Shown: one piece after another, positions 1 through 32,000 of the stretch
How the letters are laid out: each line of letters starts with the position of its first letter
Numbering within the stretch: position 1 is the stretch's first letter
Origin: Telmatocola sphagniphila
GTDB taxonomy: Bacteria; Planctomycetota; Planctomycetia; Gemmatales; Gemmataceae
Direction of reading: 5' to 3'
DNA: 32,000 nt
Assembly (NCBI RefSeq): GCF_018398935.1
Contig: NZ_CP074694.1
Span: forward strand, 3,960,001-3,992,000
Program-made: the position numbers and the translations under genes
Notes under the pieces: model-generated
The model's input: only the letters and a program-made list of their open reading frames with translations
What the model was told of the DNA's origin: nothing
Database searches by the model: none

Positions 1-507
1 GGTCGCCCAGAAGTCAAAACGTACAAGAGTTTTCTGGCGACCTGGAAGTCGGCGGAGGGAGTCATCCGCGTGGTTCTGGTTAAAGAGAAAAAAGGGTGGA
101 TCGCTTTCTTCTCGACGAATCCGGAGGCGACGGTGGCCCAGATCCTGGAAACCGTGGCCAGCCGCAATGCCATCGAGCAGGTCTTCAAGGACGTCAAGGA
201 AGTTTGGAGAGCCGGTCAGCAGCAATTGCGAAACCTGCACGCCAACATCGGCGCGTTTCACATGAACCTGTGGATGATGACTTTGACCGAACTGTGGGCT
301 TGGGATCAACCGCAAAGGAAGTTGGTGGATCGTTCCGATCGTCCCTGGGATAATCGGCCGCGACGGCCTTCTCATAACGATCGACGCAAGTCGTTGCTAA
401 AGCTGATTTTGCAAGAAGAATTTCGAGCACTTCCGCAAAGCGGGCCCGGAACGCGAAAATACAAAATAGCCGTCAAACGCTTGTTCCAAATGGCCTGCTC
501 CGCTTAG
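1..507 (+). CDS. DDE transposase, C-terminal part (5' end outside window)
   Basis: Frame 1 is open from nt 1 (GRPEVKTYKSF...) into the listed 70..507 ORF. The tail ...RNAIEQVFKDVKEVWRAGQQQLRN... carries the IExxFxxxK glutamate block typical of IS4/IS701-type DDE transposases. The family call rests on motif memory only. Confidence 0.6.
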   Translation, partial: GRPEVKTYKSFLATWKSAEGVIRVVLVKEKKGWIAFFSTNPEATVAQILETVASRNAIEQVFKDVKEVWRAGQQQLRNLHANIGAFHMNLWMMTLTELWAWDQPQRKLVDRSDRPWDNRPRRPSHNDRRKSLLKLILQEEFRALPQSGPGTRKYKIAVKRLFQMACSA

Positions 508-590
508 ATTATCTGGGAAAGTGCAGGTAGTATGATATCGGGCACCAAAATCGATGTGACAATCTCAAATGTTGGGGACTGTGTGCGAAC

Positions 591-3500
591 ATGAATCCCT
601 CTCCTGTGAATTCTGCTTCCTTACTCGAATCGATCGATGAATCCGCACGTCGCGAGTTCGAAGCATCTTGGGCAACTGGCTCGCCCCGCCTGATCGAAGA
701 TTTCATCCCACGGCCTGATGATCCTCGACGATTGGCGACGCTTGAAGAACTCGTCAGTATCGAACTCGAACTTGCTTGGAAGGCATTTCAAAAGTCAAGA
801 GCAGGTCCACAACCCTCTCGTGTCGAGAATTACCTGTCGCGATTCCCTGAATTGAATTCTTTCAATATCGTCTCTCGTCTGCTCAGGCAAGAATTCGATA
901 TACGAAAGAATTATGGGGATCGACCTTCAACCAACGAGTTCCGCGAGCGATTTCCCGAGTTCGCAACTGTTGTAGACAAATTGGAAACCGACGCGACAAA
1001 TGATAATGTCCAAGGTGAAGATAAACCGCCAGTAGTCGACGGGTATGAAGTCCTCAGGGTCTTGGGCAAAGGGGGTATGGGAGTTGTCTACGAGGCTGTC
1101 GAAGGCCGACTCGAGCGCTTAGTGGCTTTAAAAACATCTCGATTAGGATCGGGAAAGAACAACTCAGAAATTCGGATGCGATTCCTGGCTGAAGCACGCG
1201 TTGCCGCTCGGCTTGAGCACCCCGGTGTTGTTCCGGTTCACGAACTAGTGACGCCTTCGTCGGGCGAGCCATTTTACACGATGAAGCTTGTTCGAGGTAA
1301 AAGTCTGGCTGACGCAATTTATGAATTCCATGCCTCGAAACGACCCCCTAGCGAACAGGCCGTCGCCCGCCGACGGTTGATCGAAGCCTTCCTCGCGGTC
1401 ACTCGAACTATGGCATTCGCCCATGAGAAAGGCGTAATTCATCGTGACTTAAAGCCGGCGAATATTGTACTCGGAGAATATGGCGAGACACTAATACTCG
1501 ATTGGGGCTTGGCAAAAGAACTAAGCGAAGTTGGACCAGACGATTCGCATTATTCCGAAGCAAAGATCTCATCCGTCGAATTGACCGCGCGCGGTGTAGT
1601 ACTCGGAACACCTGCTTACATGTCTCCCGAACAGGCGGCAGGCCGAACGGATGAAGTAGATGCTCAAAGCGACGTCTATGCACTCGGAGCTATTCTTTAC
1701 CACATTTTGACGGGCCAACTACCTCATCGTTGTGTAGATGGAAATATCCTGCAATTCATACTGGAGAGCGAACCAGTACGTCCTTCGATAGCAGCGGCGA
1801 ACGTTGCACGTCCATTGGAAGAAATCTGCCTGAAGGCGATGACCAAGCGGCGAGAGGATCGCTATCCGACGGCAAAAGCACTCGCGGACGATGTAGAGCG
1901 ATGTCTAGCGGGAGAGCCAGTCTCGGTTTACAGGGAACGATTGCACGAAAGGTTTGCCAGGTGGTCGCGCCGGAATCGTCTTCTCGTCGCTACCGGCAGT
2001 GTGGCGGTCGTACTCTCCACCTTGGGTATCGTTGTGGGTCTTTACCTGCATTGGCAAGCGGAGCAAGAGCGGCGCGAACAGGAACTCAATTTTCAAATTG
2101 ATCGCAATCGCTTGGCCTACGAATCGGAACGTAAGGAAACGCAAGCTCGAACCGAAAAGCGAGAAGCGATTCTTCGTTCCGCCCAATATGAGCTAGCCCG
2201 CGGTATCGCTGAACTGAAGTCAGATCGCTTTTCCGCTGCTGAACAGGCCTTCCGTAAAGGGTTGGTCGATATAAATTCGATTGAAGATCCGGGCATGCGC
2301 TCGCAGTTAGAACGTTTGCATCGCGAGGCTGGGCACTTAGCTGGATTTTACCGTTATTGGGAACGAGCTGAACGGTTGGCTTTAGTCACTGATGATATTT
2401 CATATCAACCAGGAGACGACACCGTGGTTGCGGCCTGCGAAGCGGGCCTAAAGAACTTGGGTGTCCTGAATGGGCCCGCCGAGTGGTGGAATCATTTGCC
2501 AGATAGTGAACTTCAGGAGAACCAGCGTCACCGTCTACGAGAAGAAACTTGTTCTTCACTCGGCCTCCTGGCAATGTGGCGAACCAAACGCGCCGTTATG
2601 AAGGAATTGACAGGTGCAAAGGAAGCGAGCAAGATCGATTATCGCAATACTATCGAGATACTCGGCCGCATCCAAGCGTTCGTTCGGTCCGATACGCGGC
2701 GTAAATCTGGAGAGCGGGTGTCTCCGGCGGCTGATGGCCTCGAACTCTTCTGTCGGCTCCAATTGGGAGAACCTCCGAATGCATTAAAATTACCGCTCGT
2801 CGGCGACAACGCTACCGACCTCTATTTCCTGGGCGTAACTCATGTATTTCTTGAGTTCTCACGAGGTTATCTAGAATCCGGGCAAACCTTCAGCAAAATT
2901 TTGCCTCTTCTAGGCCGGGGATCCATGGTTGACATCTTGATGTCCCGACTCGGCGATTTTAAAAAATTAAGCGGACTTGATTTCACCACCCCATTAGTCA
3001 CAGCGGAACGACAACTTAGAAACGCAGTTGCGATGGACCCAAGCCACTATCTTTCTCACTACTGGCTCGGCCGTTGCCTTAGGGAAGCTAAGAATTTCTC
3101 GGCGGCAGAGCAAGCATTCAACTCCTGCATTGCACTACGTCCCGATTACGTTCCAGCTTATATCGGCCGCGCGGAAACCCTGATCATCGAATCGAATGAC
3201 ACAAAAAGAGCGAAGCCGCCTCGGCTGGCTCAGGACCTCCTTGAAGGGGCACTGCGCGGAATCGAAAAAGCGCCAGAGTCGGTACGCGCTGATCCGCAAG
3301 TTCGGTGGTTCGAATCGATCTGCTTGGAGAGGCTTGGTCGCGAAGACGAGTCATTGCAAGTTGCGACGGATGCCATGGAAAAGGAAATCGTTCAGCGAAA
3401 TGGAGTCACATCCGGCCTGCCCTCTATCGCGAAGTGGGCGTTGAAATATATGGAAGAAGAAGCGAAACTTAATCCTAACAACTTGGAGATTCAGGCTTGC

Positions 3501-3950
3501 CACGGAGTAGCTCTGCTGGGAAGTAAGCACTTTAAAGCTGCAAGAGATGTAGTGGATAAAGTTTTGATGAAAGATCAAAGGCAGTCTCGAGCCCTCGTAG
3601 TTCGCGGGATGTTACGGCTTGAATCAGGCGAGGCTCAAGGAGCACTGCAGGATTTTGACGCTGTACTTAATTTGTCTCCACGTCAGCAGGCGGCACTGGC
3701 AGGTCGAGCGTGGACGTTAGAGCAACTCGGCGACTGGGAAGCAGCTCTTAAAGCTCACTCCGCGCAGTTGCCGGAAGGCTTTGTCGGCAAGGGACCCCAA
3801 CATTTACAACCTTATCTCGGCCAAGCCAGAGCTTACCAGAAACTCGGCCGCTCCGAGGATGCCCGCAAAGCACTAGAAGCGGCACAGGAGATCGACCCGG
3901 TAGCAGCTGAAAATCTCAGTACCAAACTATTCCCACCAACAAGTCCATAA
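591..3950 (+). CDS. Ser/Thr protein kinase with one TM helix and C-terminal TPR-like repeats
   Basis: Hanks kinase motifs are present: G-loop LGKGGMGVV (nt 1062-1088), VALK, HRDLKPAN (nt 1440-1463), DWGLAK, GTPAYMSPEQ. A hydrophobic stretch LLVATGSVAVVLSTLGIVVGLYL follows the kinase domain. The C-terminal half has repeated TPR-like patterns (e.g. YWLGRCLREAKNFSAAEQAFNSCIALRPDY). Confidence 0.9.
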   Translation: MNPSPVNSASLLESIDESARREFEASWATGSPRLIEDFIPRPDDPRRLATLEELVSIELELAWKAFQKSRAGPQPSRVENYLSRFPELNSFNIVSRLLRQEFDIRKNYGDRPSTNEFRERFPEFATVVDKLETDATNDNVQGEDKPPVVDGYEVLRVLGKGGMGVVYEAVEGRLERLVALKTSRLGSGKNNSEIRMRFLAEARVAARLEHPGVVPVHELVTPSSGEPFYTMKLVRGKSLADAIYEFHASKRPPSEQAVARRRLIEAFLAVTRTMAFAHEKGVIHRDLKPANIVLGEYGETLILDWGLAKELSEVGPDDSHYSEAKISSVELTARGVVLGTPAYMSPEQAAGRTDEVDAQSDVYALGAILYHILTGQLPHRCVDGNILQFILESEPVRPSIAAANVARPLEEICLKAMTKRREDRYPTAKALADDVERCLAGEPVSVYRERLHERFARWSRRNRLLVATGSVAVVLSTLGIVVGLYLHWQAEQERREQELNFQIDRNRLAYESERKETQARTEKREAILRSAQYELARGIAELKSDRFSAAEQAFRKGLVDINSIEDPGMRSQLERLHREAGHLAGFYRYWERAERLALVTDDISYQPGDDTVVAACEAGLKNLGVLNGPAEWWNHLPDSELQENQRHRLREETCSSLGLLAMWRTKRAVMKELTGAKEASKIDYRNTIEILGRIQAFVRSDTRRKSGERVSPAADGLELFCRLQLGEPPNALKLPLVGDNATDLYFLGVTHVFLEFSRGYLESGQTFSKILPLLGRGSMVDILMSRLGDFKKLSGLDFTTPLVTAERQLRNAVAMDPSHYLSHYWLGRCLREAKNFSAAEQAFNSCIALRPDYVPAYIGRAETLIIESNDTKRAKPPRLAQDLLEGALRGIEKAPESVRADPQVRWFESICLERLGREDESLQVATDAMEKEIVQRNGVTSGLPSIAKWALKYMEEEAKLNPNNLEIQACHGVALLGSKHFKAARDVVDKVLMKDQRQSRALVVRGMLRLESGEAQGALQDFDAVLNLSPRQQAALAGRAWTLEQLGDWEAALKAHSAQLPEGFVGKGPQHLQPYLGQARAYQKLGRSEDARKALEAAQEIDPVAAENLSTKLFPPTSP

Positions 3951-4088
3951 TAGTGTGTAGTAGCGGTTTAAATTCGTCGATCACTCAGGTCCAGGAGACA
4001 TAACGCGCTCTAATCTGCAATTGTTGATGATCGACAATCTCACAGCGGTCAAAAAATAAAGCCTGGAATGGAATCTGAAAAACTTGGA

Positions 4089-4113
4089 ACTGCCCACATT
4101 GAGGTATGGCAGT
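4089..4113 (-). terminator. Hairpin plus T-run downstream (minus strand) of the tRNA-like core
   Basis: ACTGCC-N13-GGCAGT stem at 4089-4113, followed on the minus strand by TCCAAGTTTTT (4077-4088). The spacer before the T-run is longer than ideal, so this is weak. Confidence 0.3.
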
Positions 4114-4133
4114 TTACCCGACTAGGATTCGAA
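4114..4133 (-). repeat. tRNA 3'-end-like 20-nt core, copy A (att-like)
   Basis: Reverse complement reads TTCGAATCCTAGTCGGGTAA, which is T-loop TTCGAAT + 5-nt T-stem strand + 7-nt acceptor strand + 1 base. It is an exact inverted match to 26857-26876. No tRNA body lies upstream of it. Confidence 0.6.
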
Positions 4134-4439
4134 TGTAGTTTCGACCTCGTTGGGGCCGCCTTGCAGCGGCGTCGTTTTGACGCATTTTTCCGGGGAAATC
4201 ACGGGTTTTCGTAGTTCCTTGGGTAGCTTTAATAGTTGTATAGCGTTTGACTCGGAATGGCAATCTTGCCCCCTTTTTCGTAATCATCGAAGCGGGTCAA
4301 GAGGTTGTTATTCGACACTGAGGGCGTGAAGCCCGTTTTCGCACCGGCCTCGAACACCGCCAAGCGAGCATACATGATTCCCCAGACAGATTTCGAAAGC
4401 GCAAATGCAACACTATTTGGGGGGTTTTGTTAGGGGTTT

Positions 4440-4862
4440 TTAGTCAATCACGTCTTTATTTGTTTCACTTCTTCCAAGAATCCACCCCCCGCTGAAGTAG
4501 TTGACACCATTTAACAAGAGTAATTTTTTTGCGATTTGGCGTGTTATTAATAGATTATAATATTGATTTGATTTTATATTAAGTAGATAAAGTGGAAATC
4601 TCCAACAATTTAATATTGGATATGATATTCCAATTCTTAATAAGAGAATGCTTGTGGTATCGACTGTTGGCTGAAATGATATTCCTACTATTCGATCAGT
4701 TGAAACAAAGCATTTGTATTCTATTTCAGAATTGCATTTAATAATTCTGCCGAATTCTAATGCCGGAATAGTATCAATAAATTCTTCTTGAATTGTTTTG
4801 ATTACAGAAATTAAATAATCCCTCTGAATTTTTAATATTAAAGCTTCTGCCATTAAACTCAC
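4440..4862 (-). CDS. Hypothetical protein (very AT-rich orphan ORF)
   Basis: 140-codon ORF in a segment (about 4440-4900) visibly much more AT-rich than its flanks. No motif recognised. Coding status is supported only by ORF length in AT-rich, stop-prone sequence. Confidence 0.4.
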   Translation of the reverse strand: MSLMAEALILKIQRDYLISVIKTIQEEFIDTIPALEFGRIIKCNSEIEYKCFVSTDRIVGISFQPTVDTTSILLLRIGISYPILNCWRFPLYLLNIKSNQYYNLLITRQIAKKLLLLNGVNYFSGGWILGRSETNKDVID

Positions 4863-4914
4863 CTGGTAAATTTAAATAACAATATAAATGAGGCTCTGGC
4901 ACTAGTGTATCGTC

Positions 4915-5433
4915 TCACACAGAAGATGTTTTATCCAAGGTAGCCCTCGCCCGGCGGACTTTCTCCAGAATAGCCTCGGCTTTGGCAGTCCATTGGAATC
5001 CTTTTCCCGTGTTGTTGTGATGATCGATGTAGCCTTCAATTGCCTCGAACAACTGCGGCACACTTCGAAATATCCCTCGACGCAGTCGTTTGTCCGTTAA
5101 GTCGTGAAACCAGCGTTCCACCAGGTTCATCCAGGAACTGCTCGTGGGGATGAAATGCATGTGGAATCGAGGATGTCGGGCGAGCCAACGCTGAACTTTG
5201 GGATGCTTATGCGTCGCGTAGTTGTCCACGATCAAATGCAAGTCCAAGGCCGGATCGGTGGCGGCCTTGATCCGTTTGAGAAACTTGATCCATTCCTGGT
5301 GTCGATGTCGCGGCATGCATTCGCCAATTACTACTCCCTTGGCCACGTTCAGGGCCGCGAACAGAGTGGTGCCATGACGCGTGTAATCGTGAGTCAGAGT
5401 GCCGCAACGGCCGGGTATGATATCGTCCCGCAT
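4915..5433 (-). pseudogene. IS630-family transposase, 5'-truncated (C-terminal DDE half only)
   Basis: [11 protein letters not shown]...[20 protein letters not shown]...[17 protein letters not shown] matches the second D and the E region of IS630/Tc1-like transposases. The N-terminal HTH half and the first D are absent. The frame is closed at 5434-5436 by the stop codon of the upstream gene. Confidence 0.85.
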
Positions 5434-6201
5434 CTAACAGATATTGGCGATGGCCGCTTTTACATGATCGGCGAGTTTGTCCAAATACTGTTCCATGCCT
5501 TGCCGAGTAGTTGCCGGGTTTGTGCCTGCAATCTCATGTCCGACTTCATTCCGAAGTCGGGTGTAGATCGTCTCGTTCCGATTGAGATGAGAATTGAAGA
5601 TTTGTTGAACTCCCGGTTCTTGCCCAATAATGAAGTCATCCACATACTTCTGCGTGTATTTCGATCCACCCTCCAGTGAAAGGAGTATTTTGTACAGATG
5701 CATGAATCTTGCTACAGGATCTTCTTGGCAGATAATCCATCGGAATTGCGCATAGTAAGTGTCTTTCTTCGGATCGGATGCTCCAATGGCGATTTTTAAT
5801 CGCGGCACGTCAGCAACATTTATCGTGTGCGTAAAGCATCCACTACCTGAGAAATGGATTGTATTAGAGAAGGATCTATGGACAGTTTCTCCAGCGACTT
5901 GGACTTCGAAGCTACTATCACCTTTCACAGCATTCTCTGCAGCTATCTTGAATTCAAACGCGAGTCGATTAGCGACTTGTGTCGCGATCAATCGACCAAT
6001 GCTATCCGCATCTTCAACGGATGCGACTTGCTTGAAACAGACTTTGACGAGAATTTGTTTTTCATTAGGCGAACTGATCTCTACTCGAGCTACAAATGGA
6101 AACTCTTTTGTCGTCAAGTCGAAAGGAGTGAGTGTAAGAAAGTAATAGCCAGTTATTTTGATTTTATAGAATTGGTAGCCGGTAAGCATGAGTCCGCTCA
6201 T
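5434..6201 (-). CDS. Hypothetical protein with C-terminal HEPN-like RNxxxH motif
   Basis: 255-aa ORF with a beta-rich N-terminal half. The helical C-terminal half carries TRLRNEVGH (R217-N-E-V-G-H222, nt 5536-5553), which fits the HEPN R-N-x-x-x-H signature. The fold assignment is unverified. Confidence 0.55.
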   Translation of the reverse strand: MSGLMLTGYQFYKIKITGYYFLTLTPFDLTTKEFPFVARVEISSPNEKQILVKVCFKQVASVEDADSIGRLIATQVANRLAFEFKIAAENAVKGDSSFEVQVAGETVHRSFSNTIHFSGSGCFTHTINVADVPRLKIAIGASDPKKDTYYAQFRWIICQEDPVARFMHLYKILLSLEGGSKYTQKYVDDFIIGQEPGVQQIFNSHLNRNETIYTRLRNEVGHEIAGTNPATTRQGMEQYLDKLADHVKAAIANIC

Positions 6202-6938
6202 TTTTCCTGAGACCAGGGTATCGTTAAGTATTCAAATCACTTGAATACCCATCGCACCCAACTGTTTAACAATTCCCGTGTTGTTTCCACGCCATCGAAA
6301 CAGCGCACAACTTACTCAGAAATTGATGGCCCCATCTTGAAGATTAGTTCCGAAGCGTATTGCATGACCATAGCGACACGTTCATTGCCTCAATTTCTGG
6401 CCATCGACTGCATTCGTCGTCTGAAGTCTTGAAAGCAAGGTGTTGGAGGCATTGACATAAGCACATTATAGCACTGATAAAATCGCTGCACAATAGACTG
6501 TGTGCGTGTCTCAGCGATTTTCGATACGGGCTGAATAAAGCAGCCAAGTCAAAGCAAAAATGCACAATTTTTCGTTAGCGGATAGGCGCGTCTCGCGAAA
6601 ATTACACCCCCCCCGGTTGCATCCCAGATTAGCACCGTTTTTTGAAGTATTTCCCGGATCGGCTCTCTACTTTCCGCAATTGCATCCCTCCTTCTACTCG
6701 CGCCATAGCGGGCTCATTCGGCCTCCGACACGTCCAATGAAGGACGGAACCTTACGCGCGCACCACTGAGATGATAAAAGCAGCGGCGCGAACAGTTACG
6801 ATTACGATTTGCTGCCGCTTGGGTTTCACTTTTGGAGATTCGGCATCCAGGCCAAACTGCCGTTCCAGCTAATAAGTAAGACAGTTTCGGGTTGGTAATT
6901 GGACCTATTAACAATTTTACAAATGCACAGAAATGAAA

Positions 6939-7640
6939 CTATTCTGGAGGCGTGACAATCGCTTGAAAACGAGTTACTTGCCAATCTAGCTCCTCTTTCA
7001 TTAGCTCACCTTTGGCATGACGGGCAAATTTCGCAGCCTCGCGTGCCGCCGAAGCACCGGTGACATGGCCTCTTGAAGCTTCGGCCGCTGACTTTGCTGC
7101 CCTACCCGCAACTACGGATGCCAGTCCTAATGTCAAAGATGCTTCTTCCGCTCGACTGCAAGCGGCTTCCGACTCATTCTGCGCGTCGTCGTTCTGAGCG
7201 GCATCTGTAAATTCTCGCGCCGTAGCGATCGTTGCCATTATTACGTCCTTTTGTTGGCCCGGAGGGATGATGTCCAATACGTGTGCTGCACAATCCAATG
7301 CAAATCGCCGAGCAGTATCATCTGTCCAGGTACCGGCATAAAGTTGCCGCACGAGTCGTACCCTCTTTGCAACCGTGTATCCATCCCGTTGCAGAAAAGG
7401 AGCATTTGCATCGAACTCCACCTCGAATAGAGCGTCTCCAAGCCACTGAACCATTTCACACATATCTAGGCAGAGAAAAATGCCTTTATCCGAATTCTTC
7501 GCATTGACGTTTATTGAGAGATCGCCCTCGACTTCAGCCCAATCGCCGGGTAGATCATTGATCGGCAACTTGCCAACAAAGGCATTATTGACGCCGAAGC
7601 CAGAAGAACCATCACGGTTTAACGTCTTGAAAAATGGCAT
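6939..7640 (-). CDS. Hypothetical protein (beta-rich N-terminal module + Ala-rich helical C-terminal module)
   Basis: 233-aa ORF lying 65 nt downstream of, and co-oriented with, the 528-aa gene. The N-terminal part ends ...GDALFEVEFD. The C-terminal part (ARRFALDCAAHVLD...AAKSAAEASRGHVTGASAAREAAKFARHA) recalls Imm5-type helical immunity-like proteins, from memory only. Confidence 0.55.
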   Translation of the reverse strand: MPFFKTLNRDGSSGFGVNNAFVGKLPINDLPGDWAEVEGDLSINVNAKNSDKGIFLCLDMCEMVQWLGDALFEVEFDANAPFLQRDGYTVAKRVRLVRQLYAGTWTDDTARRFALDCAAHVLDIIPPGQQKDVIMATIATAREFTDAAQNDDAQNESEAACSRAEEASLTLGLASVVAGRAAKSAAEASRGHVTGASAAREAAKFARHAKGELMKEELDWQVTRFQAIVTPPE

Positions 7641-7705
7641 CGGATTTCCTCGGATGAATAAATAAATCTCAATAAATTGGATTAATCCCCGCAGTATTCC
7701 TGCAA

Positions 7706-9292
7706 TTATTGGTTCACCTCAAGATCACCCCATTCTTGACCGCCCTTGGCGATTACTGAGAGTAATGCATTTGAACGTTTACGCATATCGCTGGGAATTC
7801 GAGCAAGGATCTCATCTGGACCGAGAATATCTGCTTGAATATTGTCCTTAAGAGCAAGTTCTTTTAATTTTGCTTTTGCGTCTTCCCCTATAGCACCGCT
7901 AGTCCAAATCTCTGCGTAGCATCTGCCGATAGCTTTGTTTTCTTTCTTCGTCCACCATTTGCGACAAGAGGGTACGGTCTCAACGAAGAACTTGGTCACT
8001 TCGGAAGGACTCAACTCTTTATGCTCGTGGTAGGCCTTGCATTCTACCATAATAAGATCATCTCCCTTTTTTCCAAAGACATCAACATCCCGCTTACGCT
8101 CTTCCCGAAAGGGTACATCTTGGCCAAGTACGATGCCTTCCCAACCTTCTGAACGTAATACAAGCCCTGCGAGAACTTCGAATCCTATGGAGCAGAGATC
8201 CATCACAACAGGATTCGACTTTAGATTTTCCAATGCGCCTAGGAACTGCTTGAATTCATTTTCAAGAGATTTCTGTTGGCCACTAACTCTTAAATCACCG
8301 AGAATTTGTTCGACCATAACCATTGCATTCAGAGCTTCGTCACCGAACATTTGGGTGAAATTAACTGTAACCAACCCCTTATTTTTTGCTTCGTCCCAAG
8401 CATTCTTATCGAATTGACGAGCACCAATGATACCTAGATATGGCTGTCGCCTTCTCCCCCAGTTGGTCGCATTGTTTGCTCGAGTTAGAAATGATTGAAC
8501 GGCGGACAATGAGCATCGATCCGCATAAACGTCAATCAATACAGGGCAGGGAATTCGTTTTTTTGCTTCGTTGACACGTACAAGCGGAGCAAGCCAGCTA
8601 AAGCCGTATGCGGTGAAGATTTGACCACTGTAATCGACATATCCTTTCGATTGCGAGGGCAACTCGTTGCCGTTCCATGAAACTAAGCTTTGCCGCTTAA
8701 GCCGGATTGTTAATATACGCGCAAGAAGGCTCTCCTTCCGGAGTGTTAGCAGTGATCTAATCGCTAGCTCGTCATAACTACTTTGGCTTTCCCAAGAATT
8801 CTCTGTAACAAGGTATTCGAATTCCGTGCCTTTCCCTCCTACCTTCACCCCCAATTCTGCTAAAGCTGTAACTTCTTCATCGAAAGAGGGTGAATGGGGA
8901 TTGGTCGAGACCGTTGCGGCCACGAGTCGATGCGCATGCGTTCGGTGAAGGACAGTATAACGTTCCAGTGCCTCCAGACAACGTGCAAGTCCTGGTCTTA
9001 ATTCACGTAGACACTCTGCGGCTTGACGGCAAAAGCCCGGTGTACCTACGAATGAAGATCTCGCAAAAAGTCGTTCCCCATGGGGGAGTTGCAAGTGTCC
9101 AGATCTCCAGAGCTTCGGGTCGCGAGTAGATGCTCGACTGATAGACTTTTTAGCGGCATCTCTCCCCATCCCACGCTCAGCCATTCGTTTGAGCAATTCG
9201 GAAGAAGTGATGAGTTCGCATTGGCCAATCAAATCGGATGGCTTGAACTTTTGCGGAACTGCGGCAACCATGATTTCCCCCAAGAAAGTCAC
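7706..9292 (-). CDS. Protein with tandem Mrr-like restriction-endonuclease-fold (PD-(D/E)xK) domains
   Basis: The C-terminal domain (aa about 368-495) reads FEVLAGLVLRSEGW...RDVDVFGKKGDDLIMVECKAY (E417-C-K419 at nt 8036-8044), followed by ...EIWTSGAIGEDAKAKL...ADILGPDEIL. This is the Mrr_cat-like layout. The middle domain (aa about 215-315: VLIDVYADR...GIIGARQFDKNAWDEAKNKGLVTVNF) has the same layout but lacks E-x-K. The N-terminal 130 aa or so are unassigned. Confidence 0.7.
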   Translation of the reverse strand: MTFLGEIMVAAVPQKFKPSDLIGQCELITSSELLKRMAERGMGRDAAKKSISRASTRDPKLWRSGHLQLPHGERLFARSSFVGTPGFCRQAAECLRELRPGLARCLEALERYTVLHRTHAHRLVAATVSTNPHSPSFDEEVTALAELGVKVGGKGTEFEYLVTENSWESQSSYDELAIRSLLTLRKESLLARILTIRLKRQSLVSWNGNELPSQSKGYVDYSGQIFTAYGFSWLAPLVRVNEAKKRIPCPVLIDVYADRCSLSAVQSFLTRANNATNWGRRRQPYLGIIGARQFDKNAWDEAKNKGLVTVNFTQMFGDEALNAMVMVEQILGDLRVSGQQKSLENEFKQFLGALENLKSNPVVMDLCSIGFEVLAGLVLRSEGWEGIVLGQDVPFREERKRDVDVFGKKGDDLIMVECKAYHEHKELSPSEVTKFFVETVPSCRKWWTKKENKAIGRCYAEIWTSGAIGEDAKAKLKELALKDNIQADILGPDEILARIPSDMRKRSNALLSVIAKGGQEWGDLEVNQ

Positions 9293-9633
9293 GCTGCCCT
9301 TAGTATACTAATTCTTAATGCAAAGCCTTTTTGCATCCCCAAGTACGAATCGATGTAAGTTGTTACTTGATTATGACTTATGACGAGTACTTTTCTTTGC
9401 AATTAAGGCCAAAATGCCAAAAAACCGTCACTCTGCGATAAAATCGAATACGATCTTTGTATTTTCCTATCAGTCGGTATGGGACATAGTACTCTGATTA
9501 GTCTGCGTTACCAGCTTCTCAAATCCGTCAGCAAAAATGCGTCGGGGAGTAATGCGAGGTCTGTGTCAAATTGCAACGTCTCGAACCCCTTCTTCTCCCG
9601 AAACCTCTGGTAACATAATGAACGAGCATTATC

Positions 9634-9966
9634 TTGTCTCGCTATCAAGGAGGCGATGTGGAACGTGGTAAGTACATCGTGACCAGGCGGGGTCAGGCCT
9701 CGGCCTTGGGGAAGCGCCGTATGCGCCGCGTCATTGTTATGCTCGAACAGCAGCCGCAGAGCAAAAACATTAAGCCAGCAGATGCGGAGGCATTTCGAAG
9801 CGCTATCCTCAAATGGCTCAAAATGTTAGGCCAAACGGCTTTCCGAAAAAACGTTTTCCTTCAGTTGGACTTCTTCACTACCGCGAAAGACCCACCTGAG
9901 ATCTACAGTTTGCCCAAGAACTACATCGATCTGTTACGGAAGCACGCGAAGGTTGCAGATAGCTCT
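9634..9966 (+). pseudogene. RusA-like module 1, N-terminal fragment (broken by inversion)
   Basis: ...ADAEAFRSAILKWL...KNVFLQLDFFTTAKDPPEIYSLPKNYIDLLRK parallels E. coli RusA AEGQAYRDNVARIIKN...[28 protein letters not shown]. After about 9963 the listed ORF runs antisense to the minus-strand frame and loses protein character. Confidence 0.5.
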
Positions 9967-10384
9967 GGTGGGCATCCATTCGCTTCATCTGTCGCATGTA
10001 CTCAAAAGCGTCGTTGTTCAGCAGCCTTATGAATGAATCCTTGTCGTCTTCGAACTCGGCCAGTTGCTGGAAGTCTTCGTTGTCCTGAAACGGACCGCTC
10101 CCCAAGTAGTCTGTTTTCCATGCATGTCCCCGAATCAAATCCTCGTCCTCGAAGTCGTCCCAATTGATTCTTTTGACGAGGCGGACTCCGGCGAGGAAGT
10201 CGCGGAACGGCTCCGCTCGCAGCCATACTCCAGGTTTCTCAGAACGGCCACACAAGTGGTAGCGGACAATTAGCGCCTTGACCTGCCGATCGTCGCGAAG
10301 GAGTAGCCGTGGACGAGTGCTATCACCAACGCTTGGAAAGACACACCTGTTCTGGAGGCTTGTATGCCTTTCAGAATACTCCCC
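9965..10384 (-). pseudogene. RusA-like module 1, C-terminal part on an inverted segment
   Basis: The minus-strand frame is open from 10384 but has no ATG or GTG before an internal TTG at 10255. It encodes RPRLLLRDDRQVKALIVRYHLCGRSEKPGVWLRAEPF (cf. RusA [30 protein letters not shown]) and then an acidic tail. Confidence 0.5.
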
Positions 10385-10588
10385 TCAGTAAAGGAGAGTC
10401 TCACGAAAACATTTTGAATCGACTTACTTTCCAGACCAGGAACGCGTCGTTTGCCATACCATTTACGCTAGAATTACCCTGCGCAACGCAAGGGCGACGG
10501 AGAAGCGTTCGACCAAGCAATTCGAAAAACGCTCGAAAGTTACAAATCTAAGCACCACTACTTATTTCCTCTCGCAACTGTACTGAAC

Positions 10589-10948
10589 GTGACAGTCTTA
10601 ATGATCCCGTCGAAGGGTGGGGGTAAGGACCTCGATAACTTAGCCACCCGGATTATTCGGCCCCTGCACGAGATATGGGCTCCTCCGAGCGGCTTCGCGC
10701 ACGCCTCCAACACTGACAACATCAAGGAGAAGGGGAACAGGGAGTATTGGGAGAAAGCCCGCAACAAACTGCCGAAGGCACTGAAGTATTCGATCACGGA
10801 ATACCGCGTCTTTGAGCTCCCACGCTTGCCCGATGACCCTAAAGAGGGTTTCGTCCGGCTCGCCTTCGACGGCGGCTTGCAGCCCGTGCAGTTTCGTGAG
10901 GAGAGCGACGATTACCTTGAAAAGTGGGAAAACTCCTTTGACCTCTGA
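10589..10948 (+). CDS. RusA-like module 2 (start uncertain; similarity extends upstream to 10472 with no start codon)
   Basis: LNVTVLMIPSKGGGKDLDNLATRIIRPL resembles the RusA [16 protein letters not shown] block, and ...ITEYRVFELPRLPDDPKEGFVRLAF is the terminal hairpin. The same frame upstream (from 10472) reads GDGEAFDQAIRKTLES, paralogous to module 1, but contains no ATG/GTG/TTG (only ATT/CTG) before the GTG at 10589. Confidence 0.5.
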   Translation: MTVLMIPSKGGGKDLDNLATRIIRPLHEIWAPPSGFAHASNTDNIKEKGNREYWEKARNKLPKALKYSITEYRVFELPRLPDDPKEGFVRLAFDGGLQPVQFREESDDYLEKWENSFDL

Positions 10949-11154
10949 CCAACCAATGACAATTGAATATCCAACTAGGAACTCGAACACGTCGATACAC
11001 TTCAGGGGAAAAGGAAGGCTCTGAACAAGGAAAAAGCTTTCCCTTCCTTGCAACTGAATGCATTCGCCTTTTATCGTTCGACCAGACGCGATCTTGAGGC
11101 AACTGGTCACTATATCCTGCTGCCGGAAGCTGAGTTGTAATTCGTCACTCTATA

Positions 11155-11562
11155 TCATTTATTGGTATACAACGAAATTGCTTCGTCAGTTGTCATCGTT
11201 TGGAAGGATTCGGCAAAATTCGACCGATTTGTCTCGAAACTCTCCTTGCATTTCACCGGAACAAAAAGTATGAGATCGGAACGGCTTCTCGTCATAGCGA
11301 CATAAGCTATTCTCCTCGCTTCGCGATCCTTCGTATTATTAGACCACCAAATTTGTGAAGGGCAATTAGCTGTATTCGTTCGGTCTGGACAGACAAAAAT
11401 CGAAATATCATGAGTTTCTCCTTTGACTGCATGGACTGTCTCAATTGATATTGATCTGGCAGATATTTGCTGGCTTTTGAATGGAATAGTAACATTCGCA
11501 ATTTCAGATGCTGACGTTAGCTTTTTGGGTTTGGGTACAGTCGTTGGAGTGGCCAATCCTTT
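11155..11562 (-). pseudogene. gajB: UvrD-like helicase GajB, 3' part (split by ISAs1 insertion)
   Basis: ...SIETVHAVKGETHDISIFV...RIAYVAMTRSRSDLILFV matches helicase motifs V/VI. The first 11 codons of the listed ORF (MFSWNLSAISL) are IS-end sequence. The gajB sequence begins at KGLATPTTV. Confidence 0.85.
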
Positions 11563-12851
11563 CAGGGAAATCGCGCTTAAATTCCAAGAAAACATCTAAT
11601 GTCATTAATTGTATTGCGCATCGTTCTTCTTTAGTGGAGGATGTGGAAATCGCTCGCTAGATCGCCCTGGGGTTCCTCGATGTTTCAGCTTTCCGAACTA
11701 TCTCCCGCGCCGGCGAAAACTCCGTTGACCGATCTCCTCGTCCACTTCGCGGATTTGCCCGACCACCGCCTCGATCGTTGCCAACAACACACGCTTTCGG
11801 AAATCATTTTCATAGCCATTTGCGCCGCGGTTTCCGGAGCCAACGACTGGGTGGCCGTCGAAGCTTTCGGCGTGACCAAGATCGACTGGTTCCGGAAGTA
11901 TCTCCCTTGCCCAACGGCATCCCGAGCCATGACACTTTCGGCCGAGTTTTCCGCTATCTGGACACGGATGCTTTCGAGGCCTGCTTCGCTTCATGGATGG
12001 CGGAAATCTGCGTCGGGACCGACCTGCTTCAGGTGGCGATCGACGGCAAGACGATGCGTTCGTCAGGCGGTCCGGGTCAGAAGTGCCTGCACGTGGTCAG
12101 CGCGTTTGCGACGGCCAACCGCGTGACGCTGGGCCAAGAGGCGGTGGACGATAAATCGAACGAGATCACCGCGATCCCGGAATTGCTGAAACGGCTGGAC
12201 ATTGCCGGAAAAATCGTGACTATCGACGCGATGGGCTGTCAAAAAAATCGCCGAGGCGGTGCGGGAACGGGACGCGGATTACCTGTTGGCGGTGAAGGAC
12301 AATCAACCGACTCTCTTGGCCGAGATCAAGGCTCATTACTTCAAGCATTTGGAGTCCGGATTCGCCGATGTACCGACGACGTTCTGCGAATCGACGGAGA
12401 AGAATCGAGGCCGAGTGGAGTACCGTTCGTGCCTCGTGTTTTCGGACGTCAATTTCTTATCGATGAAGGACGATTGGAAAGGCTTGAAGACGGTGGTCGT
12501 GGTGGTGACCGACCGCCGAGAAAACCACAAGAGCGCGAGCGAAATCCGCTACTATATTTGCAGCCGAGCGTCGGACGCTCCGGTGTTGGCGAAAGCGGTC
12601 CGGGAACATTGGACGATCGAGAATAATTTGCATTGGTCCTTGGATGTGACATTCGGCGACGACGACAGCCGGGTTCGAAAAGATAACGGCCCTCAGAATT
12701 TCGCCAGGATTAAAAGGTTGGCTCTGAGCATAGTGGCGAATGCGAGCGGCAAGGAATCGATGGCAGTCAAACGACTGAAAGCCTGCGCCAGCGATGAACG
12801 CCGAGAATTAATTATTCGAGAATTCCTTCAGCTTTAAATGCGATTTCCCTG
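11563..12851 (+). mobile_element. ISAs1-family insertion sequence, copy 1 (1289 bp)
   Basis: Terminal inverted repeats CAGGGAAATCGCGCTTAAA (left) and CAGGGAAATCGCATTTAAA (rc of right), 17/19. Exact 10-bp direct duplication CCAATCCTTT at 11553-11562 and 12852-12861. Essentially identical to 24911-26199. Confidence 0.9.
11641..12837 (+). pseudogene. ISAs1-family (H-repeat/YhhI-like) transposase with two frameshifts
   Basis: The N-terminal part in frame 1 reads ...LLVHFADLPDHRLDRCQQHTLSEIIFIAICAAVSGANDWVAVEAFG...WFRKYL. The middle in frame 3 reads LPNGIPSHDTFGRVF...VAIDGKTMR...SNEITAIPELL...IDAMGCQK. The C-terminal part returns to frame 1 (DYLLAVKDNQ...HWTIENNLHWSLDVTFGDD). The shifts lie near 11905 (C-run) and at the A7 run 12241-12247. 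Confidence 0.85.
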
Positions 12852-14250
12852 CCAATCCTTTGATTGCGGCTACAGCAGAAATATGCCTGGTTATAATTGT
12901 CCACGCTTTGCTCTGCCAACCAAAAAGTGTATCATTAACATCTAATGAATCGCCTTCAAGGAGGCACTGGACACATCGTTCTCTCCATTCAAATACCGAC
13001 AAACCATATTTAGATAGCTGCTCATCAGTAATTCCTTCCTGTTCGAACAGAGCTAATTCGAGCGAAGCCCGGCAAGCCGCGAGGGCCAAGGAGTTTTGTC
13101 CTTGACGGAAAGCAATCACAGCGCGTTGGAAGTGGTTTAAGGGTGGGCTACCCAATTTGCGAGGCTGTTCTGATTTGTGACCTTTTAGTACCCTTACGGT
13201 CATGTTGAGTCTTGCGATAGCTTTGATAACCGAATTTGAATGCGATTTACTAACCGCCGCAGACAGCCGATTGAAATCTACAACCATGTCATCATAAGTC
13301 ACCATAAGCGCCCTACCGACAGGGTTATTTTCGGGAGATACGATGTTTCCTGTCTCCTTCAAGTGACTTGCCACTTTAGCAACCGATTTTGAGCAACGAA
13401 GACTCGTGCTCAATGGAAAGACCTCAGCATCCTGGATGATCTCAAACTGGTCAAACAAATCTGGTCGCGCACCGTTAAATTCAAAAATTGACTGGTCAGG
13501 GTCGCCAACAAGAACGCCGCGCACATATGAGCTGCTTAAAATGCTCTTCAGACATTTACTCAAGAAGAAACCGGTGTCTTGCAATTCATCAATAAAAATT
13601 AAAGGGAAACGGCGTGTGATCTCAGTGATAATTAACGCCTTATATTTTTCATCTTCTAAAAGCTTGCTTGCCCACAACGCGGCATCTGAATGAGTCATAA
13701 GGCCAGATTTCTTCCAAACATTATTTTTACATTCTTTTACAATTCTCAGATCGTCTCCTGTCAATTTGATTAATGGCTGCATTGGGTGAGGTTTTCTCGC
13801 TGCAATTGCGCCTTGACAGTCTTCATCAATCCAGACGCAGCTACAGAGGTTAATGCCTTTGCCTACATTCGCCTTCAGGCCTTTGCCAAGGCTGCTCCAA
13901 TGCTCTGCTCCCCATTCGCCGGGTAACAACCGAGGGTGGCGGAAGATCGGATAACATTTGCAAAAAAATGGACGAATCACATAGCGAAATAGAAAAGAAT
14001 CGATTGTTCCCACAAAATGTGGATGGCTTAGATCGCGACCGACCGCCTTTCGAATTTCTTCTCCGCCAACCTTTGTGAATGACAAAGCTGCAATGCCGCT
14101 GGTTTGGGTTTGCCAAGAGTTTAGCTCGCGGAGGATTAGTTCGGCCACCATCCAAGTCTTTCCGCTGCCGGGCGATGCGCGTACCACGCGGATTCGAGAC
14201 CCGTTTTTGTTGTCAATAACTGCCTGCTGCTCAACGGTCGGAAACCTCAT
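12852..14250 (-). pseudogene. gajB: UvrD-like helicase GajB, 5' part (split by ISAs1 insertion)
   Basis: Walker A VRASPGSGKTW and motif II IFIDELQDT are present. The listed 480-aa ORF ends ...AAIKGL then reads into the IS end (AGKSHLKLKEFSNN). Removing the IS and one duplication copy joins ...AAIKGL|ATPTTV... in frame. The start overlaps the gajA stop (ATGA at 14247-14250). Confidence 0.85.
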
Positions 14251-16085
14251 TGTGTAGAGTCTCCTGAAGAATGGTCTTTTGGTGGATCAATTCCCGTAAC
14301 AACGAAGTCAATTGCTCTACTGAGATACGGCGGCACTGCGAATTCGAGCGTACAGGCTGTGCATTTGCTAGAAATGGTTAACTTGGCAGCCAATTTGTGC
14401 GCAAATTCGGCTTTGCTTCCTGTGTGATTGGCACGACATATCCCTCGCCAAGTTGCTAACGCGCGGTCTTTTAGATCGTTGCCTGCTTTAGCCAGCCTAT
14501 CTTTGTTGAAGGTTGTGGGCTTTTTTTCAAAGCATGATTCCCAAACATCTGCCATGACGTTAGCGTTGTTGTTGCCCGCTAGAGCTAGATCATATTCGAG
14601 TGTTAGTGCCGAACTGAAGACTTGAACCGAAGTGTGCTTGTCAAATAGCAACCTAAGATTGACCATGCGCGCCGATGGTACGAATTCCCCATCTTTCATT
14701 TCAGGCACCGCTTCTTCCCACTTCACATTCGTAGGCACGGAAGGATCAGAATCTGATACAATCGCCACGGGGATTCCAAAACCTTTGGTGTCAAACAGCT
14801 TTTTGAATGTCCCAAACGCTACACCACAGATGGGAATTACAGAAATGTGCAGTTTCGCCAAATCGCGTCCAAGACGTTTGGCCAATGGTGGAAGAAGAAG
14901 TGCTTCTGAAATTCCCTCAACAAGTATTACGGCTTTTGCAAAATAAAGCGTCGCTCGCGTAACATCAAGCATCCGCTGAAGGTCTGATTCTTCCGTGGGA
15001 GTCATTCCCGAATTTGCGATTCGGTTGCAATGGAGCGATCCCATTTTGTCCGCGAACAGGACCGAGATTCGGCATGGCTGCACACTCGCCGCCAGCGTTG
15101 GGGAGTGAGTTGTGACTATGGTTTGAGGAGTTTTGGAGCCAGGTGTCTTGTTAGACAAATACTCAGCGAGCAGCATAGTAAGCTGAGGATGCAAATGAGC
15201 CTCCGGCTCCTCGATAAGCAGGAGGGGGCTTTCGTCGGGCACTGGCTCTCGAAGATGCTCTAGGACAACCGCAATATAGAGCAAATTATTGTAGCCTAGC
15301 CCGTTAGCTTCAAGATCGCCAATTGGTGCTCCATCCATTTGGATGTGAAGCAAACGAAGTATTCGTTCAAATTCAACTTCTGCTGCCCTAATCGCAGATG
15401 GGGAGTAGTCGCTACCAGCAAGTTCAATCGTAGTAGACTGAAGAGAGGTAATGGTTCCTTTAATTAAATCATGCTTTTCGAGCTCATGGTTCGCTTGGCT
15501 ATAGATCGACTCAATGTCCGTTTTGACTGTGCCACCTCGACGCTCCGCAAGATCGCGTAGCAGCAGTGCAAGCCTACTTCGGCTCCCAGGAGTAAGAGAT
15601 GCTTTCGCATCACGAAGGGCAGGAAGATACGTGACAGGCAAGGACTCTAAAATCCGCGTCGAAATATCTTGTGTGTCTGGGGCAACAGGGCCGCCAGTTC
15701 TCCGAATCTGGGCCTGCCTTTTCCCTTTTGGCCAGCTAGCCGTGAATTTGATAACCGCTTTGGAATTAGCAAGGTTCGTTACATTGAAATCAACTATTTC
15801 GAAAAAATGTGAGCGTTGTTCCGCCGAAAGATCTGCGAAGGTTAGAGTTATCGAAATCGTTCGGTATTCAGTATCTTCTACAGATTCCTTGAAAAAGTCA
15901 TCTCGGTCAAGCCAAAGAGATTCACCTCTAGACGCGCTAGGGCCAAGTGCATGACGTATAGCATCTAAGATTGCAGTTTTGCCAGTATTGTTTCTACCGA
16001 CTACCACATTTAGCCCTGCACCTAAATCTACCCTCAAGGATTTGATCGCACGAAAATTCTCGATTTCAACAATGGATAGAAACAT
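14247..16085 (-). CDS. gajA: OLD-family ATPase/TOPRIM nuclease GajA
   Basis: N-terminal ABC-type ATPase (IENFRAIK...VVGRNNTGKTAILDAI, ...LLLIEEPEAHLHPQ) and C-terminal TOPRIM (VILVEGISEALLLP, VAIVSDSDPS). It sits immediately upstream of a UvrD-like helicase, which is the class-2 OLD / Gabija arrangement. Confidence 0.85.
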   Translation of the reverse strand: MFLSIVEIENFRAIKSLRVDLGAGLNVVVGRNNTGKTAILDAIRHALGPSASRGESLWLDRDDFFKESVEDTEYRTISITLTFADLSAEQRSHFFEIVDFNVTNLANSKAVIKFTASWPKGKRQAQIRRTGGPVAPDTQDISTRILESLPVTYLPALRDAKASLTPGSRSRLALLLRDLAERRGGTVKTDIESIYSQANHELEKHDLIKGTITSLQSTTIELAGSDYSPSAIRAAEVEFERILRLLHIQMDGAPIGDLEANGLGYNNLLYIAVVLEHLREPVPDESPLLLIEEPEAHLHPQLTMLLAEYLSNKTPGSKTPQTIVTTHSPTLAASVQPCRISVLFADKMGSLHCNRIANSGMTPTEESDLQRMLDVTRATLYFAKAVILVEGISEALLLPPLAKRLGRDLAKLHISVIPICGVAFGTFKKLFDTKGFGIPVAIVSDSDPSVPTNVKWEEAVPEMKDGEFVPSARMVNLRLLFDKHTSVQVFSSALTLEYDLALAGNNNANVMADVWESCFEKKPTTFNKDRLAKAGNDLKDRALATWRGICRANHTGSKAEFAHKLAAKLTISSKCTACTLEFAVPPYLSRAIDFVVTGIDPPKDHSSGDSTQ

Positions 16086-16445
16086 AATTTTCAGGAACTC
16101 CTGCTATAGTTTGCATTTAGATCCGCCACCATCATCCCTTCCTTCATTGCATCGTGCAACGCAACCGAATCGTGCCATTTGGATAGTTTCTCAGCTTGAT
16201 CGGAGAGGAACTACGAGTCAGTCAATACGCGAGATAATTGGCGAGTATTTCTGTCATCGTTTAACTCAAAAACTAATATAACAAATTCAATTGTTTAGCG
16301 AAACCTATTCTTGATTGTACCTACCCGTCCTGTTTTGGCAAAACAGCGACTTAGCAAAATTAACGTATCCGATCGGCCAAGGAAGTGGTGAGCTCCAACC
16401 GAGTGAGTGTGCTTTCACGGTTCAAGAACTGTTTTTCGCCCAACT

Positions 16446-16957
16446 TTACGGTAGCATCATGGGAAGTTGCTCTTTCGGTGTGATGGGCAGTCGGATCAAG
16501 ACATCGCGGAGATATTCCCAGGGATTGATTTTGTGCATCAGGCAAGTGGCGGTGAAGCTGGAGAGAATCGACAGGGTTCGTCCGCCGTTGTCGGAGCCGA
16601 AGAATAACCAGTTTCGTCGTCCGATGGCATAAGGTTTAATCGCTCGCTCGGCCACGTTGTTATCGATGCTCAATCTCCCATCGGTGATATATACATTCAG
16701 GGCTTTCCACTGATTCAATGAATAGCCGACCGCTTCTCCGATCGGGCTTTTGGGCAGGACTTGCTTCTGGAGTTTTTCCAGCCAGGTGCCGAAGGACTCC
16801 AAGATCGGTTTCGCCTCCGCTCGGCGCGTGCGGGAGCGGTCAAGCCTTTAGCCCGATCTTCAATCGCATAGAGGAGTTTGATCCGACCGTCGAAGCTCTT
16901 CCGTATGTCGGTGGGCGTCATGCACAGAAGAATCTTCACCGAGGTGTAGTTCAGCAT
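16446..16957 (-). pseudogene. IS66-family TnpB'-TnpC' deletion fusion with a frameshift
   Basis: The first 24 codons or so (MLNYTSVKILLCMTPTDIRKSFDG) match the IS66 orf2 N-terminus. They then read directly into the TnpC C-terminal region (IKLLYAIEDRAKGL...). After a frameshift the sequence continues ESFGTWLEKL...LPKSPIGEAVGY...IDNNVAERAIKPYAIGRRNWLFFGS. Confidence 0.7.
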
Positions 16958-17298
16958 GAGACCTCCTGGGCGGACAAGGCTCCGAAGAGGGCTCGAAAGG
17001 TCGATTCCTCGACACTGTGAACAGTCACAACGTGCCCCGATGGGCAGCGAACTTCGATCATCGTCGGGGACGGCTTTGTTGAATCGGAAGCAGTGGGAAC
17101 TACTGTGATCGAAACTAATGCAGGGGACGCTTCGGCCTCCCGACGCTTCAGTTCCCGTTGCCAGTAATAATAGGCCGCCTCACTGATGCGATGCCGCTGA
17201 CAGTAGGCTCGAATGGATTCATTGCTGGATCGCTGATCCAAAATCGTCTTCTTCCAAAATGCTTCCCGCTGGGGATCTCGTACACGACGCTTCGACAT
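16951..17298 (-). CDS. IS66-family orf1 (TnpA-like HTH protein)
   Basis: 115-aa ORF (...SIRAYCQRHRISEAAYYYWQRELKRRE...) overlapping the next IS66 ORF start by 7 nt, as in IS66 operons. Confidence 0.7.
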   Translation of the reverse strand: MSKRRVRDPQREAFWKKTILDQRSSNESIRAYCQRHRISEAAYYYWQRELKRREAEASPALVSITVVPTASDSTKPSPTMIEVRCPSGHVVTVHSVEESTFRALFGALSAQEVSC

Positions 17299-17356
17299 GA
17301 CTCCGACTCCTGAGGGTTAAAAACCATCAGGATAACTCATCTGACAAGAAGGGAGT

Positions 17357-18069
17357 TCACCAACCGGAGACTAGAAAAAAACGCATTGTCGACACTGCCA
17401 ACTGCGCAAGATAGGTTAGAGCTCCGATGATCGAGATTTTCTGACGGCGACCGGCTTTTTGTTTGAGATAAGGTCGCAGGCCTTTGGGAGCCCAGGTGCG
17501 TCGCAAGAGGGGAGCCAGTCTCAGTCCGGTTTCATCGATGAATACGATAGGCGCCCGCCGGCGATCCCCTTTTTTAAGATTCGGGACCACTCGGTTTTCG
17601 GCCAATCGGCAATTTTCTGTTCCTCGCGTTGGACGGCTTTCTTGCCCGGCATTTGCGGGGAGAAACCTTGTTTGCGTAACCAATCGCAAAAGTAATTGGC
17701 ATTATAATCGATATCAAACATCTCCTTGATGAGTTGGACGACTCGCCGAGAAGTCCACAGGTGAGTGCGGAAGCCGAACTCCGTCGCGTCACGGGTCAGC
17801 CAGGAGCAAACTTCTTGAATTTGCTCTGGGCGGAGCTTGGATTTCGGTCCGGGATGCTTGAGAGCCTTGAGTCCGGCTTCCCCTTGATTTTTGTACCAGG
17901 AGATCCAATTATCCACGCTGCGGGTCGAAACCTTGAGCATGTCGGAAACCTGCTTTATAGTATGGCCTTCGAGGATCAATTGAACGCCCAAACGGCGTCG
18001 GTTCTCCATCTCCGGGCGATTAGTAACTTTCTTGACCAAACGAGGGATGCTTTTCGTTTCCATGCCCAT
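17357..18069 (-). pseudogene. IS630-family transposase, 3'-truncated, two frames joined at an A_AAA_AAG site
   Basis: ORF A (17521..18069) carries the HTH / winged-helix N-terminal part. The -1 frame (to 17357) continues ...RRAPIVFIDETGLRLAP...KISIIGAL (first catalytic D) and then breaks off. The slippery heptamer lies at 17569-17575 on the minus strand. Confidence 0.8.
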
Positions 18070-18319
18070 CGTATGGATGGGCTATTTCCAGAATCAAATC
18101 GATTGAAAACAATCTCGCGAATTGAAATTACTACTCCAAATGCTTGGATGTTTTTACAACGAATACATCAGATTGAGAGGGAGTTATACTAATAAAATAT
18201 CCCTAAATGTTAATCAGAAAACTGTTGATACGGACCTTTTTCATCTTCGAATTGTTTATTCGAGTCATTTCGTTCGATCAGTTTCCATAAAAAACCCTTT
18301 TTTCCCGGCTCTTCCGTTT

Positions 18320-18993
18320 CTAGGTGTAGCATTCAGAGAAATACTTCTGGATCTGGTTGACGAAGCCGCGAATCTCCGCAATGGTCGGCCCTAATTTTTT
18401 CGCAGCCCAATTCACGTCCAGGAGTATTCTCGTCCAGAGCGTAGTTAGACTCTGAATTCCATAACTCCGACGTAGCACTACCCGAATCTTGGTATTCAGA
18501 CCTTCCACCGGGCCGCTGCTTTTGCGTTCCTCGAAGTAGGCTAAGATCCCCTCCCAGTTATTCTTGAGCATCGTGATGAACGGCTCCCAATCCATCTCGG
18601 TCTCGCGGGCCTGGACGATCCAATCTTCCAACAGTCGCGAGGCTTCGGCTCGGTTCGGGGCCGTATCGAAGATCTTGGTCGCCTCCCAACGCAGATGGTA
18701 GATCGTTCCCAACGAAGGCACCTTCTCGAACAAATCCTCGAGGGCCTGGACCTGCTCCGGTTTCAAATCCTCGGGACGACGCCGGAAGTCGTGCATCTGA
18801 GAACGCAGCTTCTTGCGGGCTTCCCCGCTCAAACTTCGCTTGTAGGCTCGATAGTTTTTTTTCGCAGATCGTCCGCCACCTCCCCCAATTTCTTGGCGAC
18901 GTGAAAGCGATCTATCACCGACTGGCTGTTGGGTAAATGCACGCCGCAAGCCTTCAAATACGCCGCGCTCATGTCCGTATGATGCCAACGCAC
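18320..18993 (-). pseudogene. ISL3-family transposase, C-terminal part (also frameshifted at a T8 run)
   Basis: VRWHHTDMSAAYLKACGVHLPNSQSVIDRFHVAKKL... is followed, after a frameshift at the homopolymer 18855-18862, by ...YHLRWEATKIF...GPVEGLNTKIRVVLRRSYG. Confidence 0.85.
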
Positions 18994-19064
18994 CGCCGTG
19001 GTAATCCTTATCCAAAACGGGCCCACCTCCTTGCCGAAAACGGGCCCACCCCGGGTAATTGAAA

Positions 19065-21407
19065 CTACCGCGGGTTCCCGCGGGCGACCAAATTCTCCAG
19101 ATTGAATCGGTTTGCCATATTGCCTTCGTTTACTTGTTCGCTTTGGCATTCTTCTTGGTTTTCATCGACTCTCGGAAGCGATAACTTTCGCCGTTCATCT
19201 CGAAGATGTGGCAGCGGTGGGTGAGCCGATCGAGCAATGCCGCCGTCATCCGTTCGCCCTGAAAGATCTGCACCCAGTCCCCAAACGGCAGATTGCTGGT
19301 GATCAGTAAACTCCTCCGTTCGTAGCGTTCGGCAAAGACCTGGAAGAGCAATTCCGCCGCCATCCGACTGAACGTCAAATACCCCAGCTCGTCGACTATC
19401 AACAAATCGACTCGCTCCAACTGCTGCAAAAAGCGGTCGAGTTGATGCTGCTTCTGAGCTTCTTCCAGATGATTGACCAAGCCGGCGGCAGTAAAGAAGC
19501 GGACGCGTCGTCCGGCTCGGCAAGCCGCCAGGCCCAAGGCAATCGAGAGGTGGGTTTTCCCGGTTCCGGAATCGCCGACTAAGCAGCAGTTGAAGTGCTG
19601 GTCGATCCATTCGTTGCGGGTCAGTTCCAGGATTTTGGGTTTGTTCAGGGAAGGCTGGGCGGTGAAGTCGTAGGTGTCGAAATCCTTCAAGGCGGGGAAG
19701 TGGGCCTGTTTGATCCGACTTTTGAGGACGTTGGCCGCTCGGGCAGTCACTTCCAGTTCGGTCAGACGGAGCAGGTACTGTTCGTAATTCTCGTTGGCCT
19801 GAGCCGCCTCGCGGGCCAGGGCTTCGAATTCGGCTTGGATCGTCGGCAGGCGAAGTTGCTTCAGATTGGTTTTGAGCAGCAGTCGGTGAGTCTCGATCAT
19901 CGGGGGTTTCTCCGAGGGATAAGAAGCGGTTGAATTTTTTCAGATCGGGCGGGGGTAAATGAATGTCGCGAAGGGCCTCCGGCTGTTGATCCTTGGGGAG
20001 CGAAGCCGCTAGAGAATCGCCGCAGGTGCCGCGTACGCCGTGCAGGATGGCTTCGAGATCGAAGCCCGCTTCGGAGCGTTTCTTTTCGATCTCGCATCGA
20101 ACATCCTCGATGGGATGATCTTGAAGTAACAGCAGAATCCGAGCGTACTGCTTGCGACCGCGATTAGCACCGTGCTGTTTTTCCAGAGATTTACGCAGCT
20201 CTTCAAACAGAGGAGGTAAGCGCCAGCGGCGAAACAGATCGGAGTGGTCGAGGGCGGCCGGCCGCTGCTGCAGCGTGCTCAGATAATGGCGGGGATCCAG
20301 AATCTGCTCGTGACGTTGGTAAGAACGAGGATGGGAAGCGATCGTCTGAGCGCCGAGCACTACATCGATCCGTTCGACGTAGACCTTCACCGTCACCGTT
20401 TGAAAGGCCGCCGAGCGGGGAACGCTGTAGCGATTGTTGTCGTAGCGGACCATCTGATACTTGTCGACCTTGCCCGATTCGTGGAGGCAGGGATCGAACG
20501 GACGAGGCGGCAGCAGCAAAGCCTTCTCCAATTCGCTCGCGAAGCGTTGGCCGATGGTCTGCGTTTGCCCTTGCTGCGTCCGCTGGCGATCGCGTTCGCA
20601 GCAGGTTCTTAAATGGGCATTCAACTCGGCCAGATTCCCAACGGAAGGAACCGGCGTCGCCCAGTCCCGCTGCAAGTGCCGGACTCGGCCTTCGACGTGC
20701 GGCTTCTCCTGAGGTCGACGGACCAGGCAGAACAGCGGCTGAAATGCATAGTGACTGCTCAAGGCCTGGTACCGTTCGTTGATCTGGCGTTCCCGACCGG
20801 CGAACGGATGCGGGGCCACCGTTTTGGGATTGTCCCACCAGAGTTCCCGCGGCGTCGCACCGAAGAAATGGAAAGCTTCGACCAGACCATGCAGGATCGC
20901 CTCGGTCCGTTCGCTGGGCAACGCCAACACGAAGGGGCAATTGGAGTAAGCCCAGGTCGTCACCAGAACGGGAACCAACTGGCGACCACCGGGAAAATCG
21001 ACGTGAATGTGGCCGAAATCCGCTTCGAGTCGCTGACCCGGCTCCGATTGAAGGGGAATAAACGTCTCGCGTTGGACTCGATGCTGAGACTGCACGTAAA
21101 CTCGGATGCGATCGTAGCTCCCGCGATAGCCATGCTCATCGCGCAGCCGACGGTAAATCTTGGCCGCGGTGTGACGCTGCTTGCGGGGAGCTTCTCGATC
21201 GCTCCGCAGGATCTCCTCAATAATCGCTGTGAAAGAGTCGAGCAGCGATGGCATGGCTCGTCGCTGGTACGGCTTGGGTTCCGGCTCGTCGAGAATCTGA
21301 CGGATCTTCCGCCGGGAATGATGAAAAGTCCGGGCCAGTGCACGGATGCCCATCTTATCTATTCGATGAGCCTGACGTATTCTCGCGTATTCGTCCACCT
21401 TGACCAT
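19065..21407 (-). CDS. istA: IS21 transposase IstA (780-codon ORF; IstA similarity ends near residue 505)
   Basis: HTH N-terminus, then an rve/DDE core (...EADFGHIHVDF...VTTWAYSNCPFVLALPSE...WWDNPKTV...). Recognisable IstA sequence ends around ...PPDLKKFNRFLS (about nt 19890). The frame then stays open across all of istB. Confidence 0.85.
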   Translation of the reverse strand: MVKVDEYARIRQAHRIDKMGIRALARTFHHSRRKIRQILDEPEPKPYQRRAMPSLLDSFTAIIEEILRSDREAPRKQRHTAAKIYRRLRDEHGYRGSYDRIRVYVQSQHRVQRETFIPLQSEPGQRLEADFGHIHVDFPGGRQLVPVLVTTWAYSNCPFVLALPSERTEAILHGLVEAFHFFGATPRELWWDNPKTVAPHPFAGRERQINERYQALSSHYAFQPLFCLVRRPQEKPHVEGRVRHLQRDWATPVPSVGNLAELNAHLRTCCERDRQRTQQGQTQTIGQRFASELEKALLLPPRPFDPCLHESGKVDKYQMVRYDNNRYSVPRSAAFQTVTVKVYVERIDVVLGAQTIASHPRSYQRHEQILDPRHYLSTLQQRPAALDHSDLFRRWRLPPLFEELRKSLEKQHGANRGRKQYARILLLLQDHPIEDVRCEIEKKRSEAGFDLEAILHGVRGTCGDSLAASLPKDQQPEALRDIHLPPPDLKKFNRFLSLGETPDDRDSPTAAQNQSEATSPADDPSRIRSPGPRGGSGQRELRTVPAPSDRTGSDCPSGQRPQKSDQTGPLPRLEGFRHLRLHRPAFPEQTQNPGTDPQRMDRPALQLLLSRRFRNRENPPLDCLGPGGLPSRTTRPLLYCRRLGQSSGRSSEAASTRPLFAAVGASRFVDSRRAGVFDVQSDGGGIALPGLCRTLRTEEFTDHQQSAVWGLGADLSGRTDDGGIARSAHPPLPHLRDERRKLSLPRVDENQEECQSEQVNEGNMANRFNLENLVARGNPR
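19130..19900 (-). CDS. istB: IS21 helper ATPase IstB
   Basis: Walker A GDSGTGKTHL, Walker B LLIVDELGY and ...LLITSNLPFGDW... are classic IstB features. Confidence 0.9.
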   Translation of the reverse strand: MIETHRLLLKTNLKQLRLPTIQAEFEALAREAAQANENYEQYLLRLTELEVTARAANVLKSRIKQAHFPALKDFDTYDFTAQPSLNKPKILELTRNEWIDQHFNCCLVGDSGTGKTHLSIALGLAACRAGRRVRFFTAAGLVNHLEEAQKQHQLDRFLQQLERVDLLIVDELGYLTFSRMAAELLFQVFAERYERRSLLITSNLPFGDWVQIFQGERMTAALLDRLTHRCHIFEMNGESYRFRESMKTKKNAKANK

Positions 21408-21533
21408 CCTCTGCCTCCTGCAGTCTGGGATCCCTCCAGGGGAAACCAGTTTACAGGAAGACGTTGAGGGGTGGGCCCGTTTTCGACAAGGATTTTAATG
21501 AGTACCTGGGCCCGTTTTCGACAAGGATTACCA

Positions 21534-22175
21534 CGCCGACCGTTGCTGGGCCGACAAACGCTCCAAACACGCTCGCCCAGCTGCTTCGTCACGACCCTTG
21601 GACAGAGCCAGAATCTCCGGACGCTCCCCATTCGTCAGGTCCGTCAATATTGTCGCATATCCCTTATGCCCCTTACGCAGGCTGATCTCATCCAGACCCA
21701 AACGCTCGATCTTCCGCTGGGGATCGATCTGCTTCGCCTTGGCGTCCTCTATCCGGTTCTTGACGATTCGCTCCACCGTTTCCGCGGCGATCCCCAAACG
21801 CACTGCCACGTCTTCGGCTGTGCTCCCGATCAGACTGACCAGCACCTGCTCCTCGAAGCGAAACGTATATTTCACATCCCGACGCTTGAACGGCGGCAAC
21901 AGCGATTGACGGTGACCGCACGACGGGCAGCGGTGATACACCTCCTGGTACACGAAAAAGCTCGGCTTACCCCACAAATCCAGATCGCGGATGCTCAGAA
22001 ACTTGTTCTTCTCCACCAATTGAAGCCGAGACTCTCGCTGGCATGTCTCGCAACAAAGATTGTCGGGCAACTCCCAACTCACGTGAAAGGCGTGGCCCCC
22101 GTCGATGCGTTCGTATTCGCCAACGCTCACTCCGGCAGGGACGTCCATGTCTATGGCAATGGTAGTCGTTGTCAT
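21534..22175 (-). pseudogene. ISL3-family transposase, N-terminal part
   Basis: zf-ISL3-like CETCQRES...CPSCGHRQ, then HTH. The likely start is MTTTTIAIDM at 22175. It reads ...LSAQQRSA up to the IS21 junction and continues in frame at 18993 once the IS21 and one CGCCG copy are removed. Confidence 0.85.
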
Positions 22176-22218
22176 CGGCTCTTCCGTGAACCAGGAAATG
22201 GTTACTCTAAGTTGCAAT

Positions 22219-23871
22219 CTATCCCAAAATGACTGATTCGCCGAGAGTTGCGCCTAAAAACGGAAGAGCCTGTATTTCGCCTTCTTTCATCAATTGAGGA
22301 ATGCGTTGCTCAAGTCGTTTAACGATCTCATCTTTTGTTCCTTTGGTTTGCAAAGGTGCAGAAGGTGGGAATGACGACTGATTCTCTTTCTCTCCTTTCA
22401 TTTGCTTAAGATGTTCGATGGCATTTTCATTCTTTGGGTTTAACTCTAAGGAGCGCTTGAAGTTCTTGATCGCCGACGATTTGTCACCCACAGCTTCATA
22501 GCTTTCCGCCAGGCTATCGTAAGTATTCCAGCTTTGGGGATACAAATGCACGTTAAGTTTAAAAATCTCGACCGCGTTCTTTGCCTGTCCCAAGTCCACC
22601 AATTGGTATCCCCAGGTGTTTACTGCTTCTTCCTCAAGTTGAAATTTTGCGTCCTTAGTCTTTAGTTCTTTCGCTATCTCTTGCGCATGGTCGAAACCGC
22701 GTTCCACTAATTCGGCGCGAAGAATCTTAATTGCGGGTGGAAGGCCAAACCCTGTTGAAGGATGCATGCTGGGAACGTAATGGCCAGCCAGCTCATCTAT
22801 GAATAATTCGGGATTGGCGCCTATCAAGTTGGTCAATACCACGATGGCGAGATCATCGTCTGGATAAAGAAAAAAGGCCGCTCGCCCGCCGCCGGTCGAT
22901 GCGATCGCACGGTGTTCGGACCGAGTGACAATCGGCCAGCCAAGAGCATAACCATTAACGAGATCTCCCGATCGACTCGGTTTCCCATCGTTGAGCGTTC
23001 CCGGTCTCCAAAGTATTTCAAGACTGTCTTTTTTCAAAAACCGGCCCTTTTGCAAGCCGATTATCCAGTTGGCCAAATCTTCCGCAGTTGTGTTGATTCC
23101 TACTGCGGTCCGGATCATCGGCGGCCAGTCCAGGAAAAGCGGTTCCGGTTTGTCGAGAGGTTGAAATACGCCGCGCACAATCCGGAAATATCTATAGCTT
23201 CCAGAAATTCCAGAGACGACATCGCGCGAATCGCCAAATCCCGTCAGCGGCATCGACGCGACATCGAACTGCTTCTTCTTGATGAAACTAATAAAAGGTT
23301 CACCGCTGAGTTTGTCGATAATTTTTCCCAACAGAATGTAATTGGTCTGGTTATATTTGAATTTCACCCCAGGCGCGAATTCGATGGGTAGAGTTTTAAC
23401 TTTTGTCCAAGCCTCGTCCTCGTCGTCAGCAATCATTTTGGCTTTGTCATCCCAAATATCCGGGATGCCGGATGTATGAATAAGTAATTGCAGGACCGAT
23501 ACAGCTTTCCAAGCCTCCGGCAGTTCTTCGAGATATTTCGATATTGGCGCCGAAAGATCCAACTTGCCCGCTTCCACTAACTGCATGATTGCCACGCCCG
23601 TAAAAGCTTTGGTGATGGAATGGACTGGGAAAACGGTCTTGTTGGTGACTGGAACGGAATGTTCGATATTCGCCGTTCCGTATGCGCCGAGCAGTACGAT
23701 TTTTCCGTGCTGGACCACCGCAACCTGAAGCCCGGGAATCCGACGCCTCTGCATCTCGCGACGAAGAAATATTTCAATATTGTCTTGAGGCTTGTCTTCT
23801 TTTTTTGGCTGAGCGTGTGTCGGGTGACCGGTCACGACTAAGAGCAGCATGACTGACAATATGACGCGCAT
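22219..23871 (-). CDS. Secreted serine hydrolase (beta-lactamase/PBP4-like family) with TPR-like region; 3' end replaced by ISL3 sequence
   Basis: Signal-peptide-like N-terminus MRVILSVMLLLVVTGHPTHA; S-x-x-K motif HSITKAF; Y-x-N-like FKYNQTNY. The last 16 codons (ALPFLGATLGESVILG) are read from inside the ISL3 inverted repeat, which ends at 22270. Confidence 0.85.
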   Translation of the reverse strand: MRVILSVMLLLVVTGHPTHAQPKKEDKPQDNIEIFLRREMQRRRIPGLQVAVVQHGKIVLLGAYGTANIEHSVPVTNKTVFPVHSITKAFTGVAIMQLVEAGKLDLSAPISKYLEELPEAWKAVSVLQLLIHTSGIPDIWDDKAKMIADDEDEAWTKVKTLPIEFAPGVKFKYNQTNYILLGKIIDKLSGEPFISFIKKKQFDVASMPLTGFGDSRDVVSGISGSYRYFRIVRGVFQPLDKPEPLFLDWPPMIRTAVGINTTAEDLANWIIGLQKGRFLKKDSLEILWRPGTLNDGKPSRSGDLVNGYALGWPIVTRSEHRAIASTGGGRAAFFLYPDDDLAIVVLTNLIGANPELFIDELAGHYVPSMHPSTGFGLPPAIKILRAELVERGFDHAQEIAKELKTKDAKFQLEEEAVNTWGYQLVDLGQAKNAVEIFKLNVHLYPQSWNTYDSLAESYEAVGDKSSAIKNFKRSLELNPKNENAIEHLKQMKGEKENQSSFPPSAPLQTKGTKDEIVKRLEQRIPQLMKEGEIQALPFLGATLGESVILG

Positions 23872-23981
23872 TGCGAACCCTTCTTCAATTCTGGAAGTAC
23901 AACGATCTTCTGAATTTCGCCGCTTCGATGCGAAACCGTGAGTGATTATCTGCGGGCATCCGTTCCGTGTATAGGACGGAA

Positions 23982-24910
23982 TTAAGATTCTTGAACGCGA
24001 TTTGGATTGCCAGTAGAAAACCGGCGGTATTCCAAAGGAGAATATCCAGTCTGCTTCTTAAAGACTCGACAGAAGTGACTTTGATCGGAAAAACCTAAGA
24101 GAAGTGCCACTTCGGATAGAGGCTGATCAGTCTTATCCAGCAAGTCTCGAGCGCGATCGATGCGGCGTAAACGGACAAACTCGCCAATACTCATCCCGAA
24201 GTGTTTATGAAAGCTAGAGGCGAGATAAGTTGGATGAACACCAACATCTGCGGCTAGCTGTTTTAATGAAGGCACGATCTCATATTCTTCGTGCAATCGA
24301 TCCCGGACTCTTCGTAGCCAGATTGGAACCTTGCTGTCGCGCACGCACTCGCGAACCGTTTCCGCTAACAGCAGGTATGTCAACCCTTCGAAAGCAATGC
24401 CCGAAACGGAATCGCGGTTGAGCAATTCTTTATAAATATTCCTGGCCACCAGACAGGCTCGGCCGCCGTCAGTATGCCAGATCGGATCGGATAAACGGAC
24501 GCGGTTAATCTCTTCGCAAAAGCTAGGCACGAATTCCACGTGCATGCAACGTCCTTGCTCGTGCCACTTGTTAGAATGCTCGATACCGGCCGGATGGAAG
24601 ACAAGCGAACCAGGTTTCAGCGGCTCACAACGCCCGCCGGTACGCTCCTCGCAAATTCCATCGAGTACGAAACAGAAATACGGATCGCGATGTTCATGCT
24701 TTGGAAAAGCTACGCCTTTGGAGTAGTGGGATAAATCGATGCAAAGTTCGTCAGACGACCAACTTTGGTGGCTAATACCAAAAAAGGTTTTCGGTTTAAG
24801 TCTAAGCAAAGCTATACCCCTCCAGCAGTATGGCGGAGAGAGCCATCTTCTCGGCAAATCGACTGTTTTCAGCGCAATCTTTTTTCGTATGAAGCGAAGG
24901 GCTATTTTGG
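23982..24910 (-). CDS. AraC-family transcriptional regulator (cupin + HTH); 5' end abuts/clipped by ISAs1 copy 2
   Basis: Cupin-like FPKHEHRDPYFCFVLDG...FHPAGIEHSN and a C-terminal AraC HTH (...LKQLAADVGVHPTYLASSFHKHFGMSIGEFVRLRRIDRARDLL...LGFSDQSHFCRVFKKQTGYSPLEYRR). The listed ORF start (24953) lies inside the IS. No ATG was found in the native part before MHVEF, so the true start is unresolved. Confidence 0.8.
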
Positions 24911-26199
24911 CAGGGAAATCGCGCTTAAATTCCAAGAAAACATCTAATGTCATTAATTGTATTGCGCATCGTTCTTCTTTAGTGGAGGATGTGGAAATCG
25001 CTCGCTAGATCGCCCTGGGGTTCCTCGATGTTTCAGCTTTCCGAACTATCTCCCGCGCCGGCGAAAACTCCGTTGACCGATCTCCTCGTCCACTTCGCGG
25101 ATTTGCCCGACCACCGCCTCGATCGTTGCCAACAACACACGCTTTCGGAAATCATTTTCATAGCCATTTGCGCCGCGGTTTCCGGAGCCAACGACTGGGT
25201 GGCCGTCGAAGCTTTCGGCGTGACCAAGATCGACTGGTTCCGGAAGTATCTCCCTTGCCCAACGGCATCCCGAGCCATGACACTTTCGGCCGAGTTTTCC
25301 GCTATCTGGACACGGATGCTTTCGAGGCCTGCTTCGCTTCATGGATGGCGGAAATCTGCGTCGGGACCGACCTGCTTCAGGTGGCGATCGACGGCAAGAC
25401 GATGCGTTCGTCAGGCGGTCCGGGTCAGAAGTGCCTGCACGTGGTCAGCGCGTTTGCGACGGCCAACCGCGTGACGCTGGGCCAAGAGGCGGTGGACGAT
25501 AAATCGAACGAGATCACCGCGATCCCGGAATTGCTGAAACGGCTGGACATTGCCGGAAAAATCGTGACTATCGACGCGATGGGCTGTCAAAAAAATCGCC
25601 GAGGCGGTGCGGGAACGGGACGCGGATTACCTGTTGGCGGTGAAGGACAATCAACCGACTCTCTTGGCCGAGATCAAGGCTCATTACTTCAAGCATTTGG
25701 AGTCCGGATTCGCCGATGTACCGACGACGTTCTGCGAATCGACGGAGAAGAATCGAGGCCGAGTGGAGTACCGTTCGTGCCTCGTGTTTTCGGACGTCAA
25801 TTTCTTATCGATGAAGGACGATTGGAAAGGCTTGAAGACGGTGGTCGTGGTGGTGACCGACCGCCGAGAAAACCACAAGAGCGCGAGCGAAATCCGCTAC
25901 TATATTTGCAGCCGAGCGTCGGACGCTCCGGTGTTGGCGAAAGCGGTCCGGGAACATTGGACGATCGAGAATAATTTGCATTGGTCCTTGGATGTGACAT
26001 TCGGCGACGACGACAGCCGGGTTCGAAAAGATAACGGCCCTCAGAATTTCGCCAGGATTAAAAGGTTGGCTCTGAGCATAGTAGCGAATGCGAGCGGCAA
26101 GGAATCGATGGCAGTCAAACGACTGAAAGCCTGCGCCAGCGATGAACGCCGAGAATTAATTATTCGAGAATTCCTTCAGCTTTAAATGCGATTTCCCTG
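24911..26199 (+). mobile_element. ISAs1-family insertion sequence, copy 2 (1289 bp)
   Basis: Same ends and the same ORF pattern as copy 1. I noticed one difference (G at 12735 vs A at 26083, synonymous). The flanks (...CTATTTTGG | ACTGAAGAGC...) show no direct duplication. Confidence 0.9.
24989..26185 (+). pseudogene. ISAs1-family transposase with the same two frameshifts as copy 1
   Basis: The ORF-track translations in all listed frames are identical to copy 1, at an offset of 13348 nt. Confidence 0.85.
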
Positions 26200-26235
26200 A
26201 CTGAAGAGCCCGGCAAGAAATTCTCCAACACGAAG

Positions 26236-26544
26236 TTGGATTTGGAGTATTTGGCACTATTGCACTACGCCGACGCCCTTGCCAGCGACGAAACGTCCGG
26301 TGATATGGCTGAAATGTGCAAGAGGATCTTCGGCTCTTCGAAGAAACACATCTCATCGAAACAGCTCCTTGCGTCCATGCCCCATAAAGAAGATATTTGC
26401 CTTGATGCTTACTTCACATGGGATCGACGAGGCAGAACACTTGGGCACGACCTCGACGATTGGCTGTCAGCTGAGCGGGCACTGATGGTGCAGGTTTGGG
26501 ATCGGCTTGGGCTTGATAATGATTCCAGCAACACGGCTCTTTGA
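26236..26544 (+). CDS. DUF2934-like small protein
   Basis: DAYFTWDRRGRTLGHDLDDWLSAERAL matches the AYFxWxxRGxxxGxxxxDWxxAE signature. The frame is open upstream into the ISAs1 end, so the 5' end may be clipped. Confidence 0.55.
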   Translation: MDLEYLALLHYADALASDETSGDMAEMCKRIFGSSKKHISSKQLLASMPHKEDICLDAYFTWDRRGRTLGHDLDDWLSAERALMVQVWDRLGLDNDSSNTAL

Positions 26545-26856
26545 GCATCGTCCTTGTCTTAAAAAAACTCAAACAGAGTCAGCATTTACTTCATCCATCG
26601 GCGCAGAATCCCAGATTCCAAACCGCGTACCCGGCTACAAAAAGTTCAATAGCCAGCTTGTCGTCCCGGTTTAACAAGACTTAAATGCGAGTTATCACTT
26701 ATCCGTGGGAACGTTTTGGGAACATCATTGGCCATGCGAGGCCAACGTTTCTAAAATGCAAACAGAGGCATTACTTATCGCAAACACCGACACCATTGGC
26801 GATTGCGACGTGAACCAAATGTGAATTCAATGTGCTTCACAGGGGCCACTGATAGC

Positions 26857-26876
26857 TTCGAATCCTAGTCGGGTAA
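26857..26876 (+). repeat. tRNA 3'-end-like 20-nt core, copy B (att-like)
   Basis: TTCGAATCCTAGTCGGGTAA is an exact inverted copy of 4114-4133. No complementary acceptor strand (TACCCGA) or D/anticodon arms lie upstream. An integrase stub starts 180 nt downstream. Confidence 0.6.
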
Positions 26877-27056
26877 CTCGTTTTTAAGACGCCTAAAAAA
26901 TTCTTAAATATTTATCAAATAAGCACTTACGAAAAACGCCCTTTGTGCTGACTTCGTCGCCAAACGCCTTTTTGGATGCAAATTTGGTGCAGCATCGCTC
27001 CCGTGTTAGGCTCGCGTCGATGGACCCATCCCTCACAATTTGTGGGGAGGATTGCA

Positions 27057-27365
27057 ATGGCGTGGCTTGAAGTGCGTGGCAAGCGTCACCGCATCAAATT
27101 CCGTTACAACGGTAACAATTACTCTGTCTCTTTGAAGACCGGCAACGAGCGAGAGGCCGAACTCTCGCTGGAGGCTAGAAGAGAAACTTATTTTGATTGA
27201 GCGGGGAAGGCTGGCGGTGCCCCCGGGTGGCTAAATCGTAATTTTCCTATTGTCCGGTGGCAAACTCAATCACCAACCCGTCCTGGCCAATGGGCTAACC
27301 CTTCAGGAGCTATTTCAGGTTTACGAGAACCATTTCACCGCAGGTGTGAAGGAGGCCAATAGCTC
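27057..27365 (+). pseudogene. Tyrosine recombinase (phage-type integrase) N-terminal stub
   Basis: A GGGGAGG Shine-Dalgarno-like site precedes ATG 27057. MAWLEVRGKRHRIKFRYNGNNYSVSLKTGNEREAE is an arm-binding-type N-terminus. A frameshift follows (EEKLILIERGRLAVPPGG), then an in-frame TAA, then IVIFLLSGGKLNHQPV...LTLQELFQVYENHFTAGVKEANS. Similarity stops near 27360 and no catalytic domain is present. Confidence 0.65.

Positions 27366-32000: not shown

Follow-up and report, generated by a model that had tools for sequence, protein, structure and literature searches.

HEPN proteins are defined by an Rx4-6H motif in which a polar residue (N, D or H) stands right after the arginine, and many but not all of their families also carry an acidic residue in helix 2, often as Ex3[KR] (Anantharaman et al. 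2013, PMC3710099). For such enzymes within larger defence systems there is a documented precedent in the HEPN anticodon nucleases that lie inside restriction-modification loci (PMC3710099). We analysed a gene in a 32,000-nucleotide stretch of Telmatocola sphagniphila DNA (the window) whose protein shares with the HEPN RNases AbiD/F, AbiJ, AbiU2, AbiV, ApeA and Ymh (PF09509) the pattern R-[N]-x3-H, in which a polar residue follows the arginine. Like single-gene HEPN proteins, the members of its family are solitary, measure about 250 aa and occur in defence islands and beside systems resembling restriction-modification; their motif is predicted to lie at a helix end and in the loop before the long last helix of an all-helical domain with an insert. 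Unlike the RNases named above, to which no significant sequence, profile or Foldseek match was obtained, the family lacks the conserved acidic residue of helix 2 and carries a hairpin (residues 200-211) directly before the motif helix. It also differs from described HEPN proteins in that the N-terminal alpha/beta domain of the window protein matches none of their partner domains. The gene is probably a new HEPN-like single-gene defence or abortive-infection candidate and, judged from sequence and structural models, a good candidate for a new single-gene antiviral RNase.

The open reading frame (Table 1) is real and intact. An independent assembly carries the same protein (P0001), called at 251 aa and 100% identical to that of the window. 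A preliminary description of the locus had given a 255-aa product; a frame of that length exists, but translation probably begins at M5 (ATG, 6189-6187) instead of 6201, giving 251 aa, because most homologs are 251-253 aa long and begin with MLTGYQ or MLSGYQ. The C terminus falls in the same alignment column as those of the homologs, and the HEPN-like gene itself is therefore not truncated. The RNxxxH motif reported earlier reads out codon by codon, with cgg (5553-5551) encoding R217 and aat N218, followed by gaa, gtc, gga and then cat (5538-5536) for H222. Upstream of the gene, the window has a gap of 737 nt, as against 8-220 nt in homologs. A consensus scan of 4800-7000 for promoters and terminators returned none that exceeded shuffled background.

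Table 1. Features of the window and placement of the family gene at annotated homolog loci.
Feature	Position (nt)	Strand	Basis or remark
HEPN-like gene, CDS	5434..6201	-	255 aa; TAG stop 5434-5436; ORF list
N-terminal alpha/beta domain (predicted), residues 5-127	5821..6189	-	AlphaFold2; antiparallel strands and one long helix (62-84) with a conserved DRLAF motif at its end
C-terminal helical HEPN-like domain (predicted), residues 129-252	5446..5817	-	AlphaFold2, full-length and domain-only models
Motif R217-N218-E-V-G-H222 (Rx4H)	5536..5553	-	Read from sequence; inside family signature ETxYTRLRNExxH
Upstream intergenic region	6202..6938	.	No ORF in ORF list
5'-truncated IS630 transposase gene, C-terminal DDE part	4915..5433	-	NCBIfam transpos_IS630, 126.8 bits (cutoff 100); Pfam DDE_3
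233-aa protein, function unassigned	6939-7640	-	ORF list
528-aa protein	7706-9292	-	Weak Mrr_cat (restriction endonuclease), Pfam E 0.0019
Gabija system	11155..16085	-	PADLOC
GajA, intact	14247-16085		PADLOC 1.3e-126 over full length
GajB, split	12808-14250 and 11155-11595		PADLOC model positions 1-452 and 496-576 of 594
IS interrupting GajB	11563-12851		1289 bp
Second copy of this IS	24911-26199		
Homolog loci L001, L004, L050		same strand	Directly downstream of PglY/PglZ/BrxD/helicase BREX, read as type 2-like
Homolog locus L056		same strand	Directly downstream of BREX PglZ-BrxL
Homolog locus L053		same strand	Directly downstream of DISARM-like helicase/MZB/PLD cluster
Homolog locus L051		same strand	Directly downstream of McrBC with pAgo
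Homolog locus L060		same strand	Directly downstream of CBASS-like NTase/E1-E2/JAB/patatin operon
Homolog locus L003			Within TIR/caspase/Ymh island

The protein belongs to a family of 872 clusters at 50% identity (E<=1e-3), nearly all of them stand-alone proteins of about 250 aa that match over their full length. Hosts are found in Planctomycetota, Nitrospirota, Proteobacteria, Cyanobacteria, Actinobacteria, Bacteroidota, Armatimonadota and Bacillota, together with one Thermoplasmata archaeon, and this patchy distribution across phyla is a pattern typical of mobile defence genes. Priestia is among the hosts. By sequence comparison the family is widespread and uncharacterised and overlaps Pfam PF17419 'MauJ'. 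That model gave the window protein its only Pfam match, which stays below threshold (15.6 bits against a 28-bit gathering cutoff, E 0.03); the preliminary description had overlooked the large existing family.

In a set of 98 diverse members (22-72% identity), the two residues R217 and H222 never vary (98/98), and N218 and E219 are found in 96 and 94 members, respectively. Conservation of the arginine and histidine had been named beforehand as a point on which the HEPN-like reading could fall, and it clearly held. Elsewhere in the protein Y170 is invariant and Q184, D188 and E210 are near-invariant, as are R79 and L80 in the N-terminal domain. The bare RNxxxH string is not rare, occurring in 4 of 155 unrelated ORFs of 200-300 aa in the fetched loci; it is the conservation of the motif, rather than its mere presence, that exceeds chance.

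Association of homologs with defence islands was a second point staked in advance, and it too clearly held. At 8 of 12 annotated loci the family gene adjoins canonical defence systems (BREX, DISARM, CBASS, McrBC/pAgo or TIR; Table 1), and at the other four only toxin-antitoxin or unknown genes were found. For the annotated loci the defence association is strong, and the window adds a further instance. A crude census of the two neighbours on either side at 46 genome loci returned mostly unrelated and housekeeping families. Across 64 loci, a search of all frames within 3 kb on either side revealed no partner gene conserved between loci; clustering of the ORFs gave only BREX BrxD/helicase and McrB, and pairwise comparison of neighbours between loci showed no similarity. 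A tblastn search of a phage collection gave no match, and the PADLOC 2023 library holds no model for the family. A Ymh protein with the sequence FRNPTAH shares an island with the homolog P0002.

These neighbourhoods bear on the possibility that the HEPN-like RNase is a selfish addiction or toxin module, or one that stabilises a plasmid or island, and not a phage-defence factor, such that a cell dies when it loses the gene or an unseen cis-encoded antitoxin (for example a small RNA or tiny ORF). Such a role would suit the family member that is cargo of a 6.3-kb mobilisable plasmid, where it is among only six genes, as well as the toxin-antitoxin genes (PIN, Gp49/HTH) in several loci, the IS elements that surround the gene in the window and the HEPN toxins of toxin-antitoxin pairs that top the Foldseek list. 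HEPN toxins are normally flanked by MNT or another antitoxin, however, and the 64 loci show no conserved adjacent protein partner; nor did a nucleotidyltransferase family representing an MNT antitoxin appear in the annotated contexts. Gaps upstream of homologs, down to 8-15 nt, leave little room for a conserved antitoxin, and placement with BREX, DISARM, CBASS and McrBC suits defence better. We consider an addiction module unlikely.

AlphaFold2 gave confident models of the full-length protein (pLDDT 89.6) and of the C-terminal domain alone (pLDDT 89.3); loop 106-121 is of low confidence. The N-terminal part, described earlier as beta-rich over some 150 aa, is indeed beta-rich in the model, but it extends only over residues 5-127 and includes the long helix 62-84. 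This domain could be assigned to no family; the only resemblances found, with TBP at Foldseek E 0.18-0.44 and with SRP14 at phmmer E 0.19, were non-significant. In the C-terminal domain, helices 129-140, 144-157, 162-177 and 184-194 are followed by a beta-hairpin (200-211), a helix (212-220), a loop and a long helix (229-252). Helix 184-194 and the hairpin form an insert between helix 162-177 and the motif helix. R217 and N218 occupy the end of helix 212-220, and H222 is placed in loop 221-228, ahead of the long terminal helix.

Measured against the published definition, the window protein has an Rx4H motif with N directly after R, and in predicted secondary structure the placement of this motif (helix end, loop, long last helix, preceding insert) matches the HEPN layout (PMC3710099). 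The acidic residue of helix 2 was not seen in helix 162-177, which has the invariant Y170 and an N-cap D161 present in only 56 of 98 members; the conserved acidic residues D188 and E210 fall in the insert, outside this helix. When the domain-only model was compared with the PDB, Foldseek ranked 5yep (SO_3166-SO_3165, Shewanella) first and ninth and the HEPN protein AF_0298 (2hsb) sixth, none of these matches being significant (best E 1.5; for 5yep, E 1.5-4.3 and TM 0.34-0.39). We take 5yep to be a HEPN-MNT toxin-antitoxin pair in which SO_3166 is the HEPN toxin. Like that pair, which is the best though non-significant structural match of the C-terminal domain, the family has a small helical domain with Rx4H; unlike it, the family has an extra N-terminal domain of 125 residues.

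The full-length model gave only spurious low-TM matches in the PDB and BFVD, for example to flavin hydroxylases and TBP, and sequence and profile searches of the PDB with the protein, the family alignment and the C-domain alignment returned only designed helical proteins. Across the 98 members, Pfam HEPN_RiboL-PSP weakly matched four (best E 0.013), and the PADLOC models Csx1, CARF_HEPN, Csm6 and Cas13a gave 14 weak matches in all (best E 0.0019), so that every HEPN match in the Pfam and PADLOC scans had E>=0.0019. One CARF_HEPN match covers the C-terminal part of the model; of the two HEPN matches with coordinates, one lies in the N-terminal domain, away from the motif. Alignment of the family with a purpose-built Ymh (PF09509) alignment by hhalign paired RN..H with RN..H at a non-significant P=0.35. 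None of Foldseek, the HMM searches or hhalign connected the protein with a recognised HEPN family or structure at statistical significance. ApeA-like proteins, AbiU2 and MAE_28990, suggested earlier as relatives, were all absent from the Pfam and PADLOC results, and the ApeA models (HEPN_Apea, ApeA_NTD1) neither matched the window protein at E<=1 (Pfam, PADLOC) nor appeared among the families reported for its 98 relatives at E<=0.1. Of the HEPN four-helix context, the third point staked in advance, the models show agreement only in the predicted secondary-structure layout. One member carries the JGI label 'uncharacterized protein with HEPN domain'.

The lack of a significant HEPN match by Foldseek or hhalign, and of the helix-2 acidic residue, would be expected if the helical domain were not HEPN and had another biochemical role, with R-N-x3-H as a binding or structural motif; the name MauJ implies maturation of methylamine dehydrogenase. 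At family level Pfam MauJ stands alone among database matches (86 of 98 members, best E 3.3e-8), no curated model other than PF17419 recognises the family, and RefSeq names a member 'methylamine utilization protein MauJ'. The match takes in residues 151-231, motif included, and the model itself represents only 116 positions of the C-terminal domain. PF17419 is already a precomputed annotation on some members. Neighbours of mau type (methylamine-dehydrogenase, amicyanin) were found neither in the 12 annotated loci nor among the 25 most frequent Pfam families in the two-neighbour census of 46 loci, and a di-haem CxxCH neighbour is absent from the Methylovulum locus. Since all homologs examined lie outside methylamine-utilisation clusters, the MauJ name is uninformative on function here; a literature search for links between MauJ/PF17419 and HEPN, phage or methylamine dehydrogenase found nothing relevant. 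The absence of a mau gene cluster from the loci examined, hosts that include Priestia, Planctomycetota and an archaeon, a motif position that fits the HEPN definition and the concentration of weak matches on HEPN models all speak against a role outside HEPN, which we hold to be distinctly unlikely.

PrrC held by EcoprrI is the model for a latent effector that is released when phage inhibits the neighbouring system. Like the anticodon nucleases PrrC and RloC, the family consists of putative HEPN nucleases inside or next to restriction-type systems. Its recurrent same-strand, 3'-most position in BREX (4 loci), DISARM, McrBC and CBASS operons, with gaps down to 15 nt, could mark a non-catalytic accessory or guard factor of restriction-like systems (BREX, DISARM, McrBC), for example an RNA- or nucleic-acid-binding regulator or a latent back-up effector. 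Unlike PrrC and RloC, however, the family has no ABC-ATPase domain and its neighbouring systems vary widely. The systems next to it share no mechanistic relationship, many homologs lack neighbours of this kind, and the window contains neither BREX nor DISARM; with neighbours so diverse or absent, specific physical coupling is unlikely. The invariance or near-invariance of R, N and H would likewise favour catalysis over mere binding, and we regard a guard factor as decidedly improbable.

It is very improbable that the family, as a solo protein, is distantly related to DzbB, the second Dazbog protein, and acts as a neutraliser or immunity-like factor instead of a toxic effector: PADLOC DzbB is the most frequent weak match (13/98 members, best E 7.8e-4), DzbB too is a small protein of unassigned function in defence loci, and a report that transformation with a dzbB deletion failed, possibly through toxicity, counts in favour (Millman et al. 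preprint), but the window protein has no DzbB match in PADLOC, all DzbB matches are sub-significant, and DzbA, a DUF262 protein (PMC10952713), partners no homolog at the annotated or other loci examined, which have no recurrent partner. The Dazbog literature yielded no domain information for DzbB.

The explanation that we favour, and hold with modest confidence, is that of a stand-alone two-domain protein in which a divergent HEPN-type RNase domain and an N-terminal sensor provide single-gene defence of the abortive-infection type. The C-terminal helical domain would be a divergent HEPN-type domain in which R217-N218-x3-H222 forms an RNase site independent of metal. If other HEPN enzymes are a guide, dimerisation may complete this site, and its cleavage may leave a 2',3'-cyclic phosphate on the RNA. 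The N-terminal alpha/beta domain would sense a cue of infection and hold the nuclease in a latent state until then; once activated, the nuclease would cut host and/or phage RNA, and phage production would stop. The abortive-infection effector proposed in the preliminary description gains from the invariance of R and H and from the defence-island association, but its HEPN fold found no significant match, and abortive-infection function is what we infer. As a counterpoint to a solitary RNase, constitutive activity would be toxic, and neither an inhibitor nor a trigger was identified.

The gene may travel horizontally as a single-gene cassette that tends to settle at the 3' end of larger defence operons. 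A broader proposal, which we advance only tentatively, is that the PF17419 'MauJ-like' proteins could be an unrecognised, widespread and mis-annotated single-gene anti-phage system, combining a divergent HEPN RNase with a new alpha/beta sensor, riding the 3' end of BREX, DISARM, CBASS and McrBC operons and possibly serving as a back-up effector that fires when first-line systems fail. If confirmed, our favoured explanation would enlarge the known repertoire of bacterial immunity by a family of small RNase effectors (about 250 aa) that have no partner; its hundreds of sequence clusters come from many phyla of bacteria and from at least one archaeon. The misleading name 'methylamine utilization protein MauJ' would also be corrected, and a new N-terminal domain whose trigger could be found would become available. 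The recurrent tail position in BREX, DISARM, CBASS and McrBC operons bears on the idea that in defence islands an inexpensive abortive-infection back-up is layered behind systems that target DNA. With many single-gene HEPN candidates already on record, however, the family enlarges an established theme and brings no new principle.

In the window the gene is intact; an IS630 remnant has taken the place of its 3' flank, and the defence island around it is eroded by IS elements. The transposase fragment starts at the base right after the TAG stop of the HEPN-like gene and spans NCBIfam model positions 167-299 of 299, with the N-terminal ~165 residues missing. TAG runs directly into ATGCGGGACGAT..., and an independent short-read assembly (L063), which ends 44 nt into the IS, has an identical sequence at this junction; the earlier observation that the stop codon abuts a 5'-truncated IS630 transposase is thereby borne out. 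A further IS630 remnant lies at 17400-18069; that the two were one element split by a 12-kb insertion was considered and rejected, as their model positions overlap and their sequences differ. The two genes upstream (6939..9292) show an Imm5_like match at Pfam E 0.07 and no similarity to the homolog neighbours in L001 or L003; neither of the two is conserved beside homologs. The neighbourhood had been described as defence-type, and the window does hold GajA, an IS-split GajB and the weak Mrr_cat protein, with Gabija 6.6 kb from the HEPN-like gene.

The HEPN-like gene of the window is, in the best-supported reading, a latent HEPN-type RNase that would serve as a single-gene abortive-infection effector. 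Beyond the motif invariance, predicted layout and genomic context observed here, we infer a mechanism in which R217 and H222, aided by N218, would catalyse metal-independent cleavage, probably where the two subunits of a dimer meet. The alpha/beta domain at the N-terminus, whose helix ends in the conserved DRLAF motif, would either sense a trigger or keep the enzyme inactive.

Read from the reverse strand, the motif codons matched exactly the residues and position assigned in the preliminary description. Because homologs are 251-253 aa long and begin with MLTGYQ or MLSGYQ, the true start is probably the second ATG (6189), which would give a 251-aa product. The RNxxxH string by itself is weak evidence, being present in 4 of 155 unrelated 200-300-aa ORFs from the fetched loci. 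In a 98-sequence alignment (22-72% identity to the query), the R and H residues proposed for the active site proved invariant: Y170, R217 and H222 occur in 98/98 sequences, N218 and Q184 in 96, E219 in 94 and E210 in 92, and position 188 is D in 89 and E in 7. The family signature is ETxYTRLRNExxH.

Features of the window and elements of the AlphaFold2 model (nucleotide positions, or residues where stated)
Feature	Position	Strand	Source or remark
HEPN-like gene, 255 aa	5434-6201	-	ORF list
Motif R217-N218-E-V-G-H222	5553-5536	-	codons cgg aat gaa gtc gga cat
IS630 transposase gene, 5'-truncated	4915-5433		NCBIfam transpos_IS630, 126.8 bits (cutoff 100)
233-aa protein	6939-9292 region	-	faint Imm5-like match; upstream of HEPN-like gene
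528-aa protein	6939-9292 region	-	weak Mrr_cat nuclease match, E 0.0019
Gabija system	11155-16085		beyond the 233-aa and 528-aa genes
N-domain strands	residues 5-17, 20-24, 27-29, 37-46, 49-59		AlphaFold2
N-domain helix	residues 62-84		AlphaFold2
N-domain later strands	residues 92-102, 105-107, 123-127		AlphaFold2
Loop, low confidence	residues 106-121		AlphaFold2
C-domain helices	residues 129-140, 144-157, 162-177, 184-194		AlphaFold2
C-domain hairpin	residues 200-203/208-211		AlphaFold2
C-domain motif helix, loop, last helix	residues 212-220, loop, 229-252		AlphaFold2

The first search returned 27 relatives, the top two being 100% and 72% identical to the window protein. A profile search over 1.84 billion representatives yielded 872 clusters at E<=1e-3, of which 598 also reach E<=1e-10. 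Nearly all have a length of about 250 aa and match the profile from end to end: the family is stand-alone and two-domain, and fusions are very rare. Genome matches came from Planctomycetota, Nitrospirota, Beta-, Gamma- and Deltaproteobacteria, Cyanobacteria, Rubrobacter, Bacteroidales, Armatimonadota, Verrucomicrobiota and one Thermoplasmata archaeon. In a deltaproteobacterial MAG (L022, 9778-10624) the gene is a frameshifted pseudogene in three ORF pieces. Plasmid 8 of Priestia megaterium (NZ_CP018881.1), a mobilisable MOBV plasmid of 6.3 kb and six genes in all, carries a member at 5089-5844 and offers an easy natural construct for function testing; a 176-aa hypothetical gene lies 27 nt upstream. 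Such plasmid cargo, like the toxin-antitoxin neighbourhoods of some homologs, counts in favour of a selfish toxin or addiction role, which we consider unlikely.

The AlphaFold2 model, built from a 27-sequence alignment, reached a mean pLDDT of 89.6 and a pTM of 0.85, and the helical C-domain modelled alone adopted the same fold (pLDDT 89.3). HEPN domains have been described by four elements, including a polar residue after the R and, often, an acidic residue in helix-2 (PMC3710099). The model agrees with the first three, the polar residue included; the acidic residue was not seen in predicted helix 162-177, because that helix bears the invariant Tyr instead. Fold searches with the full-length model gave spurious matches only, and those with the C-domain were non-significant throughout (E 1.5-4.3, TM 0.34-0.39). 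Among these non-significant hits, entry 5yep (SO_3166-SO_3165), which we take to be a HEPN-MNT toxin-antitoxin pair, ranked first and ninth, and the HEPN protein AF_0298 (2hsb) sixth. A Ymh gene in the same island as the homolog P0002 has the motif FRNPTAH; when the family was compared by hhalign with a Ymh (PF09509) alignment built from that gene, RN..H aligned on RN..H and the alignment extended through the last helix (P=0.35). Motif invariance and predicted layout thus give partial support to the HEPN reading proposed initially, and the fold and profile searches gave no significant match. We regard HEPN membership as probable, and a non-HEPN function of the family as quite unlikely.

Many homologs lie near defence genes, the association that the preliminary description proposed to test. 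In 8 of 12 annotated loci the gene is beside or within a canonical defence system, in seven directly downstream on the same strand and in the eighth within a defence island. PglY/PglZ/BrxD/helicase BREX genes, read as type 2-like, accompany it in L001 (where McrBC also follows), L004 and L050, and the other systems are BREX PglZ-BrxL (L056), a DISARM-like set of MmeI-type methylase, helicase, MZB and PLD (L053), McrBC with pAgo and HNH nearby (L051), CBASS-like NTase, E1/E2, JAB and patatin plus TIR (L060), and an island of TIR/SEFIR, Ymh, caspase and AAA_15 (L003). The remaining four loci hold toxin-antitoxin or hypothetical genes only. A crude census of the two neighbours on either side (46 genome loci, 126 ORFs) found 124 different Pfam families, many of them housekeeping, none recurrent except kinases; all-frame ORF clustering within 3 kb on either side of the gene in 64 loci brought out no recurrent neighbours besides BREX BrxD/helicase and McrB. 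We conclude that the gene is autonomous, without a conserved partner, and that in the better-annotated loci it is, by raw count, clearly over-represented beside defence systems. By analogy with PrrC, it might instead be an accessory or guard of adjacent restriction-like systems; the diversity of neighbours weakens this idea, which we judge decidedly unlikely.

In L050, a three-gene cluster at 8868-15374, downstream of the homolog, looks like another defence system; it encodes DUF6361, a protein of 613 aa and one of 1114 aa with a faint Helicase_C match. In L055 (7288-8004) and L051 (7247-7993) the gene just before the homolog is unannotated and about 240 aa long, with a 4-nt overlap in one case and an 8-nt gap in the other; all-frame comparison did not group the two proteins, and the L051 protein was not similar to the product of the gene that flanks the L001 homolog.

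Nearly every source names family proteins 'hypothetical', the exceptions being JGI ('uncharacterized protein with HEPN domain', one member) and RefSeq ('methylamine utilization protein MauJ', the Priestia copy). MauJ (PF17419) is the only recurrent Pfam match, found in 86/98 relatives (best E 3.3e-8); the window protein scores 15.6 bits over residues 151-231, below the 28-bit cutoff. Because mau genes were seen in none of the loci examined, including that of Methylovulum, the name carries no functional meaning here. HEPN_RiboL-PSP matched 4/98 members (best E 0.013), and no model of ApeA, AbiU2 or MAE_28990, put forward earlier as possible relatives, matched. No PADLOC (2023) model represents the family, and the window protein matched none at E<=1. 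Weak PADLOC matches among the 98 relatives fell on DzbB (13, best 7.8e-4), CARF_HEPN (6), Csx1 (5), and Csm6, Csx1/Csm6 and Cas13a (one each). The roughly 10 chance matches expected at the threshold would be spread across the 5,027 models, so the clustering on HEPN-bearing models is suggestive, with the caveat that the sequences are not independent. Of the two matches with coordinates, one to CARF_HEPN covers residues 88-222 and the C-terminal part of the model, and one to Csx1 lies within the N-domain. A DzbB-like neutraliser, suggested by a dzbB deletion that was not transformable, possibly through toxicity (Millman et al., preprint), is highly improbable, as the similarity is sub-significant and the DUF262 partner absent. 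A literature search of non-exhaustive coverage found no paper tying PF17419 or MauJ to HEPN or phage defence. The family, which Pfam already lists under an uninformative name and PADLOC 2023 leaves unnamed, is best classed among HEPN-like single-gene defence candidates. Its candidacy has good support and is easily tested, and the concept is familiar.

The preliminary description also placed a truncated IS630 directly against the stop codon, and ORF coordinates and the above-cutoff NCBIfam match bear this out: the transposase ORF starts at the base after the TAG (5434-5436), and is 5'-truncated because only model positions 167-299 of 299 are matched. The junction TAG|ATGCGGGACGAT is identical base for base in an independent short-read contig (L063), which ends 44 nt inside the IS, as expected for a repeat. 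Because the C-terminus falls in the same alignment column as in all homologs, the rearrangement took the native 3' flank and spared the coding sequence. A second IS630 remnant (17400-18069, minus strand) retains the N-terminal HTH half, truncated near 17400 and frameshifted just ahead of the DE motif; it overlaps the first fragment in model positions, so the pair represents separate copies rather than a single element cut in two. Directly downstream of the first fragment, an AT-rich 140-aa ORF (4440-4862, minus strand; G+C 0.38) that matched nothing in Pfam, NCBIfam or PADLOC could be non-coding or of foreign origin.

Across the island (about 4.2-16 kb) G+C is 0.38-0.50, below the 0.52 of the flanking kinase gene. 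Its 528-aa and 233-aa genes could form a two-gene defence or toxin-immunity pair. In the Gabija system GajA is intact (PADLOC 1.3e-126) and GajB is interrupted by a 1289-bp IS (11563-12851) with frameshifted DDE_Tnp_1 ORFs, of which a near-identical copy also lies at 24911-26199. The interrupted Gabija system is probably inactivated. A Mu-type transposase (rve + Mu-transpos_C_2; 19065-21407), a PT-HINT pretoxin domain joined to a methyltransferase fragment (29795-31270) and a group II intron maturase fragment (31518-31982) are further mobile or conflict debris. Ser/Thr kinases with TPR repeats, matching PADLOC PD-T4-6 kinase models, lie near family members in the window (591-3950, plus strand), in L060 (10138-11637) and among four genome-locus neighbours; their recurrence may merely reflect the kinase-richness of Planctomycetota genomes.

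Follow-up and report, generated by a model that had tools for sequence, protein, structure and literature searches.

A rare wH-wH-REase*-REase family protein, a candidate solitary restriction nuclease, and its Imm5-like neighbour in a planctomycete defence island

Two adjacent genes of Telmatocola sphagniphila (Planctomycetota), here called A and B, were analysed within a stretch of 32,000 nt (the window). An original prediction, made from the DNA letters, had described them as two co-oriented ORFs separated by 65 nt, and they were found as such, both on the minus strand:

7706..9292, minus strand: gene A, a 528-aa ORF read from a GTG at 9292
7641..7705, minus strand: A-B spacer, 65 nt, AT-rich
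6939..7640, minus strand: gene B, 233 aa (KIH39_15775 / WP_213494187.1)

In the NCBI annotation, A starts at an ATG at 9271 and encodes 521 aa (KIH39_15780 / WP_213494188.1), and an exact-sequence look-up returned the product name 'hypothetical protein' for both genes. Judging by their homologs, which comprise 46 clusters for A and 382 representatives for B and rule out chance ORFs, both are real genes. Their linkage is operon-like: they share a strand and a short spacer, an SD-like GAGGA lies 6 nt ahead of the ATG of B, and neither a terminator nor a sigma-70-type promoter was predicted in 7641..7705. The GC contents of A and B are similar (0.47 and 0.51, respectively) and lower than those of the flanks, and a comparison of their GC and GC3 with those of the neighbours was uninformative. 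The spacer features are compatible with co-transcription, which may therefore take place here. Because of the co-orientation, the 65-nt distance, the lack of a predicted terminator and the similar low GC, a local functional coupling of A and B is possible; nothing indicates that A needs B.

The AlphaFold2 (AF2) model of full-length A (pLDDT 90.4, pTM 0.86) and the family alignment resolve the following features:

9053..9241, minus strand: first winged-helix (wH)-like module of A, aa 18-80, with H-S-H-H-S-S topology (DSSP of the AF2 model)
8798..9040, minus strand: putative second winged-helix-like module of A, aa 85-165 (DSSP of the AF2 model)
8288..8680, minus strand: degenerate PD-(D/E)xK-fold domain of A, aa 205-335 (domain model, Foldseek and alignment)
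7793..8215, minus strand: Mrr-like PD-(D/E)xK nuclease domain of A, aa 360-500
8179-8177 (E372), 8083-8081 (D404), 8044-8042 (E417) and 8038-8036 (K419), minus strand: invariant residues of the A nuclease domain

The C-terminal domain has an intact PD-(D/E)xK catalytic core, as E372, D404, E417 and K419 are invariant across 41 aligned homologs. This agrees with the D...ExK motif that had been predicted at this position; the motif sequence RDVDVFGKKGDDLIMVECKAY is indeed present at aa 401-421, and only its nucleotide coordinates were a few bases off, being 8092..8030 and not 8036-8091. Pfam Mrr_cat (PF04471) matches A at aa 370-436 with E=0.0019 and 18.8 bits, below the gathering score of 21, and is the sole Pfam match across the whole protein; a precomputed PF04471 match is present in five clusters of A homologs. 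In Foldseek searches, the C-terminal domain matches the Can2/Card1 nuclease domains, MspJI, NucS and AF1548. Searching the A family profile against the sequences of solved structures in the PDB gave chance matches only, and nothing meaningful was obtained for either A or B in NCBIfam and PHROGs.

The middle domain was modelled alone with a pLDDT of 88.8, and its best Foldseek matches in the PDB are the folds of MspJI, NucS/EndoMS, AspBHI and AF1548 (prob 0.99-1.0, E 3e-4 to 2e-2). Model and fold search thus agree with the claim that A carries two REase-fold modules. The domain was also said to be degenerate, and the alignment bears this out: in VLIDVYADR (aa 251-259) the invariant D254 is followed by x-Y/H in place of x-K, the ExK motif is missing and the upstream catalytic Asp is absent. 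Other positions of the domain are invariant, namely R271, G287, F294, A298, A302 and G317. The middle domain is predicted to be catalytically inactive. A recent internal duplication as the origin of the two nuclease folds was considered and rejected, as an hhalign comparison of the middle and C-terminal sub-alignments detected no sequence similarity.

The fold searches also bear on a different reading, in which A belongs with Can2/Card1 as a CARF-type nuclease activated by cyclic oligonucleotides and the middle domain is its ligand sensor. With the full model as query, the best PDB matches are in fact Can2, Card1, VC1899 and Cdn1, over 300-390 columns, but the TM-scores are only about 0.2 and the rmsd exceeds 20 Å. 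On its own, the middle domain fits the nuclease folds of MspJI, NucS and AspBHI best, and Can2/Card1 match it with E-values of 0.06-0.3, presumably via their nuclease domains. A CARF/Can2-like sensor was rejected for this domain once it had been modelled and searched alone, and the reading as a whole is extremely improbable.

For the N-terminal part of A, a role as a DNA-binding or sensor module had been suggested, and the AF2 model is in line with a DNA-binding region. Both N-terminal modules show the order H-S-H-H-S-S and carry conserved basic and polar residues. In the first module R53 and W62 are invariant in the family alignment, and T29, S30, A47, R48, Q49, R63 and S64, in the putative recognition helix and wing, are at least 90% conserved. 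The winged-helix assignment is a tentative one that follows from secondary-structure order and comes without a database match; hhalign found no sequence similarity between the two modules.

Full-length homologs of A form 46 clusters with 35-62% identity, which are rare, patchy and confined to Planctomycetota, Verrucomicrobiota and Acidobacteriota. A is taken here as the founding member of a rare, previously undescribed family of putative wH-wH-REase*-REase nucleases, the asterisk marking the degenerate copy. It had been stated that the two genes match no named defence system, and PADLOC-DB 2.0.0, the sole defence catalogue scanned, likewise returned 0 families at E<=1 for each of them.

The defence-island context proposed for A is supported: out of 24 distinct loci, 8 or more have defence-type genes (Gabija, HmaC, PDC-S39, NsnA-like or similar) beside A. 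In L014 HmaC is located upstream of A (E=0), in L015 PDC-S39 is located downstream, and in L020 A is flanked by NsnA-like, NERD/UvrD-like and dCTP-deaminase-like genes. The gene downstream of A in L001 encodes a 1139-aa PNP_UDP_1/'PN effector' protein. Recognised defence genes lie no more than about 3 kb away in just about one third of the A loci, and the surroundings in L002 and L005 are housekeeping or regulatory. No conserved neighbour was found by all-vs-all BLAST of the genes within about 4 kb in 28 A loci, and no Pfam family occurs in more than three loci among 130 neighbours. DNA methyltransferases are absent from the Pfam families that match at least two of these 130 neighbours, and methyltransferase matches are also absent from ten scanned window ORFs between 591 and 16085. 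Against PADLOC, the recurrent matches among the 130 neighbours are GajA/AriA-type models only, which also speaks against the CARF-type reading. A conserved A with a variable downstream partner was rejected as a description of these loci: a tightly linked, co-oriented downstream gene is present in about 7 of the 24, and all of these genes are unrelated.

Gabija had been predicted beside the pair and is there, with GajA identified by a profile match of E=1e-126, though gajB is split by an IS element. Two other neighbour labels, 'HEPN-like' (5434..6201) and 'RusA-like', received no support from Pfam or PADLOC. Since Gabija adjoins A in 4 of the 24 loci (the window, L011, L024 and L018), A could be an accessory or third Gabija component that acts with GajA/GajB, B being irrelevant. 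GajA lies within 3 kb of A in all four, which come from three or more independent lineages; between lineages GajA is 26-41% identical, and L011 and L024 share 65.5% identity in GajA and 65.6% in A. No Gabija is nearby in the other 20 loci, however, and where it is present its orientation and distance to A vary (divergent, convergent, or co-oriented 1.9 kb apart). In addition, canonical Gabija is a two-gene system, also in the PADLOC models, neither A nor B matches a Gaj model, and in the window A is intact next to a gajB destroyed by the IS. Membership of A in Gabija is very unlikely. No experimental work on a Gabija-linked Mrr-like gene was found in the literature searched.

Gene B consists of two halves, the first of which is beta-rich according to the original prediction and the second Ala-rich and of an immunity-protein type:

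7341..7640, minus strand: DUF7666-type N-terminal half of B, aa 1-~100
6954..7328, minus strand: Imm5_like Ala-rich helical half of B, aa ~105-229

This makeup is recovered at the family level. An exhaustive phmmer search (E<=1e-3) brought up 382 B-family representatives, mostly of 180-280 aa and most of them aligned nearly end to end; a word-indexed search returned B itself alone. When 60 aligned relatives were scanned with Pfam, Imm5_like matched 43, Imm5 32 and DUF7666 26, and B, which had been regarded as unassignable, can be placed through its homologs in the families DUF7666 and Imm5_like. On B itself, Imm5_like scores 13.5 bits against a cut-off of 25 (E=0.07, below the gathering score), and 27 of 28 conserved family positions that were checked are kept, the exception being His55, which is Phe in B. 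B is a divergent member of the DUF7666 + Imm5_like family. Giant proteins with multiple copies, of a 'polyimmunity'-like kind, also occur in this family (P0151 and P0195).

The B family is largely found in phages. There are 87 B-family loci on viral contigs, L030 and L031 have phage-like contexts, and in 82 loci the neighbours are small ORFs, none of them a conserved partner. Some relatives match the PHROGs families phrog_18326 and phrog_38757, to which no function is assigned. A tblastn search with a B relative against GenBank phages yielded a single weak match, in Methanosarcina virus MetMV, and the family profile matched only designed helical repeats among solved structures. Close relatives were also present in metagenomes (17 loci in a second scan, none in the first), mostly on short contigs with little context. 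Three of the closest B relatives with context directly adjoin large enzymes: the closest homolog (55% identity, L029) lies 42 nt behind a CapV-like patatin phospholipase, another (L032) lies directly behind an 870-aa helicase, and the third adjoins a PglZ-like protein. These cases hint that the subfamily of B may pair with effectors. The literature search found no experimental work on DUF7666/Imm5_like, and the label 'immunity protein' of the B family, as in the NCBI name 'putative immunity protein' of the relative P0237, is a computational prediction.

The two genes had been proposed to form a two-gene cassette, and this is not supported: their homologs are not syntenic in the genomes sampled, the outcome that the original prediction itself had named as refuting. 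In a tblastn search of B against 28 A-family loci, a relative of B was found in 0 of the 27 loci other than the window, and in the reciprocal search a relative of A was found in 0 of 103 B-family loci (740 kb). The two A homologs nearest in sequence (62% and 61% identity) are followed by genes for a PNP_UDP_1 protein of 1139 aa and a CoiA_N protein of 371 aa, and the closest B homolog lies behind a patatin gene and not behind a nuclease gene.

A and B could also be read as a lineage-specific toxin-immunity (TA-like) pair, in which B, captured from the phage or mobile pool, would bind and restrain the toxic nuclease A until infection. The operon-like linkage in the window fits this, and so does a recurring 'variable effector + B-type gene' pattern, represented by the patatin and the helicase upstream of B relatives; moreover, an immunity role has been predicted computationally for the B family (PMC3482391). 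Against this stands the absence of co-occurrence in both reciprocal searches. The gene downstream of most A homologs is either not tightly linked or unrelated, which implies that A needs no antidote. An effector-then-immunity gene order is common in polymorphic toxins, but Mrr_cat is the sole Pfam match of A, in which neither a secretion nor a trafficking domain was detected. Furthermore, the wider B family mostly resides among small phage ORFs. A toxin-immunity pair is on balance rather unlikely.

The explanation that is probably correct is that A and B are functionally independent, horizontally mobile genes that became chance neighbours in a decaying defence/IS island, with A acting as a solitary DNA endonuclease. 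In such an enzyme, the two winged-helix-like modules may read a modification, a structure or a sequence of the DNA, and the dead PD-(D/E)xK-fold domain would pack on the active one, either as an intramolecular pseudo-dimer partner or as a second DNA clamp. The C-terminal Mrr-like domain, whose site (E372, D404, E417-x-K419) is recognised by conservation, would cut the DNA. Since neither a cognate methyltransferase nor a conserved partner accompanies A, it most likely acts as a Type IV-like (modification-dependent) restriction nuclease or as another anti-phage restriction nuclease that works as a single protein. B would be an independently mobile Imm5-like gene from a family carried mainly on phages and mobile DNA, with no conserved neighbour. 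A broader version of this explanation takes the A family as a novel anti-phage restriction nuclease encoded by one gene, with the order wH-wH-dead REase-live REase, and the mostly phage-borne DUF7666/Imm5-like family as a wide group of proteins that inhibit effectors. From time to time, bacteria would acquire members of the latter beside differing effectors (a nuclease here, a CapV-like patatin in L029, a helicase in L032) as built-in brakes or decoys, and A-B would be one snapshot of 'any effector + Imm5-like guard'. This generalisation is decidedly unlikely as it stands.

To our knowledge, Planctomycetota, Verrucomicrobiota and Acidobacteriota have barely been explored for phage defence. Should A prove to be a defence nuclease, a rare family would be added to the single-protein restriction systems, and its tandem of a dead and a live nuclease with two putative DNA readers is an unusual architecture. 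The locus also illustrates that adjacent co-oriented genes of unknown function in a defence island do not necessarily form one system; in this case A and B come apart in a reciprocal synteny test. For the large, phage-associated DUF7666/Imm5_like family, the members beside recognised effectors offer a concrete entry to Imm5-like function.

Compared with known systems, B is closest to Imm5 and Imm5_like. These proteins are predicted to provide immunity in polymorphic toxin systems (Zhang et al. 2012, PMC3482391), and for Imm5 associations with DYW deaminase and CdiA-CT toxins have been described (PMC3482391). In its C-terminal half, B can be aligned to Imm5_like, a mostly alpha-helical family, and retains the conserved residues R111 and D116/C117 ('RRFALDCA'). 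In contrast to Imm5, the gene upstream of B has no toxin or trafficking domain in Pfam, no DYW deaminase or CdiA-CT adjoins, B has an extra N-terminal DUF7666 module, and most members of its family lie between small ORFs of phage contigs.

For A, Can2/Card1, the best Foldseek matches of the full model, share a C-terminal PD-(D/E)xK nuclease that follows an alpha/beta domain, but in A this preceding domain has a nuclease fold and is not a CARF domain. A can also be compared with Mrr and the wH-nuclease Type IV enzymes, among them FcyTI and Psp4BI, which are PD-(D/E)XK-wH Type IV (modification-dependent) restriction enzymes (PMC11037411). Such enzymes, like A with its putative readers, combine one or more wH-type modules with a PD-(D/E)xK/Mrr-type cleavage domain in one polypeptide, have no cognate methyltransferase, and are patchily distributed in defence islands. 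A differs from them in that it has two N-terminal wH-like modules, which are without a Pfam match, a sub-threshold Mrr_cat and an extra dead nuclease-fold domain. In structure, the two nuclease-fold domains of A are both matched best by MspJI and AspBHI (PDB 4f0p, 4oc8). Like A with its putative readers, these enzymes have an N-terminal DNA reader and a C-terminal PD-(D/E)xK domain; their identity to A is just 13-17% and the TM-scores are 0.2-0.4. MspJI has an SRA-like reader and a single nuclease domain, whereas A has winged-helix-like modules and two nuclease folds. Pairs of an active and an inactive nuclease fold are known from the catalytic and effector domains of Sau3AI, from Mus81-Eme1 and from XPF-ERCC1, and the degenerate copy in such pairs may bind DNA or scaffold the active copy. 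A resembles these in that it joins an intact domain of PD-(D/E)xK type to a degenerate version of the fold. The Foldseek matches of its middle domain to Mus81-Eme1 were weak (prob 0.14), and in contrast to these pairs A carries both folds in one chain, the dead one followed by the active one, with no mutual sequence similarity detectable by hhalign.

Two predicted genes lie on the reverse strand of the window, A upstream of B with 65 nt between them (ORF listing):

7706..9292, reverse strand: A, predicted nuclease gene, 528-aa ORF with a GTG start
6939..7640, reverse strand: B, Imm5-like gene, 233-aa ORF

In an exact-sequence look-up, the public record of A (KIH39_15780, WP_213494188.1) has 521 aa, starting from the ATG at 9271, and both genes carry the database name 'hypothetical protein'. 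A word-indexed search matches B to KIH39_15775 of Telmatocola sphagniphila at 100% identity. The original prediction treated the pair as an uncharacterised cassette beside a Gabija operon. Its observations are confirmed, as both ORFs exist and the motifs quoted from A are found at aa 251-259 (VLIDVYADR) and aa 401-421 (RDVDVFGKKGDDLIMVECKAY, nt 8092..8030), and its interpretation holds only in part.

A belongs to a small family. Among 5.8 billion proteins, a word-indexed search yielded only 46 clusters of homologs, which are 35-62% identical, nearly all full length and about 490-640 aa long, and scanning one genome per species gave 23 loci, all in MAGs of Planctomycetota, Verrucomicrobiota and Acidobacteriota. 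The sole Pfam match of A is Mrr_cat at aa 370-436, slightly below threshold (18.8 vs 21 bits), and there is no match in PADLOC. Across 41 aligned members, residues that never vary include E372, R401, D404, E417 and K419 (C-terminal domain), D254, R271 and G287 (middle domain), and R53 and W62 (close to the N-terminus); at the sequence level, the predicted PD-(D/E)xK site is intact and conserved. Some copies look decayed: in L022 (6001..7532) the tblastn match is fragmented and the ORF reaches only 257 aa, and two remnants consist of C-terminal pieces only (L023, 6001..6402; L027, 1351..1575). Such copies fit A as a dispensable accessory gene.

AlphaFold2, run on the A-family alignment, produced a confident single-chain model (pLDDT 90.4, pTM 0.86) with the following parts:

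aa ~18-80: module 1, secondary-structure order H-S-H-H-S-S
aa ~85-165: module 2, secondary-structure order H-S-H-H-S-S
aa 170-200: long helix
aa 205-335: middle alpha/beta domain
between the alpha/beta domain and the nuclease core: helical linker
aa 360-500: nuclease core, classical alpha-beta-beta-beta-alpha-beta

Judging from their topology, the first two modules may be winged-helix-like. When the full model was compared with the PDB using Foldseek, Can2/Card1-type CARF nucleases, MspJI, NucS/EndoMS and AF1548 led, with TM of only about 0.2. To tell whether the middle domain is a CARF-like sensor or instead repeats the nuclease fold, aa 160-345 were modelled separately (pLDDT 88.8). This model is matched best by nuclease domains, those of MspJI, NucS/EndoMS, AspBHI and AF1548 (probability 0.99-1.0, E 3e-4 to 2e-2), and Can2/Card1 drop to E 0.06-0.3, by which the sensor reading is rejected. 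Because the domain alone best matches nuclease folds, the predicted tandem restriction-endonuclease fold with a degenerate middle copy is borne out. The domain keeps the invariant Asp D254, has Y/H at the Lys position of ExK and lacks an upstream catalytic Asp; A carries a second, predicted dead copy of the nuclease fold. No sequence similarity between the two nuclease-fold domains is detectable with hhalign, which rules out a recent duplication.

The pair itself is not a conserved system. The cassette was to be given up if homologs of the two genes were not syntenic in other genomes, and tblastn detected neither a B relative in any of 28 A-family loci nor an A relative in 103 B-family loci (740 kb). 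Downstream of the closest A homologs lie genes other than B: a 1139-aa PNP_UDP_1 protein (L001, 62% identity), a 371-aa CoiA_N protein (L002, 61%), a convergent gene (L004), or about 1 kb without a gene (L005). All-vs-all BLAST revealed no conserved partner among the neighbours of A homologs; no Pfam family occurs in more than 3 loci across the 130 neighbours, and no DNA methyltransferase family is matched by at least two of these neighbours. A has no conserved partner or methyltransferase. Within the window, neither a terminator nor a promoter is predicted in the 65-nt spacer, in which GAGGA precedes the B ATG, and co-transcription is possible. A lineage-specific toxin-immunity coupling of A and B is an unlikely reading given the lack of synteny; most likely, B arrived independently of A.

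B belongs, as a divergent member, to a family that is named but uncharacterised. The word-indexed search with B returned only B itself, and exhaustive phmmer against 1.84 billion cluster representatives found 382 relatives at E<=1e-3, mostly 180-280 aa and most aligned over nearly their whole length. Aligned relatives match Imm5_like (43 of 60), Imm5 (32) and DUF7666 (26) in Pfam; B itself scores 13.5 bits against Imm5_like. A family profile added 482 proteins, one named 'putative immunity protein' by NCBI. The definition of Imm5 is purely computational and describes a mainly alpha-helical protein predicted to give immunity against DYW-deaminase and CdiA-CT toxins (PMC3482391); a literature search turned up no experiments on either Imm5_like or DUF7666. 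B retains 27 of 28 conserved positions checked, the exception being the near-invariant His55 of the DUF7666 'G-Y-H-L-C' motif, which is Phe (7476..7478) in B and its closest homolog P0048 only (2 of 60 aligned relatives). Both also have a 6-residue insertion directly before this position, and the role of the His may have been lost in this subfamily. The helical core (query aa ~103-156) is repeated 13 times in P0151 (1648 aa) and 17 times in P0195 (6790 aa), an arrangement that recalls the 'polyimmunity proteins' known from Imm domains.

In 82 B-family loci where a full ORF is present, the flanking genes are small, with a median of about 105 aa, and no neighbour family occurs in more than 5 of the 82. 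In L029 (183..2029), a 367-aa patatin phospholipase matching a PADLOC CBASS-type phospholipase effector (E=6e-89) is followed after 42 nt by P0048 (55% identity), on a contig of only 2.3 kb. A ResIII helicase precedes the B relative in L032, and a PglZ-like gene comes after the one in L034; the relative in L132 has a resolvase nearby, and those in L030 and L031 are on phage-like contigs. At least 87 viral loci in IMG/VR carry the family. Among GenBank phages, tblastn with a B-family query matched only the archaeal Methanosarcina virus MetMV (MK170447.1 47629..47922; 28.6% identity, E=8e-5, 47% of the query covered); the family seems to be under-represented in cultured phages.

The Gabija operon is confirmed in the window, with GajA at 14247..16085 (E=1e-126) and GajB, though gajB is split by an IS:

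11155..14250, reverse strand: gajB region, N-terminal part 12808..14250, C-terminal part 11155..11595
11563..12851: IS splitting gajB, 1289 bp, DDE_Tnp_1 transposase
24911..26199: second IS copy, 99.9% identical, overlapping the start of ORF 23982..24953
4915..5433, reverse strand: DDE_3 transposase fragment, 172 aa, beginning directly after the stop codon of ORF 5434..6201
591..3950, forward strand: Ser/Thr kinase with TPR repeats, 1119 aa, PADLOC 'PD-T4-6' kinase-domain matches (E=9e-71)

This Gabija is probably inactive, and the kinase matches probably reflect generic kinase-domain similarity rather than defence. The predicted HEPN-like gene (255-aa ORF 5434..6201, reverse strand) and the ORFs of the 'RusA-like' area (9634..10032 and 10589..10948) have no Pfam or PADLOC match.

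Elsewhere, a full Gabija adjoins A in L011 (1773..7503) and L024 (5929..11408), and GajA does so in L018 (1267..4891). GajA identities between the lineages of these loci and the window are 26-41%, indicating at least three independent juxtapositions. The orientation differs among the window (7706..16085), L011, L024 and L018, and L011 and L024 have diverged equally in GajA (65.5% identity) and A (65.6%); the adjacency could reflect island clustering or a functional link. In L014 (2392..7494), A lies 211 nt downstream of a co-oriented 1119-aa HmaC (PADLOC E=0), and further defence candidates are known to occur embedded within Hma loci. In L015, PDC-S39 lies downstream of A, and in L020 A is flanked by NsnA-like, NERD/UvrD-like and dCTP-deaminase-like genes. 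Of 24 distinct loci (the window and 23 others, leaving out duplicates L003 and L006), at least 8 have recognised defence genes within about 3 kb of A; others have regulators or metabolic genes as neighbours.

Taken together, A may be a Type IV-like nuclease that works alone to restrict foreign and possibly modified DNA; its N-terminal modules would bind DNA, and the dead domain could act as an intramolecular pseudo-dimer or clamp. Active and inactive nucleases are likewise paired in Sau3AI and Mus81-Eme1, which offer an analogy for the live and dead folds of A. In its domain architecture A is new within a known kind of enzyme, and it has a plausible defence role; the nearest described kinds are the MspJI/AspBHI family and the wH-nuclease fusion Type IV enzymes (PMC11037411).

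Follow-up and report, generated by a model that had tools for sequence, protein, structure and literature searches.

A two-module gene of predicted RusA fold broken by a 355-bp inversion and a 5-bp deletion in Telmatocola sphagniphila

Organisation of the locus

The stretch of DNA analysed here, referred to below as the window, is 32,000 nt long and comes from Telmatocola sphagniphila. On its plus strand, from 9658 to 10948, lies a pseudogene whose ancestral form would have had about 431 codons encoding two modules of predicted RusA fold, and which is now found in four pieces that together cover amino acids 1-432 of the homologue P0004 in tblastn. The reading frame had initially been opened at 9634; the actual start is the GTG at 9658, 4 nt downstream of a Shine-Dalgarno-like AAGGAGG read from the sequence at 9647-9653 (+), and the MERGKY with which the homologues begin aligns to V-E-R-G-K at 9658. 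The Logan gene call that begins here is 124 aa long.

The first piece (9658-9963, plus strand), delimited by tblastn, the alignment and the repaired translation, holds codons 1-102, which encode the N-terminal half of module 1, and was matched by P0004 amino acids 1-95 at 9658-9942 (+). With secondary structure taken from the models it carries strand 1, helix 1, strand 2 and helix 2 of the module, together with the invariant residues K87 and D91, which sit in LPKNYIDLL. It is followed by an inverted segment of 355 bp (9964-10318, minus strand) that holds codons 103-220 plus 1 nt, as delimited by the DNA alignment and by the minus-strand tblastn piece (10312-9956, P0004 amino acids 105-227). 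Read on the minus strand, and only there, this segment encodes the remaining elements of module 1 (strands 3 and 4 and helix 3, with the invariant D111-D112 within RDDRQVKAL) and then the beginning of a helical linker. The minus-strand frame that encodes RPRLLLRDDRQVKAL runs open from 10384 and has no ATG or GTG, as the initial annotation stated, to which we add that the first possible start is a TTG at 10255, there being no ATG, GTG or TTG earlier in the frame.

The third piece (10319-10481, plus strand), placed by tblastn and alignment, returns to the original frame with codons 221 to about 275, in which the helical linker is completed and module 2 opens with its strand 1 (...FTLELP); its tblastn match is at 10345-10476 (+), P0004 amino acids 234-277, in the frame of the first piece. 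At 10480-10485 (+) there is a 5-bp deletion that shifts the frame by +1, seen both in a DNA alignment with six homologous genes, where the window reads CCCTG-----CGCAACGC and the homologous locus L001 reads CCCTGTGCGCCGCAACGG, and in the change of tblastn frame between the third and fourth pieces; its exact position, near 10481/10482, is ambiguous inside a GC-rich repeat. The fourth piece (10482-10948, plus strand, +1 frame) is module 2, which was matched by P0004 amino acids 272-432 at 10454-10936 (+) in the next frame, reads QRKGDGEAF ... KDLDNLATR ... SITEYRVFELPR ... FDL with the invariant D-L-D-N, and ends at the stop codon TGA at 10946-10948.

Next to the pseudogene, a 1289-bp IS interrupts gajB, with a second copy of this IS lying 13 kb away, and several further transposase genes or gene fragments are found in the window; the neighbourhood is an IS-ridden, decaying defence island. 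A 528-aa ORF of the window gave an exact look-up match with an ATG start at 9271.

Homologues and repair of the gene

Reverse-complementing 9964-10318 gives an uninterrupted frame of 305 codons from 9634 to 10551, as the initial annotation had found by hand, and both junction peptides are as noted there (...KVADS/TRPRLLLRDD... and ...MDAHQS/YHQRLERH..., the slash marking the junction); in the restored orientation the junctions read GCAGATAGCACTCGTCC and CCAGAGCTATCACC. The restored ORF matches 32 database proteins, typically 433-435 aa in length, the best of which has 70% identity at 91% coverage. About 24 distinct homologous loci are all collinear on one strand across both junctions and continue into module 2, the homologues being single ORFs of 400-450 aa that span both modules. 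Two scans of sequence collections turned up no further inverted copy. The proposal that a RusA-type module had been split by an in-frame inversion of about 355 bp is thereby upheld, as is the suggestion that the ancestor was a two-module protein. What does not survive is the description of a tandem locus with an overlapping second module, as there is one gene and the apparent overlap is the frameshift of the 5-bp deletion, which had been missed.

Since the homologues are collinear across both junctions and on into module 2, comparison of the sequences makes the ancestor a single gene of about 431 codons, running from the GTG at 9658 to the TGA at 10948, and the locus is that one gene, in which 355 bp have been inverted and 5 bp lost. 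Once repaired, its translation is 431 aa long with no stop, is 57-72% identical to the homologues P0001, P0002, P0004 and P0015, and keeps all family invariants (K87, D91, D112, D326, D328 and N329 in its own numbering). After this computational repair it belongs with the two-module proteins of about 435 aa by full-length collinear homology and by the six invariant residues; the copy in the window itself has no intact ORF, being interrupted by the inversion and the 5-bp frameshift. As no stop codons have accumulated and every family-invariant residue has been retained, inactivation of the T. sphagniphila copy is recent.

The inversion breakpoints

An imperfect inverted repeat had been reported at both breakpoints and is indeed present, with arms TTGCAGATAGCTCT (9953-9966) and AGTGCTATCACCAA (10316-10329) that match at 11 of 14 positions and contain a perfect 6-bp inverted microhomology, GATAGC at 9958-9963 on the left and GCTATC at 10319-10324 on the right. 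When breakpoint pairs are drawn at random from this window at a spacing of 354 nt, a perfect inverted run of at least 6 spanning the junction has P = 0.002 and an inverted match of at least 11/14 at the junction has P = 1.6e-4. The repeat can be seen as 6 bp perfect, as 11/14 or as 18 nt at 78%, and 22 other pairs nearby are no worse, so that, with the breakpoint pair included, 23 inverted repeats of comparable quality occur in 1.3 kb. Both inversion junctions have zero indels in the DNA alignment, with no bases added or lost. The Logan contig SRR14506984_141, which may derive from the reads of the reference genome itself, agrees with window positions 5390-11592 at 100% identity over 6203 bp; it is a k-mer-graph contig and runs unbroken across both junctions and the 5-bp deletion, and a single orientation is thus seen in both assemblies, the reference and Logan.

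An undescribed two-module family

A library of 1.84 billion proteins yielded 605 clusters of the family at the 50% identity level. Most are two-module proteins of about 400-450 aa, and they come from Planctomycetota, Acidobacteriota, Chloroflexota, Actinomycetota, Bacillota and Armatimonadota. Neither the fragments nor the restored ORF nor the homologues matched Pfam, PADLOC, PHROGs or NCBIfam at threshold, a search of PDB sequences with the family profile gave nothing at E up to 10, and a literature search for fused or pseudo-dimeric RusA, or for RusA-like defence genes, found nothing relevant. These two-module proteins of predicted RusA fold are an undescribed bacterial family with no database name.

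Family members recur beside defence and mobile-element genes, and because of this recurrent siting the family is a candidate single-gene defence effector. When the ORFs within 6 kb were compared by all-against-all BLAST, no conserved neighbour was found in 22 loci, near-identical contigs aside, and a multi-gene system was dropped on this ground.

Predicted fold and paralogy of the modules

The relationship to RusA rests on predicted structures, of the full-length protein and of module 1 alone, and on pairwise profile P-values. AlphaFold modelled the full-length protein with a pLDDT of 81 and a pTM of 0.82, and module 1 alone with a pLDDT of 88. Each of the two modules is predicted to run strand-helix-strand-helix-strand-strand-helix; a linker of about 110 residues, itself helical, connects them, and module 2 carries an insertion of about 35 residues. 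In Foldseek searches of the PDB the first 7 matches of module 1 were seven RusA chains (E 1.5e-6 to 5.5e-5, TM 0.60-0.71, probability 1.00), the next fold following at an E of about 1e-2, a gap of about 200-fold in E-value. For the full-length model RusA was the best match and RusA chains made up 7 of the first 8, and the named matches amongst the top 50 in a viral library were nearly all RusA/Rus resolvases.

At the level of profiles, hhalign aligned module 1 with module 2 at P = 3.8e-5 over 121 columns, and the module 2 HMM matched RusA at E = 5.4e-6 over strand 2 plus DLDNL. The hhalign probabilities against RusA are low (5-18%). The RusA profile was a shallow one, as the homologues retrievable by word-indexed search are all at least 69% identical and enterobacterial; hhalign was uninformative with 26 close sequences (Neff about 2) and became informative once 132 representatives were used. 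PF05866 did not match the restored ORF, module 2 or six distant homologues, and matched one of 26 family members weakly and below threshold (E = 0.0014); there were weak sub-threshold matches also to the RusA PHROGs 140 and 34. The initial claim of RusA-like paralogous modules therefore stands as regards the fold (in the module 1 and full-length models) and the module-to-module hhalign score; PF05866 is not matched at threshold. The models support a likeness to RusA at fold level only, and the profile alignment supports modules 1 and 2 as paralogues that would have arisen by internal duplication.

Invariant residues and a putative composite active site

Six polar residues, K87, D91 and D112 in module 1 and D330, D332 and N333 in module 2, are each invariant in 132 of 132 diverse representatives, which bears out the complementary pattern of catalytic residues that had been noted for the two modules. 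The D-x-D-N of module 2 maps to RusA D70, D72 and N73, and the K...D...DD of module 1 to RusA K76, D80 and D90/D91, with the K76 equivalent ambiguous in that hhalign places K87 there and the register of the initial annotation placed K87 at D72. Module 1 has no acidic residues at the D70/D72 positions and module 2 has no equivalents of D90/D91, the full set being found only when both are combined. In RusA itself D70, D72, N73, K76, D80 and D91 have been shown to be catalytic or conserved, the cation-site residues meet across the dimer interface, and in the D70N protein there is a hydrogen bond between N70 of one subunit and D91 of its partner (PMC1636454). The complementary invariants suggest one composite active site, which is plausible because in RusA the N70-D91 contact and the cation-site residues cross the dimer interface.

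Alternative explanations

Phase-variable targets typically include defence and surface genes, and a programmed intragenic inverton, in which a recombinase encoded elsewhere would flip 9964-10318 between ON and OFF with the culture in, or locked in, the OFF state, would fit with this and with an inverted repeat exactly at both breakpoints. There are also precedents, as intragenic invertons that truncate proteins are on record with repeats down to 11 bp, and where an inverton is at about 100% reverse, loss of its repeat or of the invertase may have locked it (Chanin et al., 10.1101/2023.03.11.532203). Against this, only 6 bp of the repeat are perfect (11/14 over the longer arms) and it is one of the 23 comparable pairs in 1.3 kb, GATAGC/GCTATC was not found at the homologous sites of 14 homologous genes, and none of the other ~24 distinct loci is inverted. 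The 32-kb window yielded DDE, rve and ISL3 transposases only and no serine or tyrosine recombinase; furthermore the ON orientation would still be truncated ahead of module 2 by the 5-bp frameshift, and the k-mer-graph contig passes unbroken through both junctions. A programmed switch is thus unlikely, because the repeat is missing from the homologues, no invertase was found in the window and the frameshift kills the gene in either orientation; the inversion has the look of a single mutational event in a pseudogene, and we regard the inverton as a whole as quite improbable. It is harder still to believe that the inversion, the deletion or both are artefacts of assembly or sequencing and that the real gene is intact. 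Chimeric long reads are able to create local inversions, and the restored frame is fully open with all invariants intact, just as a truly intact gene would show, but the Logan assembly of SRR14506984, possibly built from the same reads, is identical over its 6203 bp with junctions and deletion included, a 5-bp deletion in non-homopolymer sequence is atypical as a sequencing error, and the adjacent gajB is genuinely IS-disrupted, which fits real decay.

That the present layout is functional, yielding three independent products (the 124-aa N-terminal fragment, one from the minus strand and one consisting of module 2), seems to us barely credible. Gene callers do report the 124-aa ORF at 9658-10032, and there is a 119-aa GTG ORF at 10589-10948, but no ATG, GTG or TTG occurs in the minus-strand frame until 10255 and its product would be missing half a domain, every fragment cuts through a predicted fold unit, two-module proteins of about 400-450 aa make up most of the 605 clusters, and such a layout is seen in no homologue. 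A slightly better case, though still an unlikely one, can be made for a family unrelated to RusA, a generic two-layer alpha/beta sandwich in which D-L-D-N and DD-x-QV are coincidental: no Pfam, NCBIfam or PDB sequence match reaches threshold, hhalign gives only 5-18% probability against RusA, and TM-scores of 0.6-0.7 are moderate. Such a reading would have to contend with RusA heading the PDB matches (seven of the top eight for the full-length model and the top seven for module 1), with the dominance of RusA/Rus resolvases in the viral library, with the ~200-fold E-value gap before the next fold, with the weak independent matches to PF05866 (E = 0.0014) and to RusA PHROGs 140 and 34, and with six invariant polar residues that map exactly onto RusA D70, D72, N73, K76, D80 and D91 (PMC1636454).

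Proposed history and function

Taken as a whole, an explanation with one gene, its recent inactivation by two mutations and a family function as set out below is the best available and in our judgement a likely one. The gene would have been inactivated in T. sphagniphila, a member of the Gemmataceae, by two independent mutations. Both lesions are directly visible, and the microhomology suggests that the 355-bp inversion of 9964-10318 came about by illegitimate recombination or by replication template switching at a chance 6-bp GATAGC/GCTATC. The 5-bp deletion near 10481/10482 shifts the frame ahead of module 2, leaving the gene dead whichever orientation the segment takes.

The intact relatives, stand-alone proteins of about 400-450 aa, are probably single-chain pseudo-dimers of the Holliday-junction-resolvase fold of RusA, and each may keep only one catalytic centre, a composite of the module 2 D-x-D-N and the module 1 K...D...DD. 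From such a single composite centre asymmetric rather than symmetric cleavage is predicted, that is a Mg-dependent, DNA-structure-specific endonuclease that would nick or cut branched DNA on one side and not a symmetric resolvase. More tentatively, and with the balance somewhat against it, the intact family may comprise asymmetric single-chain RusA-fold nucleases that arose by duplication and fusion and in which each half has kept a complementary part of a centre spanning the dimer interface, leaving one composite site. Encoded in defence or mobile islands, they would act as stand-alone effectors that cut branched DNA of phages or plasmids.

Being a dead gene, the window copy is itself of small importance. 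The locus is of use as an unusually clean, homologue-calibrated case of a microhomology-bounded intragenic inversion, and as a warning that fragments on opposite strands can stem from one ancestral ORF. If the composite-site reading is true, the family would be a natural experiment on the sharing of the RusA active site across the dimer interface, and would offer a naturally asymmetric junction- or branch-specific nuclease.

Comparison with known systems

The closest known system is E. coli RusA (PDB 1Q8R, 2H8C, 2H8E; PF05866), the top structural match, with which each module shares its predicted fold order, module 2 its D-L-D-N (RusA D70-L-D72-N73) and module 1 its K...D and DD-x-QV (RusA K76, D80 and D90-D91-A-Q-V). 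RusA is a homodimer of 120-aa subunits with the full catalytic set in each, whereas the family consists of single two-module chains of 400-450 aa; two diverged modules are joined in one chain of ~435 aa by the helical linker of ~110 residues, module 2 has its ~35-residue insertion, each module has half of the catalytic set, and the sequence similarity to RusA lies under the Pfam thresholds.

With intragenic invertons (10.1101/2023.03.11.532203) the locus has in common a segment wholly within coding sequence, between inverted repeats, whose inversion truncates the product. Invertons are reversible and enzyme-mediated and occur in both orientations in a population, in contrast to an unconserved 6-bp microhomology with no invertase nearby, one orientation in two assemblies and a second lesion. 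Microhomology-mediated inversions, a class to which the enzyme-independent 7-bp flips of mitochondrial DNA cited in 10.1101/2023.03.11.532203 belong, likewise have perfect short inverted microhomology at both breakpoints and no bases gained or lost. The locus shows no feature that distinguishes it from this class, and is unusually clean as an example since 24 collinear homologues define the breakpoints.

Finally, LAGLIDADG homing endonucleases include monomeric two-domain forms as well as the homodimeric I-CreI. By analogy with the two-domain forms, the subunit of a dimeric nuclease would here have been duplicated and fused, with the halves then diverging asymmetrically. The LAGLIDADG fold is unrelated, and in the family described here the two halves, unlike those of the LAGLIDADG enzymes, appear to have lost complementary catalytic parts, leaving a single centre.

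A split gene and its ancestral form

Reverse-complementing 9964-10318 and translating from 9634 gave a frame of 305 codons that runs without interruption to 10551, with the junction peptides (slash at the junction) ...KVADS/TRPRLLLRDD... and ...MDAHQS/YHQRLERH..., just as the initial annotation had written for what it took to be a RusA-like tandem locus with one module split by an in-frame inversion of about 355 bp. On the minus strand, the frame containing RPRLLLRDDRQVKAL stays open from 10384, without a start codon ahead of TTG 10255; the +1 frame, followed from 10472, gives NYPAQRKGDGEAF... up to a stop at 10948, and every sequence feature described was found in the window. When a library of 5.8 billion proteins was searched with the 305 restored residues, it yielded 32 matches, the top one at 70% identity and 91% query coverage. 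None of the 32 contains a Pfam domain, and the majority are hypothetical proteins, 433-435 aa long, encoded in metagenome bins of Planctomycetota.

These homologues are collinear across both junctions and then continue directly into what had been described as a second module (...FTLELPCAPQRKGEGEAFDRALREALESYKAKHRYLFPLATVLNVTVL...). Aligned as DNA with six homologous genes, the restored window gene has no indel at either junction and shows a 5-nt gap, CCCTG-----CGCAACGC as against CCCTGTGCGCCGCAACGG. With P0004, the homologue used here for residue numbering, as a tblastn query, the pseudogene is matched in four pieces: aa 1-95 at 9658-9942 (+), aa 105-227 at 10312-9956 (-), aa 234-277 at 10345-10476 (+, in the frame of the first piece) and aa 272-432 at 10454-10936 (+, in the next frame). 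Besides the window there are ~24 distinct loci, taken from contigs encoding homologues and two scans of contig collections; all gave a single-strand, collinear match, mostly in one piece, the exceptions being L002/L009, whose two pieces lie in shifted frames, and L015, whose two pieces share a frame. Together the collinear homologues, the absence of junction indels and the four-piece match show that the ancestor was one gene of ~431 codons, and that its window copy has suffered both the inversion and a deletion of 5 bp. The pseudogene starts at GTG 9658 with AAGGAGG upstream at 9647-9653; MERGKY is the N-terminus of the homologues, and in a Logan contig 9658-10032 is called as a gene, with a product of 124 aa.

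Breakpoints and origin of the inversion

The uniquely inverted DNA, 9964-10318, is flanked by a perfect 6-bp inverted repeat, the left arm TTGCAGATAGCTCT (9953-9966) having the core GATAGC at 9958-9963 and the right arm AGTGCTATCACCAA (10316-10329) the core GCTATC at 10319-10324; the arms match at 11/14 positions, as had been noted. Across all window position pairs 354 nt apart, a perfect inverted run of at least 6 that spans the junction has a frequency of 0.002 and an 11/14 inverted match one of 1.6e-4, therefore the breakpoint microhomology is not there by chance. As a repeat GATAGC/GCTATC is ordinary: within 1.3 kb a repeat search lists 23 inverted pairs that are about as good. The codons composing it (GAT AGC in the left arm, AGC TAT C in the right) are not conserved, and none of 14 homologous genes has the repeat at the homologous positions.

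Against an assembly artefact as the source of the inversion or the deletion speaks an independent Logan assembly (run SRR14506984), which reproduces window 5390-11592 at 100% identity through the two junctions and the deletion. Two contigs of this run match 5390-11592 and 12824-16530 at 100% identity, both stopping ~30 nt within an insertion sequence (IS), as expected for k = 31 graph assembly, and exact protein matches, QVL30312.1 (= KIH39_15780), QVL30319.1 and QVL30329.1, place the window on the 6.59-Mb chromosome of Telmatocola sphagniphila. That the 5390-11592 contig passes the junctions without a break would also argue against an appreciable second orientation. Intragenic invertons, segments programmed to flip a gene ON or OFF, are a known class (10.1101/2023.03.11.532203); it would seem very unlikely that this is one, since the 32-kb window encodes transposases (DDE, rve and ISL3) but neither a serine nor a tyrosine recombinase, and since the frameshift leaves even the restored orientation truncated before module 2. 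The repaired translation has 431 codons, zero stops and all family-invariant residues, and its inactivation is therefore recent. The inversion in this recent pseudogene is probably a one-off illegitimate event, in which a template switch or recombination joined short inverted stretches of microhomology.

Surroundings of the pseudogene

Directly downstream lies a Gabija system (11155-16085) in which gajA (14247-16085, -) is intact (PADLOC GajA, E = 1e-126) and gajB is interrupted by an IS of 1289 bp at 11563-12851 (DDE_Tnp_1_assoc and DDE_Tnp_1), which leaves an N-terminal part at 12808-14250 and a C-terminal part at 11155-11595. Upstream, and divergently transcribed, is a 521-aa hypothetical protein (7706-9271, -), which has a weak C-terminal match (E = 0.0019) to the restriction endonuclease domain Mrr_cat and nothing in PADLOC; it may be another defence gene. 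Given the IS-split gajB and this upstream protein, the pseudogene lies in a decaying, IS-rich defence island.

A second copy of the IS, 99.9% identical, is found at 24911-26199; the transposase frame of both copies is broken up alike, into three ORFs of 161, 282 and 192 aa that overlap, which could be decay or programmed frameshifting. Further transposase genes and fragments at 70-507, 4915-5433 and 17521-21407 (DDE_Tnp_1, DDE_3, ISL3, Mu-type rve with Mu-transpos_C_2, and an HTH-domain ORF at 17521-18069) give the window an unusually high content of mobile elements. Opposite module 2, an antisense ORF of 156 aa (10640-11110, -) that the Logan contig annotates as a gene (L033 483-953) is almost certainly spurious, judging from the conserved coding sequence on the plus strand. 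Finally, a 491-aa protein (29795-31270, -) has a PT-HINT pretoxin domain (E = 2.6e-24) ahead of a methyltransferase-like C-terminus, a layout like that of a polymorphic toxin.

Relationship to RusA

The proposed link to RusA holds at the level of fold, where RusA gives the best structural matches, but not of sequence, where no match reaches threshold. Pfam has no match for the window pieces or the distant homologues, PF05866 is touched by one of 26 family members (E = 0.0014), the family has no match in NCBIfam, PADLOC or PDB sequences, and the RusA-like PHROGs 140 and 34 match weakly (E = 0.03-0.45). An AlphaFold2 model of P0004 from an alignment of 26 sequences (pLDDT 81, pTM 0.82) has two modules (residues 25-154 and 274-434), each in the order strand-helix-strand-helix-strand-strand-helix, on either side of a helical linker, and its top PDB matches are E. 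coli RusA chains (probability 0.99-1.00, TM 0.61-0.70 normalised to RusA). When module 1 was modelled alone (pLDDT 88) all seven RusA chains ranked first (E = 1.5e-6 to 5.5e-5), the next fold following at E ~1e-2, and the named top-50 matches in a viral structure library are almost entirely RusA/Rus resolvases. From the whole and module 1 models the evidence for a predicted RusA fold in the family is clear.

Profile comparisons by hhalign, built on 132 diverse family representatives, align module 1 with module 2 over 121 columns (P = 3.8e-5) and, against a shallow profile of RusA (sequence identical to 1q8r_A), module 1 over 96 columns (P = 0.008) and module 2 over 102 (P = 0.0013), the three alignments being mutually in register. 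Exactly six polar positions are invariant in the 132 representatives: in P0004 numbering K87, D91 and D112 of module 1, equivalent to RusA K76, D80 and D91, and D330, D332 and N333 of module 2, equivalent to D70, D72 and N73; position 111 is D or N. These equivalences come from the hhalign and HMM registers, an alternative register aligning K87 with D72, and in both module 1 has no acidic pair at RusA 70/72 and module 2 nothing at 90/91. The complementary catalytic pattern suspected from the window copy thus extends to all 132 representatives.

The RusA-DNA study (PMC1636454) names D70, D72, K76 and D90 as critical for endonuclease activity and D70, D72 and D91 as the cation-site residues; in the D70N mutant, it reports, a hydrogen bond links N70 of one subunit to D91 of its partner while the cation-site residues draw together across the dimer interface. 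Complementary retention is what would be expected had the fused protein kept one composite centre and lost its symmetry-related counterpart.

The family and its place among known systems

The family comprises 605 clusters at 50% identity (E up to 1e-3), most of the best matches among those listed being 400-450 aa, and no description of it was found in the literature. The homologues have varied defence and mobile-element genes as neighbours, namely HEPN_AbiU2, DUF4365, SLFN_AlbA_2, PLDc_2 and AAA_15, together with type I restriction HsdR/HsdS, a phage integrase and transposases; no neighbour is conserved across the homologous loci, and so the family behaves like a solitary gene placed in variable regions. 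Several further copies look damaged: L001 diverges after ~aa 327 (~3534), L002/L009 have an N-terminal frameshift (~7968-7975 and 10164-10171), the match in L017 ends at aa 360 (1333) where the contig goes on, L018 and L019 match only to aa 360 where the contig ends, and the protein P0016 runs after ~aa 283 into a phage-integrase N-terminal domain (Int_N match). It appears that decay or insertion is frequent in this gene, or that some of the damage is metagenome assembly error.

As the window copy is a recent pseudogene the local finding, though elegant, is ordinary in consequence, and it is the uncovered family that merits follow-up. Membership of PF05866 is not retained, the family falling short of its sequence threshold, its per-subunit catalytic set and its homodimeric architecture; the family is instead best described as a fused, asymmetric double RusA fold that is predicted to work like RusA and would descend from something like it. 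The inversion itself falls in the known class of microhomology-bounded mutational inversions.
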